The notes under the pieces were generated by a model that worked only from the letters and a program-made list of their open reading frames with translations, had not been told where the DNA came from and made no database searches. This document shows positions 1-64,000 of a stretch of 64,000 nucleotides of DNA, piece after piece. How positions within the stretch are numbered: position 1 is the first letter of the stretch; every line of letters starts with the position of its first letter. The position numbers were made by a program, and so were the translations under genes. This DNA comes from an uncultured Alphaproteobacteria bacterium (lineage in GTDB: Bacteria; Pseudomonadota; Alphaproteobacteria; HIMB59; GCA-002718135). The stretch is from assembly GCA_902553005.1 (NCBI GenBank), contig CACDIK010000003.1, positions 3,113 to 67,112 on the forward strand. Direction: 5' to 3'.

Positions 1-60
1 GGTGAAACAATTTATGAAGCTAAAGATATGAAAGTCGGTTTATTTTCACCTGAGAAATAA
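1..60 (+). CDS. fabA: 3' end of 3-hydroxydecanoyl-ACP dehydratase/isomerase FabA (partial, starts outside the window)
   Basis: Frame 1 reads GETIYEAKDMKVGLFSPEK*. This is a FabA-like C-terminus (IY-A-D-KVGLF) and sits directly upstream of fabB. Confidence 0.55.
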   Translation, partial: GETIYEAKDMKVGLFSPEK

Positions 61-63
61 GTA

Positions 64-1281
64 ATGAATAGAGTAGTAGTAACAGGTTTAGGTATAGTAT
101 CATGTATTGGTAATAACCAATCAGATGTTATAGACAGTCTTAAAAATTTGAAATCTGGAATAACAAGTGCTGAAGAGTATGGGGAGTTTTCTTTTAGAAG
201 TCTTGTGCACGGTAAACCAAATATAGATATAAGTAACGAAATTGACAGAAGATTACTAAGGTTTATGGGTGATGGAGCTGCCTACAACTACATTGCGATG
301 AAAGATGCTATAGATGACTCAGGACTAGAGGATAGTGATATTTCAAATGAAATGACTGGTATAATTGTTGGTTCAGGGGGTCCATCTACACAAAATTTAT
401 TTAAGTCTTCTGAAATTGGAAAGAATTCGGGTTCAAAAAAAATTGGACCATTTATGGTTCCAAGAGCAATGTCTAGTACAAATTCTGCAACTCTTGCGAC
501 TCCTTTTAAAATTAAAGGAGTAAACTATTCAATTACTTCGGCATGTTCTACAAGTTCACATTGTATTGGTAATGCATATGAACTCATTCAGATGGGAAAA
601 CAAAATATTGTTTTTGCTGGAGGTGGTGAAGAGCTCCATTGGACTTTATCAATTTTATTTGATGCAATGGGTGCTTTGTCATCAAAATACAATTCTACTC
701 CAAACAAATCTTCAAGGGCATATGATGCAGATAGAGATGGTTTTGTAATAGCTGGTGGAGGTGGAACTTTAGTACTGGAAGAATTAGAGCATGCAAAAGC
801 TAGAGGTGCTAAAATATATGGTGAAATAACAGGATATGGTGCAACCTCAGATGGATACGATATGGTGCAGCCTTCTGGAGAAGGCGCAGAAAGATGCATG
901 AAGCAAGCATTAAAAAATATTGATGGTAAAATTGATTATATAAATACTCACGGAACAAGCACTCCGATAGGAGATGTAAAAGAATTGGAAGCAATCAAAA
1001 ATGTTTTTGGTTCCAATATTCCTAAAATGAGCTCAACAAAATCTTTGACAGGTCATTCTTTAGGGGCAACTGGTGTGCATGAGGCAATTTATAGTTTATT
1101 GATGATGAAAAATAATTTTATTAGTGGTTCTGCTAATATTGAAAATCTTGATGATAGTGCCAAAGATTGTAATATTCTCTTAAAAACAGAAAATGACGTT
1201 GAAATTAAGCATGTTATGTCGAATAGTTTTGGATTTGGCGGTACAAATGCAACATTAGTATTTTCAAAATATCATGCTTAA
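64..1281 (+). CDS. fabB: 3-oxoacyl-ACP synthase I (KAS I)
   Basis: 405 aa with the active-site Cys context ACSTSSH, plus HGTSTP and GHSLGATG His motifs and a C-terminal FGFGGTN. It lies between fabA and fabI. Confidence 0.85.
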
Positions 1282-2047
1282 AAGTAAAAAAGGTTTAGTA
1301 TTTGGTATTGCAAATAATCATTCAATTGCATGGGGAATAGCAAAACAACTAGCTGAAAATGGTGCTGAAATAGCGATTGGTTACCAAAATGAAATATTAT
1401 TGAAGAGGGTGAAACCACTTTCTGAAGAAATTGATTCAAAAATATTAATAGAATGTGATTTTAATAATCATGACTCAATAAACAAATCTGTAGAAATTAT
1501 AAAAAAAGAATGGGGCACAATTGATTTTATAATTCATGCTGTTGCATTTGCAGATAAGTCAGAGTTAAATGGTAGATATGTTGATACTACGAAGGATAAT
1601 TTTATTAATTGTTTGGAAATATCATGTTTTTCTTTAACTAGTCTTGCAAGAAATTTTGAACCTATAATTAATGATGGAGGAAGTATTCTCACTCTTACTT
1701 TTTACGGATCAAATAAAGTAATACCAAATTACAATTTAATGGGAATTGCAAAAGCCGCTTTAGAAACAAGTGTAAAGTACTTGAGTGTGGATTTAGGCAC
1801 AAAAAATATTCGTGTTAATGCAATCTCAGCAGGACCTATGAGAACAATTGCTGGTGCAGCAATAAATAATGCTAGGGAGGTGTTTAAATTTACAGAAGAA
1901 CATTCAGCATTGAAACGAAATGCAAAACTAGATGAAATTGGTAAATCTGCTTTATACTTTGTTAGTGATTTATCTTCTGCAGTTACTGGTGAAGTACATT
2001 ATGTTGACTGTGGTTACAATATTATTGGAATGCCCAATAAATTCTAA
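1274..2047 (+). CDS. fabI: Enoyl-ACP reductase (NADH), SDR family
   Basis: 257 aa with the N-terminal [17 protein letters not shown] motif typical of FabI and a Y-x6-K region (MGIAKAALE). It overlaps the fabB stop by 8 nt. Confidence 0.85.
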
Positions 2048-2799
2048 AATTTTCCCAATAAATCTAAAGGATTATCAACAAAAATACTATCAACACCTAT
2101 GGAGAAAATATCATTAGCACTGGGTAAATTTATATTTTTATCTGAATAAACAGTTATTGCCATATTAGATTCTTTGATTTTTTTTATAATATCAGCACTA
2201 ACAAGATCTATATTTAATCCACAAATTTTTAAATCATGATTAATTGATATGCTAATCAAATCATCAATATTATATTCTTTAAAATCATCTAATAAAAAAC
2301 TACGTGTAGATTGAGGGTAAAGTTTAGAAATTTCTAAAATAGAAATCATATCAAATGAGGAGAAAAAAATATCTATTTGATTAAGATTTTTTGTAAGTTT
2401 ATATACTTGATAAACATTTTCTTTTTCAAAGTTTTTATTGGGTTTTAATTCGATATTTAAATTACCATTATTATTAGTACACAAACCAAGAATATCTTCT
2501 AACTTTGGAACAAAAATATTTGTATTTTCTTTATAAAAAAATTTTCCCGCATCAAGTTTTTTTATGTTCTCATAATCATAATCAATTGCAAACCCACTTC
2601 CATTAGTAGTTCTATCAAGTGTATCATCATGTAATAAAATTGGGACTCTGTCTTTAGAGATCTTAACATCTACCTCTACAAAATTTAAGCCTATTTCGAA
2701 TGCTCTAGAAATAGACACTAAAGTGTTTTCTGGACACAGATCTTTTACACCTCTGTGCCCAATTAATTTAGGTAATTTAAGTGTTTTCTTCTGCGTCAA
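2044..2799 (-). CDS. Glycerophosphodiester phosphodiesterase (GDPD family, cytoplasmic UgpQ-like)
   Basis: 251 aa with the HRG motif (IGHRGV), ENT, and the EVDV...[10 protein letters not shown] pattern of GDPD domains. Confidence 0.8.
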
Positions 2800-4870
2800 C
2801 TGCTTTTATAGAAAGTTTTATTTTTCCTCTTGAGTCGATATCCAATACTTTCACTTTAACGATATCTCCTTCACTAATAACATCTTCAACTTTCTCTACT
2901 CTTTCATTTTTTAATTGACTAATATGAACAAGACCATCTGTAGATCCCATGAAATTAACAAAAGCACCAAAATCCATTATCTTTATAACTTTACCATCAT
3001 AAATTTTACCAATCTCTGGTTCTTCGACAATACCTTTAATCCATTCTAATGCATCATTTCCAGATTTTTGATCTACAGCTGCAATACTCACTAAACCTTC
3101 ATCATTGATTTCAATTTTAGCTCCAGTTGTTTCAGATATTTCTCTAATAACTGCTCCTCCTTTACCAATAACTTCTCTAATTTTATCTTTGTTTATTTGT
3201 AGATTAGTTATTGTGGGTGCGTATTGGGAAATCGATTGATTAGGTTTATCGATTGCTTTAGCCATTTCACCAAGTATATGGAAGCGTCCATCTTTAGCTT
3301 GCGCTAATGCTTCTTCCATAATTTCAGCTGTGATACTAGTTATTTTAATATCCATTTGTAATGAGGTTATTCCTTCAGAAGTTCCTGCAACTTTAAAATC
3401 CATATCACCAAGATGATCTTCATCACCAAGTATGTCTGATAATATTACATATTTATCATTCTCTTTAATTAAGCCCATTGCTATACCTGCTACTGGTCTT
3501 TCTAAAGGCACTCCTGCATCCATTAAAGACATTGAGGTACCACAAACAGTTGCCATAGAGCTAGAGCCATTAGATTCTGTAATTTCAGATACAACCCTAT
3601 AAGTGTAAGGAAACTTTTCTTTAGAAGGTAACATTGGGTGAATAGCTCTCCAGGCTAATTTTCCATGTCCTATTTCTCTTCTACTGGTAGAACCTATTCT
3701 TCCAACTTCTCCAACAGAGTAAGGTGGAAAATTATAATGCAACATAAAATTCTCTGTATATTCACCATCAATTGCATCTATTCTTTGCTCGTCTTGTCCA
3801 GTTCCTAAAGTTGAAACTACAAGAGCTTGTGTTTCTCCTCTTGTAAATAATGCAGACCCGTGAGTTCTTTCTAAAACTCCAGTTTCACACACAATTGGAC
3901 GGACTGTTTTTGTATCTCTTCCATCAATTCTATTACCAGTATTAATTAATTCACCTCTGACTATATCTTTTTCTACATTTTTTATTGCATCTGAAACTAG
4001 TACAGGAGAGAGTGTTTCACTTACAAATTTTTCAGAAATTTCGTTTCTTAGTGAGGATAATTTTTCTGATCTTTTTTGTTTTTCAGTTATTTTATACGCA
4101 TCTATAAACTCTTTACCAAAATCTTCGTTGATTTTAGATGGTAGATTTTTAATTTCTTCATCTTTTTCTTTAAGATCCCATGGTTCTTTTGCAGCTTTTT
4201 TAGCTAAGGAAATTATTGCTTCAATCACTGTTTTATAATTTTCTTGACCGAGAACTACTGCATCAAGCATTTGTTTTTCTGAAAGCTCGTGAGCTTCAGA
4301 CTCGATCATTAGTACGCCTTCCTTAGTCCCTGCCAATACTAATTCTAATTTAGAATTTGATAATTGACTCTTACTGGGATTAACAACAAACTCATCGTCT
4401 ATAAAACCAATCTTAATTGCTCCGAGTGGGCCTAAAAATGGCAAACCAGATAAAGTCAATGCAGCACTTGCTGCTACCATTGCTACAACATCTGAGTCAT
4501 TTTCTTGATCATGTGATAATACAGTACAAGTAACTTGAGTTTCATTTTTAAAATCTTTATGAAATAGAGGTCTAACTGGCCTATCAATTAATCGAGAAAC
4601 TAATGTTTCTTTTTCAGTTGGTCTAGCCTCTCTTTTAAAAAAACCGCCAGGTATTTTTCCTACAGAATAATATTTTTCTTGATAATTTACTGTTAAGGGG
4701 AAAAAATCCATATCAGGATTTGCTTCTTTCGCAGCAACTACATTACACATAACTGTCGTACCACCATAAGTGGCTATAACTGTTGAGTCGGCTTGTCTTG
4801 CTATTTTTCCAGTTTCTAATTTAAGTGTTCTTCCAGCCCATTCAATTTCTACATTTTTCACATCAAACAT
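2777..4870 (-). CDS. pnp: Polyribonucleotide nucleotidyltransferase (PNPase)
   Basis: 697 aa with two RNase PH domains, then KH ([10 protein letters not shown]) and a C-terminal S1 domain ([13 protein letters not shown]). It is downstream of rpsO. Confidence 0.95.
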
Positions 4871-4891
4871 AATTTTATTTATCCTCTTTTT

Positions 4892-5161
4892 TTAACCTCT
4901 AATATTTAATTTTTTTATTAAATCTGAATATTCAGATTTATTTTTTTTAGATAAGTAGTTTAATAATTTTTTTCTTTTATTAACTAATGATACTAGTCCT
5001 CTTTTTGAATGATTATCTTTATTGTGAGTCTTAAAATGTTCAGTTAAATTTTTTATTCTTTCTGTTAAAACTGCTATCTGAACACCTGCTGATCCAGTAT
5101 CTTTTTCATTTTTAGAAAATTCATTAATAAGTTCTTTTTTATTTTCTTTTGTTATCGACAT
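4892..5161 (-). CDS. rpsO: 30S ribosomal protein S15
   Basis: 89 aa with [28 protein letters not shown], the classic S15 pattern. Confidence 0.95.
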
Positions 5162-5169
5162 CAGTTCTC

Positions 5170-6075
5170 CTATATTAATATTTTATTTGGTTTAAACAAA
5201 TTACCATCTAATTTGCCTATTGATACAATGTCTCCTTTCTTAAATAAAAAAATATTTTTTTTATCTAAGTTTATTGATGAATGATTTGTAATTTTTCTTT
5301 CATCAATTTTAATAGATCTTCCAAAAGATAAATTTTCAATATCTAATTTTTCTTCAATTTCATAAGCCAAGATGTCGTCCAGCATAGAAATTGTAGTGGA
5401 GATACAATTAATTTCTTCGTGCGTTTGTCCTATTTTTAGAAGATCGTCCAGTAAAATCGAATTTTTTTCAATGAATTTACCTACTTTTGACCTTTTCAAT
5501 GAAGAAATGTGACCATATGTTTTAAGATCTATGGCTAAATCACGAGCTAGACTTCTGATATAAAAGCCCTGCCCGCATGTAATTTTAAATGACGTTTTGT
5601 CTATACGATGGTTAGTAATACGCAAATCTTCGACAAAGACATTTTTTGCTTGAATCGTAAATTTTTTATTTTCTCTAAATAATTTATAAGCTCTTTTACC
5701 GTTAATTTTAACTGCCGAAACTTTAGGAGGAATCTGATTTATGTAACCAATATACTTAGTAATTTTCTTTTCTATTTCTTTTCTTTTAGGAAGGTAATTT
5801 GATTCAAATAAAATTCTACCTTCAGCATCATCTGTTGTTGTTTGAATTCCCCAAGTTACTGTAAATTCATATTCTTTGTTCATTTTACAAATATAAGGAA
5901 TTAGTTTAGTTGCTTTACCTATAGCAATTGGTAACACACCCTCTGCCATAGGGTCTAAAGTACCAGCATGACCAATTTTATTAATTGAAAATTTTTTTTT
6001 AATAGAATTTATGGCCTTAAAAGATGTAATATTTTTGGGTTTGTGTAAATTTATCCAACCTTGTTTTGTAACCAT
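5170..6075 (-). CDS. truB: tRNA pseudouridine-55 synthase
   Basis: 301 aa with the [16 protein letters not shown] catalytic Asp motif, in rbfA-truB-rpsO synteny. Confidence 0.9.
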
Positions 6076-6440
6076 TACTTAATATCTCTAAGGACATTTT
6101 TGTTTAATAATAGATTTTCAATTTTTTCTGCCTCGTCAAATGTGTCGTCTATATAAAAAGAGAGTTTTGGAGTGAATTTTGAATTAATTTTTGCTTCTGA
6201 AAGAAACTTTTGAAAAATATATTTTCTGTCCTTCAAAATATCTAATATTTCTGATTTGTCTTTACCACCAAGAGGCATAAAGTAGACATTTGCAATTTTT
6301 AAATCCTTAGACATTCTAACAAATGATATTGTAATAGATGTAGAATTAATATTTTCGTCAAAAAAATCTTCTTTTAGTAAACAATCACTTAATAATGACC
6401 TTATCAACTCTCCAAATCTAATTTGCCTCTGCGTATCCAT
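6075..6440 (-). CDS. rbfA: Ribosome-binding factor A
   Basis: 121 aa in the conserved position between infB and truB, with an RbfA-like N-terminus (R..R..E.IR..LS). Confidence 0.8.
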   Translation of the reverse strand: MDTQRQIRFGELIRSLLSDCLLKEDFFDENINSTSITISFVRMSKDLKIANVYFMPLGGKDKSEILDILKDRKYIFQKFLSEAKINSKFTPKLSFYIDDTFDEAEKIENLLLNKNVLRDIK

Positions 6441-6452
6441 TGTAAAAAAACA

Positions 6453-8693
6453 TTATAACTTTCTACTTGTAGAAACTTCTTCAAATGTTTCAATAATATC
6501 ACCTACTTTTATATCACTATAATTATCAAGCATTACACCACACTCAAAACCAGACTTAACTTCGGATACCTCTTCCTTAAATCTTTTTAGACTACTAATT
6601 TGTCCTTTATGAATTACGATATTGTCTCTTAGTATTCTGATCTGTGATTTTCTAGAAATAAGACCATCTTTAACCATACACCCTGCAATATTTCCAACTT
6701 TAGAGATATTAAACACCTCTCTAATTTCAACATTACCGGTAATATTTTCAGAAATATCTGGTTTTAATAAACCAGTTAAAAGATTTTTTACATCGTCAAT
6801 GAGCTCGTAAATAATTGAATAATATTTAATATCTACACCATCTCTTTTTGCAATATCTCTTGCGTGAGGTAGTGCTCTAACATTAAAACCAACAATAAAA
6901 CCCTTCCCAGAACCAGCTAAGGTAACATCACTCTCAGTAATTGCACCTACACCCTTATAAATAACATTTACCTTTACTTCATCAGTTGACAGTTTAGTTA
7001 TTGAGTTTTCGATTGCTTCTGCTGAACCTTGAACATCCGTTTTAATTACCACTGGAAGGCTTGTTGCTTCACCTTTATTAATTTGGGCAAACATCTCTTC
7101 AACATTAGATTTAACCACAGTATTTTTTTGAATTTGTAGTTTGCTGGATCTAAATTCTGCAATTTTACGAGCAATACCTTCGTTTTCAACTACAATAAAA
7201 TCATCACCAGCTAATGGATTAGAATCAAATCCCAGAACTTCAACTGGTACCGATGGTTCGGCCAGTTTTATATTTTTACCTTTATCATCAATTAAAGCTT
7301 TAACCTTGCCCCACTCAGATCCTGATACAAAAATATCGCTTACTTTTAATGTTCCTTTTTGTACTAAAACTGTCGCCACCGAACCTCTGCCCTTTTCAAG
7401 TTTAGATTCAATTACAGATCCTCTAGCCTTTCTATCAGGGTTAGCTTTGAGATTAAGAAGGTCCGCTTGAAGATGAATAGCTTCTTCTAATTTATCTAAA
7501 TTTGTTCCTTTTGTTGCTGATACTTCTATATCTAAAACTTCACCACTTAGTTTTTCTACAATCACTTCATGACTAAGTAATTCATTTCTAACTTTATCGG
7601 CATCAGCTCCTGGGAGATCAATTTTGTTAATAGCAACTATTATTGGAACTTCAGCAGATTTTGCATGAGCAATTGATTCAATTGTCTGAGGTTTAATTCC
7701 ATCGTCAGCAGCCACAACAAGTATAATTATATCAGTTGTTTTTGATCCTCTTGCTCTCATATTTGAGAAAGCAGCGTGTCCTGGTGTATCGATAAATGTA
7801 ATTTTTTTATTATTATTATTAATTTGATAAGCGCCAATATGTTGAGTAATACCACCAGCTTCCCCAGAAACTATATTAGTTTTTCTAAAAGCATCAAGTA
7901 ATGAGGTTTTTCCATGATCAACATGACCCATGATTGTTACCACGGGAGCTCTTTTTTTAAGACTTTCTTCTTGGTCTTCAAAATCTTTAATATCATTCAA
8001 TATATCATCATCTTTAACTACATTTACTTTATGACCTAGTTCTTCTGCAACTAATTGAGCTGTATCACTCTCCAAAGATTGTGTTGCATTTGCCATAACA
8101 CCGATTTTCATTAAAACTTTAACTACATCAGCTGTTTTTTCTGCCATTCTATTGGCTAAATCTTGAACAGTAATAAAATCTGGAATAGAAATTTCTCTAG
8201 AAATTTTACTTTCATCTTCATCGTTTACTGATTTGAGTTTTTCTTTTTCTCTAGCTCTTTTGATTTTAGCTAAACTAGGAAATTTATCAAATTCTTGATC
8301 CTCTTGTTCTAATATTTTTTTTGCATCAGATTTACTAAAATCGTCTTCAAGCGGTCTAAGAGTTGACTTTTTTTGTTGTGTTTTTTTATCTACGTTTTTT
8401 TTATTTTTATTTTCAAAACTTCTTGCTTTATTTGGAGGAGAGAAGTTTGGTTGAGTTGCTGAACCAACACTTGGTCTAGGAGTTCTTAAGCTGGAGGATC
8501 CTCTAAAATTTGATTGAGTTGTTGATGAACTTTTCTGTTGGTTATTTTTATTCTTGAAAACAATTTGAATTGTTTTCTTGTTACCACTAGTTCTAGCCTT
8601 ATCACCAGCTGGACCAAGATTTTTTCTTATTTGTAATCTACCTGATGATGATAATTTTAATGGTTTTTTTTTGTTACCTTTATCTTTATCCAA
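6453..8693 (-). CDS. infB: Translation initiation factor IF-2
   Basis: 746 aa with a basic low-complexity N-terminus and a GTPase core (GHVDHGKTSLLD, DTPGH, NKID). It follows nusA. Confidence 0.95.
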   Translation of the reverse strand: MDKDKGNKKKPLKLSSSGRLQIRKNLGPAGDKARTSGNKKTIQIVFKNKNNQQKSSSTTQSNFRGSSSLRTPRPSVGSATQPNFSPPNKARSFENKNKKNVDKKTQQKKSTLRPLEDDFSKSDAKKILEQEDQEFDKFPSLAKIKRAREKEKLKSVNDEDESKISREISIPDFITVQDLANRMAEKTADVVKVLMKIGVMANATQSLESDTAQLVAEELGHKVNVVKDDDILNDIKDFEDQEESLKKRAPVVTIMGHVDHGKTSLLDAFRKTNIVSGEAGGITQHIGAYQINNNNKKITFIDTPGHAAFSNMRARGSKTTDIIILVVAADDGIKPQTIESIAHAKSAEVPIIVAINKIDLPGADADKVRNELLSHEVIVEKLSGEVLDIEVSATKGTNLDKLEEAIHLQADLLNLKANPDRKARGSVIESKLEKGRGSVATVLVQKGTLKVSDIFVSGSEWGKVKALIDDKGKNIKLAEPSVPVEVLGFDSNPLAGDDFIVVENEGIARKIAEFRSSKLQIQKNTVVKSNVEEMFAQINKGEATSLPVVIKTDVQGSAEAIENSITKLSTDEVKVNVIYKGVGAITESDVTLAGSGKGFIVGFNVRALPHARDIAKRDGVDIKYYSIIYELIDDVKNLLTGLLKPDISENITGNVEIREVFNISKVGNIAGCMVKDGLISRKSQIRILRDNIVIHKGQISSLKRFKEEVSEVKSGFECGVMLDNYSDIKVGDIIETFEEVSTSRKL

Positions 8694-8695
8694 TT

Positions 8696-10234
8696 TTAAT
8701 CCTTATTTTGTTCTTCAGACCAGAAACTTCTTGCCTCCATTATCATATTGTTAGCAGTTTCCTCGTCAAGGTCTAGTTCTTTTAAAATACCTTCTTCTTT
8801 ATCAATAAGTTCAAAAGTGGCTAAATCTGCAAAATCATTAACATTTAAAATATTTGATTTAGCAAGTTGTGCTAAAATACTATTATTCATACCTTTCAAA
8901 TTTTTTAGTTTTTCATCAGTAATATTTTCTTCAATTAGTTTTTTATCAGATTCTTCTTTATCTTTTACAAAATTTTTAGATCTATCTATTATTTCTTGAG
9001 CTAAAGTAGAATCAAAACCTTCAATTTTTTCAAGATTTTCTAAAGTTTCGGTAGCTATAGACTCAACTGTTGTATATCCATCAGTCACAAGTAACTGGGC
9101 AATGACATCTTCAACATCAAGAGATTCAGCTAATAAAATACTTTTTTCTTTAAACTCTTGTTGTCTTCTTTCCGATTCTTCATCCTCAGTTAAGATGTCT
9201 ATTTCTAAACTAGTTAGATTTGAGGCTAACTTTACATTTTGACCTTTTCTTCCAATTGCCAAGCTTAGTTGATCATCAGGTATTACAACCTCTACTTTAT
9301 TCTTTTCTTCATATAAAAAAATCTTACTAACTTCTGCGGGAGCTAGTGCATTTGCTAAGAAAGTAGCTTGATTTTCTGACCAAGTAACGATATCTATTTT
9401 TTCTCCTTGTAATTCATTAACAACTGCTTGAACTCTTGAGCCCCTCATTCCAACACAAGCACCAACTGGATCTATAGTAGAGTCTTCTGTAAATACACTA
9501 ATCTTAGCTCTTGAACCTGGGTCCCTAGCAACACTTTTAACAGTGATGACTCCCTCGTATATTTCAGGCACTTCTTGAAAAAAAAGTTTCGATAAAAACT
9601 GAGGATGAGTTCTTGATAAAAAAACTTGATATCCTTTAACATCATTTTTTACTTCATATATATATGCTCTTACCCTATCACCATTCTTAAATGTTTCCCT
9701 TGGAATAAGTTCCTCTCTTTTAATTATTGCTTCACTTTTACCTAAATCTATAATTAAATTTCCAAATTCAGTCCTTTTAACAATACCAACAGCTATTTCT
9801 CCAACTTTATCTTTATATTCTTCATATTGATTAGATTTATCAGCTTCTCTTACTTTTTGAATAATAACGCCTTTTGCATTTTGTGCAGCAACTCTTCCTA
9901 ATTCAATAGGAGGTAATTCTTTAATAATAAACTCTCCCAGATTTATCTCTGATTTAATCTTTTTTGCATCTTCTAAAAGAATTTGTCTGGATTGTAATTC
10001 TTCATCAATATTATCAACTACTTCAAGGTATGAATTTAATTTAATATCACCTGTTGCTCTATCAATAGAAATCCTTATATCAATATCTTGACCGTATTTA
10101 ACTCTTGCAGCTTTTTCTAATGCTTGTTCCATGGCTGAAAAAACTGAATCTTGGTCTATATTCTTTTCTTCTGCTACATTTGAAGCAACTTGTAGCATTT
10201 CTTCTCGGATTACATTGTATTTTTTTTTAGCCAT
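8696..10234 (-). CDS. nusA: Transcription termination/antitermination factor NusA
   Basis: 512 aa with S1 and two KH domains (AIGRKGQNVKLAS) and an acidic C-terminal repeat region. Confidence 0.95.
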   Translation of the reverse strand: MAKKKYNVIREEMLQVASNVAEEKNIDQDSVFSAMEQALEKAARVKYGQDIDIRISIDRATGDIKLNSYLEVVDNIDEELQSRQILLEDAKKIKSEINLGEFIIKELPPIELGRVAAQNAKGVIIQKVREADKSNQYEEYKDKVGEIAVGIVKRTEFGNLIIDLGKSEAIIKREELIPRETFKNGDRVRAYIYEVKNDVKGYQVFLSRTHPQFLSKLFFQEVPEIYEGVITVKSVARDPGSRAKISVFTEDSTIDPVGACVGMRGSRVQAVVNELQGEKIDIVTWSENQATFLANALAPAEVSKIFLYEEKNKVEVVIPDDQLSLAIGRKGQNVKLASNLTSLEIDILTEDEESERRQQEFKEKSILLAESLDVEDVIAQLLVTDGYTTVESIATETLENLEKIEGFDSTLAQEIIDRSKNFVKDKEESDKKLIEENITDEKLKNLKGMNNSILAQLAKSNILNVNDFADLATFELIDKEEGILKELDLDEETANNMIMEARSFWSEEQNKD

Positions 10235-10240
10235 AGTTAT

Positions 10241-10264
10241 AAAAAAAAGGTGGGATAACCCACC
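10241..10264 (-). terminator. Rho-independent terminator after trmB
   Basis: The minus strand reads GGTGGG-TTAT-CCCACC followed by an 8-T run. It lies between the trmB stop and the nusA start. Confidence 0.7.
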
Positions 10265-10306
10265 TTAATATTGTTGCGTATATAAATATTTTAGAGAATT
10301 TCAAGC

Positions 10307-10963
10307 TTATAATTTTCTTAAAATGAATAAAGATGGTTTTCTTTGAGAATTAATTGCTTTTTTGTAATATTTTGTCTCAATATTGAAATAATCTTTTATA
10401 TTTAAATTCATATTAGACTGGTTCAACCAAAGAAAATAATCCTTACAATTGTAAATCGAATTTAAAATAAATCTTACATAAATTGTTGAATCTGTTGCTA
10501 TATGTACCTCACTTTTATCTTTTAGAATTTTATGAAGTTTTAACAAAAAATCACTAGTTATTAATCTACGCTTGGCATGTCTGTTTTTTGGCCATGGATC
10601 AGGAAAAAATATCCATACAAGTTTAAAATATTTTTTGTTTACATTTTCTAAAACTTTATAAACATTACCATTATGTAAACAAATATTGCGAATTTTATTT
10701 TTTTCAATATTTTTTAGTAAAACTATATTACCATCAATATATTTTTCACATGAAATAACAATTTTATCTGTAAATTTCTTTGCTAGAAATATACTTGTTT
10801 CACCATAACCTGTGCCAATATCTAAAATATAATCAAATTTTTCATCAAAATTTTGAAACTTAAATTTTTCAACTGTTTCATAATAATTTTTTAAATTGAT
10901 TTTTTTTTTACTTCTCCCTCTTGTTCTTCCAAATAATCGATTAGTATAATTACTACTGAACAT
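10307..10963 (-). CDS. trmB: tRNA (guanine-N7)-methyltransferase
   Basis: 218 aa with the SAM motif LDIGTGYGE and the FPDPWPK motif diagnostic of TrmB. Confidence 0.85.
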   Translation of the reverse strand: MFSSNYTNRLFGRTRGRSKKKINLKNYYETVEKFKFQNFDEKFDYILDIGTGYGETSIFLAKKFTDKIVISCEKYIDGNIVLLKNIEKNKIRNICLHNGNVYKVLENVNKKYFKLVWIFFPDPWPKNRHAKRRLITSDFLLKLHKILKDKSEVHIATDSTIYVRFILNSIYNCKDYFLWLNQSNMNLNIKDYFNIETKYYKKAINSQRKPSLFILRKL

Positions 10964-12407
10964 TTTTTCTTGAGTAATAGAAAATAGTTAAAATAAAAAT
11001 AGTAAAGAAATATATTTTAAATATAAAGTGAAACTCAAAAAAATTATGATTTTCTTGAAATAATAATGTATGTTTTAGTTTCTCAGTATTATTTAGTTCG
11101 GTTTTGTTCAACACTCTTCCATTATTATCTATCACTGCAGATACTCCATTATTGGAGACACGAATAATTGGTTTATTAAACTCTGCAGCTCTGATTTTAG
11201 TTAAATAAAAATGCTGATATGGTCCTGTATATTTACCAAACCAAAAATCATTAGTTATATTTATAATAAAATTACTTTTATAATTTAACTTATTTATGAG
11301 TTTCCAATAAAAAACTATCTCGTAACAAATTACTGGGATAAAACTTATATTATTTGATAAATTAATTATTCTTTCTCCTTTACCATTTGAATAATTGTTT
11401 GGACCAACAATACTTTCTAAAAAAGTCAAGTAGTCTCTAAGTGGTAAAAATTCTCCAAAAGGAACAAGTATTATTTTGTCAAAGTAAGTTACTTTTGAAT
11501 TAGTAACATTGATTAAACTATTATAGTAATTATCACTTTCAAATCTTGTGGCACCAATAATTAATATTTGATTTTCTTTTAAGGATTCTTTTAAGATTTT
11601 TAGATCAAGATTATCTACAAGATAAGGAAAATTATTTTCACCAAAAATCAACAAATCTGCAGTACTTTCATAAATATTATTGATAATTATATTTAGTTTT
11701 TTTTCTGGTGTTAAAGATTTATTATTATTTTCAAAATTTAATTGGAAAATTTCTAAATCTAATTCGTTAGTATTTAGATTATTATTTTTAGAATTTAAGT
11801 TTGAGATTATTAAAAAAATTGTCGGTAAAATAATAAAAAATGAAAGGAATCCAAGTTCCTTTTTCAGTTTAACTTTAGTAATTAAAATAAAAGGTAGACA
11901 GAATATCTGTATTATCAAATAACTTGAAATTAACGTTCCAAATAACTTTAATGAAAAAAGTAGATATTCACTACTAGAAATAACAAGAGAGAAGGTAAAC
12001 CATGGAAATCCATAAAAAAGCACTGAAATTATATATTCACTAATAGTGAACATAAATGGAATAATAAAAATTATAGGAATATTTTTTCCTAACTTATAAA
12101 TTATTGTAAATACTAAACTTAGAATTAAAGATAATAAGATTATTAATAACAAAAAAACAAGAAAAAAAAATTTTGTTTCTTCAAAAACAAAAAAAGGATC
12201 TTTAACCCAAAATAAATAACTTATAAAAAAACCAAAGCCAAAAAATGAAAAGTTTTTAAATATATTTAAATCACTATTATTTTTTCTATTAAAATCTAAA
12301 AGCAAACAAAAAAAGGGGAAAATAATAAATCCTAATGGTAAAAAAAAATAAGGGGGAAACAAAAGTGATGTTAGAAGCCCTAAGATTAAATAAATTAGAA
12401 TACTCAA
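10953..12407 (-). CDS. lnt: Apolipoprotein N-acyltransferase
   Basis: 484 aa with a polytopic N-terminus and a C-terminal nitrilase-like (CN hydrolase) domain (ICYE active-site Cys context). It shows the lnt-corC-ybeY-phoH-miaB synteny seen in E. coli. Confidence 0.8.
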   Translation of the reverse strand: MSILIYLILGLLTSLLFPPYFFLPLGFIIFPFFCLLLDFNRKNNSDLNIFKNFSFFGFGFFISYLFWVKDPFFVFEETKFFFLVFLLLIILLSLILSLVFTIIYKLGKNIPIIFIIPFMFTISEYIISVLFYGFPWFTFSLVISSSEYLLFSLKLFGTLISSYLIIQIFCLPFILITKVKLKKELGFLSFFIILPTIFLIISNLNSKNNNLNTNELDLEIFQLNFENNNKSLTPEKKLNIIINNIYESTADLLIFGENNFPYLVDNLDLKILKESLKENQILIIGATRFESDNYYNSLINVTNSKVTYFDKIILVPFGEFLPLRDYLTFLESIVGPNNYSNGKGERIINLSNNISFIPVICYEIVFYWKLINKLNYKSNFIINITNDFWFGKYTGPYQHFYLTKIRAAEFNKPIIRVSNNGVSAVIDNNGRVLNKTELNNTEKLKHTLLFQENHNFFEFHFIFKIYFFTIFILTIFYYSRKNVQ

Positions 12408-13255
12408 TTATTTTTATTTACTTCTACTATTTCAATTTTTCTATTGTTTGATTTAACAATCTTAATTGTAAGCTCATTATTAAAATCTATTATTTCATTA
12501 TTTTTTGGTATCCTATTTATTTTTTCATATACTAGACCGCCTACAGAAGAAGTTTCATCGTCTGCATTTCTAGGAATATTAATAGAAAAAAATTCCTCTA
12601 AATCTTCCACTCTATAACTTGCATCTACTGTTATTGAATTATCTGACTTTTTATAAACTAATTCTTCTTCGTCATCAGCATCATGCTCATCTTCTATTTC
12701 GCCTACAATTTCTTCAACTAAATCCTCTATCGTAACTAATCCGTCTACACCCCCAACTCCATCGACGACAAGACCTATATGAATTCTTGATGATCTCATA
12801 GTTTTTAGCAAATCTAAAATTGGTGACTTTGGTGCAACATATAATACATCTCTTAAGATTTCACTCATTTTAAAAGTATCTTGTGATGACTTAATAAAAT
12901 CTTTTATATGAAAGAAACCAATTACATTATCCATATTTTTTTTGTATACTGGAAATCTAGAATGTCCTTCCTCTTTAATTACATTTAAAATTTCATTATA
13001 AGATTTATCATGATCTAGGGCAATTATTTCGCTTCTTGGTATCATTAAATCTTCAACACTTTTTTCATTTAAATTTACAATATTCTTAATTAGATTTTTT
13101 TCATTATTATCATTTAGATCTTCAAGATTTTTATCATCATCATCATCATTGGCTATAAAATTTAAGATATCTTCTTTTGTGGAGTCATTAGATAACAATT
13201 TTTTTATTATCCAATTTTTCCAACCTGATGTTTTATCAACGTTATTCGTGTTCAT
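12404..13255 (-). CDS. corC: CBS-pair plus CorC_HlyC domain protein (CorC/YbeX family)
   Basis: 283 aa with the MIPRSEI start of the CBS pair, VVDEYGG-like VVDGVGGVDGLVTIEDLVEEIVGEI, and a C-terminal transporter-associated domain. Confidence 0.8.
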   Translation of the reverse strand: MNTNNVDKTSGWKNWIIKKLLSNDSTKEDILNFIANDDDDDKNLEDLNDNNEKNLIKNIVNLNEKSVEDLMIPRSEIIALDHDKSYNEILNVIKEEGHSRFPVYKKNMDNVIGFFHIKDFIKSSQDTFKMSEILRDVLYVAPKSPILDLLKTMRSSRIHIGLVVDGVGGVDGLVTIEDLVEEIVGEIEDEHDADDEEELVYKKSDNSITVDASYRVEDLEEFFSINIPRNADDETSSVGGLVYEKINRIPKNNEIIDFNNELTIKIVKSNNRKIEIVEVNKNN

Positions 13256-13734
13256 TGAACTGTATAAGGATTATTAATGCCAAATGATCCTAAAATTTTT
13301 ATCTCCTCTTTTTTCATTTTTTTAAAATCTAAATTTTTTTTATGATCATATCCATTAATATGCAATAAACTGTGAACTAATAGATGATTAAAATGATCAT
13401 ATATGCTGACTTTATTCCTACGTATAAATTTTTCAATAGTATCAATAGAGAAAAAAATATCACAATATAAAATTTTTCCAACATTTTTATTTGAATTCTT
13501 TATAATAAAAGTAAGTACATCTGTGTCTGATTGTTTATTTTTATATATTTTATTAAGTTTTATCATTTTTGATTTATCTGTTAAGATTATATTTAATTCA
13601 AATTTATAATCATTTTTAAAATATGATTTCATTTTATTTATAGTTAGTTTTGTAATAATCTTGATTTTAGGTATTCGTCTTGGCCATTTTTTTGATTCAG
13701 AAAAAAAATCAACTTTTATGTTTTTCATATTCAT
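13252..13734 (-). CDS. ybeY: rRNA maturation endoribonuclease YbeY
   Basis: 160 aa with the zinc motif HSLLHINGYDH (H-x3-H-x5-H). Confidence 0.85.
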   Translation of the reverse strand: MNMKNIKVDFFSESKKWPRRIPKIKIITKLTINKMKSYFKNDYKFELNIILTDKSKMIKLNKIYKNKQSDTDVLTFIIKNSNKNVGKILYCDIFFSIDTIEKFIRRNKVSIYDHFNHLLVHSLLHINGYDHKKNLDFKKMKKEEIKILGSFGINNPYTVQ

Positions 13735-14668
13735 TAATAATTTTTTTAACTAAATCATGTCTTACAACATCCTTTTCTGACAATTCAATAAAGCCTATTT
13801 CGCTAACTTTATTTAATTTTTTTAATGCATCTTTAAGTCCAGAATCTTTTTCACTTACTAGATCAATCTGTGTTATATCACCTACAACCACCATTTGACT
13901 ATTTTTACCTAGTCTTGTTAAGAACATTTTCATTTGTGTTTTTGTTGTGTTTTGAGCTTCATCTAAAATTATAAAACAATCTTCAAGAGTTCTTCCTCTC
14001 ATAAATGCTATAGGTGCTATTTCAATTGTGTTATTAAGTAATTTTTTTTCCACTTGTTCATAGGGAAGCATTGAATATAAAGCATCGTATATAGGTCTTA
14101 AAAAAGGATCTACTTTTTCTTTTAAATCCCCTGGGAGAAAACCTAACTTTTCACCAGCTTCAACTGCTGGTCTTGATAAAATAATTTTATTTACTTTTCC
14201 ATCTTGAAGGGCTGAAACAGCTTTTGCAACAGCCATATAAGTTTTTCCAGTTCCAGCTGGACCAATAGCAAATGTAATATTTTTAGTATTTAGTAATTGA
14301 AGGTATTTATTTTGTATCTCAGTTCTTGGTATAATTTTCCTTTTTTTAGTTTGAATAAATAAATCCATCTGTTTGTCTGATTTTATATTCATAGATATTA
14401 AACTTTTATTATCCCTTATTCTATCCTCATCTATTTCAGCACCATTTTGTGCTTCTTTAAATAAATTAAGAATAGTTTTTTTAGTTTCAAAAATTGATTT
14501 CTTATTACCTGAAATTTTAATTTTATTTCCTCGATATTGAATTTTAACTTGATTGATCTGCTCTATAAGAGATAAATTTCTATCATTAATTCCAAATAAA
14601 TTACTTAAAATTGTATTATCATCTAATTCTAATTCCAGATTTTCGTTCTTATTTAATGTATCTGACAT
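13709..14668 (-). CDS. phoH: PhoH-like ATPase (YbeZ)
   Basis: 319 aa with Walker A GPAGTGKTY, Walker B ILDEAQN, and GDITQIDL. Confidence 0.9.
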   Translation of the reverse strand: MSDTLNKNENLELELDDNTILSNLFGINDRNLSLIEQINQVKIQYRGNKIKISGNKKSIFETKKTILNLFKEAQNGAEIDEDRIRDNKSLISMNIKSDKQMDLFIQTKKRKIIPRTEIQNKYLQLLNTKNITFAIGPAGTGKTYMAVAKAVSALQDGKVNKIILSRPAVEAGEKLGFLPGDLKEKVDPFLRPIYDALYSMLPYEQVEKKLLNNTIEIAPIAFMRGRTLEDCFIILDEAQNTTKTQMKMFLTRLGKNSQMVVVGDITQIDLVSEKDSGLKDALKKLNKVSEIGFIELSEKDVVRHDLVKKIINEYEKHKS

Positions 14669-15957
14669 TCAAGAGCAAAATTAGTTGAGTTTATAATTTT
14701 AACATTCATAATTTTATTTAGTAAATCTTTTTTGGAATTAACAAATGTACTTTGATTATAAATTGTACGGCCTATAAATTGATCTTCATGTCTTCCAATT
14801 TTTTCAAATAAAACTTCCATACCTTTATTAACAAATGACTTATTAAAATTTATTTGTTGTTGTGTAAGTAAAGATTGCAATGCACTTAAACGTGCTTTTT
14901 TATCTAATATACTAATATTATCTTTATTTTGAGCAGGTGTTCCTGGTCTTGGACTATAAATAAATGAATAAGCAATAACAAAATTAACTTTTTCAATAAA
15001 TTTCATTGTATCTTCAAAATCTTTATCTGTTTCTTCTGGAAAGCCAACAATGAAATCTGATGAAAGAGCAATATCTGGACGGACATTTCTTATTTTTTCT
15101 ACAATTTTTAAATAATCATCAACTGTATGTTTTCTGTTCATTTTTTTTAAAATTTTATCGGAGCCAGATTGAATAGGTAAATGAAGGAATGGCATTAGTT
15201 TTGAATTATTGGCATGAGCATTGATTAAAGAATCTTTCATATCAATGGGATGGGATGTCATATATCTAATCCTCTTAATTTCTTCGATTTCACCTATCTT
15301 ATTTATTAAATAAGCTAGATCTTTTGATTTCCCATCATTAGCTGTTCCGTGATAAGCATTAACATTTTGACCTAATAAAATTATTTCTTTAATTCCGTTT
15401 GCAACATATTTCTTTGTCTCTTCTACAATATCATCAACTGGTCTAGAGAATTCAGGCCCTCTAGTATATGGAACTACACAAAAAGAACAAAATTTATCAC
15501 ACCCTTCTTGAATAGATAAAAATTCAGATGATAAATTTGAAGAGTTAAATATTAAGTTTTTAAATTTTTCATTTTGTAAAAACTCACTATTTTCTACTTC
15601 GTCGACTCTATCGATCATTTCAGGAAGTTTGTGATAAGATTGTGGTCCTACAACATAATCAACTGACGGTGATCTTTTTTTTATCTCAAGACCTTCTGCT
15701 TGAGCTACACAACCGGCAACCACTAATTTCATGTTCTGTTTTTTATTTTTAATTTTTTTAACCCTACCAATGTCAGAGTAAACTTTTTCAACTGCCTTTT
15801 CTCTAATGTGACAAGTATTCAAAACAGTTAAATCTGCATTTGAAATATCATCAGTTACTTTATATCCCTTATTTGAAAATAAATCTTTAATACGGTTGCT
15901 GTCGTATACATTCATCTGACAGCCGTATGATTTTATATAAATATACTTATCACTCAT
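14653..15957 (-). CDS. miaB: tRNA-i6A37 methylthiotransferase (radical SAM)
   Basis: 434 aa with the N-terminal YGCQMN, the radical-SAM motif CDKFCSFCVVP, and a TRAM C-terminus. Confidence 0.9.
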   Translation of the reverse strand: MSDKYIYIKSYGCQMNVYDSNRIKDLFSNKGYKVTDDISNADLTVLNTCHIREKAVEKVYSDIGRVKKIKNKKQNMKLVVAGCVAQAEGLEIKKRSPSVDYVVGPQSYHKLPEMIDRVDEVENSEFLQNEKFKNLIFNSSNLSSEFLSIQEGCDKFCSFCVVPYTRGPEFSRPVDDIVEETKKYVANGIKEIILLGQNVNAYHGTANDGKSKDLAYLINKIGEIEEIKRIRYMTSHPIDMKDSLINAHANNSKLMPFLHLPIQSGSDKILKKMNRKHTVDDYLKIVEKIRNVRPDIALSSDFIVGFPEETDKDFEDTMKFIEKVNFVIAYSFIYSPRPGTPAQNKDNISILDKKARLSALQSLLTQQQINFNKSFVNKGMEVLFEKIGRHEDQFIGRTIYNQSTFVNSKKDLLNKIMNVKIINSTNFALECQIH

Positions 15958-16429
15958 GATTAATTTTTTTTATAAAGCATTTAGCATGAATATTTTTATT
16001 ATTATATTTATAATAATTATGTCTAAAATTTAAAAAAACAAAGTTGTTTTTTTTGTAAAAACTTATTGCATCTGAATTATCTTCTGCAACTTCAATGAAA
16101 ATCTGTGAAAATTTAATTTTATTTGTCTCAACATGATTTAATAATTTTGTCGCAATTTGTTTTCTTCTTTGATCTTTTGATACAAATAAAATATGTAATT
16201 CTAATTCGTAATCTTTATCACTTTTTATTGCATCGCCAATTAAAAGTCCTACTAGGTTATTAGCCATAAAAAATCCAAGAGAGTAATTATTAACCTTGTT
16301 AAATTGACTTTCAATATTTTTTAGATTCCAGCCTATCTTTTTAAAATAACTATATTCATCTTTATTATCATCAATAAACTTAATGATTGAAGTTAGCTTC
16401 TCTTTATTTATTAGACTAATACTGTTCAA
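15950..16429 (-). CDS. rimI: GNAT acetyltransferase, RimI-like
   Basis: 159 aa with a GNAT motif A region (VSKDQRRKQIATKLL). It is directly downstream of tsaB, as in many bacteria. Confidence 0.6.
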   Translation of the reverse strand: MNSISLINKEKLTSIIKFIDDNKDEYSYFKKIGWNLKNIESQFNKVNNYSLGFFMANNLVGLLIGDAIKSDKDYELELHILFVSKDQRRKQIATKLLNHVETNKIKFSQIFIEVAEDNSDAISFYKKNNFVFLNFRHNYYKYNNKNIHAKCFIKKINHE

Positions 16430-17037
16430 TTTAGTAATTGATTATTTGATATATAAATTGGATTAATGATAATATTTTTTTTAAAGTTTAAATTATTATA
16501 ATTTTTGTAAAATTCTTCAAAGAAAGAAAACTGAATTTGTTGTAATTTATTATTTTCATTAATTTCAGTCTTATTAAAAAGAATTAGCTCAATATGTTTT
16601 GGAATTGAGGATTTATTATTTTCAATTTTATTGTATTCCATTACGTTATCTTTATTTTTATAACATAAAAATTTCTGATCATTAGATGATGTTATAAAAA
16701 CTCCTAGATTTTTTTTGTAATATTTTTTTGAATTAAAGTTTAAAATGTCATCTATAGATAATGGATAATAAGGGATTTTACGAGATATCATGAGACCAGA
16801 TACAAATGCTGAACCGACTCTTAAACTTGTATAAGACCCAGGACCAATTGTTGTGGAAATTTTTTTAAGATTTTGTGTTAAATTTAAACGTTTATCTATT
16901 GCTATATAAGATTGAATTATATTATCACTCAACCTATCTGTTTCGTTTTGAATAATTTTCTCCTGTAATATTACTTTATTGTCATCAATTACACAAAACT
17001 CTGGTAATGGTGATATAACATCTAGAAACAATAACAT
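16426..17037 (-). CDS. tsaB: tRNA t6A biosynthesis protein TsaB (YeaZ)
   Basis: 203 aa with GPGSYTSLRVG, the hallmark TsaB motif. Confidence 0.75.
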   Translation of the reverse strand: MLLFLDVISPLPEFCVIDDNKVILQEKIIQNETDRLSDNIIQSYIAIDKRLNLTQNLKKISTTIGPGSYTSLRVGSAFVSGLMISRKIPYYPLSIDDILNFNSKKYYKKNLGVFITSSNDQKFLCYKNKDNVMEYNKIENNKSSIPKHIELILFNKTEINENNKLQQIQFSFFEEFYKNYNNLNFKKNIIINPIYISNNQLLN

Positions 17038-18066
17038 ATGAAATTACATAATTACATTCTATTACTATTTTTAAAAAGTATTTCTTTAGCTTTTTTATTA
17101 GTAAGTGGAACTTTTGCAAATGAGGTAAAAAATTCAGCTACAGTATTTATGTATCATAAATTTGGAGTTTCAAAATATCCTTCAACTAGTGTTACAATTG
17201 ATCAACTTAACAGTCACATTGAAGAACTAACTAAAGAAAAATATATAATTAAATCATTAGATTTTATAATTGATACGATTCTTAATGACGGAGATCTCCC
17301 AGAAAATACTATTGGTATAAGTGTGGATGATGCTGATAAGTCTTTTTTAGAAGTTGGATGGCCTTTATTTAAAAGAAACAATATTCCCGTAACCTTATTT
17401 GTAACAACAGGAACAATTTCAAATAATCAAAAATACATTAATTGGGATCAAATAAGAAAACTTAAAGAAGAGGGTGTGGTAATTGGGGCACACTCACATA
17501 CCCATGCTCATATGCCAGATATTAGTATTGAAGAAGTAAGAAATGAAATAGAAACATCTAATAAAATTTTTTTAAAAGAGCTTGGAGAAATACCAACTTT
17601 ATTTGCATTTCCTTATGGTGAGACAACAGATGAAATTATTGAATTAGTAAAAGAATATAAGTTTAAAGTTGCATTTGGTCAGCATTCTGGAATAATTAAT
17701 GAAACTTCAAATATGTATTACCTGCCAAGGTTTTCCTTAAACGAAAGATATGGTGAAATAGATAGAGTTAAGTTTGCTGCATCATCGAAGGGTTTAGGAG
17801 TTTATGATTTTATACCTCAAAATCCAACAATTAAGCAAAACCCACCATTCATTGGTTTTTCTCTTCTTGATGATAAGAAGGCCCAATCTCTAGATTGTTT
17901 TGTATTTGATAGTAAAGGTCAAGTTGATAGGGAAATATATAAATTTAATGAAAGGATTGAGATAAGACTTGCAAGAGAATTATCACCTGGAAGATCAAGA
18001 ATGAATTGTACTGTTAAAGATAGTGATGGAAATTGGAGATGGTTTGGGCATCAATTCTATTTTTAA
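17038..18066 (+). CDS. Secreted polysaccharide deacetylase (NodB-homology domain)
   Basis: 342 aa with a signal peptide, VDDADKS and HSHTH metal/catalytic motifs, and FPYG. Confidence 0.7.
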   Translation: MKLHNYILLLFLKSISLAFLLVSGTFANEVKNSATVFMYHKFGVSKYPSTSVTIDQLNSHIEELTKEKYIIKSLDFIIDTILNDGDLPENTIGISVDDADKSFLEVGWPLFKRNNIPVTLFVTTGTISNNQKYINWDQIRKLKEEGVVIGAHSHTHAHMPDISIEEVRNEIETSNKIFLKELGEIPTLFAFPYGETTDEIIELVKEYKFKVAFGQHSGIINETSNMYYLPRFSLNERYGEIDRVKFAASSKGLGVYDFIPQNPTIKQNPPFIGFSLLDDKKAQSLDCFVFDSKGQVDREIYKFNERIEIRLARELSPGRSRMNCTVKDSDGNWRWFGHQFYF

Positions 18067-19056
18067 TTAGTAAGAAATAATTTTTTGATCAAAAATACTG
18101 AAGTTATTAGTTTTAATTACTTGTTTAATTGTTCTAATATAATTTTCATCTTCTGCGTAAGTACTTAATCTTTCAACAAGTAAGTTAACATTTGAGAAAT
18201 TATTTCTTTCTCTCATTATATTGCGGAATTCACGAAAATCTTCATATGCGTAATGAGAATTAATATTATTGAAGTAAGAAGTAACGCTATTATTATAAGA
18301 ATTAAATGCTTTGATTAAATGAGTATCACCGGTTTCCCTTTCCAATGGAATAACCCCTTTAGAATTGTCATATGTGTATTCACCAAATAATGCATTATAT
18401 TCCTGCGCAAATCTAGATGATCCCCAACCACTTTCAATTGCAGCTTGAGCTAAAACAATAGAATTTGGTATTATTTCAACTCTTAAAAGAAGTTTATCAA
18501 TAATTTCCATTTTGTGCTCGTTATCGAATTCTATTTTATATTTTTTAGAAATTTTTCTTAATTTATTTAGTTCATGGTTGTTTAGTGAATTATTTTCAGT
18601 GAGCTTAGTGCGTAAAATAATTAGATCATTTCTGTTTGATAAGATTTTTTGATTTTCATTTATTATTAACGGTAGAACTGTTTTAACAAACTGTTGTTTT
18701 TTTTGATTTAAATGCAGAAAGTCTTTTTCAGATAAATTTGTAACTAAATTAACTCGTTCATTATTCTCGATACCAGAATATGACTTTGGATTTAAAGGTT
18801 TAGTTTTAATATTAACTAAAAATTTTTTTTTCTTTAATTTATTTAGAATATCATTTTTTAAGATATCTTTTTCAGAATAAAGTTTGTTGATTGTATATGA
18901 GTCATAAGTCTTACAATAATTTAAGACAAGTTCATCTAATTCTGCATTTAATTTATATTTAACATCCAATGTTGAAGGTGTTTCTTCAAAAGCAATAGTT
19001 GGAATGGTAATTGCTAAGCCAATAACCACCAAAGGATATAAAAAGATTTTATGCAT
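18067..19056 (-). CDS. Glucosaminidase-domain protein (Bax/FlgJ-like peptidoglycan hydrolase)
   Basis: It has AQAAIESGWGSSRFAQEYNALFG, the N-acetylglucosaminidase motif. The start is placed at the MHKIF Met (19056), which precedes a signal-anchor; the track ORF extends to 19089. Confidence 0.65.
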   Translation of the reverse strand: MHKIFLYPLVVIGLAITIPTIAFEETPSTLDVKYKLNAELDELVLNYCKTYDSYTINKLYSEKDILKNDILNKLKKKKFLVNIKTKPLNPKSYSGIENNERVNLVTNLSEKDFLHLNQKKQQFVKTVLPLIINENQKILSNRNDLIILRTKLTENNSLNNHELNKLRKISKKYKIEFDNEHKMEIIDKLLLRVEIIPNSIVLAQAAIESGWGSSRFAQEYNALFGEYTYDNSKGVIPLERETGDTHLIKAFNSYNNSVTSYFNNINSHYAYEDFREFRNIMRERNNFSNVNLLVERLSTYAEDENYIRTIKQVIKTNNFSIFDQKIISY

Positions 19057-19612
19057 CAATAGGTCTAACTTCTTGTACCTCAGGAACATAATGCTTAAGC
19101 ATATTTTCTATTCCCATTTTAAGTGTTGCTGTCGAACTAGGGCATCCTGAACATGCGCCTTGCATATGAAGATAGACGACACCGTCCTTAAAACTATCAT
19201 ATATAATGTCTCCACCATCCATCGCTACTGCAGGTCTTACTCTTGTATCAAGAAGCTCTTTAATTTGTTTAACAATATCAGTATCGTTTTCCTCATCAAC
19301 TTTTAAAGAGTCATCAGTTTTCTTTACAGCGGTGATTGTTTCTTCACCAGAGTTATAATGATCCATGATTGAGCCTAATATTAATGGCTTCATAACTTGC
19401 CAATCTAAGGATTGTCCTTTTGTTATAGTAATAAAATCACTACCAAAAAATACTCCCTCAACTCCTTCTACGTCAAATAGTCGTTTTGCAAATGGTGAGT
19501 TAGCTGCCTCCCCGATATTTTGAAAGAAAGCTGTCCCATCATTCATAACAACTTTGCCCGGTAAAAACTTTAAAGTTTGAGGATTAGGCGTTTGTTCTGT
19601 TTGTATAAACAT
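19049..19612 (-). CDS. NifU/Nfu-type Fe-S cluster assembly protein
   Basis: 187 aa with an Nfu_N domain (MFIQTEQTPNPQTLKF) and a C-terminal CxxC motif (GACSGCPSS). Confidence 0.85.
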   Translation of the reverse strand: MFIQTEQTPNPQTLKFLPGKVVMNDGTAFFQNIGEAANSPFAKRLFDVEGVEGVFFGSDFITITKGQSLDWQVMKPLILGSIMDHYNSGEETITAVKKTDDSLKVDEENDTDIVKQIKELLDTRVRPAVAMDGGDIIYDSFKDGVVYLHMQGACSGCPSSTATLKMGIENMLKHYVPEVQEVRPIDA

Positions 19613-19686
19613 ATGGCTTATATATAGTTATTAATATGTCTTTAGTATGAATATTCTGTGAAAAAATGCAAATTTTGGGGAATTTT

Positions 19687-20694
19687 TTATGTTAAAAAGC
19701 CAATAATTTCTTTTGTTTTCTGTAAAACTGGTTCTGCTACTGCTATAGCATTCTCTTTACCCTGATTTAAAATAGAATCGATGTAGGAAACATCACTCAT
19801 AAGTTTATTCATCTCACTCGTAATTGGCTCTAATTTAGATACAGATAAATCTGCTAAATCTTTTTTAAAGGTGGAGAATTCTTTACCTGCATAATCTTTA
19901 ATAACACTTTCAATTGATGTGTCTTGTAAAGAAGCAAATATCGAGATTAGGTTTTCAGCTTCTGGTCTTTTTTCTAAACCAGTTTTATCTTGTGGTAATG
20001 GTTCAGGATCTGTTTTTGCTTTTTTAATCTTTTGTGTAATATTTTCTGCAGTATCAGTTAACATGATTCTCGAATAATCAGAAGGATCTGATTTACTCAT
20101 TTTTTTTGACCCATCGCGGAGACTCATAACTCTTGTCGCCTCTCCTAAAATTAATGGTTCAGGAATAGGAAAAAAATCTGTCTTAAAATCGTTATTAAAT
20201 TTTTGGGCTATATCTCTAGTGAGCTCCAAATGTTGTTTTTGATCATCACCAACAGGAACGTGCGTTGCTAAATATATAAGTATATCTGCAGCCATTAATG
20301 TTGGATAAGAAAATAATCCAACAGATACATTCTCACTATTTTTTCCTGCCTTATCTTTAAATTGGGTCATACGATTTAACCATCCCATCCTCGCAACACA
20401 ATTAAACAACCATCCAAGCTGTGCATGTTGAGGAACTTGTGATTGAACAAAAATATTATTTTTCTTTGGGTCAATACCAGAAGCAATAAAGGCAGCTGTT
20501 ACTTCTCTTGTTTTATTTGCTAACACTTTTGGATCTTGCCAAACGGTAATCGCATGTAAATCAACAACACAAAAAAAGCATTCGTATTCTTTTTGAAGAG
20601 TAACAAAATTTTTTATGGCTCCAAGATAATTTCCTAAATGAAGATCACCAGATGGTTGGACACCGGAAAGTATTCTTTTTGTTGGTTTTTCCAT
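19687..20694 (-). CDS. trpS: Tryptophan--tRNA ligase
   Basis: 335 aa with a HIGH-type motif (GDLHLGNY) and KMSKS present verbatim. Confidence 0.95.
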
Positions 20695-20695
20695 A

Positions 20696-22243
20696 TTATT
20701 TTTTTAAATATTCTCTTAACTGATTTACCGATAGGACTTTTAACATAATTACTAATCCAAAATAAATAATTATAGCTAAAAAGATCAGCAGAAGTAAAAG
20801 TGCCGAGTTTAATATCATTGAATTACCAACAATATTTGTAAAGAATAGTCCATTTAATAGGGAGATTCCTACAAATAATAGAAATGAACTTAGCAAAATT
20901 TTAATGGAATTCCTTACTAATAGATCATCAAATTTCATATGATTTCTAATAGCTAAAAAGAGATATAATAATAATGCATTTACCCATGCACTAATTGCTG
21001 TTGCAACAGCAATGCCCATTTCTCTTATTGATCCAATTAAAAGTAGCGATAAGACAACATTAGTAATCACACTGACAATGGATATGTATAGTGGTGTTTT
21101 AGTATCTTCTCTTGCAAAGAAACAAGAAACTAAAACTTTAATTATAATGTAAGCAGGTAGACCTAAGGCAAAGTAACTTAATACTTTAGCAGTATAAAAA
21201 GTATCTTCTTCTACAAATGCACCTCGTTCAAATAAAATATGAATAATAGGTTCAGCTAAAATAAATAATCCTATCGCTGATGGTAAAGAAATTAATAACG
21301 AAAATTCAATAGATCTATTTTGAATATTATTTGTTGTTTCTTGATCTGATTGTTTAATTGCTTTTGATAAACTTGGTAAAAGAACAATGCCAAGTGCTAT
21401 CCCAAAGACGGCAAGTGGTAATTGGTTAAGACGATCTGCGTAATAAATATGACTGATAGCACCAACTGGTAAAAAGGAAGCGATGATAGTTCCAATAACA
21501 ATATTTAATTGAATGACTCCTGAACCAACAACACCCGGTAAAAATAATTTGAAAAACTTTTTTAATTTTTCATTTAAAACTGGAAGGATAATACGTGGTC
21601 GATAAAAATTTAAAACCGCTCTGTATAAATATAGAAATTGTAATATGCCGCCTATCAACACACCGTAAGATAATGCGTGACCTGCAGTTGTCACAAAAGG
21701 TGTAAGAAAGAATAATGATAGAATAAAACTTATATTCAAAATGGCAGGAGCAAATGCACCAGCAGCGAAACGTTCATGAACATTATTGATTGAAGCAAAG
21801 TGAGCAGCTAAGGATATAAAAATAATATAGGGGAAAATTATTTTTCCAAAATGCACAGCAAGTTCATAGGCTTCTTTATTATCAGTAAAACCTGGTGCTA
21901 AAACTTGGATGATATAAGGCATCCCAAGGAAGAAAATGATCGTTAAAACGACTGTAGCAAATAGTAACATTGAGGTTGTGTTTTCAACAAAATCAGAAGC
22001 CTCGCGTTCATCTTTTGGATTGAGAACAACACCTGAGAAAACAGGGATTAATGCAGCACTGTATGCTCCTTCTGCTAGGACACGGCGAAAAAAATTAGGA
22101 ATACGAAATGCTACGAAGAATGCGTCAGCAATTACTGTCGATCCAAGATATCTTGCTATTAATATGTCTCGAATAAAACCTAATACTCGACTTAAAAATG
22201 TATAGAAGCTGACAGTAAAGAATGATCTAAAAAGACTCTTCAT
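20696..22243 (-). CDS. murJ: Lipid II flippase MurJ (MviN)
   Basis: 515 aa and polytopic, with the N-terminal [17 protein letters not shown] and [13 protein letters not shown] signature. Confidence 0.9.
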
Positions 22244-22297
22244 ATGGTGGTTTTATAGTTTGGTAAGTGATTTGTATAAGTGAAATTTATGGCTTAA

Positions 22298-22981
22298 TTA
22301 CGAGCCAAAACAATATCCTGCAGATCTCACGGTTCTTATAAAATCTTCTTTTACGTCATTATTAATGGCCTTTCGCAGTCTTCTTATATGAACATCAACT
22401 GTTCGAGGTTCTACATGGGCCTCATTTTTCCAAACATGATTTAGTAATTGTTCACGGCTAAAGACACGACCAATATTTTCCATGAAGAAAGCTAATAAAT
22501 TAAATTCTGTTGGACCAAGATGAAGAGTTTCTCCATCTCGTGATGCTGAGTGAGATACAAGGTCAATTACTATTCCTTTATAAGTTAAAACTTCATCTAC
22601 AAACATTGGTCTTATTCGTCGAAGAACAGCTTTTACTCTTGCCACTAATTCGTTAACCGAAAAGGGTTTTGTTATGTAATCATCTGCTCCAGTTTCTAAG
22701 CCGCGAAGTTTATCTTCTTCTTCACCTTTTGCTGTTAACATTATGATAGGAATATTCTTATGTTCTTTATGTTTTCTAATTCTACGACAAAGTTCAATTC
22801 CTGATAACTCTGGTAGCATCCAATCAAGAATAATTATGTCAGGTGGTTTATATAAGATTTTTTCTAAAGCAGTTTCACCATCCGTTGCAGTATCTATTTT
22901 ATATCCTTCTTTATTAAAATTAAATTTTAAAAGATCTAATAATGCTTCTTCATCTTCAACGATAAGCATTTTTAGTTTCAT
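22298..22981 (-). CDS. phoB: Phosphate regulon response regulator (OmpR family)
   Basis: 227 aa with a receiver domain (DWMLP Asp) and a winged-helix domain (RTVDVHIRRLRKA). It is the last gene of the pst-phoU-phoB operon. Confidence 0.9.
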   Translation of the reverse strand: MKLKMLIVEDEEALLDLLKFNFNKEGYKIDTATDGETALEKILYKPPDIIILDWMLPELSGIELCRRIRKHKEHKNIPIIMLTAKGEEEDKLRGLETGADDYITKPFSVNELVARVKAVLRRIRPMFVDEVLTYKGIVIDLVSHSASRDGETLHLGPTEFNLLAFFMENIGRVFSREQLLNHVWKNEAHVEPRTVDVHIRRLRKAINNDVKEDFIRTVRSAGYCFGS

Positions 22982-23022
22982 GAATCTTTACTATTAAAAT
23001 TTTGTTACAATAATATTACAAT

Positions 23023-23733
23023 TTATTTCTTCTTTGGAAGAATTGCTTCCCAGGTTGGGTCTGGATTACCATCAAATAGGGGCTCACCAGAAACTGCATA
23101 ATAAATATCTTCAGCTATATTTTGTACATAGTCACCTATTCGCTCTAGGTCTTTAACCATATATAAAAGACTTGTACATGCTGTGATTCTTTTTGGTTCT
23201 TCCATCATGTAGGTTAATAATTGTCTTAATATTCCAAGATATTCTTCATCAATTTGTCTATCCATTAACCAAACTTTTTTTGCGGCTTGATCTGAAAATT
23301 CTAAAAAAGCTTTTATTACTTCACTGATCATAATATTAACTTGTGCACCCATATTAATAATATCTCTCGAAGGTTTTTCTGGCAAAACTATTTCTGCTAC
23401 TGCTACTCTTTTGGCAATATTTGTTGCATGATCTCCTATTCTTTCTAGATCTTTATTGATTTTAATTGCTGAAAAAATTGTTCGTAAGTCTGCAGCCATC
23501 GGTTGTCTTTTGCCAAGTATTTCAACTAAGCTTTGATCAAGAGTATTATATGCTTTATCAATTACATCATCGTTTTCTATAATTTTTTCTGCAAATTCTG
23601 TATCTTTATCCTTTAAACATAGAAGTGAGTCTTTTAGTTGATTTTCAACTAAACTGCCCATATCAACAATATTATTTTTAATGTCTCTAATTTCTTCATC
23701 ATATGATTTTACAATATGTCCTTCTTGTTTCAT
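23023..23733 (-). CDS. phoU: Phosphate signalling regulator PhoU
   Basis: 236 aa with two PhoU repeats carrying the E/D-x3-D motifs (LERIGDHATNIA and LERIGDYVQNIA). Confidence 0.9.
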   Translation of the reverse strand: MKQEGHIVKSYDEEIRDIKNNIVDMGSLVENQLKDSLLCLKDKDTEFAEKIIENDDVIDKAYNTLDQSLVEILGKRQPMAADLRTIFSAIKINKDLERIGDHATNIAKRVAVAEIVLPEKPSRDIINMGAQVNIMISEVIKAFLEFSDQAAKKVWLMDRQIDEEYLGILRQLLTYMMEEPKRITACTSLLYMVKDLERIGDYVQNIAEDIYYAVSGEPLFDGNPDPTWEAILPKKK

Positions 23734-24494
23734 TAACCAAATCTCCCTGTAATGTAATCCTGTGTTTTTGTATTATCAGGATTTGTAAAAATTTTGTTTG
23801 TCTCACCCGTTTCTATTAATTCTCCTAAATGGAAGAAACATGTTTTCTGCGAAACCCTGGCTGCCTGTTGCATAGAATGAGTTACTATAATAATTGTATA
23901 GTTTAATCTTAACTCATCAATTAATTCTTCTATAATAGCAGTTGCTATTGGATCTAAAGCAGAGCAAGGTTCATCCATTAGGATTATTTCAGGATTAACA
24001 GCAATTGCTCTTGCAATACATAATCGTTGTTGTTGACCGCCTGATAAACTTGTTCCAGGTTCATTTAATCGATCTTTTACTTCATCAAATAGACCTGCCT
24101 TTTTTAATGATGAATGTACAATTTCTTCTAATTCATTTTTTGAGTCAACTAAACCATGTATAGTTGGGCCATAAGCAACATTATCAAAAATAGATTTAGG
24201 AAAAGGATTTGGTTTTTGAAATACCATTCCAATTTTAGATCTTAGACTTACAACATCGGTTTTTTCACTAATAATTTCTTGGTTATCTACTTTTATTGAT
24301 CCCGATACTTTACATATTTCAATTAAATCATTCATTCTGTTTATACATCTTAAGAAAGTTGATTTACCACATCCTGAAGGACCGATTAATGCCGTAACTT
24401 CTTTCTCCTTGATATCCATTGAGATTCCAAAAAGAGCTTGTTTGGATCCATAATATACATCTACACCATTTGCCAATATTTTAGAGTTACTCAT
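23733..24494 (-). CDS. pstB: Phosphate ABC transporter ATPase
   Basis: 253 aa with [23 protein letters not shown], and the PstB-typical [10 protein letters not shown]. Confidence 0.95.
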
Positions 24495-24497
24495 GTT

Positions 24498-25778
24498 TTA
24501 CCACTTCCTTTCAAATCTATTTCTTAAGAACACTGCAATGGCATTCATCATAAACAAAAATATTAAAATTACCATTATTGCTGCGGCTGATTTTTCTTGA
24601 AAACCTCTTTCTGCACTTTCCACCCAAAGATATATTTGAACAGGTAGTGCTGCTGAAGGTTCTGTTAAACCAGTTGGAATATTAGGAATAAATGCAATCA
24701 TGCCAATCATTATTAGTGGTGCTGTTTCTCCTAATGCTTGTGCTAATCCAATAATAGTCCCTGTTAAAGTCCCTGGTAGTGCAAGGGGTACGACATGATG
24801 AAATACCGCTTGTGTTTTTGTTGCTCCAACTGCAAGTGCTCCTTCTTTAATTGAAGGAGGAACAGCTTTCAATGAAGCTCGACAGGCAATGATAATGGTT
24901 GGTAACGTCATTAAGGCTAATACGGACCCTCCAACTAACGGTGTACTCCTTGGAAGACCAAAAACATTAAGCAATACCCCCAACCCAAGTAGTCCAAAAA
25001 CTATTGATGGGACTGCTGCTAGATTTGAAATATTTACTTCTATTAATTCAGTTATTCTATTTTTTGGAGCAAATTCCTCAAGATAAACAGACGCTCCTAT
25101 AGCAATTGGAAAAGATAAAATAAAAACAGTAAAAAGAGTAAATAATGATCCCATAAATGAACCAGCTACACCAGCAATTTCAGGATGCCTTGAATCTGCT
25201 TTAGTAAAAAAGAAATTATTAAAAACTTGTTTAACTCTATTTTCTTCAACTAATTGATCAACATAACTTAATTGAATATCATTTAATTTTCTTCTATCTT
25301 CTGGCACATCCCTTCTTGAATTACCTTTTAATAGTTGATCCACATCACTATGGGCGGTTACCCAAATTTGTTGCTTAGTGTTAATAACTTCAGGATTATC
25401 TAAGAAGTAGTCTTTAATTTCCTTATCTACATTTATAGAAAATAATTTTTTTACTAATTTAATATCTGATTTTGAGAGATCAGGGAAAAAATTTTCAATA
25501 GCCTGTTTTTTAACTCTAAAAAATTTTCCTTTTTCCATATCTTCATCTGAAGAGTCAGGTGTTAGTTTTAAAACCTCTTGATTATAATCAACTTCTAGGA
25601 GAACAATTGTTTTTTGAAAAGCAGTGTATCCTTTAGAAAATATTGTATACAAAAGAAAAACTAAAACTGCTAAAGATAAACACATAGCTGTAAAGCCGTA
25701 ATACTTAAATCGCATATCTTCTAAACTTCTCTTTTTTCTCAAAGAAACAATTTTTTCTTTAGCAATAGAATTATTCAT
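24498..25778 (-). CDS. pstA: Phosphate ABC transporter permease PstA (long form)
   Basis: 426 aa with the permease EAA-loop region (EGALAVGATKTQ). It sits between pstC and pstB. Confidence 0.9.
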   Translation of the reverse strand: MNNSIAKEKIVSLRKKRSLEDMRFKYYGFTAMCLSLAVLVFLLYTIFSKGYTAFQKTIVLLEVDYNQEVLKLTPDSSDEDMEKGKFFRVKKQAIENFFPDLSKSDIKLVKKLFSINVDKEIKDYFLDNPEVINTKQQIWVTAHSDVDQLLKGNSRRDVPEDRRKLNDIQLSYVDQLVEENRVKQVFNNFFFTKADSRHPEIAGVAGSFMGSLFTLFTVFILSFPIAIGASVYLEEFAPKNRITELIEVNISNLAAVPSIVFGLLGLGVLLNVFGLPRSTPLVGGSVLALMTLPTIIIACRASLKAVPPSIKEGALAVGATKTQAVFHHVVPLALPGTLTGTIIGLAQALGETAPLIMIGMIAFIPNIPTGLTEPSAALPVQIYLWVESAERGFQEKSAAAIMVILIFLFMMNAIAVFLRNRFERKW

Positions 25779-27144
25779 AACGCTCCCTGTATCTCTTTAC
25801 TATTTGTAGAGCTATAATGTTAAGAAATAATGTAATAACAAATAAAACTAATCCTAAAGCAAATGCTGATAATGTTCTTGGGTTATCAAATTCTTGATCA
25901 CCTATTAAGGCCACAACAATTTGAACTGTAACTGTTGTTACGTTTTCAAAAGGATTGCCCGTAAGATTGGGGGCTGTGCCTGCTGCAACTACAACAATCA
26001 TAGTCTCCCCTATCGCTCTGGATATTGCTAATAAAAATGCTCCTACAATTCCAGGTAAAGCTGCTGGTAAAATTACTTTTTTAATAGTTTCTGCTTTATT
26101 AGCGCCAATACCAAGAGATGCTTCCCTTAGACTTTGTGGGACAGAGTTTATTACATCATCAGATAAAGAAGAAATAAAAGGAATAATCATAACCCCCATT
26201 ACCATGCCGGCTGCAAGAGCGCTTGTTGGTGAAGCATCAATTCCAATTGATTGTCCAAATGCTTTAACGAAAGGTGCAACACTAACAAAAGCAAAGAACC
26301 CGTAAACTATTGTTGGTATCCCTGCCAAAATTTCGAGAAGAGGTTTAACTATTTTTCTAACTCTTTGACTTGCGTATTCTGCTAAATAAATTGCTGTTAA
26401 TAATCCAAGAGGTGCCGCAACACACATGGCTACTACCATTACTAAAAATGTTCCAGCAAATATTGGTACTGCACCAAAGGATCCCTCTGCAGCTGTTTGA
26501 CCTTCTCTAATTGGAATAAAAGGATACCACTCAGTACTAAATAAAAATTCGAATATTGATACTTCTGCAAAAAAGCGAAGGCTTTCAAATATTAGTGAAA
26601 AAACTATTCCTATTGTAGTGAAAATAGCAACAGATGAACAAAATATAAGTATATATTGAATATATTTTTCAATTGTATGTTGAGCATGAAAATCTGGTTT
26701 TAATTTTTGTGAAGCGTATAAGGCTCCAAGTAACATTATAATGATTATTGAGGTATAAAAAGATATTTGACTTATTTGTCTTAAGGAAGAATAATGAGAT
26801 GCAGCATTAATTATTTCTATAGATTTACCATCAGCAAAAGAAGGGTTATTAGCAACATTTCTAATCTCTGCTAACAATAATCCTTCGTTGTAAACTGCGC
26901 CCTCAATATATTCAAAGTTACTAATAACTATGTTTTGAATAATCTGTTCTTGAAAAATAGCCCATGAAAAATAAACAATTAGTGCAGGAAACAAACACCA
27001 CATTAAAACGTATTGTGCGTAATAATTGGGAAGAGATTTGCTTTTCGTACCTTGTTTTTTAGAGTTTAATTTAATTCTTGATCTTCCGTATATAAAGGAT
27101 GAGAAAATTCCGACTGCAATTAAAACTAAAGACCAAAAAAACAT
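25771..27144 (-). CDS. pstC: Phosphate ABC transporter permease PstC (long form)
   Basis: 457 aa with the EAA-loop region (REASLGIGANKAETI). It follows pstS. Confidence 0.9.
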   Translation of the reverse strand: MFFWSLVLIAVGIFSSFIYGRSRIKLNSKKQGTKSKSLPNYYAQYVLMWCLFPALIVYFSWAIFQEQIIQNIVISNFEYIEGAVYNEGLLLAEIRNVANNPSFADGKSIEIINAASHYSSLRQISQISFYTSIIIIMLLGALYASQKLKPDFHAQHTIEKYIQYILIFCSSVAIFTTIGIVFSLIFESLRFFAEVSIFEFLFSTEWYPFIPIREGQTAAEGSFGAVPIFAGTFLVMVVAMCVAAPLGLLTAIYLAEYASQRVRKIVKPLLEILAGIPTIVYGFFAFVSVAPFVKAFGQSIGIDASPTSALAAGMVMGVMIIPFISSLSDDVINSVPQSLREASLGIGANKAETIKKVILPAALPGIVGAFLLAISRAIGETMIVVVAAGTAPNLTGNPFENVTTVTVQIVVALIGDQEFDNPRTLSAFALGLVLFVITLFLNIIALQIVKRYRERYE

Positions 27145-27159
27145 TTATAACTTAGTATT

Positions 27160-27185
27160 AAAAAAAAGGGGGCTTGTATGCCCCC
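27160..27185 (-). terminator. Intercistronic hairpin plus T-run after pstS (attenuator or mRNA stabiliser)
   Basis: The minus strand reads GGGGGC-ATACAA-GCCCCC followed by 8 T. It lies between the pstS stop and the pstC start. Confidence 0.7.
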
Positions 27186-27207
27186 ATTTTATAAAAATTT
27201 AAGATTT

Positions 27208-28215
27208 TTATTTATAATTTGTTTGATTAGAAATAGCATCAAGAACAGCTGCTCTATCCGCAGGACTTAGTTGAACAAGTCCAGCATCTAGTAAGTAACC
27301 TTCTGTTGCTTCTTCACTTACAAACTCATTAACATAATCCATTAAACCAGGAATAACACCAATGTGTGCTTTTTTAATGTAGAAGAATAAAGGTCTTGCT
27401 ATTGGATATGAATAATCTTGGATACCTTCCATAGAGATTTCAACACCGTTAATCATTGACGCTTTAACTTTATCAGAATTATTAGATACAAAACTATAAC
27501 CAAAGATACCGAATGCACCTTGTTCTTTAGTTATATGCTCAACATACAGTTCATCATTTTCACCACCTTCAATAACATGGCCATCTTCACGATACGCTTT
27601 ACAATCACCGTCAGCAACTAACATATCTTTAACACAACCCTTTTTCATTACAAGTGAGTCAAATGCATCTCTTGTTCCAGAAGTTGGAGGAGGTGCCATG
27701 ATAGAAATTTCAACTTTTGGTAATCTTTTATCTATTTCATACCAAGTTGTTGGAGCATTTGCATTATCTCTAGCCATTGCCTGCCAGATTTCTTCTTTAG
27801 TTAAATCAATGCCACCTTTCATTGTAGCACCGTTAGTATATTTCCATTCATAATCTGCAGCGTATGCAAAAGCTATACCATCATTACCAACTCTAACTTC
27901 GATGATATCGGTTACACCGCCATCTTGGCAAAGTTTGAATTCTTTATCTTTTTGTGCTCTTGAAGAGTTAGTGATATCTGGATGTTCAACTCCAACACCT
28001 GCACAAAATAATTTGTGTCCTCCACCAGAACCAGTTGATTCAATTACGGGTGCTTTCATTCCTTGAGATGCCATTTTTTCAGCAACTAAAGTAGCGAAAG
28101 GATAAACTGTAGAAGATCCTACAATTGAAATATAGTCTCTTGCTGAAACTGAAGTAGTTCCAAATAATGCAAGGACAGCAATTAATTTGATTATATTTTT
28201 CATATTAAGCCTCAT
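27208..28215 (-). CDS. pstS: Periplasmic phosphate-binding protein PstS
   Basis: It has a signal peptide and the GSSTVYPF motif of PstS-family binding proteins, and heads pstCAB. The true start is probably the second ATG at 28203 (MKNIIK...), which is preceded by GAGG. Confidence 0.85.
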   Translation of the reverse strand: MRLNMKNIIKLIAVLALFGTTSVSARDYISIVGSSTVYPFATLVAEKMASQGMKAPVIESTGSGGGHKLFCAGVGVEHPDITNSSRAQKDKEFKLCQDGGVTDIIEVRVGNDGIAFAYAADYEWKYTNGATMKGGIDLTKEEIWQAMARDNANAPTTWYEIDKRLPKVEISIMAPPPTSGTRDAFDSLVMKKGCVKDMLVADGDCKAYREDGHVIEGGENDELYVEHITKEQGAFGIFGYSFVSNNSDKVKASMINGVEISMEGIQDYSYPIARPLFFYIKKAHIGVIPGLMDYVNEFVSEEATEGYLLDAGLVQLSPADRAAVLDAISNQTNYK

Positions 28216-28245
28216 TTAAAATAAGATTGTCCTAAAGAATATATA

Positions 28246-29298
28246 TTAAGGATTTATTACAGTTTGCTGAAATACTGGTAAAGAAATAGTAAATGTTGAA
28301 CCCTTATCTACCTTGCTTTTTATCGATAATTTACCATTATGCCTATTAGTTATATGTTTAACAATAGATAAACCCAAACCCGTACCGCCTTGATTTCGAG
28401 ATCTATTTTTATCTACTCTATAAAATCTTTCAGTAAGTCTAGTTAAATGCTCTTTCGATATGCCTTCTCCCTTATCTATAAAACTTATTTGGCAAAAGGT
28501 GGTATTGTCATCAATTACACTCTCAAGCTCAATTTCAATAGTAGAATTTTCTTTGCTATATTTGATTGCATTATCAGTTAGATTTAAAAAAACTTGGATC
28601 AAAGCATCTTTGTTTGCTGATATTGTAGACTTATCAAAATCATCCTTGATTTGAACTTCAATTTTTTTTGCCATTAACTTGTTTTGTAAATTATCTACTA
28701 CGCCATCAATTAATTGCCTTATATTCGCTTCTTGAAATTCTATCGGCTTATCTTCAGTCTCATATTTACTTAGTAATAATAAATCTTCGACTAATCTAGT
28801 CATACGCCAAGCCTGATCTTCCATTGTGTCTAAAAATTTACCAACCGTTTTGTCTTTGTTCTTATCTTCATTGAGTGAATTTTTAATTGTTTCAACATAG
28901 CCTAGAATTGAGGAAAGAGGAGTTCTCAATTCATGGCTTACATTAGCCACAAAATCTGTTCGCATTTGTTCGTAGTTTTTAAGAAGACTTTGATCGTTTA
29001 GTGATATTAATAATTCTTCATAATCTTTTTCAACAAATATTAAGTCAGCAATAAAATACATATCACTAAAATTAGATGGGGTGAATTCAAACTTAAAATC
29101 TTCTTTCTCCCTAAAGGCTTTATCAATAAAAGTATTTAACTCTGTTGATCTAATAATATTATTGAGATCTCTTCCTTCATCGATAAATAAAAATTTTTGT
29201 TTAGCTGCATTATTGTAAAAAATTATTTCCTTATTTGTATCAATTGCAATAATAATCGAAGGTATCTTACTTAGACTTAGTCTTAATTTTTTTTTCAT
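28246..29298 (-). CDS. phoR: Phosphate regulon sensor histidine kinase, with no membrane anchor
   Basis: 350 aa with an N-terminal PAS-like segment, the H-box SHELRTPL, and N/G boxes (DNAIKYS, GGTGLGLSIV). No hydrophobic transmembrane segment is visible. Confidence 0.85.
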   Translation of the reverse strand: MKKKLRLSLSKIPSIIIAIDTNKEIIFYNNAAKQKFLFIDEGRDLNNIIRSTELNTFIDKAFREKEDFKFEFTPSNFSDMYFIADLIFVEKDYEELLISLNDQSLLKNYEQMRTDFVANVSHELRTPLSSILGYVETIKNSLNEDKNKDKTVGKFLDTMEDQAWRMTRLVEDLLLLSKYETEDKPIEFQEANIRQLIDGVVDNLQNKLMAKKIEVQIKDDFDKSTISANKDALIQVFLNLTDNAIKYSKENSTIEIELESVIDDNTTFCQISFIDKGEGISKEHLTRLTERFYRVDKNRSRNQGGTGLGLSIVKHITNRHNGKLSIKSKVDKGSTFTISLPVFQQTVINP

Positions 29299-29794
29299 AT
29301 TTTTTTAATTTTGGCCAATCATTGTCACTTAAAATATAACCTACACAATTTCTAGAACCACACTTACAAATGTGATCCACAAAATCTGTATCAAAAGGAT
29401 AACCATAGTTATAGAAAAGTTCGTCTCCTTTTTTTATTCGTTTAATAGAAGAAATCCAAATCTCATTATCTATGATGTCTACTTCACAATTAGGATTGCA
29501 TGAATGATTTATAAATTTTGCAAAATTATAATCGACATCACCGTCAATGTCATATCGCTTGTTTAGTTCAAAAACATAGACCATGCCATTATTTTTATCT
29601 TTTTTTGCTTTGCGGATTTGTTTATCTGCTCTTTTGTCACCCTCTCTTTTAGTAACTTTATCACCAATATATTGGATTACTTTCTGGCCTTTTTTAATAT
29701 TCGTTTTTGCAAATAACCCAGAACCGTGAAGGGGTGATTTTTTTTTAAACCAAATTTTCTGCGTCATACTGTTATTTTTATACAATACACACAT
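29267..29794 (-). CDS. SET-domain protein (putative lysine methyltransferase) with a post-SET Cys cluster
   Basis: It has the NHSCNPNC and ELFYNYGY SET motifs and the C-terminal CKCGSRNCVGY. The likely true start is MTQKIW at 29767. It overlaps the phoR start by 32 nt. Confidence 0.8.
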   Translation of the reverse strand: MCVLYKNNSMTQKIWFKKKSPLHGSGLFAKTNIKKGQKVIQYIGDKVTKREGDKRADKQIRKAKKDKNNGMVYVFELNKRYDIDGDVDYNFAKFINHSCNPNCEVDIIDNEIWISSIKRIKKGDELFYNYGYPFDTDFVDHICKCGSRNCVGYILSDNDWPKLKKYEKKIKTKSK

Positions 29795-29852
29795 ATAATA
29801 ATAAATTGTATTATAAAATGATACTTTTATGTATAAGAAAAATCTTTAATTA

Positions 29853-30665
29853 ATGAAATTTAAAAGTAATAAAAAATTTTACCGCACAATTTGGATTTCG
29901 GATACCCATCTAGGAACCAGTGGTTGTAAAAGCAAAATGCTTTTAGAATTCTTAGAAGAAACAGATTCGGAATATTTATTTTTAGTAGGCGACATTGTTG
30001 ATGGATGGCGCATGCGTAAGAAAATGTATTGGCCACAAGAACATAACGACGTGGTTCAAAAAGTTTTAAAGAAAGCGAAAAATGGAACTAGGGTAGTGCT
30101 TATTCCAGGAAATCATGATGAGGTATTAAAAGATTTTACAAATTTTTCTTTTGGAGAAATTTCTATCAAAAATGAAGATACGCATCAATTAGCTGATGGA
30201 AGGAAAGTACTGATTACACACGGAGATGAATTTGATGCTGTGATAATTAATGCGAGGTGGTTAGCCAAAGTGGGATCAGCACTTTATGAATATTTACTAA
30301 AGTTAAATAATGTATTTAATTTTATTCGACGAAAGATGGGCTTGTCTTACTGGTCACTGTCTCAATATTTAAAAAAGAAAACAAAGCATGCAACTAACTT
30401 TATTAGTAATTTTGAGTTTGCTGTATCTGATAGAGCTAGAAGAGAAAATGCCGATGTTGTTGTATGTGGGCATATACATAGACCAGAAATAAAAGAATTA
30501 AATGGTGTTCTCTATTGTAATGATGGTGACTGGATTGAAAGTTGTACAGCACTTGTTGAAGATGAAATTGGCAATTTATCAATTCTTAATTGGCCCGAAG
30601 AAAGAGAAAATTTAAAATTAATTTCTTTAGAAGAAAGACGAAAAATAAAAGAGGATGCAGCCTAA
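29853..30665 (+). CDS. plcP: LpxH-like metallophosphoesterase, PlcP-type phospholipase C candidate (copy 1)
   Basis: 270 aa with calcineurin-type motifs (ISDTHLG, GDIVDGW, GNHD, GHIH). It is coupled to a GT4 glycosyltransferase, as in the described P-starvation lipid-remodelling operon. Confidence 0.7.
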   Translation: MKFKSNKKFYRTIWISDTHLGTSGCKSKMLLEFLEETDSEYLFLVGDIVDGWRMRKKMYWPQEHNDVVQKVLKKAKNGTRVVLIPGNHDEVLKDFTNFSFGEISIKNEDTHQLADGRKVLITHGDEFDAVIINARWLAKVGSALYEYLLKLNNVFNFIRRKMGLSYWSLSQYLKKKTKHATNFISNFEFAVSDRARRENADVVVCGHIHRPEIKELNGVLYCNDGDWIESCTALVEDEIGNLSILNWPEERENLKLISLEERRKIKEDAA

Positions 30666-31656
30666 AAAAATCGCATTAATTAGTGATGCGTGGGTTCCTC
30701 AGGTAAATGGCGTAGTTACGACATTTCAAAGCGTTATACCTATTCTAGAAAAAAAAGGTTTTGAAATTAAAATATTACATCCTGAGATGTTTAATAATTT
30801 TAGTTATCCTAGGTACAAAGAAATAAAGATTTCTTACAACACTAAGAAAGTTACTGAAAAATTTTTTAAAGAATTTAATCCAGATATTGTTCATATAATG
30901 ACTGAAGGTCCAGTAGGTTTTGCTGGTCGTAAGTACTGTCTTAAAAATAAACTACAATATACTTCTTCCTTTCACACTCGTTTTCCTGATTATATTAAAC
31001 AAAGAGCTTTTATCCCAAAGAGATTTACTTATTCCATATTAAGAAAACTACATAGTGATTCTGAAAAAGTTCTTGTTCCATCAGTTTCAATGCTAAATGA
31101 GTTAAAAAAATATAATTTTAAAAATTTAGTAGTTTGGAACAGAGGTGTTGATACAGAATTATTTAATCCAAATAAAAGAGACACAAACAGTAAAGATAGA
31201 CAACTGACTTATGTTGGAAGAGTAGCAATTGAAAAAAATATTGAAGAATTTTTAAAACTTAAAGGAAATTATAATAAAATAGTTGTGGGGGATGGTCCTG
31301 AATTAGAAAAATATACTAATAAGTATCCTGAAGTAAATTTTGTTGGTTTAAAAACCGGAGAAGAATTAGCAAAGTATTATGCAAACGCAGATGTGTTTGT
31401 ATTTCCTTCTAAAACAGACACTTTAGGAAATGTAATACTTGAAGCATTGGCTAGTGGAACACCAGTTGCTGCATATCCAGTAACTGGGCCTATAGATGTA
31501 TTAACAGATGAGAAGATTAACACTTTAGATAATGACTTATTACAATCAATTAAAAAAGCGCTTAAAGTAAAAAGGGTTGATTGTAGAAATTTTACACTTA
31601 ATTTAACATGGGATAAATGCGTGAAAGAATTTTTAGAATACATGGTAAACGTCTAG
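30655..31656 (+). CDS. agt: GT4 glycosyltransferase, Agt-type glycolipid synthase candidate (copy 1)
   Basis: 333 aa with the GT-B/GT4 C-terminal EX7E-like region (PSKTDTLGNVILEALASGTPV). It overlaps plcP by 11 nt. Confidence 0.7.
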   Translation: MQPKKIALISDAWVPQVNGVVTTFQSVIPILEKKGFEIKILHPEMFNNFSYPRYKEIKISYNTKKVTEKFFKEFNPDIVHIMTEGPVGFAGRKYCLKNKLQYTSSFHTRFPDYIKQRAFIPKRFTYSILRKLHSDSEKVLVPSVSMLNELKKYNFKNLVVWNRGVDTELFNPNKRDTNSKDRQLTYVGRVAIEKNIEEFLKLKGNYNKIVVGDGPELEKYTNKYPEVNFVGLKTGEELAKYYANADVFVFPSKTDTLGNVILEALASGTPVAAYPVTGPIDVLTDEKINTLDNDLLQSIKKALKVKRVDCRNFTLNLTWDKCVKEFLEYMVNV

Positions 31657-31676
31657 TTATTTAGGGTAATTTTGTA

Positions 31677-32333
31677 ATGACATATTCTTTAAGACAAAAA
31701 ATACTAGCAGAATTTATTGGGACATATTTTCTTGTACTAACAGTTGTAGGTAGTGGAATTATGGGAGAGTTAATGTCAAATGACCTTGGTATAATATTAC
31801 TAGGAAACACAATTGCAACAGGTGCCATTTTATTTGTAATTATTTCTATGTTTATTAATATCTCAGGGGCATACTTTAATCCTGCTGTTGTATTAAGTGA
31901 TATTATTCAAAAAAATATTCCTATTAATTATGGAATAATTTTTATTTTTACTCAGATTATTGCTGGTATATTTGGTTGTTTAACTGCAAATTGGTATTTT
32001 GAATATCCCATAATTGAATGGTCACTCAATGAAAGAGTTGGTGTATTTAAATTCTTTTCAGAAATAATTGCAACTGTTGGATTATTATTAACTATTTTTA
32101 TATTAAAAGAGGTAAACAAGGAAAGAATAGCTATTGGTGTCGCTCTATTTATTACTGCAGGATATTGGTTTACATCATCAACAAGTTTTGCAAATCCAGC
32201 AGTAACCATAGGAAGAATGTTTACAGATAGTTTTAGTGGAATAAGTCCATCAAGCGTTATAGGTTTTATTTTAGCTCAGATTATTGGGGCTCTTATTGCT
32301 ACAGTTACTGTTAGATTGTTTTTTAAAAATTAA
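31677..32333 (+). CDS. MIP-family channel (aquaporin or aquaglyceroporin)
   Basis: 218 aa with six predicted transmembrane segments and two NPA boxes (YFNPAVV and FANPAVTIG). Confidence 0.85.
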   Translation: MTYSLRQKILAEFIGTYFLVLTVVGSGIMGELMSNDLGIILLGNTIATGAILFVIISMFINISGAYFNPAVVLSDIIQKNIPINYGIIFIFTQIIAGIFGCLTANWYFEYPIIEWSLNERVGVFKFFSEIIATVGLLLTIFILKEVNKERIAIGVALFITAGYWFTSSTSFANPAVTIGRMFTDSFSGISPSSVIGFILAQIIGALIATVTVRLFFKN

Positions 32334-33235
32334 TTCAACATATCATGTAAATAACCTTCACGAATTCCATATCTTACAAAAATAATATTTTTAATATTAT
32401 AAAATGAAGCAAGGCTAAATAAAATATATGTAGATAATTTTAATTTATCTAATCGATTGGGTTGAACAACATTCAATTTTTTAATTTGTTTTTTATCCAT
32501 AGAGTATAATTTGTGATAGAATATTTCTAACTCTGAAAATGGTATCAGGTAGCCATGTAGTTTATTTTTCTTGATGCCATTTAGATGTAAATGTAGTTTT
32601 GCAAGATTGCGCCACATGCCTCCAATAACATAAATATTTCCGACGTTTTTAGAAAATTTAAGAGATTGGTTTTTAAATTTCGAAAATAAAAAATTATCAA
32701 ATTTAATTTTAGTAGTTTTGTACATATCAGATTCACTTCTTAAGATGCCAATTTTTAAACTTTTAGTCTCAAGTATGTTCTTATTTTTTATTGAACTAAG
32801 TTCTAAACTTCCACCTCCCAAGTCTGCAACTAAACCGATTGGATTTTTTATTGAACTAATTACACCTAGGGATCCACATTTAGCCTCATTTTTTGGTGAG
32901 AGCACTTCTACTCTTACTGACTTTCTTCTCTTGAAAGGCTCAATAATTTCTTTTCCATTTATTGTTTCACGAATTGCGGCCGTTGCAATTATATGAATAT
33001 CTAAGGACTCATAATCTTTTGCAATCTTAATATATTCTTCTAAGCATTTTATAGCTTCTTTTATTTTTATCGATGGGAGTTTACCTGTGTTAATACTTTC
33101 ACCTAATTTTAAAAATTCTCTTTTTTGATAAAGTATTGGAAAAGGATAAATAGCTTGCTCATATATAACCAGTCTAAATGTATTAGAACCTAGATCAATC
33201 ACTGTTATGGGATTTTTGTTTTTCATTTTAGCCAT
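32330..33235 (-). CDS. ppx: Exopolyphosphatase, short Ppx/GppA form (N-terminal ASKHA domains only)
   Basis: 301 aa with VIDLGSNTFRLVIYE and DLGGGSLE, the actin-like ATPase motifs of Ppx/GppA. Confidence 0.8.
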   Translation of the reverse strand: MAKMKNKNPITVIDLGSNTFRLVIYEQAIYPFPILYQKREFLKLGESINTGKLPSIKIKEAIKCLEEYIKIAKDYESLDIHIIATAAIRETINGKEIIEPFKRRKSVRVEVLSPKNEAKCGSLGVISSIKNPIGLVADLGGGSLELSSIKNKNILETKSLKIGILRSESDMYKTTKIKFDNFLFSKFKNQSLKFSKNVGNIYVIGGMWRNLAKLHLHLNGIKKNKLHGYLIPFSELEIFYHKLYSMDKKQIKKLNVVQPNRLDKLKLSTYILFSLASFYNIKNIIFVRYGIREGYLHDMLN

Positions 33236-33267
33236 GGAAATGTATATATCTAAAGTATTAAACTCGA

Positions 33268-33726
33268 ATGCTACAAGTTTATTTATTACGTCATGCCAAA
33301 TCTAGTTGGGATAATTTAGAGCTTGATGACATTGATAGACCTCTCAATAAAAGAGGTATGAGAAATGCAAAACAATTTTCTAAAATATTAGATAAAAGAA
33401 AATTTCAAATTGGTCAGATAATATGTTCTCCTTCTAAAAGAACAACTAGCACATATAATATAATTTCTAACTCTTTTGATCGCTCAGTAAAATTTACAAT
33501 TGATAACGATATTTATGAATGTCCATCAAATATACTTGTAAGAAAAATTAAAAAATTAAAAAAAAATACTCTTATCATTGGACACAACCCTAGTTTGATA
33601 GAGTCAATTAATATTTTATGTAATTCAAATATTGAACATTTTCCAACCTGTGCTTTTGCTATAATATCCTTTAAAAATAGCTGGACTATTGATAAAATTT
33701 TAAAACCAAAAAATAAAAATTATTAA
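33268..33726 (+). CDS. Histidine-phosphatase-superfamily protein (SixA-like)
   Basis: 152 aa with the LLRHAKS (RH catalytic dyad) and GHNP motifs. Confidence 0.6.
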   Translation: MLQVYLLRHAKSSWDNLELDDIDRPLNKRGMRNAKQFSKILDKRKFQIGQIICSPSKRTTSTYNIISNSFDRSVKFTIDNDIYECPSNILVRKIKKLKKNTLIIGHNPSLIESINILCNSNIEHFPTCAFAIISFKNSWTIDKILKPKNKNY

Positions 33727-33786
33727 AGAAATATGAATTTTTTATGAACATGTTTTTTTTATACCTAAAAAATATAAAAAAAAATT

Positions 33787-35886
33787 ATGTTAAAAAAAAA
33801 TACCGCTTATAACTATGCAAACAGGGAATTGTCTTGGCTAAAATTCAATGAAAGAGTCTTAAGTCAGACATCTGATAGTAAAATTCCACTTTTAGAAAGG
33901 GTTAGATTTTTATCAATAGCATTCTCTAATTTAGATGAATTTTTTATGGTTAGAGTAGCAGGATTGAATGTTCAAAAATTTTCACGAAATAAAAGTTTTG
34001 ATGGATTAACACCACAACAACAACTCAAGCTGATAGATAAAGAAACATCGAAGATGATTTCAAATATAAAATCAATATGGATAGATTTACTAAGAGAGCT
34101 TTCAGAAAACAAAATCCATATAGATGTAGAAAAAACACTGAAAACAAAAGATAAAACATTTATTAAAAATTATTTAGAAGAAAATAATTGGGGGGTTTTA
34201 ACGCCAATTATTATTGATCCATCTCACCCATTTCCTTTTATACCAAATAAAGAAACAACCTTAGTATGTCGTTTAATGAATAATAAAAAAACTTTTTATG
34301 GAATACTAAGAGTGCCAGAGGGATTAGAAAAATTTATTAAATTACCTGGTAAAAAAACACGTTTTGTATCTATGGAGACAGCCCTACTTATTTCTTTAAA
34401 AGAAATTTTCCAGTGTGATAGGGTTTTGGATAAAGGTGTTTTTAGACCAATTAGGAATAGTGAATTAGAATTAGGGGGTGAAGGAGAAGATTTATTTTTA
34501 GTATTTCAAAAAGCTATTTTTGAGAGAAGAAGACAAGAGGTAATAAGAATTGATTTTGATGAAAGTATATCTAGTCACTTAATTAAATTCATAAATAAAA
34601 AACTTAACTATAAGGATGTAAATACATATAAACTGCCAATACCCGTTAATCTTTCGAGTATAGAGTCAATTTTTTTGAAAGATTTTAAAAAATTATTTTT
34701 TCCAAAATTTAAGGTACGATTTCCTGAAAGAATTAAAGATTTTAAAAATGATTATTTTAAAGCTATAGCAAATAAAGATATTGTTATTCATCACCCTTTT
34801 GAATCTTTTGAAGTAGTGACGCAGTTTATTGATCAAGCTGCAGATGATCCAAAAGTCTTATCAATAAAACATACTTTATATCGAACTACTGATGACTCAC
34901 CAATAGAAGCAAGTTTAGTTAGAGCAGCACAAAAAGGAAAATTAGTAACTGTCATTATAGAGTTGCAAGCACGTTTTGATGAAGAGCGTAACTTAAAATG
35001 GGCAAAAGAATTAGAATTAGCTGGAGCGCAAGTTGTTTTTGGCAATATTGATATGAAAACTCATGCAAAAATTACACTTGTAACAAGGAAGCAAATGAAT
35101 TCTGTTGTAAATTACGCACATTATGGAACAGGTAATTATCACCCGAGAAATGCAAGAGTTTATATGGATTTATCTTACTTCACCTGTGACAAAACATTAA
35201 CAAATGATGCTGCAAAAATGTTTAATTATTTAACTAGTTATTCTGAACCAACAACAATAAAAAAAATAGTATATTCTCCAATAACTGCAAGAAACAAATT
35301 AAATGAACTAATTAGAAATGAAATTACAAATGCTGGAAAAAATAAACCATCTGGAATAGTATGTAAGTGTAATGCTCTTGTTGATAAACAAATTATTGAT
35401 GAATTTTATAAAGCATCTCAAAAAAATGTAAAAATTGAATTGTTGATAAGAGGAATTTGCTCTCTAATACCTGGTAAAGAAAATCTATCAGAAAATATAG
35501 TTGTTAAAAGCATAATTGGTCGTTTTTTAGAACATACGAGAATATATTGTTTTTATAATGGTCATAAATTCCCTCATAGAAAAAATATCTTGTTTATTTC
35601 TTCTGCCGATTTAATGCAAAGAAATCTAGATAGGCGGGTTGAAACATTTATTCCTATTGAAAATGAAACTGTACATGAACAAATATTAAATCAGATCTTA
35701 ATTGCCAGTTTGACAGATAATACAAATTCTTGGCAAATGTTAAGTAATGGCAATTATCAGAAAAAAGAAATATCAAGCAAAGAGAAAAAATTTTCCTCTC
35801 ACAATTTTTTTATCAAAAATCCAAGCTTGTCTGGGAGGGGTTCAGCAAAACTCAAATCTAGAGCTAAGTCTAATTTAAAAATTTGA
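33787..35886 (+). CDS. ppk1: Polyphosphate kinase 1
   Basis: 699 aa with NRELSWLKFNERVL at the N-terminus, two PLD-like C-domains (KTHAKITLV), and RFLEHTRIY. Confidence 0.95.
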   Translation: MLKKNTAYNYANRELSWLKFNERVLSQTSDSKIPLLERVRFLSIAFSNLDEFFMVRVAGLNVQKFSRNKSFDGLTPQQQLKLIDKETSKMISNIKSIWIDLLRELSENKIHIDVEKTLKTKDKTFIKNYLEENNWGVLTPIIIDPSHPFPFIPNKETTLVCRLMNNKKTFYGILRVPEGLEKFIKLPGKKTRFVSMETALLISLKEIFQCDRVLDKGVFRPIRNSELELGGEGEDLFLVFQKAIFERRRQEVIRIDFDESISSHLIKFINKKLNYKDVNTYKLPIPVNLSSIESIFLKDFKKLFFPKFKVRFPERIKDFKNDYFKAIANKDIVIHHPFESFEVVTQFIDQAADDPKVLSIKHTLYRTTDDSPIEASLVRAAQKGKLVTVIIELQARFDEERNLKWAKELELAGAQVVFGNIDMKTHAKITLVTRKQMNSVVNYAHYGTGNYHPRNARVYMDLSYFTCDKTLTNDAAKMFNYLTSYSEPTTIKKIVYSPITARNKLNELIRNEITNAGKNKPSGIVCKCNALVDKQIIDEFYKASQKNVKIELLIRGICSLIPGKENLSENIVVKSIIGRFLEHTRIYCFYNGHKFPHRKNILFISSADLMQRNLDRRVETFIPIENETVHEQILNQILIASLTDNTNSWQMLSNGNYQKKEISSKEKKFSSHNFFIKNPSLSGRGSAKLKSRAKSNLKI

Positions 35887-35895
35887 AAATAGAAT

Positions 35896-36093
35896 TTAAT
35901 CCCACTCACAATAATTGGACATAAGCAGGAAGAAATAATACTGCGAGTGGTAAGATGTAATTAAATTTTATTTTTTACAGACGTGTTAATAGAATATTAA
36001 ATTTTTATAAATTAAACTAATTTTTTAATTTATTGGTTTTCAAATAAATTTTTTAGTTCCTTCAATTTTTGAAAATTGAATCTCTTACTTCTT
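35896..36093. repeat. Left copy of a roughly 198-bp diverged direct repeat
   Basis: It aligns by eye with 38907-39104 at about 85% identity with one 1-nt indel. It contains the hairpin CCACTCACA...TGCGAGTGG at 35902-35950. Confidence 0.85.
36033..36093 (-). pseudogene. Relic of the arsC 3' end inside the left repeat copy
   Basis: The minus strand encodes ...KLKELKNLFENQ*, whose first 11 residues are identical to the last 11 residues of the intact ArsC (39044-39463). Upstream it is frameshifted by a 1-nt deletion and has no start. Confidence 0.8.
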
Positions 36094-36112
36094 AGTAACT
36101 ATAATTTTAAAA

Positions 36113-37108
36113 TTAATTTTTTGCATTTACAACATTTGATAGAAATTGATTTGCACATTTATCCCAAGTAAATTGCATTGCAAATTTTCTACAATCTTTT
36201 CTATCAATCTTTAAGGCTTTATTAAGTGAGTTTTCAATATTATTATCAAGGCTATCAATTAATGAGTTTTTTAAAATATCTTTAGGACCTGTTACTGGGT
36301 AAGCAGCCACTGGTGTGCCAGAGGCTAAAGACTCTAAAATTACATTTCCAAATGTATCTGTTTTGGATGGGAATACCAATGCTTCAGCATTTGCATAATA
36401 GTTTGCTAGGTCTTGACCTTTTTTCATCCCAACGAAAGACACATATGGATATTTATTTTGTAATCGTTGCTTTTCTGGACCATCTCCAACAACAATTTTA
36501 TGCATCTTAGTTCTTATTTCTAAAAACGCTTCGATGTTTTTTTCTAATGAAACCCTACCAATGTAAACAATATACTTTTTCATTCCCTTTTTTCTTTTTA
36601 AAGGATTAAATAATTCAGTATTAACTCCCCTTGACCAAATTTTAAGATTTTGAAATTGATATTTAGTTAATTCGTTACGCATAGATATTGTTGGGACCAA
36701 TACATTACATGCATTTTTATGAAAATTTTTTAAAAAAGAGTACCCAATTATTTTTGGTATCATTATTCTTTGCTCTATATATTCTGGAAATCTCGTATGA
36801 AAAGAGGTTGTATATCTCAACTTATTATTCTCACAGAATTTTTTCCCCGCAATTCCAACTGGTCCTTCAGTGGCAATATGTATAACATCTGGATCATAAT
36901 CACCAAAAAATTTTTCTGTTATTTTTTTTGTATTAATTGCTATTTTTATTTCCTTATACCAAGGATAACTAAAATTAGTAAACATCATTGGGTGGAGTAC
37001 TTCAATTTGATACTTTTGTTTTAAAAATGGATTAATATGTTGGTATGTATTTACCACACCATTAACTTGGGGAAGCCAAGCATCGGTAATGATCGCTAAT
37101 TTTTTCAC
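36113..37108 (-). CDS. agt: GT4 glycosyltransferase, Agt paralog (copy 2)
   Basis: 331 aa, colinear with 30655-31656 at roughly 60% aa identity by eye (DAW.PQVNGVV, TEGPVG, SFHTRFP, PSKTDTFGNVILE). Confidence 0.7.
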   Translation of the reverse strand: MKKLAIITDAWLPQVNGVVNTYQHINPFLKQKYQIEVLHPMMFTNFSYPWYKEIKIAINTKKITEKFFGDYDPDVIHIATEGPVGIAGKKFCENNKLRYTTSFHTRFPEYIEQRIMIPKIIGYSFLKNFHKNACNVLVPTISMRNELTKYQFQNLKIWSRGVNTELFNPLKRKKGMKKYIVYIGRVSLEKNIEAFLEIRTKMHKIVVGDGPEKQRLQNKYPYVSFVGMKKGQDLANYYANAEALVFPSKTDTFGNVILESLASGTPVAAYPVTGPKDILKNSLIDSLDNNIENSLNKALKIDRKDCRKFAMQFTWDKCANQFLSNVVNAKN

Positions 37109-37911
37109 ACTAATACACTTTCTGCTAGTTTGTTATGTTTATGTTGAAAAATTTTTTCTCTTTCAATTGACCAGTCAATAAGGGATAATTGTCCCTCATT
37201 ATTTTCCACTAGCGCAGAACAACTCTCAACCCAATCACCATCATTGCAATATAAAACTCCATTTAATTTTTTTATAATGGGCTTATGAATATGGCCGCAC
37301 ACAACAACATCAGCATTTGCTCTTTTAGCACTATCAGATACGGCAAACTCAAAGTTAGAAATAAAATTCGTGGCTCTTTTTGTTTGATGTTTGAGAAATT
37401 GAGATAATGACCAATAAGATAGACCTAGTTTTCTTCTGACAAAATTTAGATAGTTATTCAACTTTAATATAAATTCGTATAGAGATGACCCAATACTTGC
37501 CAGCCATTTAGCGTTTAATATAACTGCATCAAATTCATCACCATGTAAAACAAGGGCATTTCTTCCATCAGCTAATTTGTGTGTAAACTTATTTTTTATT
37601 GATATATTCCCTAGTGAAAAACTTGTGTAACTTTTCACAAGTTCGTCATGATTACCTGGGATAAATATTACTTTTGTACCTTTTCTTGCTTTACGCAAAA
37701 TCTTCTGGATAATGTCATTATGAGTTTGATGCCAATAAATTTTTTTTTTCATTCTCCATGCATCAATAATATCGCCAACTAAAAATAAATATTTTGAATC
37801 TGTTGATCTCAAAAATTCAAGAAGCATTTCACTCTTGCTATTTTCTGTTCCAAGATGAAGATCAGATATCCATATAGTTCTATAATATGAAACTGATTGC
37901 TGATCTTTCAT
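37105..37911 (-). CDS. plcP: LpxH-like metallophosphoesterase, PlcP paralog (copy 2)
   Basis: 268 aa, about two-thirds identical by eye to 29853-30665, with the same metal motifs. It overlaps agt copy 2 by 4 nt. Confidence 0.7.
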   Translation of the reverse strand: MKDQQSVSYYRTIWISDLHLGTENSKSEMLLEFLRSTDSKYLFLVGDIIDAWRMKKKIYWHQTHNDIIQKILRKARKGTKVIFIPGNHDELVKSYTSFSLGNISIKNKFTHKLADGRNALVLHGDEFDAVILNAKWLASIGSSLYEFILKLNNYLNFVRRKLGLSYWSLSQFLKHQTKRATNFISNFEFAVSDSAKRANADVVVCGHIHKPIIKKLNGVLYCNDGDWVESCSALVENNEGQLSLIDWSIEREKIFQHKHNKLAESVLV

Positions 37912-37922
37912 TTTATTAATAA

Positions 37923-37956
37923 ATAATAGAAAGAATTTGTTAAAATTTTATTTCAA
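37923..37956 (-). promoter_or_regulatory. Candidate Pho box plus -10 element for plcP copy 2
   Basis: The minus strand reads TTGAAAT-AAAA-TTTTAAC, then 10 nt, then TATTAT, then 11 nt to the ATG. It shares the 12-mer ATTGAAATAAAA with the site at 55967. Confidence 0.35.
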
Positions 37957-37989
37957 TTACATTAACTAAATTTTTTTTTTACAGAAGTA

Positions 37990-38832
37990 TTAATTAAATA
38001 TTGAGTTTTTATTACTTGGATCTAATCTATAAGTGCTATTCCTTAAAAATTTTGTAATCTCAATAAGATTGCCAATTTCTTTTATGGTTTCAAAGGGTAT
38101 TCTTTGTCCAATATGAACATCAATTTTTTTTCCCATTCTTCTTTTAAGTTCATATATCATTAAAGAATATCGAAAGACTTGCCCAATTTTATCAGCAACA
38201 TGAAAAAGTTCGCTATTTTGTCCTTCAAAAAAAATTGGGAGGACAGGTGATTGAGTTTTCATTATTATTTTTGAAGTAAATTGTTTCCATTCACGATCTA
38301 TTGCTTTGATTCCTTTTTTTAATTTTGGTTTCGTTGAAACTGATCCTGATGGAAAAATGATTAGTGCCCCATTATTTCTTAAGTGTTCTTCGCATTCTTT
38401 ACGTGCAGCGATATTATTTATTAAAGCATTTCTATTTTTTGAAAAATCAAGAGGAATAATTTTATTCTTAATAAGATCTGCTCCTTGTAAAACTTTATGC
38501 GTAATAATTTTGTAATCTTGTCTAATTTTACTAATTAAAGAGCATATTGTAAGACCATCAGCTATTCCAAATGCATGGTTAGCGATTACTACAAGTTTGC
38601 CATTTTTAGGAATATTACTTTTAGAATGATAATGTGTCTGAATACGGAGACCTAATCTTTCAATTGCATCATGCCAAAAATTCTCTGGAGGTAAATTTTC
38701 TCTTAAATAATCCTCATACAACTTACGTAACTTAATTTTACCCGTTCCCAATTCGGTTAATTGAATAATAATCTTTCCAACAGGATTAACTTCGGAGTTA
38801 GAAAAGGTAAGCGCTGGTTTATTAATTTTCAT
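37990..38832 (-). CDS. LPLAT/PlsC-superfamily acyltransferase (lyso-lipid acyltransferase candidate)
   Basis: 280 aa with NHAFGIADG (an acyltransferase His-Asp motif with atypical spacing) and an FPSGSVS block resembling the FPEGTRS motif. It lies upstream of plcP copy 2. Confidence 0.55.
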   Translation of the reverse strand: MKINKPALTFSNSEVNPVGKIIIQLTELGTGKIKLRKLYEDYLRENLPPENFWHDAIERLGLRIQTHYHSKSNIPKNGKLVVIANHAFGIADGLTICSLISKIRQDYKIITHKVLQGADLIKNKIIPLDFSKNRNALINNIAARKECEEHLRNNGALIIFPSGSVSTKPKLKKGIKAIDREWKQFTSKIIMKTQSPVLPIFFEGQNSELFHVADKIGQVFRYSLMIYELKRRMGKKIDVHIGQRIPFETIKEIGNLIEITKFLRNSTYRLDPSNKNSIFN

Positions 38833-38906
38833 AAAATTTACTTTAAATTCTTAATTTTATAATGTTAAACAATTGTTAAAGTACTCGAAAAAGGAGAAAT
38901 AAAAAA

Positions 38907-39104
38907 TTAATCCCACTCACAATTATTGGTAATTAGCAGGAGGAAATAATACTGTGAGTGGTAAGAAACATTTAAATTTTATTGTTTACAAATAGATTAA
39001 TGGAATATTAAATTTTTATAAATTTAATTAATTTTTAACTTCATTAATTCTCAAATAAATTTTTTAGTTCTTTCAATTTATCAAAAATTGAATCTCTTAC
39101 TTCT
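38907..39104. repeat. Right copy of the roughly 198-bp direct repeat (includes the functional arsC 3' end)
   Basis: It aligns with 35896-36093. It contains a perfect 9-bp stem, CCACTCACA...TGTGAGTGG (38913-38961), extended by ATTAT/ATAAT pairing. Confidence 0.85.
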
Positions 39105-39463
39105 CTAAATTTATCTAATTGGTTTGAACTAAAATGATCTGATGCCGGATCATCAAATGGTATTGAAAATATCTGAGCTTTGGAATTTAAAACTGGACAT
39201 ACCTCTTCTTTACAAAGCGTAAAAACGGTATTTAATTCATCTCTAAATTTGTTGTCTAAACTTTCAAAATCTTTTGAATAATGTTTTGATATATCAATAT
39301 CGATTTCACCCATAACCTCGATAGCATTAGGATTAACTTCTTTGGGCAATGATCCTGCACTTTGAATAATGCAATTAGGATATAATTTTTTTGCAATTCC
39401 TTCAGCCATTTGACTTCTTGCTGAATTAGCAACACACATAAAAAGAATATTTTTATTTTTCAT
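39044..39463 (-). CDS. arsC: Arsenate reductase, LMW-PTPase type
   Basis: 139 aa with the P-loop CVANSARS (CX5R-S) near the N-terminus and downstream Cys residues (LCKEEVCP). Confidence 0.8.
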   Translation of the reverse strand: MKNKNILFMCVANSARSQMAEGIAKKLYPNCIIQSAGSLPKEVNPNAIEVMGEIDIDISKHYSKDFESLDNKFRDELNTVFTLCKEEVCPVLNSKAQIFSIPFDDPASDHFSSNQLDKFREVRDSIFDKLKELKNLFEN

Positions 39464-39687
39464 GTTAGCAAATAAATATATCCAAAAATAAATAGTGGGA
39501 GTTGTAAACCAAAGTTTGTGAGCAGAGCTCTATCTTTTGTCATATAACCAACAATTGACCAACCAACAGCACCTGTACCGTGAATAATTATGTTAATTGG
39601 ATACGCATTTAAATTGGTTAATAATATTCCTGATAAAATTAACGCGGTGCTAAACCACTTAATTCTATTAATTGATAAATCTGTCAT
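39460..39687 (-). CDS. Small membrane protein of unknown function
   Basis: 75 aa with two to three hydrophobic helices. Its stop overlaps the arsC start (ATGA), which implies co-translation. Confidence 0.45.
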   Translation of the reverse strand: MTDLSINRIKWFSTALILSGILLTNLNAYPINIIIHGTGAVGWSIVGYMTKDRALLTNFGLQLPLFIFGYIYLLT

Positions 39688-39753
39688 ATCTTCTCCTAAA
39701 TTCTATATATTGCGAATATTACACTTTACTTAAAGATAAAGATATTAATCAAA

Positions 39754-39771
39754 TTGTAACAAAAATTTAAC
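39754..39771 (+). promoter_or_regulatory. Candidate Pho box upstream of DUF47-pit
   Basis: TTGTAAC-AAAA-ATTTAAC lies 40 nt upstream of the ATG. No convincing -10 element is found at the expected spacing. Confidence 0.25.
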
Positions 39772-39810
39772 ATTTCTTTCTTTTTTTTTGAAAAGTTCTA
39801 TAAGCACGCC

Positions 39811-40473
39811 ATGTTTGGATTAAAAAGTGCATCATTATTTGGTGATACCAAAAAGCTTGAAAGAGAAATTGATGAGTTTGTTGATATTGTCTCTGAAGTG
39901 GGCTTAGTATTTAAATCGATAGTTCCAATTTATCTCAATCATTCCGCCAATGGTAAATTTGAGGAAATGGTTGAAAAAGTTAAAGAAATGGAAAGTAAGG
40001 CCGACAAAATTACAAAAGATGTTGAGCATACTCTTTATGAAGAAACACTAATCCCAGATGCAAGAAGTGATGTGTTACGACTTCTAGAACACATCGACGA
40101 ATTAATTGGAATGTACCAAGGAAATTGCTATCACTTCTCTATTCAAAAACCTAATTTTCCAAAAGAATTTCATGAAGATCTTATTGAGTTAACAGAGACT
40201 GTTGTAAATTGTGTTGAGTCACTTTGTTTGACTGTCCGATCATTTTTTAGAGATATTAAATCTGTTAGAGATAATGCTCATAAAGTAACTTTTTATGAAA
40301 AAGAATCTGATATAAAATTTAGTTCACTTGCAAGAAGAATTTTTGATTCTGAATTACCTCTAGATCAAAAAATGCATCTTCGATATTTTGTAGAAAAGAT
40401 TGATCGTATTTGTGATCAAGCAGAAGACATAGCTGACGAGGTTCAAATTTACGCTATTAAACGTTCCGTTTAA
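39811..40473 (+). CDS. DUF47 / PhoU-like Pit accessory protein
   Basis: 220 aa, helical, with a conserved D-x3-D-like C-terminal motif (DRICDQAEDIADEV). It is immediately upstream of a PiT transporter, the canonical DUF47-PiT pairing. Confidence 0.75.
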   Translation: MFGLKSASLFGDTKKLEREIDEFVDIVSEVGLVFKSIVPIYLNHSANGKFEEMVEKVKEMESKADKITKDVEHTLYEETLIPDARSDVLRLLEHIDELIGMYQGNCYHFSIQKPNFPKEFHEDLIELTETVVNCVESLCLTVRSFFRDIKSVRDNAHKVTFYEKESDIKFSSLARRIFDSELPLDQKMHLRYFVEKIDRICDQAEDIADEVQIYAIKRSV

Positions 40474-40479
40474 TTTTCA

Positions 40480-41532
40480 ATGGAAATTACAATTCTAATT
40501 TTTTTATTTGGTGGTCTTTTTTTAGGTTGGTCACTTGGTGCCAATGATGCAGCAAATGTTTTTGGAACTGCAGTTGGAACACGAATGGTTAGTTTCACAA
40601 GTGCAGCAATAATTTGTAGTGTCTTTGTTATTCTAGGTGCAATTATTAGCGGAGCAGGTACAACAGAAACCTTAGGAAAGTTAGGTGCTATTAATGCATT
40701 GCCTGGTGCTTTTGCAGCATGTGTGGCTGCAGGAATATCTGTTTATTTAATGACTAAAGTTGGCTTGCCTGTTTCAACAACGCAAGCAATTGTTGGAGCA
40801 ATTGTTGGTTGGAATTTATACACGGGATCTTCAACTAATCTTCAAGTTTTAATTACTATTTTAGGAACATGGATACTCTGCCCTATCATTGCAGGAGTTA
40901 TTGCTATGGGTTTATTTACTTTTACAAAAAGAGTTATACTCAATAGAAAATTACATATTCTCAGACTTGATGCCTATACAAGAACAGCTTTACTTTTAGC
41001 AGGTGCTTTTGGTGCTTATAGTTTAGGTGCAAACAATATTGCTAATGTAATGGGTGTCTTCGTACCTATATCACCGTTTACTGATGTTACTATTGGAAAT
41101 TTATTCGTCTTTTCCTCAAAAGAACAACTATTTCTGCTGGGTGGTTTAGCCATAGCTGTTGGTGTTTTTACCTACTCGAAAAGAGTTATGTTTACCGTGG
41201 GTAATGATCTCTTAAAAATGACACCAGTGGCAGCATTTATTGTTGTTATATCGCATTCTATTGTTTTATTTTTATTTGCATCCCAGGGCATAAGTGCTTT
41301 TTTACAATCTATAAATCTTCCTTCTATACCTTTGGTACCAGTATCAAGTTCCCAAGCTGTTGTTGGTGGCGTAATTGGAATTGGTCTTTTAAAAGGAGGA
41401 AAAGAGGTTCAATGGTCAATTGCAGGAAGAATTTCTTTGGGTTGGATGACGCTACCTATAATTGCAGCTTTAATTTCTTTAATTGTTTTATTTATTCTAG
41501 AAAATATTTTTAATTTAACGGTCTCTTTTTAA
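40480..41532 (+). CDS. pit: Inorganic phosphate transporter, PiT family
   Basis: 350 aa with the duplicated PiT signature GANDAANVFGTAVG and, in the second half, GANNIANVMG. Confidence 0.9.
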   Translation: MEITILIFLFGGLFLGWSLGANDAANVFGTAVGTRMVSFTSAAIICSVFVILGAIISGAGTTETLGKLGAINALPGAFAACVAAGISVYLMTKVGLPVSTTQAIVGAIVGWNLYTGSSTNLQVLITILGTWILCPIIAGVIAMGLFTFTKRVILNRKLHILRLDAYTRTALLLAGAFGAYSLGANNIANVMGVFVPISPFTDVTIGNLFVFSSKEQLFLLGGLAIAVGVFTYSKRVMFTVGNDLLKMTPVAAFIVVISHSIVLFLFASQGISAFLQSINLPSIPLVPVSSSQAVVGGVIGIGLLKGGKEVQWSIAGRISLGWMTLPIIAALISLIVLFILENIFNLTVSF

Positions 41533-42053
41533 TTAACTGCTCGATAAGAAAAAATAAAATCTTTCTGTATTTTAGATTCAATAGCTCCTTTTCTTCTTGA
41601 TCGTACAAGATCAATAGCTTCTTGTTTTTCATAATTAAATTCAACAAGTAAAATAGCAGCTATAGTACCAGCTCTTCCTTTTCCTCCACGACAATGTAAG
41701 ACTATATTTTTACCATCTATCAATTCGTTCTTTAATAAAACTTTTGTTGTTTCCCATTTATATTTAAAATCTTTATCTGGTGCTCCCATGTCATAAATGG
41801 GTAAATGGTACCAATGTAATTTATGTTCATAAATATTTTTGACAAACAAAGTTTTATCACACAATTTTTCAAATTCGCTATCTTCAACAAAAGAAGTAAT
41901 AGAACTACAATTATTATTTTTAAATATTTCTAATTCGTTTGCTAAAATTGTTTCTTCAAATAAACCATTAGAGTTAAGACCTGGGAAAGAAGTTAATATA
42001 ATTTTTCCTGCAAATGACTTAGAGTCAATAAAATCATAATTGCTAAATTGCAT
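41529..42053 (-). CDS. Cys-based phosphatase (dual-specificity / PTP-like)
   Basis: 174 aa with the HCX5R loop VLHCRGGKGRAGT and no signal peptide. Its start abuts the stop of the HD gene. Confidence 0.7.
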   Translation of the reverse strand: MQFSNYDFIDSKSFAGKIILTSFPGLNSNGLFEETILANELEIFKNNNCSSITSFVEDSEFEKLCDKTLFVKNIYEHKLHWYHLPIYDMGAPDKDFKYKWETTKVLLKNELIDGKNIVLHCRGGKGRAGTIAAILLVEFNYEKQEAIDLVRSRRKGAIESKIQKDFIFSYRAVN

Positions 42054-42629
42054 TTACGCTTGTTTAGCTAAAAAAGACTCTCTTGCTTCTTCTAAATAGG
42101 GACGGAAATGTTCAACATCGGGAGTTTTTTTATCTAGAACTTTTGCTAAATCATCAAATCTCCTAAGCTCTATTGCTTCATCCATAAAAGGTTTACTTAT
42201 AAATGCATCTGCTTCTTCTTTTGTGAAAGGACCGCCTTGAACTTTTAATGAAAGTTTCGATGCTTCTGATAGGCTATCATAATAACCCTCTTCAACACTT
42301 GATAAATATCTTTTTGAGTCAACATGTGCTCTAATTGGTAAAATAACATCCTCACCAAAATATTTTTTTAAAAAATCAGCACCTAAATTTTCATGATGAC
42401 CATCTTTGCCTTCATGAATGGGATCGCCGTCCTCATAGATAAGGTGGCCAACATCATGCAGTAATGCTGCAGCAATTGTTGGTCCTGGTAATTTATTTTT
42501 TTCAGCAAGTTCAGCGCATTGGAGTGCGTGCTCAAGCTGTGTCACATCCTCATTACCATATTGAATATCAGCACCTTTTGTTTTCAAAAGATCTAAGAGA
42601 TAATCTACGATATTTTCTTCCATTCTCAT
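42054..42629 (-). CDS. phnZ: HD-domain protein of the PhnZ/MIOX-like di-iron oxygenase type (phosphonate C-P oxidative cleavage candidate)
   Basis: 191 aa with the ligand pattern H34 (QLEHALQCA), H58-D59 (LLHDVGH), H78/H79, H102 (RAHVDSKRYL) and D159/D160. This matches my recollection of the PhnZ metal ligands. It is divergent from phnW. Confidence 0.6.
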   Translation of the reverse strand: MRMEENIVDYLLDLLKTKGADIQYGNEDVTQLEHALQCAELAEKNKLPGPTIAAALLHDVGHLIYEDGDPIHEGKDGHHENLGADFLKKYFGEDVILPIRAHVDSKRYLSSVEEGYYDSLSEASKLSLKVQGGPFTKEEADAFISKPFMDEAIELRRFDDLAKVLDKKTPDVEHFRPYLEEARESFLAKQA

Positions 42630-42717
42630 TTATAATTAACTTATTAGAAAATAAATTCAATTCCAACTTTAATAAGATTGATCAAATTTATAATAATATT
42701 TATTAAGTAAATATTTA

Positions 42718-43815
42718 ATGGATAAAAAATTATTAACCCCTGGGCCTCTCACAACATCGATGTCAACAAAAGAGGCAATGCTTCATGATTGGGGTTCGAG
42801 AGATACAAAATTTATTGATCTCAATGCATCAATTAGAGATTCCCTTGTTAAATTAATAGACGGTGAAGATAAATATCAATGTGTTCCAATGCAGGGAAGT
42901 GGAACTTTTGCTGTAGAGTCGATGGTGAGCTCTCTTACTCAAAAAGATTCTAAAATTCTGATTCTGATCAATGGTGCTTACGGACAAAGAATGAAAAAAA
43001 TGTGCACATATTTAGGGAGAGATTTTATTGAATATGAAGTTGCTGAACATGAAGTACATGACATCAATAAAATTGAAGAGTTAATTGATAGCAACAACTT
43101 AACACACGTCTTTGCTGTATATTGTGAAACAACATCGGGTATTTTAAATCCTATTGAAGACATTGCAAAATTGGTTGAAGGGAAAAATTTATCGTTATTC
43201 ATCGATGCAATGAGTGCCTTTGGTGCATTACCCTTAAGTTCTAAAACAATTACTTTTGATGCTGTAGCCGCTTCATCAAACAAATGCTTAGAAGGTGTGC
43301 CAGGTGTTGGTTTCATTCTTGTAAAAAATGAAGTTATTCAAAATGCAAAAGGCAATAGTCACTCACTAAGTCTAGACTTGTATGATCAATGGCAAGCAAT
43401 GGAAAAAAATAAACAATGGCGATTTACACCTCCTACACACGTATTGGCTGCATTCAATCAAGCGATTGAAGAACATAAAGAACAAGGCGGTGTAGAAGGA
43501 AGAGGTAAAAGATATAAAAAAAATTGTGAAATTATTTGTAATGGAATGAAAGAGTTGGGATTTGAGCAACTACTTCCTGATAATTTACAAGCACCAATTA
43601 TTATTACTTTTAAACAACCTAATGATCCTAAATTTAACTTTGAGCAATTTTATAATGCTCTTAGTGAAAAAGATTTTTTAATTTATCCAGGAAAACTAAC
43701 AGTGGCAGAAACTTTTAGAATTGGGTGTATTGGTAATTTAAATGAACAAGACATGATGGATACAATAAAAGCTGTAAAAGAAGTCGTTACTGAGTTGGGA
43801 CTAACATTAAACTAA
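42718..43815 (+). CDS. phnW: 2-aminoethylphosphonate--pyruvate transaminase
   Basis: 365 aa, class-V aminotransferase, with the N-terminal LLTPGPLTTS...ML.DWGSRD typical of PhnW and an SSNKCLEG PLP-Lys region. Confidence 0.85.
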   Translation: MDKKLLTPGPLTTSMSTKEAMLHDWGSRDTKFIDLNASIRDSLVKLIDGEDKYQCVPMQGSGTFAVESMVSSLTQKDSKILILINGAYGQRMKKMCTYLGRDFIEYEVAEHEVHDINKIEELIDSNNLTHVFAVYCETTSGILNPIEDIAKLVEGKNLSLFIDAMSAFGALPLSSKTITFDAVAASSNKCLEGVPGVGFILVKNEVIQNAKGNSHSLSLDLYDQWQAMEKNKQWRFTPPTHVLAAFNQAIEEHKEQGGVEGRGKRYKKNCEIICNGMKELGFEQLLPDNLQAPIIITFKQPNDPKFNFEQFYNALSEKDFLIYPGKLTVAETFRIGCIGNLNEQDMMDTIKAVKEVVTELGLTLN

Positions 43816-43822
43816 CAAAACA

Positions 43823-44455
43823 ATGACAAAAGAAATTGAAATACCTTTAGTTAAAGCAACAAATGAAAATCTTAAAGGATATGGGTATTTAATCGATAGT
43901 TTTGAAAATAGTGATATTGAAATTGTTACTTGGCCAAAACAAGGATGGCGTGACATAGAAGAGGGAACTGGTAATGAAGGTGGAACTACCGAAGGTTCTT
44001 TTGATACCTGGTGGCAAGGTGACGTGCTTTATGGGCAAAATAATGCTGTTCAACATAAAAGCGATTATGAAGTAGATGGAAAATATATACTGGGTTATTC
44101 CAATAATCCTGATCAAGAATTACAAAAAGATAAATATTCAGATCCAACAAAAATTTTTTTATGGCATGCAAATTATCATCCTGATGGAGGTCAGCTTTTC
44201 TTTCCTGAAGAAAATAAACCATTTATTTGTCCTTTAGCCTTACCGACAGACGACATTGAACCAGAACATTTTAAAGCATTTTATTGTGACGGATCAAAAG
44301 GTTTGTATATTCATCCAAATATTTGGCATGAAGGGGTGTTTCCAGTTACAGAAAAACAATCTTTTCAAGGAAAACAAGGTAAAGTACATGCAAGAGTTAG
44401 TATTGATTTAAAAGAAGAGTTTGACAAATATATCTTTTTTAAAACTAGAATTTAA
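43823..44455 (+). CDS. Ureidoglycolate-lyase-fold (AllA-like, cupin-type) protein of unknown role
   Basis: 210 aa with blocks resembling AllA: N-terminal NLKGYGYLI, NYHPDGGQLFFP (compare ERHP.G.Q.F.P) and GLYIHPNIWHEG (compare G.NYH...WH). It has an extra insertion of about 45 aa. It starts 7 nt after the phnW stop. Confidence 0.55.
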   Translation: MTKEIEIPLVKATNENLKGYGYLIDSFENSDIEIVTWPKQGWRDIEEGTGNEGGTTEGSFDTWWQGDVLYGQNNAVQHKSDYEVDGKYILGYSNNPDQELQKDKYSDPTKIFLWHANYHPDGGQLFFPEENKPFICPLALPTDDIEPEHFKAFYCDGSKGLYIHPNIWHEGVFPVTEKQSFQGKQGKVHARVSIDLKEEFDKYIFFKTRI

Positions 44456-44466
44456 TTGGTAATAGA

Positions 44467-45276
44467 TTATTTTATACCCGAAGTTGCAAAACTCTCTACA
44501 AACTGTCTTTGAAAAATAATAAATGCAATTATTAGTGGTGCGGTTACCATTAATGTCCCTGCGCTTATAGTAGCCCACTCGATACCTGATTCCTCCATAG
44601 AAAAGATAGCTAAACCAACATTTAAAATTCTAGTTTCCTCTGAGTTAGTTATTATTAAAGGCCACAAATAATTATTCCAATGATAAGATATTGATACAAG
44701 TCCATAAGCTAAAAAAGTAGGTATAGATAATGGTATGTAAACATGCCATAAAATTCGTAATGCTCCAGCACCATCAATCCTCGCAGAATCATCTAGCTCT
44801 TTTGGAACAGTTTTGAAAGCTTGTCTTAAAACAAAAATTCCAAAAGCAGATGCAATGTAGGGAAGGCTAATTGCAGGAATGGTATCTATCAAATTTAAGA
44901 ATTTAATTGTTTTATAATTTTCGATAAGAATGATTTCTGGATTAATCATTAGTTGAATTAAAACTAATCCAAAAAGTATGTTCTTAAAAGGAAACTCATA
45001 TCTTGCAAAAGCAAATGCAGTCAGAGAACATAAGATAAACTGGCATGAAGTGGTCATTGTAACGTATATAAATGTGTTGAACATATATCTTGCAAAAGGA
45101 GCTTGTGACCAAGCATTTTCAAAATTGTATAAGGTCAGAGGGGCAAACAAATCAAATTTAACTTGATATTCTATTGGGTGTATCGAAGCCCAGATTGCAT
45201 ATAAGAGCGGTAGTAACCATAAAAATCCAAGTAACCAAGCACCAATAATATTAATATTTTTATAGAATGAATACAT
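44467..45276 (-). CDS. ABC transporter permease (MalG/UgpE-type)
   Basis: 269 aa with the EAA loop DDSARIDGAGALRILWHVYIP. Confidence 0.85.
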   Translation of the reverse strand: MYSFYKNINIIGAWLLGFLWLLPLLYAIWASIHPIEYQVKFDLFAPLTLYNFENAWSQAPFARYMFNTFIYVTMTTSCQFILCSLTAFAFARYEFPFKNILFGLVLIQLMINPEIILIENYKTIKFLNLIDTIPAISLPYIASAFGIFVLRQAFKTVPKELDDSARIDGAGALRILWHVYIPLSIPTFLAYGLVSISYHWNNYLWPLIITNSEETRILNVGLAIFSMEESGIEWATISAGTLMVTAPLIIAFIIFQRQFVESFATSGIK

Positions 45277-45278
45277 TT

Positions 45279-46157
45279 TTATTGGTAATGGACCTTTCTA
45301 TCCAATAAAAAAATTTGACCAATTCCTATTATTGACAATAATATAATTAGTAAAACCGATAATGTTATTGCGTATGCTGTATCCCAAAATTCAAAACCAT
45401 TCTCATAAATATAATAGAGTAATAAAGCGCTGTTGTAATTTGGACCTCCACCAGTCATAGTGAATAAATGTTCTATTCGTGTAAAGGCAGTAATTACTGC
45501 ATTGACTGAAACAAATAATAAGGTTGGTGTTATCATTGGTAGTGTAATTTTGTAAAACATTTGCCAACTATTAGCCCCTTCAATAATTGCTGCCTCTTTC
45601 ATTTCCCTAGGTATTCCTTGAAGAGCAGCTAGAAAAAAAATCATGTAAAAACCAGACTCTTTCCAAATACTTACAGCAATAATACCCCATAAAACTTGAT
45701 CAGGGTTTCCTAAAATATTTGTATTTTGGAAACCAAATAAAGATCCAACTTGATCAATTAATCCAAAACCAGGAAGAAAAAAAAAGAGCCATATATTACC
45801 AACAGCTATTAAGGGTAAAACTACAGGTAAAAAATATGCAAAACGAAGCAATGGTCTACCGGGTAACTTGCTGTTTACCCATTGCGCCATAATTATTGCA
45901 ATAATTATTGAAGATGGGATTGTAGAAATTGCATAAACAATATTGTTAGACATAACCTTCCAAAAAATGGGGTCTGAAAACATATGTTCATAATTTTCAA
46001 TACCTTTAAACTTACTTGGTTTTCTCCCTTTAGGAGTAGAAAAAAAACTCATATAAATTGTTTTAACAACAGGTATGTGAACAAAAGTTAATAATAATAT
46101 GAATCCAGGCGATAAAAGTAAAATTACTGGTATATGTTTTTTAATTTTAGTTATCAT
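45279..46157 (-). CDS. ABC transporter permease (MalF/UgpA-type)
   Basis: 292 aa with the EAA loop KEAAIIEGANSWQMFYKITLP. Confidence 0.85.
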   Translation of the reverse strand: MITKIKKHIPVILLLSPGFILLLTFVHIPVVKTIYMSFFSTPKGRKPSKFKGIENYEHMFSDPIFWKVMSNNIVYAISTIPSSIIIAIIMAQWVNSKLPGRPLLRFAYFLPVVLPLIAVGNIWLFFFLPGFGLIDQVGSLFGFQNTNILGNPDQVLWGIIAVSIWKESGFYMIFFLAALQGIPREMKEAAIIEGANSWQMFYKITLPMITPTLLFVSVNAVITAFTRIEHLFTMTGGGPNYNSALLLYYIYENGFEFWDTAYAITLSVLLIILLSIIGIGQIFLLDRKVHYQ

Positions 46158-46190
46158 AAAAAAAACGGCACTATTATTAACTAGTGCCGT
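46158..46190 (-). terminator. Intercistronic hairpin plus T-run after the binding-protein gene
   Basis: The minus strand reads ACGGCACTA-(8 nt)-TAGTGCCGT followed by 8 T, running straight into the permease ATG. Confidence 0.65.
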
Positions 46191-46204
46191 TTGATATTTT
46201 TTCT

Positions 46205-47479
46205 TTATCTGTAATCTTTTAGTATTTTATCAATTTCGGCATGCGCCTCTAAAAGAGCAGTTTTAGGATCTTTTTCCCCAGCAACTGCTGCTTCTAACGC
46301 TCTATTAAAAATTGAAACAGTTTTAGGTTGCTCGTAGGTCGAAAATTCTGGACCTGCATACTCCAACTGATCTCTTGCAACAGCTGGATATGGAAATTCT
46401 TTTAAAAATTCTTTCATTTCATCAGACTCCCAAGTCTCAGCTCTAGGTGCAACATAACCAGTGGCTTTTGTCCAGGCAACAGACTGTTTAGGTTCTGTTA
46501 TCCATTTTACAAAGTCTTTTGTTGCTTGCTGTTCCTCTTCTGTAGTGTCAATTGATAGATAAAAATTTCCTCCTCCAACTGGTGCTCCAAATTGTTTAAT
46601 ACCAGGAATGAAAGCTACACCCCAATCAAACGGAGCATTATTTCTGACGTTTGTCAGATTTCCAGTAGTAGTCCACATCATTGCAGTTTGACCCTCAAAA
46701 AATGCCTGTGGAGTAGATCCCCATTCAAGTATACCTGGTCTCATCACCCCTTCAGTAGTACTAAGAGCTACAAGTTTTTCTAATGCTTCAATGGCTTCTG
46801 GTGAATTAATATATGTTTCAGTGCCATTATCGTTCATAATTTTTCCACCATTGCCATAAACAATTGCACTAAATAACCAGTATGGAAAACCAGCAGATGG
46901 AATTCTTATTCCGTATTGACTTACATTTCCATCAGAATCTTTGATTGTTAATTTTTTTGCAACTTCTAGCTGTTCATCCCAAGTCTTAGGTGGATTTTCA
47001 GGATCTAATCCCGCAGCTCTAAAAGCATCCTTATTGTAATAGAGTACTGGTGTTGATCTTTGAAATGGAATCCCATAAGTTTTACCATCAACTTGACCAT
47101 TAGCCATAAAAGCAGGATAAAAACCACCTATCCAATTATCAATTTCGTCTTGAGTTAATATATCGTCCCAAGCCATTACACATTCTTCGTCTATATATTT
47201 AAAAATTGTAACAGCAATCATAACTGATGTTGCAGGAGCTGTTCCAGATTTACATGCTGTTAGAAATTTAGTATCTGTATCTGTATAACTTCCTGTGAAA
47301 ACAGCTTTCACATTTACATCTGGATTTAATTTTGTGTAATCTTCTGCAAATTTCTCAATTGCCTGAGCAGCTCCACCACCTACAGCGACTGGAAAATAAA
47401 ATTCTAGGTCAATAGCCCTTACACTTAATGATGTTATTACCACGGTTAAAGAGATAATAAGTAATTTAATTATATTCAT
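46205..47479 (-). CDS. Periplasmic solute-binding protein, family 1 (UgpB-like), substrate unknown
   Basis: 424 aa with a signal peptide and the family-1 SBP architecture. It heads two MalFG-type permeases. Confidence 0.8.
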   Translation of the reverse strand: MNIIKLLIISLTVVITSLSVRAIDLEFYFPVAVGGGAAQAIEKFAEDYTKLNPDVNVKAVFTGSYTDTDTKFLTACKSGTAPATSVMIAVTIFKYIDEECVMAWDDILTQDEIDNWIGGFYPAFMANGQVDGKTYGIPFQRSTPVLYYNKDAFRAAGLDPENPPKTWDEQLEVAKKLTIKDSDGNVSQYGIRIPSAGFPYWLFSAIVYGNGGKIMNDNGTETYINSPEAIEALEKLVALSTTEGVMRPGILEWGSTPQAFFEGQTAMMWTTTGNLTNVRNNAPFDWGVAFIPGIKQFGAPVGGGNFYLSIDTTEEEQQATKDFVKWITEPKQSVAWTKATGYVAPRAETWESDEMKEFLKEFPYPAVARDQLEYAGPEFSTYEQPKTVSIFNRALEAAVAGEKDPKTALLEAHAEIDKILKDYR

Positions 47480-47620
47480 TATAAATCTCCTATTTTTATC
47501 AATGAAATTTTTTTGGTTAAGATATAAATATTAATATTTTGTTAAATTTTAACTAATTTATTTTTAAATTTTTTAATTCTTTTTTATTATTTTTTTTTTA
47601 TGTATATTTAGTAAATATTT

Positions 47621-48415
47621 ATGATGAAAATTATTCACCTCTCTGACCCCCATATTCATACAAATGAATTATTTGGCATAAACTCCGTAGAAAGATTCAA
47701 ATGTGCTTTAGAACACATTGTTTTAAATCACCGTGATGCAGATATGTTTGCTATAACTGGTGATATAACGGACATTGGAGATGAAGATTCTTACAATCTG
47801 TTTAAAAAAATAATAAAAGAATTTAATCTACCCCTAAACCTTGAACCAAAACTAATACCTGGTAATCATGACAATCGTGAAAATTTTAAAAAAACTTTAA
47901 ATCATGTGCCAACTGATAGTAATGGATTTATCCAATACTACGATGACTATAAGAATAATAGATTTATTTTTATAGATACTCTAGAGCACGGAACACACAT
48001 TGGTCATTATACGTTAAAAAGACAAGAATGGTTGATTGATCTTTTAAATAACACAGATGATAATAAAGAAATTTATATATTTATGCACCATAATCCATTG
48101 GCACTGGTTAGAGATGAAAGCGATGGTATTGGATTAAAACATAAAAAAGAATTTAAAGAAATATTGATTAGTAAAAAAAATATTAAACATATTTTTTTTG
48201 GTCATCAGCATATTACTAGTTCCGGATCATATCTTGGTATAAGTTTTTCCTCGCCAAGGAGCACATGGTCACCTCTAATACCAAATTTTTCATCTGAATA
48301 TAGGCTTGGTTTAGCTAATACTGATCCAAATTACAATGTAGCAATTTTAAATAAAAATGGAATAGTAATTCATACTGAAGATTTTTTAAAAACAGAAGTT
48401 AATTGGTTTAAATAA
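47621..48415 (+). CDS. Calcineurin-like metallophosphodiesterase (GpdQ/CpdA-like)
   Basis: 264 aa with the motifs HLSDPH, GDITD, GNHD, MHH and GHQH in GpdQ order. It is divergent from the UgpB-like operon. Confidence 0.75.
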   Translation: MMKIIHLSDPHIHTNELFGINSVERFKCALEHIVLNHRDADMFAITGDITDIGDEDSYNLFKKIIKEFNLPLNLEPKLIPGNHDNRENFKKTLNHVPTDSNGFIQYYDDYKNNRFIFIDTLEHGTHIGHYTLKRQEWLIDLLNNTDDNKEIYIFMHHNPLALVRDESDGIGLKHKKEFKEILISKKNIKHIFFGHQHITSSGSYLGISFSSPRSTWSPLIPNFSSEYRLGLANTDPNYNVAILNKNGIVIHTEDFLKTEVNWFK

Positions 48416-48418
48416 AAA

Positions 48419-49525
48419 TTATTTTTTTTCGATTACAAATATTTCATTGTTAAAATAAAGACCTTTATTTTTAGCAACAATGTTTTGGACTACTTTTTCG
48501 TAATTTTTTGTTTTTTCTACCTTCATTACTTTTTCGTCATCCATTTGATTGACATATATGGAGGCATTCCAAGCAGAAAAAACTAATGATGTCGCTATAC
48601 CTCCACTGATTTCTGTTGGTAGAGCTCTCAATTTACATTTAATAATTCTTTTTTCTCCAAAAGATAAACTTCTTAATAAATCTTTATCTAAATTTTTCTT
48701 AAGATAAGAAATGATACTATTTCCAAGAGAAGGAAAAGGGTCCTCTTTTGGCCAAATTTTACGAATTATTTCATTAGCAGGATCTTTTCCTGAAGCATGA
48801 ATAGTTAATAATTTCCCTTTTGATTTTAACGCTCTGATCATTGGTTCGATGACATATTTTGATTTCTTTTCTGCTGTGATTCTTGAACGATACGGCTGTG
48901 AAGCAATAATAAGATCAAATTTATTATCTGATTTTTTTTTGGTAGGTATTAATTCATTTACATTAAATTCTTGATCTTCGCGGTAGATAACCATGACTGA
49001 AGGCTCTTTATAAGTATGGTTACCTGACTTTTTATTAATTTCTATATTCCATTTTTTTTCTAAAAATTCATTTTGTTTTCTTAATTGTTGGGCAAATTCA
49101 AGAGAGGTATCTCCTTTTAATTTAATAATATTCCAATTAATTTTTTTCTGTTTAACTTCATTTTTTGATTTTAGGTTTGCAGCTTCAGCGTAGTGTAGAT
49201 TTGAAATGACAAAAACCGTATTCTTATGTTCAACAAACCTGTCGGGTAATTTTTCTAAACCTAATCTTACATCTTCTATGCTTATTTCTTTTGTGCAAAC
49301 TAATAGAGGTACGTTAGGCTTAGCCTCGTGGCACTGACGCATAACATTCATAAGTAAGGAACCATCACCCATACCAGCATCAAATATTTTTATACCAGGT
49401 TTTTGAGGTTTAATTTTATTTACGTGAGGACGTATCGCATCAGCAATTTGATTTTTTTCATTTGTTGTTGTGACAAATAATAAGTATTTTTGTCTGTTAT
49501 CATAAAACCTGAAATTTTTTTTCAT
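48419..49525 (-). CDS. Uncharacterised protein with a class-I SAM-methyltransferase-like glycine loop
   Basis: 368 aa with IFDAGMGDGS (motif I-like), an acidic residue after beta-2 (CTKEIS), and DLIIASQPY. It is the last gene of the SBP/MetE-like/ADH operon, with a 2-nt gap. Confidence 0.4.
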   Translation of the reverse strand: MKKNFRFYDNRQKYLLFVTTTNEKNQIADAIRPHVNKIKPQKPGIKIFDAGMGDGSLLMNVMRQCHEAKPNVPLLVCTKEISIEDVRLGLEKLPDRFVEHKNTVFVISNLHYAEAANLKSKNEVKQKKINWNIIKLKGDTSLEFAQQLRKQNEFLEKKWNIEINKKSGNHTYKEPSVMVIYREDQEFNVNELIPTKKKSDNKFDLIIASQPYRSRITAEKKSKYVIEPMIRALKSKGKLLTIHASGKDPANEIIRKIWPKEDPFPSLGNSIISYLKKNLDKDLLRSLSFGEKRIIKCKLRALPTEISGGIATSLVFSAWNASIYVNQMDDEKVMKVEKTKNYEKVVQNIVAKNKGLYFNNEIFVIEKK

Positions 49526-49527
49526 TA

Positions 49528-50640
49528 CTAATAAAGTCCCATTGATTTAGCAGAAGAGATGAAGGCTTCTTTATTGCCAATAAAGTTTTTACCTCGTTCC
49601 CCTAAAAACGCATCATCTACTATATTATTCCATTCTTGAACAGGAACTTTTATTTCATTTAAGTTTAGAGGAACCTCTAAAGAACGCATAAATTCACTCA
49701 GATGATTTGCGGCATTCTCTAGGCTATCGTTAAAAATTAATTTTAGTCTCTCCTCAGCTACACTATCAATTCCAACCATACTTTTAGTAATCATGGGTAA
49801 AGTAAATGAACAAGCAATACCATGCTGAATACCGTAATTGAGTGTCACAGGGTAAGATAGATTGTGCGCAATAGCAGTTTTCGTATTGGAAAACGCTAAG
49901 CCAGCATGAACGCATGCCAGTGCAATGTTTGAGCGTAATTCAACATTTCTTAAATCTTTAGTGAGAAGTGGTAAAGTTTCTAATACTAATTTTGATGCTT
50001 GTATTGCATGAGAAGCAGAAACTGGGTTTGCATTAATATTCCAAATACTTTCCATTGAATGGGAGAGAGTATCTAAACCTGTTGAAATGGTCAAACCTAA
50101 AGGCTTATCAACCATAATAGATGGGTCAATAATTGTTTTTTCTGCATAAAGAGATTTGTGCGCCAAAGATAATTTATTATTTTTTTCTTTATCCCATATT
50201 GTGGCCCAACACGTAAGCTCACTTGATGTTCCTGAAGTTGTAGGTACTGCAATAATCTTGATTGGATTTTCGACTCTTGGATTTTTCTTATTGCGAACGA
50301 AATCTGTTAGATATTCTTGTTTATCTTTAAATGCAGCAATTGCTTTAGCTGTGTCTGTAACAGAGCCACCACCTATAGCTAAAATATAATCTACCGATTC
50401 ATTGATTGAAGAAAATTTATTTTGTAGCTCTAAAATATCCTTATAATCTGGATTAGGCTGAACATCAGTCATAATGGATAAAGGTGGATTTGAAGAAGAT
50501 TTTAATTCATTGCTATATTTTTTAAAAATTTCTTCTGGATGAGTAATTATGATGTAGTTCTTATTTTTAAGAGCATCATGTACTTCTTTAAATCTATTTT
50601 CTCCAAAGATAATTTCAACAGGGTTAAAATAATTCCACAT
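49528..50640 (-). CDS. Iron-containing (group III) alcohol dehydrogenase; phosphonoacetaldehyde/2-hydroxyethylphosphonate oxidoreductase candidate
   Basis: 370 aa with the GGGSVTDTAKA NAD(P) motif and His-rich metal ligands (LDTLSHSMES, AIAHNLSYP). The family assignment is firm; the substrate is inference from context. Confidence 0.75.
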   Translation of the reverse strand: MWNYFNPVEIIFGENRFKEVHDALKNKNYIIITHPEEIFKKYSNELKSSSNPPLSIMTDVQPNPDYKDILELQNKFSSINESVDYILAIGGGSVTDTAKAIAAFKDKQEYLTDFVRNKKNPRVENPIKIIAVPTTSGTSSELTCWATIWDKEKNNKLSLAHKSLYAEKTIIDPSIMVDKPLGLTISTGLDTLSHSMESIWNINANPVSASHAIQASKLVLETLPLLTKDLRNVELRSNIALACVHAGLAFSNTKTAIAHNLSYPVTLNYGIQHGIACSFTLPMITKSMVGIDSVAEERLKLIFNDSLENAANHLSEFMRSLEVPLNLNEIKVPVQEWNNIVDDAFLGERGKNFIGNKEAFISSAKSMGLY

Positions 50641-50644
50641 TACA

Positions 50645-51724
50645 TTAAATTGATTTTGCCGCTTTAGTTAAAATTGTCATTTTCTCAATTGCTTGTTCTC
50701 GCGTAAAGAAACCTAAACCACAATCTGGTGCAGCTATTAAACGGTGTTCATCAATATGCTCTAAAGAATCTTTCATACGAACTCTAACTTCTTCTACTGT
50801 CTCCATTCTGCTTTTAGCAATGTCAATAAATCCAAAAATAACTTTTGTTTTTGTAAATTTTTCTAAAAGATTTAAGTCATTATGTCTGTGGGAGTCTTCT
50901 AAGGATACTTCGTCAATTGTAGAGTCATCTACTAAAGTAGCAATTCTATCATAAGCATCTAATTCTGCTTTCTTGTATCCATGAGAATCTAAGGAATTTG
51001 GATAACCACAACAGATATGACAAACTCGTTGAACTTCTTTTGGAATACCATGCATCATTCTTTCCAAGTTTTCCATACCATAAGCATTGGCCTCATCGGG
51101 TTTTCTTGCAAAAACTGGTTCATCAATTTGTATGTATTGACAACCAGCATCAGCTAGAGCTTTTACCTCTTTGTTTAGAGCCAAAGCTAAATCAAAACCA
51201 AGTTTTTTCATGTCATCATAGTAATTATTAGCAATAGAATCTGTAATTGTCATTGGTCCTGGGAGAGTTATTTTAACTGGATTTTTTGTAAATTGCTGAG
51301 CACTTTTCCAATCTATATGCATACGAATTTCTTTACTTGAAATTGGAGCTACTATCGTTGGAAGATCAGCTTCAAAGGCTCCTTGCCGTACAGATTTATG
51401 AGTTACCTCTTTAAAACTTACACCGTTTAAAAAACGACATTGATATAAGACATAACTTTCACGTCTTACTTCTCCATCAGTTGGAACATCAATTCCCGCA
51501 TTTACCTGATCAATAATAACCTCTTTAATTGCTTCTAAAAATAATTTTTCTGCTTCTTCACCTGCTGACTCTAATGCCTTTTCATACGCACCTGGAGACC
51601 AATTAGATAAAAGTCCTTTTGAAGCTTTTCTCTCTTCTTCTGATTTTGTCCCTAAAAACCAATCTTGAATCGGCGTCTGTTTTGGTTTTGGATATGCACC
51701 TATGGTAGTAGTTGTAAGAGGCAT
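50645..51724 (-). CDS. MetE C-terminal-domain-like (Meth_synt_2) zinc-dependent alkyl/methyl-transferase
   Basis: 359 aa, starting TTTIGAYPKP like short MetE-like proteins. Its Zn/thiol-activation pattern is H-x-C (CHICCGY), E (SLEDSH) and D-C-G (APDCGLGF). Confidence 0.65.
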   Translation of the reverse strand: MPLTTTTIGAYPKPKQTPIQDWFLGTKSEEERKASKGLLSNWSPGAYEKALESAGEEAEKLFLEAIKEVIIDQVNAGIDVPTDGEVRRESYVLYQCRFLNGVSFKEVTHKSVRQGAFEADLPTIVAPISSKEIRMHIDWKSAQQFTKNPVKITLPGPMTITDSIANNYYDDMKKLGFDLALALNKEVKALADAGCQYIQIDEPVFARKPDEANAYGMENLERMMHGIPKEVQRVCHICCGYPNSLDSHGYKKAELDAYDRIATLVDDSTIDEVSLEDSHRHNDLNLLEKFTKTKVIFGFIDIAKSRMETVEEVRVRMKDSLEHIDEHRLIAAPDCGLGFFTREQAIEKMTILTKAAKSI

Positions 51725-51746
51725 GACTTATTCTCCCAAATATCTT

Positions 51747-51779
51747 AAAATAAAACAGCGGCTTTTATAAAGCCGCTGT
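51747..51779 (-). terminator. Hairpin plus T-rich run after the binding-protein gene
   Basis: The minus strand reads ACAGCGGCTT-TATAA-AAGCCGCTGT followed by TTTATTTT. It lies between the SBP stop and the MetE-like start. Confidence 0.65.
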
Positions 51780-51806
51780 AATAAAAAGTTAACAATAAAG
51801 TAATCT

Positions 51807-53060
51807 CTATAAAAGATCCTCTATTTCTTCCATCATCTCTTCTTGAAGATCAGCCATATTATCTGCACTACCTGTAGCAATTTCTTCAGTGTAATCATAG
51901 ATTACCTGAGTTATTGCTAGACCGTTTTCACCAGGATATGCAAACCAATCAGCCAATAAAGGTAATTGATTTACAGCAGTTAGCTTGTTTGGATTTTTAG
52001 TATAAAAATCACCTAACAAATCATTGGCTGCTTTATTTGGTGGAACATATCCAGTAGTTTCAGCAACTAAAGCTGCACCTATACCAGAAGTGATAAACTT
52101 TAAGAAAGTCCATGCAGCATCTACTCTTGCTGGATCATCAGATGTAGAAACCAACATCGCAGCATTTCCACCCGCTGGAAGTCTTGCTGGAGTTCCTCCA
52201 TTTACACCTGGCATTCCTGGAAATGGTGCTGTTTTAAGTTCAAAATCTGCTTTGGCTGCGTTTACTGAACCTAAGCTTGATGTTGACCAGAAAAACATAC
52301 CAATAGTGCCTGCATTAAATGCAGCTTGACCGTCAGCAATTGAATAGTTTGGCATATTACAACCACTCATTATGTCATGCATTTGTTGTAAAGTTGCTAG
52401 ACCAGCATCTCCACCCATATTAACAGCACCATCTTTTACCATTGGAACATTTTGGGTATGCATTAATGCTTGGTGAAACCAGTTACCTGTAATATTCCAA
52501 CCAAAATATAAAGTTCCTTTTCCAGCTGCTTCTAATTTATTACAAGCTGCGATAACTTCGTCCCAGTTAGTTGGGATGTTATCTATACCTGCTTCAGCTA
52601 ATAGATCCATGTTATAGTATCCAACTGGTGTTGATACAGAAAATGGTAACCCATATACGTCACCACCAAAGGTAGATAGACTTAACATAGCAGAGTGATA
52701 ACCATCTTTTTCAAAGTCAGCTTCTCCTGCAATAAAAGGCTCTAATGATTTTGCAATCCCTTTATCAACAAGTGGTGCTTGTCTGTTAAGACCTTGCATC
52801 GTTACATCTGGTAAATTACCTGAAGTAGACTCTCTGAAGATTGTTGCGGTTGCATCTTCATAGTTTTCATAAGTTGCCCTAAATTTAACTTGAATATCTG
52901 GATGTGCTTTTTCAAACTCCGGCATAATAGCTTGAAAGGTAACATCAAATAATCCAGAATAAGGATAAGCTACTTCTATTTCTATAGACTTAACTGAATT
53001 AACAGAACCATAAAAACCAAAAGCTAATACGGCTGCCAATCCTGTAATTAATTTTTTCAT
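51807..53060 (-). CDS. Periplasmic solute-binding protein, family 1 (UgpB-like); candidate organophosphonate binding protein
   Basis: 417 aa with a signal peptide and family-1 SBP architecture. It lies between phnA-phnY and the MetE-like operon, opposite an ABC ATPase and two permeases. Confidence 0.75.
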   Translation of the reverse strand: MKKLITGLAAVLAFGFYGSVNSVKSIEIEVAYPYSGLFDVTFQAIMPEFEKAHPDIQVKFRATYENYEDATATIFRESTSGNLPDVTMQGLNRQAPLVDKGIAKSLEPFIAGEADFEKDGYHSAMLSLSTFGGDVYGLPFSVSTPVGYYNMDLLAEAGIDNIPTNWDEVIAACNKLEAAGKGTLYFGWNITGNWFHQALMHTQNVPMVKDGAVNMGGDAGLATLQQMHDIMSGCNMPNYSIADGQAAFNAGTIGMFFWSTSSLGSVNAAKADFELKTAPFPGMPGVNGGTPARLPAGGNAAMLVSTSDDPARVDAAWTFLKFITSGIGAALVAETTGYVPPNKAANDLLGDFYTKNPNKLTAVNQLPLLADWFAYPGENGLAITQVIYDYTEEIATGSADNMADLQEEMMEEIEDLL

Positions 53061-53197
53061 TTAATCCTCCCGATTGAATATAATAATTTAATCTAACATG
53101 TACCCTTATAGGGTTACAATTTTATTACGAAAATATTACTAAAAAATAGGCTTATTTTTCCACAGTATTAGAGAAAATTAGAGAAAAACTGATTTAT

Positions 53198-54640
53198 TTA
53201 CCAAGGTAGCGAAAAGGTTTTTACATTAGTAAAACTTTTCATCGCTTCAATAACACCCTCTTTGTAACCAAGACCTGAATCTTTAATTCCTCCAAAAGGA
53301 GACATTTCAATTCTGTAGCCTGGAACCTCCCAAATATTTACTGTACCAACATTTAAACCTTGAATATATTTTTTTGCTCGCATGAAATTATTTGTACATA
53401 CACCAGATGATAATCCGAATGCGGTTGAATTAGATATTTTCATTACAGCTACATCGTCATTAGGCACACGAATGATTGGAATAACCGGACCAAAAGTTTC
53501 TTCTAAAACTAATTCACTTTTAGGATCAACATTGTCTACTACTATTGGAGGCAACAACGCACCCTTTCTTCCAGGATGATATAAAATTTTTGCACCATCT
53601 TCTTGCGCCATAGAAACTCTTTTATCAAAAAGTTCCGCAGCTTCAGCATTAACAACAGTACCTAAGTCTGTTTCCATATTCATAGGATCACCAAATTTAA
53701 TTTTCTTAGCACGCTCAAGAGCCATTTCAACAAATTGATCTGCAATGGATTCTTGAACCAGTATTCTTTTAACAGCTGTACAACGTTGACCAGAGTTTTT
53801 CGTTGCTCCAGTAACAGCTAGCTCAACTGCTTTTTTAAGATCATCACCATCTAAGTCATTTAAAACAATTAGTGGATCATTACCACCAAGCTCTAGAACT
53901 GTTCTTTTGTATCCAGCTTGTTCAGCAATTAATTTTCCTACACCTACACTGCCTGTAAAAGTAATTAGATCAATGTTTGGATTTTTGATCATTTCTGATC
54001 CGATATCTTGAGGCCATCCAGTTACAACTGAAAACATTTCTGGTGGCAGACCTGCTTCATATAAAACATCAGCGAGTACCATTGCTGTTAAAGGTGTTAA
54101 TTCTGTCTGCTTACATACTGTACAATTATTAGTAGCAATTGAAGGCGCAATTTTATGCGCTACCATATTCAAAGGGTGATTAAATGGAGTGATTGCTGAG
54201 ATTGCCGTTAAAGGTTCTCTTATGGTAAATATTTTTCTCGCTTTTCCATGCGGAGTTAAATCACAAGAAAATATTTCTCCATCATCAAGAATACAAAGTT
54301 GAGCCGTCAAAGAAAATACATCAAAAGCTCTTCCTACTTCGTATAGAGAATCTTGTTTTGAGATACCAAGTTCTAAAGTAATAATATCAGAAATTTCTTC
54401 TTTTCTTTTAACAAGTACTTCTGCAGCAGTTTGAAGAATTTTTTGTCTCTCATATCTTGTAAGTTTAGATTGGTAATTTGCAGCAATATCTAAAGCCTTT
54501 CTTGCATGCTCTGCAGTACCGGCAGGGACCGTGCCGATTACTTCACCTGTAAAAGGGTACTCAACATTTATTGTTTTATCTGAAGTAACTTTTTCTCCAG
54601 CTATACGCATTGCTTCATTAATCATTTTTTTGTGCATCAT
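53198..54640 (-). CDS. phnY: Aldehyde dehydrogenase, PhnY-type phosphonoacetaldehyde dehydrogenase candidate
   Basis: 480 aa with ALDH motifs (ELGGNDP, catalytic Cys in GQRCTAV). It has a 4-nt overlap with phnA, the known PhnW/PhnY/PhnA arrangement. Confidence 0.75.
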
Positions 54641-55878
54641 AGGGCTCCGTTAATTGCATAGTAAAATGCATCATAGTTATATAATTGTTTGCTAGTATCT
54701 ATGTTTTGTAATTTTAAATTTGATATGAATGGCACTTCTCTTTCATGAAGTCCACCGTGTGAACGTAAAGGTTCATTTAATCCAGAAAGATTGTGTTTAT
54801 CTTCCGATGAACCAATAGTCATAAATTCTGAAGACATACATATTATGTCTCCCATTCTATCAGGGGGTAAGTTATAAGTAGAGCATCCTTCGTCTTTTGT
54901 TAAAACAACTTCTATATCTTTTATTTCTTTGATAGCATTTACAACTGAATCTATCTTGCTCTTGTCTTCTAAATAAATTGTTGCAAAAGAACCTAGTGAA
55001 CCATGATGCACGACATATGGATCTGTAATTGGTAGAATAACTTTAGCCATGTTTTGTTCAAATTTATTATCTAAATAATCTTGTAAAAATATTGCATTAG
55101 GTGAACCATCTTCTTTTGATTTTGGTTTCATACCGTGATCTGCTGTAATGATTATAGAAACATTCTCCTTATTTAAAAGACCAATATATTTATCAAACAT
55201 TGCATAAAATTTATTTGCTGTTTCATTTCCTGGTGCATATTTGTGTTGAATATAATCCGTAGTCGATAAATACATGATATTTGGTTTGAACTCTTCAAGA
55301 AGCTTTACACCTGCGGCCATTACAAATTCAGAAAGTCCTTCAGAGTATACTTCTGGCACTGGCATTCCCAACCAATCGTTTACATTATCTATACCATTGA
55401 GATCTTTTGTTGCTTGATCAGATTTTTCAGCAGAAAAACAAATAGCTCTCTCATCATCAAAACTTAATCCGTTTCCTAAAAGTGTTCTCAGCTTATCTTT
55501 TGCAGTAACAAGAGCTATTTTAGAACCAGAATTATAAAATTTTTCAAAAATAGTTGGTGCTCGCATATATTTTGGGTCATTCATCATTACTTCTTCACCA
55601 GTCTCGGGTGTATAAAAGAAGTTTCCGCATATACCGTGAACAGAACTTGGCTGCCCAGTTACAATGGAAATATTATTAGGATTTGTAAAACTTGGAATAG
55701 CGCTGTGAACAAGTAGGTTTTCACCACTTGCAATTAGTTTATCAAGATTTGGCGTAAGATTTGATTTTGATGCTTCGTCGAGATACTCTTTTTGACTACC
55801 ATCAAGACATATAACAATAGCAGTTTTTGAGAAAGAGCTTGGATATTCTCTTTTATTAATTTCTAAATTATCGGACAC
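54637..55878 (-). CDS. phnA: Phosphonoacetate hydrolase (alkaline-phosphatase/NPP superfamily)
   Basis: 413 aa with a GTG start and NPP-type motifs (VICLDG, FTNPNN, TADHGM, HGG). It is coupled to phnY. Confidence 0.75.
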
Positions 55879-55967
55879 GACTTCAACTAATATATATCAT
55901 TAAAAATAAGAATTTATAGTTATCTGCTAGTTAAACTCAATCATAATTTGAATATTTGTTAATAAAA

Positions 55968-56000
55968 TTGAAATAAAACTGAAATAATTAGATTTATAAT
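55968..56000 (+). promoter_or_regulatory. Candidate Pho box plus -10 element for the ABC importer operon
   Basis: TTGAAAT-AAAA-CTGAAAT (a 7-4-7 direct repeat with 11-bp period) is followed after 9 nt by TATAAT (55995-56000). This is the same geometry as E. coli Pho promoters. Confidence 0.4.
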
Positions 56001-56057
56001 ATTCTCAAATTTAATAAAATTTTGTAGATTAAATATAATTATAAGGGGGGAGATTAA

Positions 56058-57197
56058 GTGGGCACAATATCACTTAAAAATATTTCAAAGTCATTTGGAT
56101 CTACGCAAGTATTAAACAATTTAAATGTTGATATACAAGATGGCGAATTTTTAACATTAGTTGGTCCATCTGGTTGTGGTAAATCCACCTTACTCCGAAT
56201 CATTGCAGGATTAGAACAACAAACTTCAGGTGATGTATTAATTGATAATAAGAATGTAAATAAAATTAGAGCCAGCGAGCGAGATCTTGCAATGGTATTT
56301 CAATCATACGCTTTATATCCTCATTTAACGGTACGAAGAAATTTAGAAACACCTTTAAGACTGAGAGATTATAATGCTTTTGAACGCCTTCCTTTAATAG
56401 GGAATTTTTCTCCAAACAAAAAAAGTAAAACTGAGTCTATCAATCAATTAGTTAATAAAACATCTGAAACACTTCAGATTTCTGAACTACTGGATAGAAA
56501 ACCAGGACAATTATCAGGAGGCCAAAGACAAAGAGTAGCTCTTGGTCGCGCAATGGTAAGAGAACCTGTTGCATTCTTAATGGATGAACCTCTATCAAAT
56601 TTAGATGCCGCTCTAAGAGTGCACATGCGATCTGAATTATCAGAACTTCACAATTCACTTAAAACAACATTTGTTTATGTAACGCATGATCAAGCAGAAG
56701 CATTGACAATGTCTTCTCGTATGGCGGTAATGATTGATGGAAATTTATTACAACTAGATACACCTCAAGAAGTTTATGATAATCCTTCATCATTAAGTGT
56801 TGCTCAATTTGTTGGTAGTCCTAAAATAAATATTTTTAATGGATCTTCAGATTCTAGTGGAACTGTTAATTTTTTAAATGTTAACCTGAAAAGAAAAAGT
56901 TCTGAAAGTAATTCAGATTTACACATAGGAATTCGACCAGAACATTTAGAAATTACTAATGATAAAGATGAAAACACATTTGGTGGCACTGTTGCTTACA
57001 GAGAAAATTTAGGATCAGATATATACTTCCATGTTAATATAGAAGACAACTCAAAAAAAATAATTGTAAGAGGCTTACCTCAATTTACACATCAAATTAC
57101 AAATGGTTCAAGTGTAAATATCAAGAGAGATTCAAATAAAGCATTGTTATTTAATCAAACAGGGATGAGGATTCATTTTAATAATGCAATGGGATAA
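56058..57197 (+). CDS. ABC transporter ATPase (UgpC/MalK-type with a C-terminal regulatory/TOBE domain)
   Basis: 379 aa with a GTG start preceded by AAGGGGGGAG, plus [23 protein letters not shown] and MDEPLSNLD. Confidence 0.9.
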   Translation: MGTISLKNISKSFGSTQVLNNLNVDIQDGEFLTLVGPSGCGKSTLLRIIAGLEQQTSGDVLIDNKNVNKIRASERDLAMVFQSYALYPHLTVRRNLETPLRLRDYNAFERLPLIGNFSPNKKSKTESINQLVNKTSETLQISELLDRKPGQLSGGQRQRVALGRAMVREPVAFLMDEPLSNLDAALRVHMRSELSELHNSLKTTFVYVTHDQAEALTMSSRMAVMIDGNLLQLDTPQEVYDNPSSLSVAQFVGSPKINIFNGSSDSSGTVNFLNVNLKRKSSESNSDLHIGIRPEHLEITNDKDENTFGGTVAYRENLGSDIYFHVNIEDNSKKIIVRGLPQFTHQITNGSSVNIKRDSNKALLFNQTGMRIHFNNAMG

Positions 57198-57212
57198 GGA
57201 TAACATTTACTA

Positions 57213-58169
57213 ATGCATAATTCAAAGGCTCATCTATGGTTTATTGCCCCTGCAATAATACTCATGATAATTATTTTAATCTTTCCTCTTTTTCTTGCAG
57301 GTGGGATTTCCTTTACTGATTATAATTTAGGCAACAAAACATTTGAATGGATTGGGTTAGAGAACTATGACAAAATGTTTAACCGAAAAACTTATGTGAA
57401 AATGATTTGGGCGACAGCCACGTATGTAATTGTTGTGGTGCCTATTTCAGTTATACTTGGTTTATGTGCAGCGATGCTCTTAAATTCTCTACGATTTGGT
57501 GCTGACATATATAAAACTATTTTCTTTCTTCCAGTTATGGCGACGCTTCTGGCAATGGCTATTGCTTGGGAATTCACTCTTCACCCAACTCTTGGGATAG
57601 TAAATAATTTTTTAGCTAATGGTTGTGGTGGTGCAAGAGAATTTATTTTTGGTTTTCATTGGTTGCCATGGGTAGACTCAGAACAAAGTTGGTATGCAGT
57701 GGCGTGTGCAAATAACATGGACTTTCCTTATTGGTTAAAACAAAAAAATACTGCCATTTGGACTGTTTGTTTTATTGGAATATGGCAAGCCTTTGGTTTC
57801 AATATGGTTTTATATTTAGCTGGATTAACAGGTATACCAAGAGAACTATATCAAGCTGCAGAAATGGATGGAGCTAAATCAACATGGGAACAATTTAAAC
57901 TTGTAACATGGCCAATGCTTGGTCCAACAACTTTATTTGTTGTAACTATAACGACTATTAGAACCTTTCAAGTTTTTGATACAATTGAAATACTCACAAA
58001 AGGTGGTCCATCTAAAACAACCTACGTTATGATGTATGCAATTTTTGAAAAAGCTATTCAACAAAATTTAACAAGTATTGGTGCAGCTATCACAGTTGTC
58101 TTCATTGGATTTATATTGATATTAACTTTCTTCCAAAGATATATCATTGAGAAAAGGGTTCATTATTAA
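57213..58169 (+). CDS. ABC transporter permease (MalF/UgpA-type)
   Basis: 318 aa with the EAA loop YQAAEMDGAKSTWEQFKLVTWP. Confidence 0.85.
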   Translation: MHNSKAHLWFIAPAIILMIIILIFPLFLAGGISFTDYNLGNKTFEWIGLENYDKMFNRKTYVKMIWATATYVIVVVPISVILGLCAAMLLNSLRFGADIYKTIFFLPVMATLLAMAIAWEFTLHPTLGIVNNFLANGCGGAREFIFGFHWLPWVDSEQSWYAVACANNMDFPYWLKQKNTAIWTVCFIGIWQAFGFNMVLYLAGLTGIPRELYQAAEMDGAKSTWEQFKLVTWPMLGPTTLFVVTITTIRTFQVFDTIEILTKGGPSKTTYVMMYAIFEKAIQQNLTSIGAAITVVFIGFILILTFFQRYIIEKRVHY

Positions 58170-59062
58170 TGGAAGCTAAACAGTATATTGGGGAAGGTTG
58201 GAAACATGCAATATTGATTATTGGTGCAATTGTTGTGTTGTTGCCTTTTTATATGATGGTTTCAATGTCATTAAAATCTCAACAAGAAATTCAATCTATT
58301 TCTGGAGGTCTCATTGGTGCACAAGAAACTCAAACATTTCCCGTATGTGTAAAAACTGGATACTCAGAAGAAGAATGCACAATGAAACCATATAAATACA
58401 ACTATTGGTTTGCTTTCGAAAAGGCTCCCATTCCAAGATACTTGATGAATGGTGTTATTGTAACTTTATCAATTTTTATCATTCAGGTTCTTGTAGCCTT
58501 ACCGTGTGCCTACGCTCTGGCCAAACTTAGATTTTATGGACGAGAGTTTGTTTTCTCCATGGTGTTATTTTGTTTGCTCATTCCAGTTCATGGAATTGCA
58601 CTTCCCCTTTACGTCATGCTTGCTCAGGCAGGTTTGGTCGATACCTATTCCGCCTTAATACTGCCCTGGACAATATCGGTGTTTGGAATTTTTCTAATGC
58701 GGCAATTCTTTATGACAGTCCCAGATGAATTAATTGACGCCGCCAGGATGGATGGAATGGGAGAGTATGCTATCGTCTGGAAAGTAATGCTTCCAACTGC
58801 GATACCAGCATTACTTGCCTTTGCTATTTTCTCAGTAGTTGCACACTGGAATGATTATTTCTGGCCTCGAATGGTAATTACTGGAAATAGAGATCTCTTT
58901 ACACCACCTCTTGGTATCAGAGAATTTAGAGGTGGAATTGATAGTGATGAGTTTGGTCCAATGATGGCTTCAATTGTTACAGTTACAGTGCCTCTCATTG
59001 TCGCTTTTATAATTGCGCAAAAAAGATTTATTGAAGGAATTACTTTAACAGGAATGAAGTAA
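58169..59062 (+). CDS. ABC transporter permease (MalG/UgpE-type)
   Basis: 297 aa with the EAA loop IDAARMDGMGEYAIVWKVMLP. Its start overlaps the previous stop. Confidence 0.85.
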   Translation: MEAKQYIGEGWKHAILIIGAIVVLLPFYMMVSMSLKSQQEIQSISGGLIGAQETQTFPVCVKTGYSEEECTMKPYKYNYWFAFEKAPIPRYLMNGVIVTLSIFIIQVLVALPCAYALAKLRFYGREFVFSMVLFCLLIPVHGIALPLYVMLAQAGLVDTYSALILPWTISVFGIFLMRQFFMTVPDELIDAARMDGMGEYAIVWKVMLPTAIPALLAFAIFSVVAHWNDYFWPRMVITGNRDLFTPPLGIREFRGGIDSDEFGPMMASIVTVTVPLIVAFIIAQKRFIEGITLTGMK

Positions 59063-59071
59063 GATAGTCTT

Positions 59072-59914
59072 TTGTCTATCAATTTTATTTTTCTTTTAAT
59101 TATTTTATCTGCACTGTGTCACGCTATTTGGAGCGCCATAATTAAATCAAGTAAGAACCCGTTATCACTAATGGGAATTACTTCTATCTTAGAAGTAGTC
59201 ATTTTTTTACCATTAACTTTTACTGTTCCATTTCCGTCAATGGAAGTTTGGTATTTTCTAATAGCAACTGTAATCATTCATGTCTTCTACAGACTAAATG
59301 TTATCTACTCATATAGGTATGGTGATCTCTCTTACATATATCCAATTTCTAGAGGAAGTTCATGTTTGTTTGTAGCGATCATTAGTATTTTATTTTTAAG
59401 TTCTGATATTAGTGTTGTTGGTTTCGTAGGAATATTAATTGTTTGTATTGGATTATTTTTAATTTCTTATTCTAAAAATTTATCTTTTAACATCAGAGGT
59501 TTTGCTCTGGCCATATCAACAGCTATTCTAATTACTGCTTACACTTTAGTTGACGGAGTCGGGGTGAGACTTTCTGAAAATGGTTTTTCCTATATTTACT
59601 GGCTCTTCACACTTAATGGAATACCTTTGCTAATTATTGGTTTGATCTCGAAAGATGGTTTACGAAAAAGAAAAACATACACATTTAGATCGGGGATTGC
59701 TGCTGGTGTATTTGCAACAAGTAGTTACGCAATTGTTGTTTGGAGTATGCAATTTATAGAAATAGCTTATGTCTCTAGTATTAGAGAAATAAGCATTGTG
59801 TTTGCTGCAATTATTGGAATGCTTTTCTTATTTGAGAAGAATGCAAAATCTCGAATAATACCTTCTATTTTAATAGTGAGTGGTATTTCGGTTGTTTATT
59901 TTCAAATTCTTTAG
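59072..59914 (+). CDS. DMT/EamA-like 10-TM transporter
   Basis: 280 aa with a TTG start and a two-fold repeat of five hydrophobic helices. It begins 9 nt after the permease stop. Confidence 0.6.
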   Translation: MSINFIFLLIILSALCHAIWSAIIKSSKNPLSLMGITSILEVVIFLPLTFTVPFPSMEVWYFLIATVIIHVFYRLNVIYSYRYGDLSYIYPISRGSSCLFVAIISILFLSSDISVVGFVGILIVCIGLFLISYSKNLSFNIRGFALAISTAILITAYTLVDGVGVRLSENGFSYIYWLFTLNGIPLLIIGLISKDGLRKRKTYTFRSGIAAGVFATSSYAIVVWSMQFIEIAYVSSIREISIVFAAIIGMLFLFEKNAKSRIIPSILIVSGISVVYFQIL

Positions 59915-59949
59915 TTAAAAAACATAGACATTTTGGGTTAAAATTTTAT

Positions 59950-60120
59950 ATGAGTTTTATGGCAGATGATATTGTTGAAGTTGATCCTAAAACTGAAACT
60001 ATCTCTTGCGATGGCGGTGAAGATGGTTTAGGACATCCCGCAGTTTATTATACCTTTAACAATGAGAACAAAATTGTCTGTGGTTATTGTGGTAAAATAT
60101 TTATAAGAAAAGAAGATTAA
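59950..60120 (+). CDS. Small zinc-finger protein (CHCC-type, NDUFS6-like)
   Basis: This ORF is not in the supplied track because it is under 60 aa. It reads MSFMADDIVEVDPKTETISCDGGEDGLGHPAVYYTFNNENKIVCGYCGKIFIRKED*, and the C-x7-H...C-x2-C pattern is typical of this conserved alphaproteobacterial family. Confidence 0.65.
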   Translation: MSFMADDIVEVDPKTETISCDGGEDGLGHPAVYYTFNNENKIVCGYCGKIFIRKED

Positions 60121-60121
60121 A

Positions 60122-60475
60122 ATGTATAAAGAATCCTGGGGTAGTAAAAGAACGTGTCCGTGTAATAAGATACAATATTATGATCTTAATTTAGATAAAA
60201 TGGATTGTCCTGAGTGTGGTAAAGAAATTGAAGTTACAACGCTAGCCAGACCACGTAGAGGAAGAAAACCAGGAAGTACAAATGCTGCACCTCTTGCAAA
60301 CCCAATTCCTCCAAAACCAAAAGAAAAAGATGATGATCTTGATATTGATAGTTTGGATGTAGATAACAATGAAGACAATCTTGAGGATGATACTGTTTTA
60401 TTAGAAGACGAAACAGAAATTGATCCAATAGCGGAAGGTATTAAACCTAAAGACGACGGCGAAGAAGAATACTAA
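60122..60475 (+). CDS. TIGR02300 (FYDLN_acid) family protein
   Basis: 117 aa with an N-terminal zinc ribbon (CPC...YYDLN...CPECG) and an acidic C-terminal tail. Confidence 0.7.
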   Translation: MYKESWGSKRTCPCNKIQYYDLNLDKMDCPECGKEIEVTTLARPRRGRKPGSTNAAPLANPIPPKPKEKDDDLDIDSLDVDNNEDNLEDDTVLLEDETEIDPIAEGIKPKDDGEEEY

Positions 60476-60497
60476 AATTTCAATAAAAATTTAGAAG

Positions 60498-61736
60498 ATG
60501 TTTAAGGTACTACAAAACACTTGGGCCCTTTTTTTTGGCTTTGCTTTAATTAGTCTTGGTCACGGTTTGCAAGGAACACTTATCGGTGTTCGTTCTGTTT
60601 TAGAAGGTTTTAGTTTTTTTGCATCAGGACTTATTATAGCTGGTTATTACGTTGGATACTTAACTGGCGCGTTAACAATTCCAATTTTTTTACAACGTGT
60701 TGGTCACATAAGAGTTTTTGCTGCTTTAGCATCGCTTGCTTCTATCGCTATATTATTACACTCCGTATTTGTTCATCCCTATTCATGGATGTTTATACGA
60801 ATATTAACTGGCTTAAGTCTAGCTGGAATATATGTAATCATGGAGAGTTGGTTAAATGAAAAATCAACTAATCAAACTCGCGGTCAATTACTTTCCGTTT
60901 ACATGATTATTACTTTTGTATTTGTTGGAGCAGGACAGTTTTTATTAAATTTAGGTGATCCAGCTAAAGTTGATTTATTTATTTTAGTATCAATCTTATT
61001 ATCGTTCGCACTTCTTCCTATTCTTTTGTCTTCAACAGAACAGCCTAATACAGAAAGTCCTAAATTTTTTTCTTTAAGAGAATTTTATACTGTTTCACCT
61101 TTAGGTTTTGTTGGTGCGTTAGCAACTGGTTTATCGCATAGTGCGGTTTTTGGGTACGGTGCAATTTATGCATCATCTATTAATTTAAGCTTATTTGAAA
61201 TTTCTCTGTATATGATGATTATAACGTCAGCTGGCGCCATATCTCAATGGCCTATTGGATATTTGTCAGATAGAATTGATAGACGTATTATTCTTATTGG
61301 TGTTTCTTTTATGGCTTCAGGTTTGAGTTTATTTTTTGTTTTTGCAAACTTTATGCCACTAACATTGTTCTTAATTGTTACCGGTCTTTTTTCAGTTGCA
61401 TGTTTACCAATGTATTCACTTACAGTTGCTCATACAAATGACTTCTTACAACCTAATGAGATAGTATCAGCAAGTGCAACCTTTGGTATACTTATTGGTA
61501 TTGGATCAATTATCGGACCTTTGTTTGTTTCTGGATTCATGGAAATTTTGGGAGCGGTAGGTTTTTACATCTATTTATTTTTAATACATGGACTGCTAGG
61601 ACTGTTTGGTTTGTATAGAATGACACAAAGAACTAAACCACGTGATCTTGAATCACAATACAATCCTTTACCACGAAATATTAGTCCTGCTGGTATGGAA
61701 ATGAACCCCGTTACTGAGCCAACTGAGGACGAGTAA
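60498..61736 (+). CDS. MFS transporter
   Basis: 412 aa with about 12 transmembrane segments and an MFS loop motif after TM2 (LQRVGHIRVF). Confidence 0.75.
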   Translation: MFKVLQNTWALFFGFALISLGHGLQGTLIGVRSVLEGFSFFASGLIIAGYYVGYLTGALTIPIFLQRVGHIRVFAALASLASIAILLHSVFVHPYSWMFIRILTGLSLAGIYVIMESWLNEKSTNQTRGQLLSVYMIITFVFVGAGQFLLNLGDPAKVDLFILVSILLSFALLPILLSSTEQPNTESPKFFSLREFYTVSPLGFVGALATGLSHSAVFGYGAIYASSINLSLFEISLYMMIITSAGAISQWPIGYLSDRIDRRIILIGVSFMASGLSLFFVFANFMPLTLFLIVTGLFSVACLPMYSLTVAHTNDFLQPNEIVSASATFGILIGIGSIIGPLFVSGFMEILGAVGFYIYLFLIHGLLGLFGLYRMTQRTKPRDLESQYNPLPRNISPAGMEMNPVTEPTEDE

Positions 61737-62316
61737 GTCTTTTAAATATTCTATGAAGTAATAAGAGGATAATTATTCCCATATAAATGACTGGTTCGGT
61801 TTTATCAGCACGAACTAAAACATAAAAATGCATACTAGCCAGAATGGCTACTGGGTAAATTAAATAATGAATTTTCTTCCATAATTTAAAACCTAATCGT
61901 TTAATCATATTGTTTGTTGAAGTGCTAGCAAGTGGGATTAAAAAAAGAAAACTTATAAAACCAAAAGTTATAAATGGTCTTTTTATAATATCTTGTATGA
62001 TAAATTGCATATCTAAAAAATGATCTAAAACTATGTAAGTGGAGAAATGCAAACAGACATAATAGAAAGCAAAAAGTCCAATCATTCTTCGTAATACAAC
62101 TATCGATTTTAAAGGTCTAATATTTGATAAAGTAGTAATCATAAGAGTTATTATTATTAATCTAAGTGCCATTAGACCTAACTCATCCATTAGTTTTTCA
62201 ATTGGATTTACTCCAAGATTTCCAGTAACAAATTGGTAAGCCCAGAGTAGACTAGGAAATAAAATTAAAATAAATAAGACAGGTTTACTGCGATTAAAAT
62301 TTCTTGTTGAAAACAT
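61711..62316 (-). CDS. msrQ: Protein-methionine-sulfoxide reductase heme-binding subunit
   Basis: 201 aa with a ferric-reductase-like transmembrane domain and conserved His residues. It is directly downstream of msrP. Confidence 0.8.
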   Translation of the reverse strand: MFSTRNFNRSKPVLFILILFPSLLWAYQFVTGNLGVNPIEKLMDELGLMALRLIIITLMITTLSNIRPLKSIVVLRRMIGLFAFYYVCLHFSTYIVLDHFLDMQFIIQDIIKRPFITFGFISFLFLIPLASTSTNNMIKRLGFKLWKKIHYLIYPVAILASMHFYVLVRADKTEPVIYMGIIILLLLHRIFKRLTRPQLAQ

Positions 62317-62319
62317 TCA

Positions 62320-63237
62320 TTAATAAAATTTAGTCAAATCTAAATCTTTATAGAGATGTGCTACTTCTTTTTCATAGCCATTAAACATAAGTGTTTCTCT
62401 TCTTTTAAACTCTCCAATTCGTCTCTCTGTCCCTTGACTCCACCTTGGATGATTAACATTAGGATTAACATTAGCATAAAAACCATATTCCCAAGGAGCT
62501 AGAGTTTCCCAAGATGTTTCAGGTTGAGTATCTAAAAATCTAATTTCCACAATTGATTTAATTGATTTGAAACCATACTTCCATGGAACAACTAATCTTA
62601 TGGGTGCACCATTTTGATTAGGCATTTCATGACCATACAATCCAGTTGCTAATATTGTTAAAGGATTCATTGCTTCATCCATTCGAAGTCCTTCTCTATA
62701 TGGCCAAATAATTGTTCTCTTTTGCTGACCTGGCATTTCTTCCGGTCTGAAGACAGTTACAAACTGAACATACTTTGCTGAACTTAAAGGTTCGGCCATT
62801 TTTATAAGTTCAGATAATTGAAAGCCTTGCCAAGGAATAACCATGGACCATGCTTCAACACATCTTAATCTATAAACTCTATCTTCTATCGTTACATTTG
62901 ATAAAATTTTTTCTAAGTCAAATGTTTGAGGTTTTTTCACAAGACCATCTATTTTTATTGTCCATGGTCTTGGTTTAAAATTTCCAGAATTTAAATGGGG
63001 ATGTTTTTTATGAGTCCCAAACTCATAAAAATTATTGTAGGTTGTGATTTCTTCGTAAGAATTAAGTTTATCGTTTTCATTTAGATTTTTAGTATAAATT
63101 GAAAGATCACTATCGTGGTTTGCAAATGCTGACGAGGTAACCGTTGCTAGCATAGCACTAGCTAATGATCCCTTTATAAACTTACGTCTATTTAAATATG
63201 TCTTATAGGGTGTGATTTCAGATCCTAAAATTTTCAT
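62320..63237 (-). CDS. msrP: Protein-methionine-sulfoxide reductase catalytic subunit (molybdopterin, Tat-exported)
   Basis: 305 aa with the Tat motif RRKFIKG, plus YNNFYEFG and CVEAWS, the YedY/MsrP signatures. Confidence 0.9.
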   Translation of the reverse strand: MKILGSEITPYKTYLNRRKFIKGSLASAMLATVTSSAFANHDSDLSIYTKNLNENDKLNSYEEITTYNNFYEFGTHKKHPHLNSGNFKPRPWTIKIDGLVKKPQTFDLEKILSNVTIEDRVYRLRCVEAWSMVIPWQGFQLSELIKMAEPLSSAKYVQFVTVFRPEEMPGQQKRTIIWPYREGLRMDEAMNPLTILATGLYGHEMPNQNGAPIRLVVPWKYGFKSIKSIVEIRFLDTQPETSWETLAPWEYGFYANVNPNVNHPRWSQGTERRIGEFKRRETLMFNGYEKEVAHLYKDLDLTKFY

Positions 63238-63288
63238 AGTAATAATATATATCTTAAATATTAAAATTGAAGATTTGCTTCAATAATC

Positions 63289-63696
63289 TTAGCTTTTAAA
63301 GTGGGAGTTATATTTATTTAGTATTTTTTCTGGCCATGTACTTTTGATAAATTCAAGAATGGACCAAACATCGTCATCTGATAACGCATCATTACCAAGC
63401 ATTTTACCTTCATAATCAGGATTTGATTTTTTAAAACCATATTTAATGACATGAAACAATTGTGCAGGAGAGTGGTGCCAAGTATGCCCAGTGCCATTAA
63501 GAGGAGGTGCTCTTCTATGACCATCTTCATCTAACGATTTATCCCACTCTTCATGACCTACTAAATTACCCATATGACAACCTGCACAATTTTCAGCATA
63601 TAGTTTCATACCTTTAAAAATATCAACTTCTGCTGCATGAATACTATGCCCAATACATAATACTATAAGTACCGAAATTAATTTAAGAGTTTGCAT
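63289..63696 (-). CDS. Periplasmic c-type cytochrome
   Basis: 135 aa with a signal peptide and a single heme motif, CAGCHMG. Confidence 0.8.
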   Translation of the reverse strand: MQTLKLISVLIVLCIGHSIHAAEVDIFKGMKLYAENCAGCHMGNLVGHEEWDKSLDEDGHRRAPPLNGTGHTWHHSPAQLFHVIKYGFKKSNPDYEGKMLGNDALSDDDVWSILEFIKSTWPEKILNKYNSHFKS

Positions 63697-63764
63697 TCTA
63701 TTTATATAATTTTTTAAATTTATATTTCATTACAAATCTGTCTTTTTTTTGATAGGATATATCT

Positions 63765-64000
63765 ATGAAAAAATTTCTAATCGCATTTGCCATTTTAACT
63801 TCAATAATTGCACTTAACAAACATGCATACAGTGAAAAGGTTCACGGTATTGCAATGCATGGAACACCAAAGTATGCCAGTGATTTTGAATATCTAGATT
63901 ATGTAAATCCAAACGCACCTAAAGGTGGAACGGTAAAATTTGGATCATATGGTTCTTTTGATAATTTAAATAGAGTAGCTTTTAAAGGTTCTAAAGCTGC
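63765..64000 (+). CDS. ABC transporter solute-binding protein, family 5 (YejA/oligopeptide-like), 5' part only
   Basis: It has a signal peptide (MKKFLIAFAILTSIIAL) and then HGIAMHGTPKY...YVNPNAPKGG, typical of YejA-like binding proteins. It runs off the end of the window. Confidence 0.6.
   Translation, partial: MKKFLIAFAILTSIIALNKHAYSEKVHGIAMHGTPKYASDFEYLDYVNPNAPKGGTVKFGSYGSFDNLNRVAFKGSKA

Follow-up and report, generated by a model that had tools for sequence, protein, structure and literature searches.

Genes and transcripts at the ppk1/arsC junction

The locus lies within a 64,000-nt stretch of DNA, which was analysed as a whole and is referred to as the window. On its left side ppk1 (positions 33787-35886, plus strand) encodes polyphosphate kinase 1, with Pfam matches to all four PPK domains; its stop codon is polymorphic in relatives, where a change from TGA to TGG gives a protein of 701 aa. 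Convergent with it, on the right, is a minus-strand operon that begins with a DUF6552 membrane protein (39460-39687; Pfam), found in exactly the same form on 700 contigs, and continues into an arsC-like low-molecular-weight phosphatase (39044-39463; PF01451), hereafter arsC, for which the best NCBIfam match, arsC_pI258_fam, reaches 93 bits and stays under the 174-bit cut-off. Three further minus-strand genes lie between these flanks. According to Pfam, agt2 (36113-37108) encodes a GT4 diacylglycerol glycosyltransferase and plcP2 (37105-37911) a PlcP-type metallophosphoesterase. By BLASTP they are paralogues of agt1 (61% amino acid identity) and plcP1 (69%), the resident first lipid-remodelling pair (29853-31656, plus strand; Pfam), which is present in all of the alleles described below, including the empty ones. 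Beyond its own clusters, the closest relatives of agt2 are 67% identical. The third gene, an acyltransferase (37990-38832), matches PF19576 and PF01553 in Pfam and NCBIfam with scores below the equivalog cut-offs.

The position of plcP2 immediately upstream of the GT4 gene agt2, with a 4-nt overlap of the two reading frames, reproduces the layout of the PlcP-Agt lipid-remodelling operon, which is induced under P deficiency and yields glucosyl- and glucuronosyl-diacylglycerol (Sebastián et al. 2016, PMC4796936). The window pair shares gene order and family content with that operon, whereas its expression is seen here in seawater metatranscriptomes only. The agt2 translation reads GRVSLEKN and FPSKTDTFG where the published Agt motifs are GRVAXEKN and FPSXTDTFG (PMC8231724). 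The acyltransferase is of the PF19576 type and resembles the N-terminal half of OlsF, or GlsA; following the role described for this family (PMC11631085), it is probably a lyso-aminolipid O-acyltransferase. It is a paralogue of a core SAR11 gene that adjoins glpX, a core context seen in L088-L090.

Contigs from two poly(A)-library metatranscriptomes stop at 37916 and then run into CCCGTACTCTGCGTTGAT, which we take to be a template-switch oligo. The RNA 5′ end at 37916 (minus strand) lies 5 nt upstream of the ATG, and plcP2-agt2 is shown to be transcribed from this start of its own; plcP2 is itself present in metatranscriptome contigs. Similarly, the template-switch tag occurs at 39696, upstream of DUF6552, and this is the RNA 5′ end of the DUF6552-arsC operon. 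Values of pN/pS are 0.14-0.15 for agt2, 0.10-0.17 for plcP2 and 0.10-0.21 over the cassette as a whole. Since these values are accompanied by transcripts, we conclude that the cassette is live.

A diverged direct repeat brackets the three genes

A first-pass annotation of this DNA, made by eye, had proposed that the three genes are enclosed by a direct repeat of about 85% identity with a single 1-nt indel. Indeed, global alignment of 35896-36093 with 38907-39104 gave 169 identical columns out of 199 (85%) and one indel, which falls within the arsC-derived tail, and a repeat search of the window returned the same 199-nt direct pair at a spacing of 3011 nt. The reading frames and Pfam matches likewise place agt2, plcP2 and the acyltransferase between the copies, with gaps to the repeat edges of 19 nt on the agt2 side and 74 nt on the acyltransferase side. 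The segments are only 20-22% G+C, as chance similarity of AT-rich DNA would have it. However, the pair has a local score of 138, whereas 300 shuffles never exceeded 30; on both strands of the 64 kb, no other segment matches the left copy nearly as well as the right copy does; and the pair is the sole one of its kind in the window. An assembly artefact is equally at odds with the data. A single metagenome unitig (run X1) runs from ppk1 through both repeat copies and the cassette between them, with 3 differences; the repeat-flanked structure of the window also occurs in several single-cell genomes, and it is kept in more than 10 independent genomes as well as in metagenome unitigs. The 198-nt repeat is confirmed as real, and chance similarity or misassembly is rejected as having next to no probability.

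The two copies end arsC in different ways. The right copy holds the live end of the gene, as had been proposed, with the translation REVRDSIFDKLKELKNLFEN followed by the stop codon. In the left copy one frame reads ...QKLKELKNLFENQ followed by a stop and another reads EVRDSIF. From these translations it follows that the left copy has suffered a 1-nt deletion, that its stop has shifted by one codon (TAA to CAA) and that the 5′ part of the gene is absent. The first-pass description of a dead, frameshifted arsC end thus stands, with the stop found to be displaced by one codon. This dead 3′ end occupies 36038-36093 (minus strand). The left copy as a whole joins the resident arsC 3′ UTR, made up of hairpin and spacer, to 20 dead codons from the end of the gene; the right copy consists of an acyltransferase-linked hairpin and spacer allele plus the live arsC 3′ end. 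On the cassette side the dead end breaks off against the agt2 flank at a junction (…cttacttct|tagtaac…) that is the same in every three- and four-gene allele, and beyond the break homology is absent. The 20-nt tract tcaaataaattttttagttc at 36040-36059 is identical to 39051-39070 in the alignment; this shared identity at the arsC stop codon extends to about 30 nt in some alleles.

An arsC-sense hairpin in both copies

Each copy carries a hairpin, hp1, on the minus strand. Fold prediction and covariation define the left one (35902-35950), which now lies 3′ of agt2, and fold prediction, a pattern search and covariation define the right one (38913-38961), which lies 3′ of the live arsC. The pattern CCACTCACA...TGYGAGTGG matches these two sites and no others in the window; by chance, 0 matches would be expected. 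The left hairpin folds at -16.7 kcal/mol (z -3.5) on the minus strand, versus -11.5 kcal/mol (z -1.6) on the plus strand. Read in the arsC sense, pairing is kept in 121 of 121 cells, with two compensatory pairs, and 15 cells are G·U pairs that would be A·C mismatches on the opposite strand. In that sense, all stem variation accordingly consists of compensatory changes or G·U pairs, which extends to the full set a strand argument that had been made from a single stem difference, and by this covariation hp1 is an arsC-sense RNA stem. A search with Rfam 15 covariance models found nothing near gathering score within 35000-40000.

The loop of hp1 is 27-28 nt long and a simple terminator consensus scan did not call it; in the outgroup L001, UUUUUUUU directly follows the stem. 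Because the left hairpin sits where the plcP2-agt2 operon would need a terminator, we regard it as the putative 3′ end or terminator of that operon. Among the RNA contigs, none covers the left copy. The right hairpin may be leaky, because one acyltransferase RNA contig (n=1) extends into it.

Filled and empty alleles at a single chromosomal site

Across 20 loci the site between ppk1 and DUF6552-arsC has the same chromosomal position throughout, and its content ranges from nothing, through the acyltransferase alone, the three genes of the window and a four-gene version, to a four-gene version with a ugp-like transporter in single-cell genomes of the same species. Empty sites, in which ppk1 and arsC converge on the hairpin alone, occur in a sister clade (L001, L093 and L094; ppk1 identity 74-75%) and in a small sample of four single-cell genomes of the same species (L109, L110, L113 and L117) whose DUF6552 protein is identical. 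The proposal that the convergent ppk1-hairpin-arsC order is ancestral holds on the evidence of both groups. The search for empty sites and for other cassettes at this junction was productive on both counts. All cargo with a known family belongs to P-sparing lipid metabolism or P uptake, so that, as in flexible islands, content of related function varies within one species. The cassette boundary also bears a partial repeat of its target, here the 198-nt arsC end and thus a protein gene instead of a tRNA; in relatives there is in addition a repeat of the ppk1 end, 49-63 nt in length. Together these data support the ppk1/DUF6552-arsC gap as a hot spot within the flexible phosphate-stress island carried by an abundant ocean bacterium, a population of Pelagibacteraceae (SAR11).

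The empty alleles also reveal what the two repeat copies are. The single copy of L109 equals the left copy of the window over alignment columns 1-165, so that the left hairpin and spacer match an empty-site allele base for base, and from there on it agrees with the right copy. The latter differs from the left at 25 positions in the first 145 columns; its haplotype is near-identical in all cassette-bearing genomes, occurs only beside the acyltransferase and is absent from empty sites. If the hairpin and arsC end had been duplicated in tandem within one genome, with divergence and later insertion of genes between the copies, their direct orientation, equal length and 85% identity would be accounted for. 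Yet over 165 columns the left copy shows 100% identity with an empty allele that exists today, the right copy is uniform among carriers at 25/145 differences, which fits two pre-existing alleles and not clock-like divergence, and L092 has the acyltransferase with one repeat copy only; duplication in place is very unlikely. The alignments instead show the copies to be diverged alleles of one junction brought together on one chromosome, and on the same comparisons the 15% divergence is allelic. Since the right haplotype is linked to the cassette and the left copy is the empty-site allele, the incoming DNA supplied the live arsC end, and the resident end became the dead copy. The earlier proposal that recombination at this site brought a copy of the target along is borne out by the same two haplotypes.

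Both states persist in the sea. For this we used Logan unitigs and their mean depths, not reads. In the seawater metagenome run X3 the unitig depths are 66 for ppk1, 28 for the cassette and 63 for arsC, and a 40-nt bridge unitig of depth 20 passes from the left-spacer TTATTGGTTT directly to 39051-39080, the arsC end of the right copy; cassette and bridge together fall about 18 short of the flank depth of about 66. In run X13 the ppk1 stop is followed directly by a fork in the graph, one branch leading to an hp1 allele and the other to an allele of hp2, a second hairpin described below. Wild populations still carry filled and empty versions of the site. By alignment, the empty alleles are shown to join the left-type spacer to arsC exactly within the 20-nt tract. 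For example, the empty L109 and the three-gene L112 are 100.0% identical over the left 2.5 kb and remain equal in columns 1-165 of the left copy, their divergence beginning exactly at the shared 20-nt tract; L109 is likewise 100.0% identical to the three-gene L114 over the right 2.5 kb.

How the two states are exchanged can be read in more than one way. If the scar had the same origin and the repeat had no present role, empty sites would be ancestral and exchange would proceed by double crossovers in ppk1 and arsC, never between the repeats. For flexible islands of SAR11, exchange through homologous recombination within the conserved flanks has been proposed (PMC11796062; PMC10734472), flank haplotypes and cassette states occur in shuffled combinations, and the reciprocal circle junction was absent from the unitigs of the one run checked. 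However, such exchange predicts that the left copy travels with the cassette, and left copies instead track local empty-site sub-haplotypes: that of the window equals the empty L109, those of L083 and L115 resemble the empty copy of L110, and the difference between L109 and L112 begins at the shared tract. We regard exchange by flanking crossovers alone as rather unlikely.

A composite block with nested scars

The block itself is composite: the acyltransferase would derive from an older insertion, and plcP2-agt2 would have been added later. The acyltransferase is treated as a separate insertion because L092 carries it alone, next to a single repeat copy. The earlier view of a three-gene cassette that arrived here is upheld as to recombination at this site and not as to arrival as a single unit. 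At 37967-37968 relatives carry 1.78 kb more, consisting of a fourth gene, X470, the hairpin hp2 and a dead ppk1 3′ end; the microhomology at this indel is just 2-3 nt between the window and L081, and the lineage of the window has most likely lost this piece, X470 included, by deletion. The dead ppk1 3′ end adjoins hp2 and X470 in L081, L082 and L091, and in L092 it is the real ppk1 that adjoins hp2 and a remnant of X470. A third scar, at 37962-38026, comprises about 64 nt that resemble the arsC 3′ UTR spacer (35957-36021), with a local score of 35 where 1000 shuffles reached 23 at most. It provides the last codons of the acyltransferase (…NKNSIFN) together with the stop; core homologues of this protein terminate just past …LDP.

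Some integrative islands target the 3′ end of a gene, be it for a tRNA, a tmRNA or a protein, and bring a replacement 3′ end with them. The locus resembles them in its flanking direct repeats, in the live end supplied by the insert, in the displaced dead end on the far side and in the existence of empty sites. One could accordingly see the repeat as the att sites of a site-specific element with a recombinase gene that lies elsewhere or no longer exists, and the rebuilding of the target 3′ end from the incoming side, the empty sites and the sharp boundaries, the same in all carriers, agree with this. Against it, none of the genes up to about 10 kb away, whether in the window or at 15 related loci, matched an integrase or transposase family of Pfam, in line with the first-pass reading of the window, and no tyrosine or serine recombinase was present in any of the six allele types looked at. 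The repeats are long and imperfect, with no short, clean identical core beyond one 20-nt tract, and this tract, embedded in a 198-nt, 85%-identical repeat, fits homologous recombination equally well as an att core. Modular content assembled in several steps, with nested scars of both flanks, is also unexpected from one element with fixed ends. A site-specific element is highly improbable.

A model of stepwise accretion

We consider it probable that recombination left the repeat as a scar at a hot spot of gene accretion within a SAR11 phosphate-stress island, where modules were added stepwise and the tract still exchanges alleles. Accretion would have started from the arrangement shown for the empty sites, with ppk1 and the DUF6552-arsC operon converging on a spacer of about 140 nt with one arsC-sense hairpin. 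The acyltransferase and X470 would have entered first, plcP2-agt2 second and, in some strains, the ugp-like transporter third. Among the genomes searched, none represents a donor or intermediate for the plcP2-agt2 step (a dead arsC end with agt2-plcP2 and without the second junction), so this order is drawn from the scars alone. Each event may have combined homology on one side with an illegitimate join on the other, or may have been the integration of a circular piece, and each would have left a junction fragment behind: at the acyltransferase end a piece of spacer, in relatives the dead ppk1 3′ end, and in the window the dead arsC end with its hairpin and spacer. The left copy is the resident allele, severed from arsC; the right copy, an allele that was linked to the acyltransferase beforehand, has become the end of the live gene. 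The 3-kb block would be removed, and possibly reinstated, by recombination within the 20-nt tract, which would thereby maintain the presence/absence polymorphism in the sea.

This anatomy fits homologous plus illegitimate recombination with no recombinase. Most of what is known about homology-facilitated illegitimate recombination and about Campbell-type (single-crossover) integration comes from transformation experiments in the laboratory. The locus shares with them one side anchored by homology and another joined with little or no homology, an anchor that can be duplicated, and direct repeats that permit later loss; here, however, the process would be read from natural alleles, of which the recipient-like empty allele is known and the donor was not found.

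Among natural islands the closest parallels concern the same group of organisms. In the gMED flexible islands of SAR11, cassette insertions are marked by partial tRNA repeats of more than 90% identity, positions are fixed, canonical mobile elements are essentially absent, flexible genes are often core paralogues, and one island, GI-36, is devoted to P metabolism (PMC11796062). Our locus agrees with these islands in organism group, fixed position, absence of mobile elements and paralogy to core genes. In contrast, the duplicated target here is the 3′ end of a protein gene with its hairpin and 3′ UTR in place of a tRNA, the copies are diverged alleles at 85% identity, scars of both flanking genes are nested in the block, and the crossover point between filled and empty sites can be read to the base.

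Phosphate islands of HIMB59 are described in passages of PMC10734472 as several versions at one locus without IS or tRNA hallmarks, for which homologous recombination is proposed. The repertoire given there is near-identical (SET methyltransferase, LpxH-like (PlcP), RfaG-like glycosyltransferase, GlpF, ppx and SixA, and likewise ppk, low-molecular-weight phosphatase, pst, phoR/phoB and Pit), whereas HIMB59 belongs to a different order of Alphaproteobacteria than the SAR11 population here, and the mechanism is argued in these passages from the missing hallmarks, with junction scars and repeats left undescribed. Similarly, the microcin H47 island of E. coli is, according to PMC3191183 and PMC5426353, small, bounded by direct repeats and lost through recombination between them without a site-specific recombinase of its own. 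Its host and cargo are unrelated, and its excision is experimental, as opposed to the population data that suggest it here.

More tentatively, and on balance improbably, the module of hairpin, spacer and gene end may act as a recombinase-free landing pad, with the block exiting as a circle through the 20-nt tract and, once taken up by another cell, re-entering an empty site there at this tract. This would explain both the match of left copies to local empty-site haplotypes and the uniformity of the right copy. If it is true, SAR11 would shuffle adaptive cassettes in an integron-like manner with the general recombination machinery alone.

A direct repeat bearing the arsC 3′ end encloses three lipid genes

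A repeat search found one long direct pair in the window, with a spacing of 3011 nt. The left copy (35896-36093) and the right copy (38907-39104) are identical at 169 of 199 columns (85%) by MAFFT and global alignment, and the single 1-nt indel falls within the arsC-derived tail. The first-pass annotation had estimated about 85% identity and one such indel by eye, and had proposed a pairwise alignment that might expose a mere low-complexity resemblance. Both segments have a G+C content of about 21%, and a low-complexity effect was rejected as the cause of the similarity, because the local score between the copies is 138 and the maximum among 300 shuffles is 30. Scanning the left copy against both strands of the whole window returned nothing comparable besides the right copy. 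The right copy closes the true arsC (…REVRDSIFDKLKELKNLFEN, then the stop), and the left copy retains …QKLKELKNLFEN in one frame and EVRDSIF in another, with its arsC stop mutated to CAA and followed by a TAA codon. These translations agree with the earlier description of one real and one dead, frameshifted arsC end. Between the copies lie a GT4 glycosyltransferase (agt2), a PlcP-type metallophosphoesterase (plcP2) and a PF19576/PF01553 acyltransferase, which correspond to the second agt, the second plcP and the PlsC-like acyltransferase first annotated there. The repeat is real.

The ppk1/arsC junction occurs in six states among relatives

To compare related loci, the junction between ppk1 (33787-35886, plus strand) and the convergent DUF6552-arsC operon was collected from relatives by a search with a clade-specific ppk1 C-terminus and by looking up exact matches to the acyltransferase and DUF6552 proteins, and the loci were annotated with the window's own proteins. 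A genome-collection scan with full-length ppk1 was swamped by conserved PPK motifs, mostly from Rhizobiales, and gave L001 as its sole useful locus; the clade-specific C-terminal 70 aa performed better. No exact match to the arsC protein of the window is on record, and the neighboring DUF6552 protein gave matches instead.

Six junction states were found. In the empty state, ppk1 is followed by about 140 nt with one hairpin and then arsC, both in a sister clade (L001, L093, L094; ppk1 74-75% identical) and within the same species (L109, L110, L113, L117; DUF6552 identical). In the Sargasso GOS contig L092, ppk1 is followed by another hairpin (hp2), about 75 nt left over from a 470-aa gene (X470), the acyltransferase, the repeat's hairpin (hp1) and arsC, and the 198-nt segment is single-copy. 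Nine loci (L083-L087, L108, L112, L114, L116) carry three genes as in the window. Four-gene alleles (L081, L082, L111, L115) have X470 between the acyltransferase and plcP2, then hp2 and a dead ppk1 3′ end of 49-63 nt. L091 adds to this arrangement a four-gene ugpBAEC-like ABC transporter (binding protein, two permeases, ATPase; L091:15187-19328) between the acyltransferase and hp1, and L118 has an agt2 variant, 91% identical, in the same position. Therefore, both the empty sites and the alternative cassettes predicted from the window alone exist, and, as in the window, integrase and transposase families matched no gene at the loci of the six states.

X470 (L081:10951-12363; also in L082, L091, L111 and L115) is missing from the window at 37967/37968 and matched no Pfam or NCBIfam family; behind it lie its own hairpin (GAAGCTGGATATATTCCAGCTTC) and the dead ppk1 3′ end. 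The ATPase gene of the L091 transporter takes its stop codon from the start of the repeat (…AGAAT followed by TTAATCCC). In L110, L113, L114 and L117, which include both filled and empty types, the ppk1 stop at 35884-35886 is changed from TGA to TGG, which extends the 699-aa protein to 701 aa.

The two copies are different alleles of one junction

An alignment of all 27 copies placed the left copy among the empty sites. All four of these sites have a left-type hairpin and spacer fused to a live arsC; for example, the single copy in L109 equals the window's left copy to column 165 and its right copy thereafter. Over the first 145 columns, right-type and left-type hairpin and spacer differ at 25 positions. 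Of the 11 genomes having plcP2-agt2, 10 share a right type that is 98-100% uniform, and the right copy of the other, L091, is a mosaic at 94%. The right type was found in no empty site of this alignment. Nor did any unitig join the right-type hairpin to another left neighbor in three of four metagenomes checked, the fourth (X18) holding nothing but a low-depth variant some 18 nt upstream. The single copy beside the acyltransferase in L092 is nearer to the empty type. Since the left copy is the empty-site allele and the right type is uniform in carriers and absent from empty sites, the 15% divergence does not reflect decay of a duplicate, a reading rejected by the match of L109 to the left copy. 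As judged from these alignments, the chromosome holds two alleles of one junction, an allele formerly linked to the acyltransferase and a resident one now severed from arsC after codon -20.

The block is a composite with nested scars

Three scars mark the locus. The first, about 64 nt at 37962-38026, resembles the arsC 3′ UTR spacer (score 35, shuffle maximum 23) and encodes the last codons and stop of the acyltransferase, whose core homologues terminate just past a conserved …LDP. The second, seen in relatives, is the dead ppk1 3′ end adjoining hp2 and X470. In L092 the real ppk1 adjoins the same hp2 and an X470 remnant; hence an allele with the order ppk1-hp2-X470-acyltransferase-hp1-arsC probably predated the arrival of plcP2-agt2. 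The third is the left repeat copy. Together these scars point to at least three events, and the four-gene allele reads as three pieces: an empty-type junction cut within arsC, then agt2 and plcP2 with about 250 nt, then an older junction cut within ppk1. The join between dead arsC and the agt2 flank (…cttacttct followed by tagtaactataatttt…) is identical across all three- and four-gene alleles and so arose once. Relative to the four-gene form, the window lacks 1.78 kb as a clean gap at 37967/37968, where microhomology is only 2-3 nt; because of the second scar, this is most simply a deletion of X470.

Each insertion could have proceeded by one-sided homology and an illegitimate join, or by integration of a circular piece, and the order of events would follow from the nesting. 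A donor allele of plcP2-agt2 was not found: beyond the cassette's own clusters, the closest Agt is only 67% identical, and the 91% variant in L118 occupies the same place. The proposal that the cassette came by recombination bringing its target segment is supported, refined by the composite block and the two junction alleles. A motif, CTGTAAAAAA(A/T)AAAATTTA (minus strand), occurs both upstream of plcP2 (37968-37990) and in the arsC 3′ UTR spacer (35972-35995). It loosely resembles half a Pho box, and the spacer-like scar at 37962-38026 alone may explain it.

Filled and empty alleles coexist in seawater

To follow the alleles in wild populations we used Logan unitigs (k = 31) with their depths. 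Twenty seawater metagenomes contain 94-98% of the region's sampled 31-mers, and the exact DUF6552 protein, the neighbor of arsC in the window, occurs on 700 contigs. In one metagenome, X3, the ppk1 unitig extends to 36059 at a depth of 66, one error-free unitig spans 36030-39080 at a depth of 28, and the arsC unitig begins at 39051 at a depth of 63. The 20 nt at 36040-36059 recur unchanged at 39051-39070. Were a deletion or empty allele to cross within this shared tract, 36030-36059 should be joined to 39071-39080 in a unitig of 40 nt. Indeed, this bridge is present in X3 at a depth of 20; it fits the left copy over 36030-36068 with one mismatch, and the right copy perfectly over 39051-39080, preceded by the left-type spacer TTATTGGTTT. 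Cassette and flank depths are 35 and about 55 in X6, 13.6 and about 22 in X9, and 19 and 19-23 in X1. In X13 the graph splits just past the ppk1 stop into an hp1 allele (depth 6.4) and an hp2 allele (depth 9.9).

Among single-cell genomes, empty L109 is 100.0% identical to three-gene L112 over 2.5 kb left of the site, and to three-gene L114 over 2.5 kb right of it. The left copies track empty-allele sub-haplotypes, and the four-gene alleles form a separate ppk1 haplogroup about 96% identical to the others. Gain or loss of the block is thus read as recent and repeated, with the join in the shared tract. The main rival account is that filled and empty forms are exchanged purely through crossovers in the flanks, and in its favor the reciprocal circle junction (right spacer, shared tract, left tail) is absent among X3 unitigs. 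For loss of the block, recombination between left and right copies is the route we favor. The 40-nt bridge and the two cassette junctions could be used as simple markers to tally cells with and without the cassette in metagenomes from phosphate gradients.

The surrounding island varies as well. A PhoU_div-Pit pair (39735-41527) is gone as a clean block in L082, L111 and L115, constituting a second presence/absence module; its junction in L082 has an overlap of about 10 nt without a long scar. At L083:5887-7289, on a metagenome contig, ppx and a MIP channel gene match partially (279/301 and 155/218 residues) with only short genes called, and both look disrupted. In the sister clade, L093 (2309-5987) and L094 have two tandem plcP-agt pairs upstream of the MIP gene, and L092 (4243-6000) has a third type there; at least three old plcP-agt paralogue types, 60-78% identical, circulate in the island.

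The repeat hairpin is selected in arsC-sense RNA

A pattern search found the hairpin (CCACTCACA…TGYGAGTGG) at only the two repeat copies (35902-35950 and 38913-38961) within the 64 kb, for which reason a dispersed REP- or MITE-like repeat was rejected. At a permissive threshold, Rfam returned just chance snoRNA- or miRNA-level matches across 35000-40000, placing the hairpin in no family. We aligned eleven distinct hairpins drawn from the left and right types, from L092 and from the sister clade. Every one of the 121 cells of their 11-bp stem is a standard pair when read in the arsC sense; two stem pairs are altered on both sides (C-G to U-A, A-U to G-C) and five on one side through G·U. Shifting the partner columns lowers pairing to 31-55%, and 15 G·U cells become A·C mismatches if read in the ppk1 sense. 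The minus-strand fold of the left copy has an energy of -16.7 kcal/mol (z -3.5), and its plus-strand fold one of -11.5 kcal/mol (z -1.6). The pairing, its compensatory and G·U changes and the minus-strand fold therefore bear out the suggestion that the structure matters in arsC-sense RNA, where the stem is under selection.

In the sister clade eight U directly follow the stem, as in a terminator. In the window a gap of a few bases precedes the U-rich run, and the loop measures 27-28 nt, which is why the consensus terminator scan does not call this hairpin; promoter and terminator counts in that scan equal the shuffle expectation. The left hairpin, facing ppk1, is placed where transcription of plcP2-agt2 has to stop, and we infer that it terminates this operon. 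A small ORF from a GTG in the right hairpin after AGGAGG was rejected by eye, its length not being conserved in L092 and the frame missing in L001 and the left copy. The loop pyrimidines UUCCUCC (38929-38942, minus-strand loop UUUCCUCCUG; L001:2795-2805) resemble an anti-Shine-Dalgarno sequence. They are found in the right type, L092 and sister-clade L001, and so are kept across 25% protein divergence; the left or empty type has UUCUUCC.

Function and expression of the cargo

A first plcP-agt pair lies at 29853-31656, with protein identities to the second pair of 69% (plcP) and 61% (agt). In SAR11 strain HTCC7211, PlcP and Agt have been found to drive the replacement of phospholipid with glucosyl- and glucuronosyl-diacylglycerol under P deficiency (PMC4796936, PMC8231724). 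The window's agt2 retains both UDP-sugar motifs. PF19576 is the O-acyltransferase half of OlsF and GlsA, which act in aminolipid synthesis (PMC11631085), and the best scores of the acyltransferase are to these two, under their cut-offs. All three genes are under purifying selection (pN/pS 0.10-0.21 in comparisons with enough synonymous change) and are present in seawater metatranscriptomes. PlcP-Agt and aminolipid-type enzymes spare phosphorus by swapping out membrane phospholipids, so the polymorphism is likely to adjust, within a phosphate-stressed population, the capacity for lipid remodelling.

In two poly(A)-library metatranscriptomes, RNA contigs stop at 37916 (minus strand), a 5′ end 5 nt ahead of the plcP2 ATG, and the tag that follows is what we take to be a template-switch oligo. 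A similar tag occurs at 39696 (minus strand), 9 nt ahead of DUF6552; both 5′ ends are thus near-leaderless. Other contig ends, at 39060 and 38148, carry poly(T) tags, which may come from polyadenylated fragments or from internal priming.

Relation to known islands

Homologues of the acyltransferase at 60-65% identity have neighbors typical of the SAR11 core genome (glpX, ETF and sarcosine-oxidase genes), and a 90%-cluster relative of the DUF6552 protein is assigned by NCBI to a Pelagibacteraceae bacterium; the host is taken to be a warm-water SAR11 lineage. SAR11 are among the ocean's most abundant organisms, with mobile elements almost absent and many small flexible islands, in which gene entry and exit have so far been inferred mainly from absences. 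SAR11 population genomes published in 2025 revealed 61 islands without canonical mobile elements, a P-metabolism island being listed, and partial tRNA repeats of >90% identity in four islands were read as marks of cassette insertion (PMC11796062). The passages on P islands in a 2023 HIMB59 study describe nearly the same gene set and argue for homologous recombination from absent IS and tRNA hallmarks (PMC10734472). The present locus is of this same kind and not a new system. It differs from those islands in that the duplicated target is a protein-gene end plus a hairpin, the repeat copies are diverged alleles, the scars of both flanking genes are nested, and, in wild populations, the filled/empty join is narrowed to a tract of 20 nt. 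The locus behaves like islands that rebuild the 3′ end of their target, but, unlike integrase-mediated ones, it has no recombinase, the feature that defines them.

The locus is a readable record, with nested flank scars, two diverged junction alleles on one chromosome, and a base-precise filled/empty join among alleles coexisting in the same seawater samples. It thereby offers a clear and checkable account of adaptive gene gain and loss in a streamlined genome without mobile elements.

Follow-up and report, generated by a model that had tools for sequence, protein, structure and literature searches.

Probable aminophosphonate scavenging by a SAR11 phosphate-starvation island with a PhnW-PhnY-PhnA route, a stand-alone PhnZ/TmpB-family oxygenase, and a phnW-linked AllA-fold cupin

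A gene for a PhnZ-type HD oxygenase that lacks a neighboring 2OG hydroxylase gene and is transcribed divergently from phnW and an AllA-like gene raises the question of what the oxygenase acts on and whether the AllA-fold protein could be its partner. We analyzed the whole 64,000-nucleotide stretch of DNA (the window) and verified the 4 open reading frames (ORFs), their spacings, and the residues quoted in a preliminary description of the sequence. The PTP-like phosphatase gene (41529-42053, minus strand, 174 aa) follows the gene of the predicted mixed-valent diiron HD oxygenase of the PhnZ/TmpB family (42054-42629, minus strand, 191 aa) with 0-nt spacing, and an AT-rich divergent intergenic region of 88 bp (42630-42717), in which a promoter scan gave a signal not above background, separates the latter from phnW, encoding 2-aminoethylphosphonate (AEP):pyruvate transaminase (42718-43815, plus strand, 365 aa). 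The AllA-fold cupin gene, belonging to an uncharacterized subfamily (43823-44455, plus strand, 210 aa), begins 7 nt after phnW and is translationally coupled to it. The genes around the module (pstSCAB-phoU-phoB-phoR, ppk/ppx, Pit/PhoU_div, and those for lipid remodelling) place the locus inside a SAR11 (Pelagibacterales) phosphate-starvation island. The 4 genes form 2 separable units, PTP-HD and phnW-AllA. The divergent HD|phnW arrangement was identified in 29 of 38 HD-sampled and 29 of 52 PhnW-sampled loci, many of them close kin whose counts are not independent events, and is thus frequent, not obligatory. Further, SAR11 has loci without phnW in which EamA|HD-PTP is joined by genes of a PhnS2-type AEP ABC transporter.

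Every sequence marker identifies the HD protein as a diiron oxygenase of the PhnZ/TmpB type. Residues H34, H58-D59, H79, H102, and D159 align with the diiron ligands of PhnZ and TmpB, confirming the ligand set proposed in the preliminary description, and the protein also has a YxxE loop (Y24, E27) and a "fifth histidine" (H62), features defined in PMC8177086 and PMC11203657. Its PDB matches included TmpB (6npa, E 2.6e-33) and PhnZ (4mlm, E 1.7e-29), with approximately 35-45% identity to PhnZ/TmpB. The protein scored 202.3 bits against TIGR03276, narrowly under the cut-off of 214.6, and 157.5 and 153.5 bits against the TmpB and PhnZ1 equivalog models, under the cut-off of 300 for both, which places it in a separate subclade from TmpB and PhnZ1. 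Pelagibacterales account for 45% of marine phnZ sequences (PMC9381506).

PhnY*/PhnZ and TmpA/TmpB are 2-enzyme systems of oxidative C-P cleavage (McSorley 2012; Rajakovich 2019; reviewed in PMC8177086), whereas the HD gene here has no adjacent 2OG hydroxylase gene. As the preliminary description had stated, no PhyH/TauD-like ORF was identified by Pfam and NCBIfam profile searches among window ORFs of at least 110 aa; those at 50.6-61.7 kb were searched with NCBIfam only and all had other clear identities, and the few ORFs left out of the scan were each 139 aa or shorter. Among approximately 130 related SAR11-type loci, a TauD-family gene was found in 1 alone (L009), and a TauD/TmpA-like gene was present in 1 of 38 SAR11 HD loci and in none of 80 PhnW-sampled loci.

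The phnW gene was assigned with NF010006 (511.5 bits, cut-off 296) and TIGR03301 (464.6 bits, cut-off 360.8), and further phosphonate genes lie approximately 5-12 kb downstream of the module, within the window. These are phnY, encoding phosphonoacetaldehyde dehydrogenase (53198-54640, minus strand; TIGR03250 794 bits, cut-off 635.65), phnA, encoding phosphonoacetate hydrolase for the C-P bond-cleaving step (54637-55878, minus strand; TIGR02335 468.6 bits, cut-off 407.55), and a PhpC-type gene of the Fe-ADH family for a probable 2-hydroxyethylphosphonate dehydrogenase (49528-50640, minus strand; TIGR03405 362.4 bits, cut-off 423.7). In compact relatives (L001, L031, L033, and L035-L038), phnY and phnA are contiguous with the module, so that phnW has its canonical partners. 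On family membership, 1 unit of the proposed scheme would be the hydrolytic PhnW-PhnY-PhnA route, in which PhnW would convert AEP and pyruvate to phosphonoacetaldehyde, PhnY would oxidize this to phosphonoacetate, and PhnA would release acetate and Pi. The PhpC-type dehydrogenase would let 2-hydroxyethylphosphonate join the route at phosphonoacetaldehyde; the function of cluster-associated PhpC homologues has been demonstrated (PMC13576164). All 3 of these genes had been overlooked in the preliminary description.

Marine phosphonate-scavenging clusters of this kind have been described before. Of 75 phnWAY clusters, 24 (32%) carry phnZ without phnY*, and the phnZ homologue was interpreted as a separate branch that handles (R)-1-hydroxy-2-AEP (R-HAEP) from the environment (PMC8154272, Zangelmi et al. 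2021, Table 1). As in those clusters, phnW, phnY, phnA, and a PhnZ-type HD gene occur here in 1 island that has neither PhnY* nor PbfA; the claim that the 4-gene module is not a described pathway therefore does not hold. The present island differs from them in that the HD gene sits in its own unit with the PTP gene, to which relatives add an AEP ABC transporter and EamA, in that an AllA-fold cupin always follows phnW, in its interleaved Ugp-like ABC, MPE, PhpC, MetE-like, and SAM-MTase-like cassettes, and in its position inside the SAR11 Pho island.

We consider it probable that the locus serves aminophosphonate scavenging of this known type, combining the PhnWYA route with a stand-alone PhnZ/TmpB-family diiron oxygenase as the other unit, the cupin being a companion of phnW. 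The oxygenase would oxidatively cleave a 1-hydroxylated aminophosphonate imported from seawater, most likely R-HAEP, yielding glycine and Pi; because such a substrate would arrive already hydroxylated, an in-house 2OG hydroxylase would not be needed. R-HAEP is poorly processed by PhnW and PhnX (PMC8154272). Of the 2 options raised in the preliminary description, an HD enzyme taking an already hydroxylated phosphonate is the better supported. That this phosphonate is hydroxymethylphosphonate or 1-hydroxy-2-(trimethylammonio)ethylphosphonate (OH-TMAEP), abundant in marine dissolved organic matter, rather than R-HAEP appears rather unlikely. The near-equal scores on the TmpB (157.5) and PhnZ1 hydroxymethylphosphonate dioxygenase (153.5) models, the ranking of TmpB above PhnZ as top PDB match, and the substrate diversity of PhnZ clades, of which only the original is AEP-specific (PMC8316502; PMC6581173) and related ones act on hydroxymethylphosphonate or OH-TMAEP (PMC8316502), would fit such a substrate. 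However, both equivalog scores reach only about half of the cut-off, the amine-sensing YxxE loop is kept, PhnS2-type AEP transporter genes and phnW are among the linked neighbors of the HD gene, and the published reading of phnWAY + phnZ clusters is R-HAEP (PMC8154272).

The HCX5R Cys-phosphatase recognized beside the HD gene carries HCRGGKGR, a C-x5-R motif, and matched PF22784 with 46.3 bits (cut-off 27). Judged by motif and profile, it is a small Cys-based phosphatase of the PTP/DSP fold, and its gene comes last in the predicted transcription unit with HD (or with HD + AEP-ABC); SsoPTP and PRL phosphatases were the closest structures. It belongs to a narrow SAR11 family of 247 clusters. Its gene lies directly 3' of the HD gene in 32 of 38 SAR11-type HD loci and otherwise after an ABC permease gene, and is convergent with PHO4.

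The AllA-fold cupin is the new lead of this locus and may be a new accessory enzyme in the breakdown of aminophosphonates. Its PF04115 match (39.9 bits) was above the gathering score and limited to residues 119-182, and its AF2 model (pLDDT 89.7) gave AllA structures as best Foldseek matches (TM 0.64-0.70, 14-16% identity). It shares with AllA (PF04115; PDB 1xsq, 1yqc, and 2bdr) a cupin-type fold and an H-P-x-G-x-Q…W-H core, here in the previously noted blocks NYHPDGGQ (117-124) and HPNIWHEG (164-171). In contrast to AllA, it is approximately 45-50 aa longer (a previously noted excess that all of the subfamily shares), carries Asp where AllA has Leu in the H-P-x motif, adds a conserved Gly-rich N-terminal segment, R43, H189, and E199, and occurs in the context of aminophosphonate catabolism rather than allantoin. 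The conserved residues are R43, H119, D121, Q124, W168, H169, Q185, G186, H189, and E199, including a cupin-type H-x-D…Q…H motif.

An AllA-like gene directly followed phnW in 35 of 35 loci of 1 sample and in 66 of 66 PhnW-sampled marine loci, and the 7-nt coupling is invariant in SAR11. The gene is kept where the HD gene is missing (L004 and L040-L042), with L042 having the operon phnA-phnY-phnW-AllA and L004 carrying PhnX. In Rhodobacteraceae it comes third in bona fide tmpA-tmpB operons (TmpA 600 bits, cut-off 400; TmpB 362 bits, cut-off 300), and in other lineages it adjoins phnW with PbfA or with FAD amine oxidases (HpnW-type oxidase). The aminophosphonate linkage is thus independent in at least 4 lineages, with phnW, tmpAB, phnW + PbfA, and phnW + HpnW oxidase. 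Approximately half of the non-SAR11 AllA-like genes were in unrelated contexts, and in Sneathiella an allantoate-amidohydrolase-family gene is directly upstream, which indicates that the family is not phosphonate-specific.

The other option of the preliminary description, a new non-PhyH/TauD hydroxylase that replaces PhnY* and supplies the HD enzyme with 1-hydroxy-AEP made from AEP, is highly improbable for the cupin. It would suit the lack of nearby 2OG hydroxylase genes at SAR11 HD genes, the many loci with both AllA-like and HD genes, the position directly after TmpB in roseobacters, and a putative facial-triad-like set of H119-x-D121 with distal H169/H189 (canonical AllA has H-P-L). Yet roseobacters already hold a dedicated hydroxylase, TmpA, the cupin is bound to phnW in 66 of 66 loci vs 29 of 52 for HD, it is present in the HD-less operons and missing from HD-only modules, and it matched no 2OG-oxygenase family, its nearest folds being those of AllA lyases and RmlC-like epimerases rather than of oxygenases. 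Least probable of all is that an ordinary lyase of ureide/nitrogen metabolism, a true ureidoglycolate lyase or close variant, hitch-hikes after phnW. The AllA fold, the above-threshold PF04115 score, the Sneathiella neighbor, and the many copies outside phosphonate contexts speak for such a lyase; against it stand scores of at most 33 bits on all ureidoglycolate-lyase equivalog models (cut-offs 160 to 315), the low identity to AllA structures, the independent linkage in at least 4 lineages with differing partner genes, the invariant coupling in SAR11, and a window in which Pfam and NCBIfam profile searches identified no allantoin genes. In this lineage, as anticipated, the AllA-like gene is linked with phosphonate rather than purine genes.

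On the favored reading, the cupin does not partner the HD oxygenase but obligately accompanies phnW in SAR11 and tmpA-tmpB in roseobacters. The cupin may be a metal-dependent accessory enzyme with a putative H-x-D…Q…H site, its chemistry being of low certainty. It could feed these routes by turning another natural, AEP-related compound into one of their substrates, or it could dispose of a by-product that is a reactive aldehyde or carbinol, for example 1-hydroxy-phosphonoacetaldehyde. No single reaction accounts for the linkage to phnW as well as that to tmpAB. Like PbfA, PbfB/C/D, PbfF, and PbfG (Parma group, 2021-2026), the cupin recurs as an accessory of phnW-type clusters in different phyla, was found by genomic context, and likely broadens or safeguards the core substrate range. 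In contrast to these PLP, FAD, or NAD enzymes, it is a structurally unrelated cupin that also occurs in oxidative tmpAB operons, and its presence together with PbfA in L077 shows that it is not a PbfA substitute. No paper describing the AllA-fold cupin of phnW/tmpAB loci was found in the searchable literature, and its link to phosphonate genes in this lineage appears undescribed.

The phnA-phnY operon ends with a gene (48419-49525, minus strand) for a conserved, SAM-methyltransferase-like protein of 368 aa with an IFDAGMGDGS motif, which had no NCBIfam or PDB match and only a weak match to Methyltransf_31. In most SAR11 loci, the gene immediately after the AllA-like one encodes an SpdA-like metallophosphoesterase; in this window it lies at 47621-48415 (plus strand; PF00149 61.5 bits; NF050112 161.7 bits, below cut-off), displaced by the insertion of a UgpBAE-like ABC cassette (44467-47479).

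The 4 genes singled out in the preliminary description were identified as open reading frames with the spacing reported there: a C-x5-R phosphatase gene (PTP; 41529-42053, minus strand) directly abuts the gene for a PhnZ/TmpB-type HD-domain protein (HD; 42054-42629, minus strand) with a gap of 0 nt, an 88-bp region separates HD from the divergent phnW (42718-43815, plus strand), and phnW is followed after 7 nt by a gene encoding an AllA-like protein (43823-44455, plus strand) with a partial match to PF04115. The proposal that these genes form an undescribed 4-gene pathway was not borne out, as the locus represents an already known cluster type, phnWAY plus phnZ, in a SAR11 version. In the window, phnW heads a standard PhnWYA hydrolytic route, with phnY and phnA also present. 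The scores of phnW (511.5 bits, cut-off 296), phnY (794, cut-off 635.65), and phnA (468.6, cut-off 407.55) were all above the equivalog cut-offs, and the 3 genes lie within approximately 13 kb in the window; in L001 and further compact loci of relatives they sit side by side. Family membership shows the hydrolytic route, in which 2-aminoethylphosphonate (AEP) is converted to phosphonoacetaldehyde (PAA) by PhnW, to phosphonoacetate by PhnY, and to acetate and Pi by PhnA. A minus-strand operon approximately 5 to 12 kb past the 4 genes encodes PhnA, PhnY, a substrate-binding protein, a MetE-like protein, a PhpC-type Fe-ADH, and a 368-aa protein of unknown family, and compact relatives carry, one after another with nothing between, PhoU_div-PHO4, PTP-HD, phnW-AllA-metallophosphoesterase (MPE), unknown-phnY-phnA, and EamA (L001; synteny table). 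From this operon and the contiguity in relatives, phnW is not tied to HD for want of partners. Cluster-associated PhpC homologues were recently shown to act as 2-hydroxyethylphosphonate dehydrogenases that likewise supply PAA (PMC13576164).

The full length of HD aligned with TmpB (6npa, E 2.6e-33) and PhnZ (4mlm, E 1.7e-29), and the alignment confirmed the di-iron ligands previously proposed for it, with H34, H58, D59, H79, H102, and D159 sitting on the 6 ligands of both structures in the motif H…HD…H…H…D (defined in PMC8177086). The YxxE substrate-gating loop (Y24-G-N-E27) and the "fifth histidine" motif HDxGH (H58-D-V-G-H62), which are marks of the oxygenase clade (PMC8177086; PMC11203657), were also identified. 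HMM searches placed HD in the family, yet under each cut-off: it scored 202.3 bits on TIGR03276 (cut-off 214.6), 157.5 bits on the TmpB equivalog NF049941 (cut-off 300), and 153.5 bits on the PhnZ1 hydroxymethylphosphonate dioxygenase equivalog NF052439 (cut-off 300). The first of these is a weak failure because this cut-off is narrowly missed by bona fide TmpB proteins as well (197.9 and 193.5 bits), and scores at approximately half of the 2 equivalog cut-offs indicate a family member from a separate subclade. No PhyH or TauD/GBBH hydroxylase gene was found next to HD in the window with Pfam and NCBIfam, and the earlier observation that the window lacks PhyH/TauD genes held for every open reading frame of at least 110 aa. 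A TauD/TmpA-like gene was identified in 1 of 38 SAR11-type loci with HD and in none of 80 marine-metagenome loci sampled through PhnW. The sole SAR11-like contig with a TauD-family gene (L009, 4821-5795, plus strand; no NCBIfam equivalog match) carries it approximately 4 kb from the HD and phnW-AllA module, and the gene is a possible candidate for a hydroxylase particular to that lineage; a chemotaxis receptor, atypical of SAR11, is encoded on this contig as well.

One of the 2 alternatives put forward earlier, that the HD enzyme takes a substrate that is already hydroxylated, turned out to be the accepted published reading of such PhnZ homologues. Across the 19,425 complete genomes surveyed by Zangelmi et al. 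2021, 24 of 75 phnWAY and 15 of 1,186 phnWX clusters contained phnZ homologues, none of them along with pbfA; the R enantiomer of 1-hydroxy-AEP (R-HAEP) was transaminated only slowly by PhnW to a product unusable by PhnX, and these PhnZ homologues were concluded to provide separate processing of environmental R-HAEP (PMC8154272). A stand-alone "PhnHD" located by phosphonatase operons in Achromobacter has been read likewise (PMC11203657), and Pelagibacterales contribute 45% of marine phnZ sequences (Lockwood et al. 2022, PMC9381506). Given the phnWAY survey and the Achromobacter precedent, the gene arrangement is not new, and 2 conserved uncharacterized genes remain in the locus after the known parts are assigned. 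We infer, with good support, that HD is a diiron oxygenase cleaving an imported 1-hydroxy-aminophosphonate, most likely R-HAEP, which would be converted to glycine and Pi with no in-house hydroxylase.

Co-occurrence of the 4 genes resolved into 2 separable units, with the phnW-AllA pair constant and the link to HD partial. We identified 50 SAR11-type loci, 38 of them with HD; PTP was directly 3' of HD in 32 of the 38, elsewhere in the locus in 2, and absent from the locus in 4, and phnW was divergent and adjacent to HD in 29, split off by insertions in 2 (transporter, oxidase, or kinase genes, L010 and L039), and missing from the locus in 7. Some SAR11 variants (L093-L096) had only EamA, HD-PTP, and a PhnS2-type AEP ABC transporter (PhnS2, 513 bits vs 393) beside Pit genes. 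PTP followed HD or the ABC permease in variants of this type, always on their strand and in convergent orientation to PHO4, which makes PTP the terminal gene of the HD/uptake unit; its assignment to the Pit/PhoU_div unit was rejected on the same orientation. PTP belongs to a narrow family of 247 clusters, all with proteins of approximately 174 aa, and its identity as a Cys-based PTP/DSP phosphatase stood, with an intact C-x5-R P-loop (HCRGGKGR), a segment (PIYDMGAPD) aligning with the general-acid Asp loop of SsoPTP (PIPDGGVP), and a PF22784 match of 46.3 bits (vs 27). A promoter and Pho-box scan of the 88-bp HD-phnW intergenic region gave no signal above background. In SAR11 variants, a choline/ethanolamine-kinase-like (APH-fold) gene recurs next to HD (L006-L008 and L010) or near phnW-AllA (L004), frequently accompanied by a TIGR03329 "aminophosphonate oxidoreductase" and OpuAC- or PhnS2-type transporters.

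The AllA-like gene tracked phnW closely. In 35 of 35 SAR11-type loci phnW was immediately upstream of it, a linkage count that overstates independence because many SAR11 loci are close kin, and that comes, like the others except those of the reciprocal PhnW sample, from loci sampled through the genes under test. Within the PhnW sample, the AllA-like gene followed phnW in all 66 loci with sufficient downstream sequence, whereas HD was divergently upstream of phnW in only 29 of 52. Copies without HD were identified in phnA-phnY-phnW-AllA (L042) and in phnW-AllA accompanied by a true PhnX (L004). Among 47 non-SAR11 loci, 14 had the AllA-like gene directly after HD in a LysR | tmpA-tmpB-AllA operon, with hosts including Leisingera, Ruegeria, Amylibacter, Thalassobius, Hoeflea, and others, and with TmpA at 600 bits (vs 400) and TmpB at 362 and 352 bits (vs 300). 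phnW-linked copies were also found in Arenicellales and in a betaproteobacterium, in the latter followed by an HpnW-type FAD oxidase gene. In a Rhodospirillaceae MAG (L077), a fused FAD-oxidase/GcvT gene (DMGDH-like N-demethylase; 2432-5688, plus strand) overlaps the AllA-like start, and phnW, a bona fide PbfA, an AEP-type LysR regulator, an Fe-ADH, and an aldehyde dehydrogenase are encoded beside it; the locus looks like an N-methyl-aminophosphonate cluster. These genomic contexts fall in different clades of a neighbor-joining tree. The remaining non-SAR11 copies (a share between roughly one half and two thirds, which varies with the criterion) had heterogeneous neighbors; one such copy is a "hypothetical protein" on Paraburkholderia megaplasmids, and a neighbor census of these "orphan" genes returned no consistent pathway.

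No allantoin or purine catabolism genes were found in the window or the SAR11 loci, and an association of the AllA-like gene with allantoin genes held only for the Sneathiella copies, this subfamily having shown no other ureide-type context. In these, an M20 gene of the allantoate-amidohydrolase/carbamoylase family lies directly upstream (L075, 8602-9837; L076, 7583-8827, plus strand). We found no paper linking an AllA-like cupin to aminophosphonates in the literature searched, and the protein matches none of the described Pbf accessory enzymes. The AllA-fold cupin is well supported as an apparently unreported accessory of aminophosphonate catabolism.

The AllA-like proteins, of approximately 200 to 230 aa, form a distinct family with 389 representative clusters (E ≤ 1e-10); more than 4,000 clusters form at 90% identity, and the family occurs in at least 553 reference species. 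The predicted model (pLDDT 89.7) adopts the AllA cupin fold, as the top 5 Foldseek matches were AllA structures (probability 1.00), with TM scores on target of 0.63-0.70 and 14-16% identity to ureidoglycolate lyases, followed by RmlC-like cupins. The assignment by HMM was partial: PF04115 covered residues 119-182 only (39.9 bits) rather than the full length, and all NCBIfam ureidoglycolate-lyase equivalogs failed, with at most 33 bits against cut-offs of 160-315. Conserved positions include R43, H119-x-D121-x-x-Q124, W168-H169, Q185-G186-x-x-H189, and E199, and in the H-P-x motif the AllA-like protein has Asp, whereas AllA has Leu. Read from sequence only, the H-x-D…Q…H pattern would match the 2 cupin metal motifs, and H119-x-D121…H169/H189 would be a candidate for the HxD/E…H triad of Fe(II)/2OG dioxygenases. 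No 2OG-oxygenase family matched the protein in Pfam or NCBIfam, and its structural neighbors are lyases and epimerases. The high-GC homologue P0359 (418 aa) has the AllA-like domain fused to a C-terminal glyoxalase/VOC-like domain, and the homologue P0287 has a long low-complexity N-terminal extension, suggesting that eukaryotic, possibly algal, members exist.

The AllA-like protein had been offered as a hydroxylase partner of HD. Such a role as the missing hydroxylase is improbable in view of its adjacency to phnW (66/66 vs 29/52 for HD), its persistence without HD, and its presence in tmpAB operons alongside TmpA. A route running from PhnW through PhpC and a HEPD-like cupin to a PhnZ1-like HD enzyme, via hydroxymethylphosphonate, was rejected, as PhpC is missing from the compact phnW-AllA loci and also from the tmpAB operons, and cluster-associated PhpC is now known as a HEP dehydrogenase. 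Substitution for PbfA, with the cupin acting as a lyase from HAEP to PAA, is disfavored by the bona fide PbfA in L077 and by HD or TmpB elsewhere. At low chemical resolution, we infer that the cupin would serve AEP-family catabolism as a metal-dependent accessory enzyme. It may remove 1-hydroxy-PAA, the dead-end PhnW product of HAEP (PMC8154272), or it may convert another AEP-related compound; both roles are consistent with AllA-type chemistry, in which an adduct is broken down at a carbinol carbon, and neither accounts for both the phnW and the tmpAB linkage. Weak hints of aldehyde or adduct chemistry come from the glyoxalase-like fusion in P0359, from the DMGDH-like and choline dehydrogenase (BetA) genes beside the AllA-like gene in L077 and L087, and from a GFA-family (formaldehyde-activating) gene adjoining the Paraburkholderia copy.

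We regard it as improbable that the cupin is a new enzyme processing C-P or C-N bonds of 1-hydroxylated or N-substituted aminoethylphosphonates, with ureidoglycolate-lyase-like chemistry at a carbinol carbon. Such an enzyme would eliminate or rearrange an alpha-hydroxyphosphonate, or would cleave 1-hydroxy-phosphonoacetaldehyde to glycolaldehyde and Pi; the boldest version invokes a rearrangement of phosphonate to phosphate that would yield a product hydrolyzed by the neighboring phosphatases. If true, this would be a new enzymatic step of marine phosphonate mineralization in SAR11 and roseobacters. As a putative accessory enzyme, the AllA-fold cupin is worth biochemical follow-up, with thousands of marine sequences, its spread over the reference species, and tight operonic association with phnW and tmpAB; PbfA, PbfC/D, PbfF, and PbfG were found likewise, and each proved to be a new enzyme activity.

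Aminophosphonate mineralization by SAR11 is a large term of the marine phosphorus cycle, and phnZ and phnW serve as pathway markers in metagenomic surveys. Because the SAR11 PhnZ-type gene appears to work without PhnY*, in a unit apart from phnW, phnZ counts should not be taken as "AEP oxidation" and more likely represent the use of pre-hydroxylated phosphonates.

The window has a GC content of approximately 30% and represents a SAR11-type phosphate-starvation island with pstSCAB-phoU-phoB, phoR, ppx, ppk, a PhoU_div-PHO4 transporter pair, and 2 pairs of PlcP-like metallophosphoesterase and GT4 glycosyltransferase genes of lipid-remodeling type (29853-31656, plus strand; 36113-37911, minus strand), which flank aquaporin-like, ppx, histidine-phosphatase, and ppk genes. 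The GORG single-cell genome AG-899-B06 matches it, with an AllA-like protein 100% identical and neighbors 96-100% identical. In SAR11, the phnA-phnY operon always ends with the gene for a conserved 368-aa protein (48419-49525, minus strand), the most compact loci included, and this protein had no Pfam, NCBIfam, or PDB match; its single-sequence model was unusable (pLDDT 36). Motif I (IFDAGMGDGS) and the β/α pattern suggest a putative SAM methyltransferase and point away from a cryptic hydroxylase (2OG or cupin oxygenase). In a subset of SAR11 loci, genes for a MetE-like protein of the cobalamin-independent methionine-synthase family (50645-51724, minus strand; 198 bits, under cut-offs), an additional substrate-binding protein (51807-53060, minus strand), and the PhpC-type ADH form an insertion that separates phnY from the 368-aa gene, placing a Zn-dependent methyltransferase-type protein within a phosphonate operon. 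A UgpB/A/E-like ABC cassette (44467-47479, minus strand) separates the AllA-like gene from MPE (47621-48415, plus strand) only in window-type genomes (L011, L012, and L021); in most relatives MPE directly follows AllA, and 2 MPE alleles were identified (approximately 99% and 67% identity). A SET-domain gene adjoining phoR (29267-29794, minus strand) and an LMW-PTP/arsenate-reductase-like gene upstream of the Pit unit (39044-39463, minus strand) are both kept at the island border in related loci.

Follow-up and report, generated by a model that had tools for sequence, protein, structure and literature searches.

A MetE-like gene in phosphonate importer loci of SAR11 and other bacteria that may turn imported methyl groups into methionine

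Results

Gene content and layout of the operon

The genes studied here lie in a phosphate-stress island of a single-cell genome of SAR11 (Pelagibacterales), an abundant marine bacterium, within a window of 64,000 nucleotides (the whole stretch of DNA that was analysed). Re-calling the open reading frames and their junctions reproduced the genes, coordinates, overlaps, gaps, hairpin and motifs of an earlier note on this DNA. The features are listed with their family evidence.

42718-43815, plus strand: PhnW, 2-aminoethylphosphonate:pyruvate transaminase (NF010006, 511.5 bits, cut-off 296; TIGR02326, 459 bits, cut-off 401)
47621-48415, plus strand: Metallophos, class-III phosphodiesterase, SpdA/CpdA-like (PF00149, 61.5 bits; NF050112 SpdA, 162 bits, under its cut-off)
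48419-49525, minus strand: 368-aa protein, predicted class-I methyltransferase fold (AF2 model and Foldseek; motif I)
49528-50640, minus strand: PhpC-type iron-family alcohol dehydrogenase, Fe-ADH (PF00465, 121.9 bits; PF25137; TIGR03405)
50645-51724, minus strand: MetE-like one-barrel 'core' methionine-synthase homologue, MesD-like (PF01717, 122 bits)
51755-51779, minus strand: GC-rich hairpin and T-run 3' of the binding-protein gene, terminator- or attenuator-like
51807-53060, minus strand: CUT1/UgpB-like periplasmic solute-binding protein (PF01547, SBP_bac_1; PF13416, SBP_bac_8)
53198-54640, minus strand: PhnY, phosphonoacetaldehyde dehydrogenase (TIGR03250, 794 bits, cut-off 635.7)
54637-55878, minus strand: PhnA, phosphonoacetate hydrolase (TIGR02335, 468.6 bits, cut-off 407.6; PF01663)
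55879-56057, no strand: AT-rich divergent intergenic region from phnA to the ABC ATPase gene (sequence read)
56058-57197, plus strand: ABC ATPase, UgpC/MalK type (PF00005 and TOBE_2; NF008653 UgpC, 390 bits, under the cut-off of 432)
57213-58169 and 58169-59062, plus strand: two ABC permeases (PF00528 in each)
59072-59914, plus strand: EamA-family membrane protein, 'phosphonate utilisation associated' type (PF00892; TIGR03340 phn_DUF6, 143.5 bits, under the cut-off of 288)

On the minus strand phnA and phnY share 4 nt, and the following spacings are 137 nt (PhnY to binding protein), 82 nt (binding protein to MetE-like), 4 nt (MetE-like to ADH) and 2 nt (ADH to 368-aa protein). The hairpin between the binding-protein and MetE-like genes, ACAGCGGCTTT-ATA-AAAGCCGCTGT followed by a T-run, has an 11-bp stem and a folding energy of -18.1 kcal/mol (z = -4.75), and none of 200 shuffles folded as well. 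The ABC ATPase gene opens a divergent importer operon (56058-59062, plus strand), and the intergenic region is presumed to be a shared promoter or regulatory region; sigma-70-like matches within it did not exceed the chance rate and no Rfam family matched there.

About 56 of 60 closely related SAR11 single-cell genomes share this gene order, as does a second SAR11 clade at around 70% identity, hence the arrangement is not due to chance. The Metallophos gene, convergent with the operon, adjoins it in almost all SAR11 loci, and the EamA gene borders the SAR11 clusters whether the ABC genes are present or absent. PhnW belongs to this island too, at a distance of 4.6 kb from the operon, and was found in all full-length SAR11 loci. 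The phosphorus-stress setting further includes PHO4, PhoU_div and an HD phosphonate oxygenase in the window; at locus L167, PhnD, PHO4 and PhoU adjoin the operon.

Phosphonate catabolism and import

Conversion of 2-aminoethylphosphonate (AEP) to phosphonoacetaldehyde by PhnW, of this to phosphonoacetate by PhnY, and of phosphonoacetate to acetate and phosphate by PhnA is strongly supported. The best family for the ADH is TIGR03405 Phn_Fe-ADH (362 bits against 153 for the next family, with a curated cut-off of 424). PhpC-type Fe-ADHs have been shown biochemically to oxidise 2-hydroxyethylphosphonate (HEP) to phosphonoacetaldehyde, and clusters that combine phpC with phnY-phnA but lack phnW have been shown to serve HEP catabolism (Piazza et al. 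2026, PMC13576164). Together these support the earlier suggestion that the ADH works in reverse, feeding HEP into PhnY and PhnA, and its assignment as a HEP dehydrogenase is strongly supported. At L009, which has no MetE-like gene, the ADH accompanies PhnA-PhnY. The ADH, PhnY and PhnA route is already published and hence not new, so that the claim that no pathway of such composition had been described does not hold for these three enzymes; it does hold for the MetE-like protein within the literature searched, where no methyl-stripping enzyme of this kind was found.

Uptake of a small organophosph(on)ate by the ABC importer with its CUT1-type binding protein is likewise strongly supported, and such a compound is probably the binding protein's cargo. 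The closest PDB relatives of this protein are sugar- and glycerol-3-phosphate-binding proteins, and the UgpB model gave just 67 of the 411 bits that its cut-off demands. Orthologues (58-66% identical) were found at 392 GTDB loci, and the adjoining permeases in other phyla are 59-72% identical to those of the window. The order ATPase-permease-permease(-binding protein) was held in nearly all binding-protein-anchored loci long enough to show it, with the ATPase in 67/80 and the permeases in 73/80 and 76/80. The next gene is a GabT-like aminotransferase, a Metallophos diesterase (directly 3' of the binding protein in 19/59 loci elsewhere) or a MetE-like gene (present in 15/59). The MetE-like gene is thus an optional accessory of these loci. 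In Hyphomicrobiales the Metallophos homologue separates the binding-protein gene from the MetE-like gene; it is a candidate de-esterifying enzyme.

The MetE-like and 368-aa proteins

With its 359 aa the MetE-like protein forms one barrel; it has the motifs H236-I-C238, E276 and D334-C335-G336 and no folate-binding domain. Its zinc ligands (H236, C238, E276 and C335) and most homocysteine-binding residues, including E85 and D201, are intact; the ligands and the Glu/Asp pair binding the homocysteine amino group are conserved throughout its relatives. The homocysteine carboxylate binder of E. coli MetE, Ser433, is replaced by Ala10, so that the thiol substrate could differ from homocysteine. All NCBIfam methionine-synthase models scored far under cut-off, and when tested as MetE and as MesD the protein passed as neither. 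MesD is nonetheless its closest characterised relative: the MesD structure 3RPD, solved with selenomethionine bound (PMC7857596), was the top PDB match by sequence (158 bits), and Foldseek aligned the AF2 model (pLDDT 80) to it with a TM of 0.77-0.81. MesD itself depends on a partner protein as well as on oxygen, and the methyl donor that it uses is not known.

For the 368-aa protein none of the Pfam and NCBIfam families reached its cut-off (Methyltransf_31 was sub-threshold, 19.5 against 27), and the AF2 model of the protein (pLDDT 82) confirmed a predicted class-I methyltransferase fold, with histamine N-methyltransferase 1jqe as top Foldseek match (E = 3e-10) and D49-AGMGDG as motif I. Outside the island its family neighbours an MTHFR-like (metF-type) gene, metK, ahcY and a split metE, and in other SAR11 metY; the family is associated with the methionine/SAM cycle rather than specific to phosphonates. 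The two proteins had been proposed as a pair that demethylates a modified phosphonate, for example N-methyl-AEP. From gene context and comparative genomics this is plausible for the MetE-like protein; the phosphonate link of the 368-aa protein is weak.

Neighbourhoods of MetE-like relatives

Relatives of at least 50% identity adjoin catabolic genes (PhnA/PhnY/PhnW) and importers of three classes, namely the same CUT1 ABC system, PhnCDE and TRAP. Within SAR11, locus L007 has PhnA-PhnY-368aa only, L009 has the ADH in addition, and in L001, L008 and the window the ABC genes, binding protein and MetE-like gene are added together. The same ABC operon ends with the MetE-like gene in gammaproteobacterial MAGs, SAR324 and Hyphomicrobiales. 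The synteny with phn genes that the earlier note had asked about was found in other lineages: the gene adjoins true PhnA/PhnY/PhnW in L103 and true PhnA in L090 and L092 (there beside a generic aldehyde dehydrogenase, not PhnY-class), with PhnA in L101 and PhnA plus a partial aldehyde dehydrogenase in L099. Close relatives lie outside methionine-biosynthesis contexts.

Candidate HEP dehydrogenases of non-homologous families also adjoin these genes: the Fe-ADH in SAR11 and in L073 (421 bits, just under 424; on the far side of the TRAP genes, at a distance of about 5 kb), a HIBADH-type enzyme in L099 and a Zn-ADH in L092 (a partial match, below cut-off, to the phosphonate-catabolism-associated TIGR03366). 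L297, L301 and L320 carry a different Zn-ADH, only distantly related to the last. Omega-amine PLP enzymes (AptA-type aminotransferase in 8 loci, GabT-like in L297 and L320, PhnW in L103) are evidence for a primary amine as the product of the MetE-like protein. At several of the loci the genes make up taurine/beta-alanine-type operons of Xsc, alanine dehydrogenase, an aminotransferase, a PotD-like ABC system, the MetE-like gene and MMSDH (Xsc in 5 and MMSDH in 7 of about 8 loci with PotD-type transporters). Near the same ABC operon, L002, L093 and L301 carry a methyltransferase in which UroD and B12-binding parts are fused (divergent from the operon in L002 and L301), an independent hint that the cargo has a transferable methyl group.

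Discussion

The gene associations lead us to propose, tentatively and with somewhat more doubt than conviction, that the MetE-like protein is a homocysteine S-methyltransferase which strips a methyl group, most likely N-methyl, from imported AEP-type compounds, yielding methionine and feeding PhnW/PhnY/PhnA. It would belong, as a zinc-dependent enzyme, to the MesD-like 'core methionine synthases' and use the imported compound in methylated form as donor, the likeliest being N-methyl, N,N-dimethyl or N,N,N-trimethyl-2-aminoethylphosphonate or the corresponding phosphate or glycerol-ester head groups. The zinc-activated thiolate would attack the protonated or quaternary N-methyl ammonium group, as in betaine-homocysteine methyltransferase, leaving methionine and a demethylated primary amine then usable by PhnW. 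The Metallophos diesterase would free phosphonate arriving as an ester, and the 368-aa protein would be a methyl-handling accessory of the methionine/SAM cycle rather than a phosphonate enzyme.

To our knowledge, the established routes for N-methylated AEPs run through FAD oxidases or Fe oxygenases and involve no methyl transfer. The same routes are those given in the introduction of PMC13576164. The binding protein is of the sugar/glycerol-phosphate class and not of a class known for quaternary amines. The 4-nt coupling of the MetE-like gene to the ADH and its repeated pairing with candidate HEP dehydrogenases suit an N-methyl amine and an O-methylated or methyl-esterified HEP almost equally well. 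A thiol other than homocysteine could also be the acceptor, in keeping with Ala10.

The cluster is best explained as an operon with which SAR11 scavenges phosphorus from two-carbon phosphonates and which includes a proposed methyl-harvesting enzyme. SAR11 has been reported to be without MetE and MetH. If the proposed function of the MetE-like protein is true, one substrate would give SAR11 phosphate, nitrogen and the methyl group of methionine.

Organisation of the operon and its island

The ORF map of the minus-strand operon is in exact agreement with the gene layout claimed by the earlier note, and the two families that it had named, PF01717 for the MetE-like protein and PF00465 for the alcohol dehydrogenase (ADH), were both matched in profile scans. 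The genes and their family scores are as follows.

54637-55878, minus strand: PhnA, phosphonoacetate hydrolase (TIGR02335, 468.6 bits; cut-off 407.6)
53198-54640, minus strand: PhnY, phosphonoacetaldehyde dehydrogenase (TIGR03250, 794 bits; cut-off 635.7)
51807-53060, minus strand: solute-binding protein (SBP), matching general CUT1 Pfam families (NF008211 UgpB, 67.3 bits; cut-off 411)
51755-51779, minus strand: hairpin, 11-bp GC-rich stem followed by a T-run (-18.1 kcal/mol, z = -4.75)
50645-51724, minus strand: MetE-like protein, 359 aa (PF01717, 122 bits)
49528-50640, minus strand: Fe-family ADH (PF00465/PF25137), 4 nt after the MetE-like gene
48419-49525, minus strand: 368-aa protein, 2 nt after the ADH gene, no family above cut-off
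56058-59914, divergent from the minus-strand operon: ABC ATPase, two permeases and an EamA protein

The phnA and phnY genes overlap by 4 nt, and 137 nt separate phnY from the SBP gene. The hairpin sits within the 82-nt spacer between the SBP and MetE-like genes and is a plain terminator-like stem. No credible riboswitch or other RNA element emerged when 47000-60500 was scanned against Rfam by E-value, and a promoter scan returned matches at chance level only. The MetE-like protein carries the motifs H236-x-C238, E276 and D334-C335-G336, and the 368-aa protein the motif DAGMGDG at residues 49-55.

The window has a G+C content of around 30%, the MetE-like protein is 100% identical to proteins in the SAR11-type single-cell genomes AG-333-K22 and AG-461-E22, and homologues of the 368-aa protein carry the name Candidatus Pelagibacter. 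The surroundings of the operon form a phosphate-stress island, which contains PHO4 and PhoU-like genes and the following features.

47621-48415: Metallophos phosphodiesterase
44467-47479, minus strand: second UgpB-like ABC cassette, an SBP (UgpB model, 135 bits) with two permeases and no ATPase gene of its own
42718-44455, plus strand: PhnW, the 2-aminoethylphosphonate (AEP) transaminase (42718-43815, 511 bits), and a cupin-like gene
42054-42629, minus strand: HD phosphonate-oxygenase-like gene (TIGR03276, 202 bits, cut-off 215; sub-threshold similarity to TmpB, 157 bits, and PhnZ1, 153 bits)

Situated between the Metallophos gene and the cupin-PhnW pair, the second cassette is a variable insert that only about 9 of 60 close SAR11 loci have (e.g. 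L020, L034, L038, L039, L042, L047 and L068; such handles denote loci with homologous genes in other genomes). The PhnW gene and the one after it, for a 210-aa protein that matches ureidoglycolate lyase (cupin-like) only weakly (40 bits), stay together in all SAR11 loci examined, whether the remaining cluster is there or not; we know of no role for this cupin-like protein in AEP catabolism. The HD gene adjoins a dual-specificity/tyrosine-phosphatase-like gene (pair 41529-42629, minus strand) and no 2-oxoglutarate dioxygenase partner was adjacent to it. At the border of the island (60122-63237) lie a small FYDLN_acid-family protein, an MFS transporter and the methionine-sulfoxide reductase MsrQ-MsrP (MsrP 464 bits), and the same border flanks the island in L007, L009 and partly in L001. 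Positions 10001-18000 of the window, with a G+C content of 23-27% compared to around 30-33% elsewhere and dense minus-strand ORFs, may be a SAR11 hypervariable (cell-surface) region.

The full gene order is nearly invariant among the 60 close SAR11 loci. L008 and the window have the complete set, L007 has PhnA-PhnY-368aa only, L009 has PhnA-PhnY-ADH-368aa, and L001 has the ABC genes, SBP, MetE-like protein and ADH without the 368-aa gene. A second SAR11 clade (around 70% identity) retains ABC / PhnA-PhnY-SBP-MetE-like-ADH, with a distant 368-aa homologue (33-40% identity) on the opposite side beside an M24/creatinase-like gene. In one locus of that clade (L070:56-2769) the 368-aa homologue is followed by the M24/creatinase-like protein and an SMR transporter, and a SAM synthetase lies around 3.5 kb past the ADH. 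From these compositions it follows that the ABC genes, SBP and MetE-like gene are gained and lost together, and the ADH independently of them.

The MetE-like protein has most of the core residues of a methionine synthase

MetE is a two-barrel enzyme of around 750 residues, whose N-terminal barrel aids the binding of methyltetrahydrofolate polyglutamate. The MetE-like protein has 359 residues in a single barrel and reached only 90.8 bits against TIGR01371 (MetE; cut-off 930), over model positions 454-750, and we therefore rejected its identification as MetE. Its scores were far under the cut-off for every curated methionine-synthase model. The best solved relative was 3RPD (158 bits), MesD from Shewanella. 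Comparison with the AlphaFold model gave a fold TM of 0.77-0.81, with 30% identity in the structural alignment and around 38% in a local sequence alignment.

MesD is a folate- and B12-independent methionine synthase that requires MesX (DUF1852) and oxygen and whose methyl donor is unknown (PMC7857596). The MetE-like protein shares with it the single (beta/alpha)8 barrel lacking a folate-binding domain, and the His-Cys-Glu-Cys zinc site together with the Glu/Asp pair that holds the homocysteine amino group. However, MesD proper shows around 55% identity or more to ACIAD3523/3RPD-type proteins (PMC7857596), well above that of the MetE-like protein, which scored 198 bits against NF006589 (MesD; cut-off 392). 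It also has its own conserved N-terminal extension of around 60 residues, and is found in importer/catabolic operons rather than beside MesX and a flavin reductase. No MesX gene (DUF1852, PF08908) was found among the scanned window neighbours, nor among the called genes within 10 kb in L001-L006, L008, L167 and L168. Given the low identity to 3RPD, the model score and the lack of DUF1852 among these neighbours, identification as MesD was also rejected.

Taking the residue roles in homocysteine and zinc binding from PMC7857596, we found that the zinc ligands H236, C238, E276 and C335 and the homocysteine amino contacts E85 and D201 are invariant in the MetE-like family, to which around 140 clusters (50% identity) match at E <= 1e-30. 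The equivalent of Ser433, a carboxylate contact, is Ala10. These core-type residues and the lack of DUF1852 suggest a protein that would work like the core of a methionine synthase while being neither MetE nor MesD, and on balance the MetE-like protein is probably a homocysteine methyltransferase.

A functional analogue may be found in betaine-homocysteine S-methyltransferase (BHMT), in which a zinc-activated homocysteine thiolate receives a methyl group from an N-methyl ammonium compound to form methionine. The analogy would extend to the proposed reaction only, as BHMT belongs to an unrelated family (S-methyl_trans, PF02574, compared to PF01717). BHMT is the methionine-forming enzyme reported in SAR11, which is reported to be without MetE and MetH (PMC12366255). 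A BHMT-type gene is present separately in L009.

Two other chemistries were rejected. Epoxyalkane:CoM-transferase-like activity was discounted on the neighbours of the Magnetovibrio homologue: an aldehyde dehydrogenase and a Pyr_redox_2 gene there turned out to encode succinate-semialdehyde dehydrogenase and glutathione reductase, which are probably unrelated housekeeping genes. Methylphosphonate as the methyl donor, with phosphite as the leaving group, was set aside by reasoning: the chemistry is implausible, and the genes include no phosphite dehydrogenase.

Relatives of the MetE-like protein adjoin phosphonate and sulfonate genes

We surveyed the neighbourhoods of relatives at least 50% identical to the MetE-like protein, and none of the examined loci had a methionine-biosynthesis context. 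The gene comes after the same ATPase-permease-permease-SBP operon (SBP 60-66% identical) in gammaproteobacterial MAGs, SAR324, a Chromatiales symbiont and Hyphomicrobiales. A Metallophos gene separates the SBP and MetE-like genes in Hyphomicrobiales, and the Methyloligellaceae arrangement has a 368-aa homologue and a LysR gene immediately upstream. In Geminicoccales the MetE-like gene lies ahead of the CUT1 ABC operon, and the operon there extends into genes for a GabT-like aminotransferase and a Zn-ADH.

The earlier note had raised the question of synteny with phn genes, and this recurs independently of SAR11. L103 has PhnW-PhnA-PhnY divergent from ABC-MetE-like, and L101 has PhnA (564 bits) at the MetE-like locus. 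In L092 the MetE-like gene is convergent with a generic aldehyde dehydrogenase, PhnA (516 bits) and a Zn-ADH with a partial match, under cut-off, to TIGR03366, the 'phosphonate catabolism associated' model. L099 combines the MetE-like gene with a HIBADH-type dehydrogenase, PhnD-C-E-E, PhnA and a partial aldehyde dehydrogenase that is only around 30% identical to the window PhnY, and L073 combines it with PhnCDE, a Phn_Fe-ADH (421 bits), a phosphonate-type LysR and a TRAP transporter. Hence the MetE-like protein is accompanied by non-homologous candidates for a 2-hydroxyethylphosphonate (HEP) dehydrogenase and by three classes of transporter.

In Arenicellales, Thalassospiraceae and related MAGs, the MetE-like gene ends a PotD-type ABC operon that opens with an AptA-type omega-aminotransferase. 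The genes bordering the operon in most of these loci encode Xsc (935 bits), alanine dehydrogenase and a semialdehyde dehydrogenase of the CoA-acylating type. Xsc is sulfoacetaldehyde acetyltransferase, and together with alanine dehydrogenase, the aminotransferase and the semialdehyde dehydrogenase makes up the classical taurine/beta-alanine set. The association suggests a previously undescribed methyl-transfer step in aminosulfonate or beta-alanine-betaine catabolism. Relatives around 50% identical occur in L116, L120, L123, L126, L129, L137 and L159 (e.g. L123:213-14873), most of them in the order Xsc, alanine dehydrogenase, AptA-type aminotransferase, ABC, MetE-like, AAA-domain protein, MMSDH; panC also lies near loci of this type. 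A division of the family into phosphonate and sulfonate sequence subfamilies proved untenable, the gammaproteobacterial CUT1-linked members being equally close to the taurine-operon and SAR11 proteins.

The importer serves several catabolic modules

Orthologues of the SBP are encoded in 392 GTDB loci. Among the best 80 of these, 59 had enough downstream sequence for the next gene to be identified, and this was a GabT-like class-III aminotransferase in 23, a Metallophos diesterase in 19, the MetE-like gene in 9, a Zn-ADH in 3 and another gene in 5. PhnA lay within 8 kb in 7 loci, and a SAR324 single-cell genome has the order ABC-SBP-aminotransferase-Zn-ADH-PhnA-PhnY. This variety indicates that the importer is a hub for organophosph(on)ate catabolic modules, with the MetE-like protein as an optional first-step enzyme.

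The importer shares with UgpBAEC the CUT1 architecture, the MalK/UgpC-type ATPase and a Metallophos diesterase that is often adjacent. It differs in that all Ugp models fall far under cut-off, in that its orthologues sit in phosphonate clusters with PhnA/PhnY, GabT-like aminotransferase and Zn-ADH, and in that the separate cassette at 44467-47479 of the window is more Ugp-like.

In four loci from SAR324, Paracoccaceae and Geminicoccales (L251:2235-12229, L273:8001-17245, L297 and L320), a GabT/PuuE-like aminotransferase (6wj8, 440 bits) and a Zn-ADH come after the CUT1 importer and may be a further uncharacterised aminoalkylphosphonate module. A fusion of UroD and B12-binding domains, a corrinoid methyltransferase architecture presumably similar to that of the chloromethane methyltransferase CmuA, lies near the CUT1 ABC operon in three loci (L002, L093 and L301) and hints, independently of the MetE-like gene, that a methyl group available for transfer can be present on the cargo. 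In L002 (16976-18925) the fusion has 649 residues and is divergent from the ABC operon, with MTHFR, DUF5981 and a BCCT transporter nearby.

The 368-aa protein belongs with the methionine/SAM cycle

The 368-aa protein had no NCBIfam match above cut-off and no PDB sequence match, and scored 19.5 bits against Methyltransf_31 (cut-off 27). Its AlphaFold model (pLDDT 82, pTM 0.84) gave 192 PDB matches at E <= 0.001 in a Foldseek-type comparison, led by class-I methyltransferases, the top match being histamine N-methyltransferase (E = 3e-10, TM 0.42-0.55). The FDAGxGDG motif is conserved across the family. The predicted structure thus has a class-I SAM methyltransferase fold, sharing with histamine N-methyltransferase-type enzymes the Rossmann-type fold, the D-x-G-x-G-x-G motif I and an inserted lid. 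The two differ in sequence (around 13% identity) and in the company that the 368-aa protein keeps, and its methyltransferase role is putative.

The family, for which neither Pfam nor NCBIfam has a model, occurs in 581 loci among GTDB species representatives. Its conserved neighbours across 80 gamma-, alpha- and betaproteobacterial loci were MTHFR-like genes (28), SAM synthetase (18), PfkB kinase (13), SAH hydrolase (13) and formate-THF ligase (8). In 21 of the 80 a distant MetE-type gene lay within 10 kb, with a split MetE in the annotated locus, and in the locus examined the MTHFR-like gene was directly downstream. These neighbours associate the 368-aa protein with the methionine/SAM cycle and argue against a phosphonate enzyme. 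The earlier note had proposed that the MetE-like and methyltransferase-fold proteins act as a pair in stripping methyl groups from a modified phosphonate; genomic context makes this plausible for the MetE-like protein, whereas the 368-aa protein falls away as a phosphonate-specific enzyme. Arsenic methylation by the 368-aa protein was also rejected, for lack of conserved cysteines.

Across Woeseiaceae, Steroidobacteraceae and other Proteobacteria (L169-L248, e.g. L169:10001-17598 and L181:544-3932) the family is 60-72% conserved, and its gene opens a methyl-cycle string of MTHFR-like, MetK, PfkB kinase, AhcY and formate-THF ligase genes, often with a split MetE nearby. In other SAR11 a copy with 68-70% identity belongs to the core genome, where metY and a hydrolase precede it and hom and asd are close by; the metY region is absent from the window. 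The genes directly ahead of the homologue in L249 (5840-9110) and L250 (5844-9110) are metY, of the O-acetylhomoserine sulfhydrylase type, and one for a 270-aa alpha/beta hydrolase. The two positions would be explained by a transfer of the gene between core and island or by a pair of paralogues.

Discussion

The ADH, PhnY and PhnA form a core that has already been described. PhpC-type Fe-ADHs convert HEP to phosphonoacetaldehyde by oxidation, and phpC together with phnY-phnA (or phnX), often without phnW, marks out clusters dedicated to HEP catabolism in several phyla (Piazza et al. 2026, PMC13576164). These enzymes are very divergent, with a mean identity of 39%, and HEP dehydrogenase activity, which is NAD-dependent, has been demonstrated for the Paraburkholderia fungorum enzyme only (PMC13576164). 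The window ADH has as its best NCBIfam family TIGR03405 Phn_Fe-ADH (full-length, 362 bits; next family 153). Its context is degradative, in the same operon as PhnA-PhnY and likewise in L009 and L073, and no pepM/aepY gene was found among the annotated window neighbours. The operon shares with the published clusters the trio of Phn_Fe-ADH-group ADH, PhnY and PhnA, the transporter genes alongside and the absence of phnW from the operon. It differs in that the ADH is under the curated cut-off of 423.7, in that PhnW is encoded elsewhere in the same island, and in the added MetE-like and methyltransferase-fold genes, neither of which is mentioned in the text of that paper.

The phosphonoacetaldehyde route very probably operates in this cluster, and the ADH is likely to act as a HEP dehydrogenase. 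The earlier note had the ADH running in reverse to feed HEP into PhnY/PhnA, which agrees with published work (PMC13576164). Its statement that no pathway of this composition had been described does not hold for the ADH-PhnY-PhnA core, but stands for the MetE-like component, as we found no description of such an enzyme in phosphonate or taurine clusters in the literature searched. The novelty of the operon is in the MetE-like enzyme within phosphonate/sulfonate importer operons.

We propose that the ABC system would import the cargo, that the ADH and PhnW would turn HEP and AEP respectively into phosphonoacetaldehyde, and that PhnY and PhnA would then release acetate and phosphate, these being steps that are established or well supported. 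The MetE-like protein would methylate homocysteine with a methyl group from the imported compound, and the donors that we favour would be the N-methyl groups of methylated aminoethylphosphonates or related head groups. We favour N-methyl because the most recurrent partners are omega-amine PLP enzymes (PhnW, AptA-type and GabT-like) and because, by analogy, protonated or quaternary N-methyl ammonium is the kind of donor that the zinc thiolate handles in BHMT. Methionine would be a real gain to SAR11, given the reported absence of MetE and MetH (PMC12366255). The assignment of the donor as an N-methyl-aminoethylphosph(on)ate is tentative and could easily be wrong. It is possible, if doubtful, that the MetE-like protein founds a new class of homocysteine-dependent demethylases in importer operons, which would take N-methyl groups off aminoethyl-phosphonates, and elsewhere off taurine/beta-alanine derivatives, converting blocked head groups to PhnW/Tpa-type substrates together with methionine.

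Other enzymes are available for methylated AEP. The TmpA/TmpB oxygenases act on trimethyl-AEP. For N-methylated AEP the FAD oxidases PbfB/C/D serve as ancillary enzymes that feed the PhnW/PhnX or PhnY-PhnA core (PMC13576164). The MetE-like protein would share with both groups an ancillary role in making AEP-related compounds usable by the core enzymes, but they oxidise and discard the methyl carbon whereas our proposal keeps it as methionine. Neither a DAO-family nor a TmpA gene is present in the window operon; a DAO gene is found in the related locus L001.

Three other readings have to be weighed against N-demethylation. The first is that the MetE-like protein is a folate- and B12-independent, MesD-like methionine synthase using a donor made in the cell, with the 368-aa protein as a possible MesX-like partner and a regulatory or historical reason for its siting in the island. 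Its closest characterised relative is indeed MesD, which has an unrelated partner and an unknown donor, and SAR11, as reported, would have need of such an enzyme (PMC12366255). In many Proteobacteria, as in other SAR11, methionine/SAM-cycle genes accompany the 368-aa family, and its gene lies near the MetE-like gene in SAR11 and Methyloligellaceae; however, there is no nearby 368-aa gene in L001 and most non-SAR11 loci, and DUF1852 was not seen in the annotated neighbourhoods. The relatives of at least 50% identity also lie outside methionine-biosynthesis contexts, ending importer operons of three classes and adjoining phosphonate and sulfonate catabolic genes, and we regard this reading as unlikely.

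The second places the methyl group on oxygen. The cargo would be a phosph(on)ate methyl ester or 2-methoxyethylphosphonate, C-O cleavage by the MetE-like protein would unmask HEP or free phosph(on)ate, and Metallophos would hydrolyse other esters. This would account for the tight translational coupling of the MetE-like gene to that of the HEP dehydrogenase (4-nt gap), and non-homologous HEP-dehydrogenase candidates adjoin the MetE-like gene in L099, L073 and L092 with no PhnW in the locus. Among the enzymes that accompany the importer, only the aminotransferase is more frequent than a diesterase of the Metallophos family, which includes GpdQ, an enzyme that hydrolyses dimethyl phosphate and phosphonate monoesters. 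The CmuA-like fusion beside the importer in three loci also fits, as CmuA accepts methyl groups from donors with good leaving groups. On the other hand, the recurrent aminotransferase pairing is left unexplained, as are the taurine/beta-alanine-type operons, where methyl sulfonate esters are implausible. The PhnD and TRAP partners in L099 and L073 indicate a free acid group rather than an ester, and to our knowledge there is no natural O-methyl HEP derivative in seawater, which counts against a reading that we consider improbable.

The third is ordinary Ugp-like import of glycerophosphocholine/glycerophosphoethanolamine, in which Metallophos would be the diesterase, the MetE-like protein would use a choline-type N-methyl group, and the adjacency of PhnA/PhnY/ADH would reflect island packing. 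The SBP, ATPase and permeases are most similar to Ugp components, with UgpB proteins among the PDB relatives, yet the SBP reaches 67 bits against the UgpB model (cut-off 411) and the window has a second system (135 bits) that is more like UgpB. A Metallophos gene directly follows the SBP in 19 of 59 loci, many loci have no phn genes, and a BCCT transporter adjoins the MetE-like gene in L002; against this, the SBP and MetE-like genes lie inside one operon, flanked by phnY and the ADH gene, and independently of SAR11 true PhnA/PhnY accompany the importer in SAR324, Paracoccaceae, gamma MAGs and L103. The probability of this reading is, in our judgement, low.

SAR11 is the most abundant heterotroph of the surface ocean and the cluster is present in many of its tropical-water cells; the protein clusters of the operon each represent hundreds to a thousand metagenomic sequences. 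SAR11 possesses the newly described hydrolytic HEP route besides its AEP genes. For annotation, the 368-aa family (581 loci) can be described as methionine/SAM-cycle-associated and the CUT1 importer family as an organophosph(on)ate hub, and the MetE-like protein is a clean candidate for a new ancillary step in phosphonate and probably sulfonate catabolism. If N-demethylation onto homocysteine is true, the methyl groups of dissolved organophosphorus would be kept as methionine, linking the marine phosphorus, sulfur/methionine and one-carbon cycles, and an organism with famously reduced methionine metabolism would have a cobalamin- and folate-independent methionine route fuelled by dissolved organic phosphorus.
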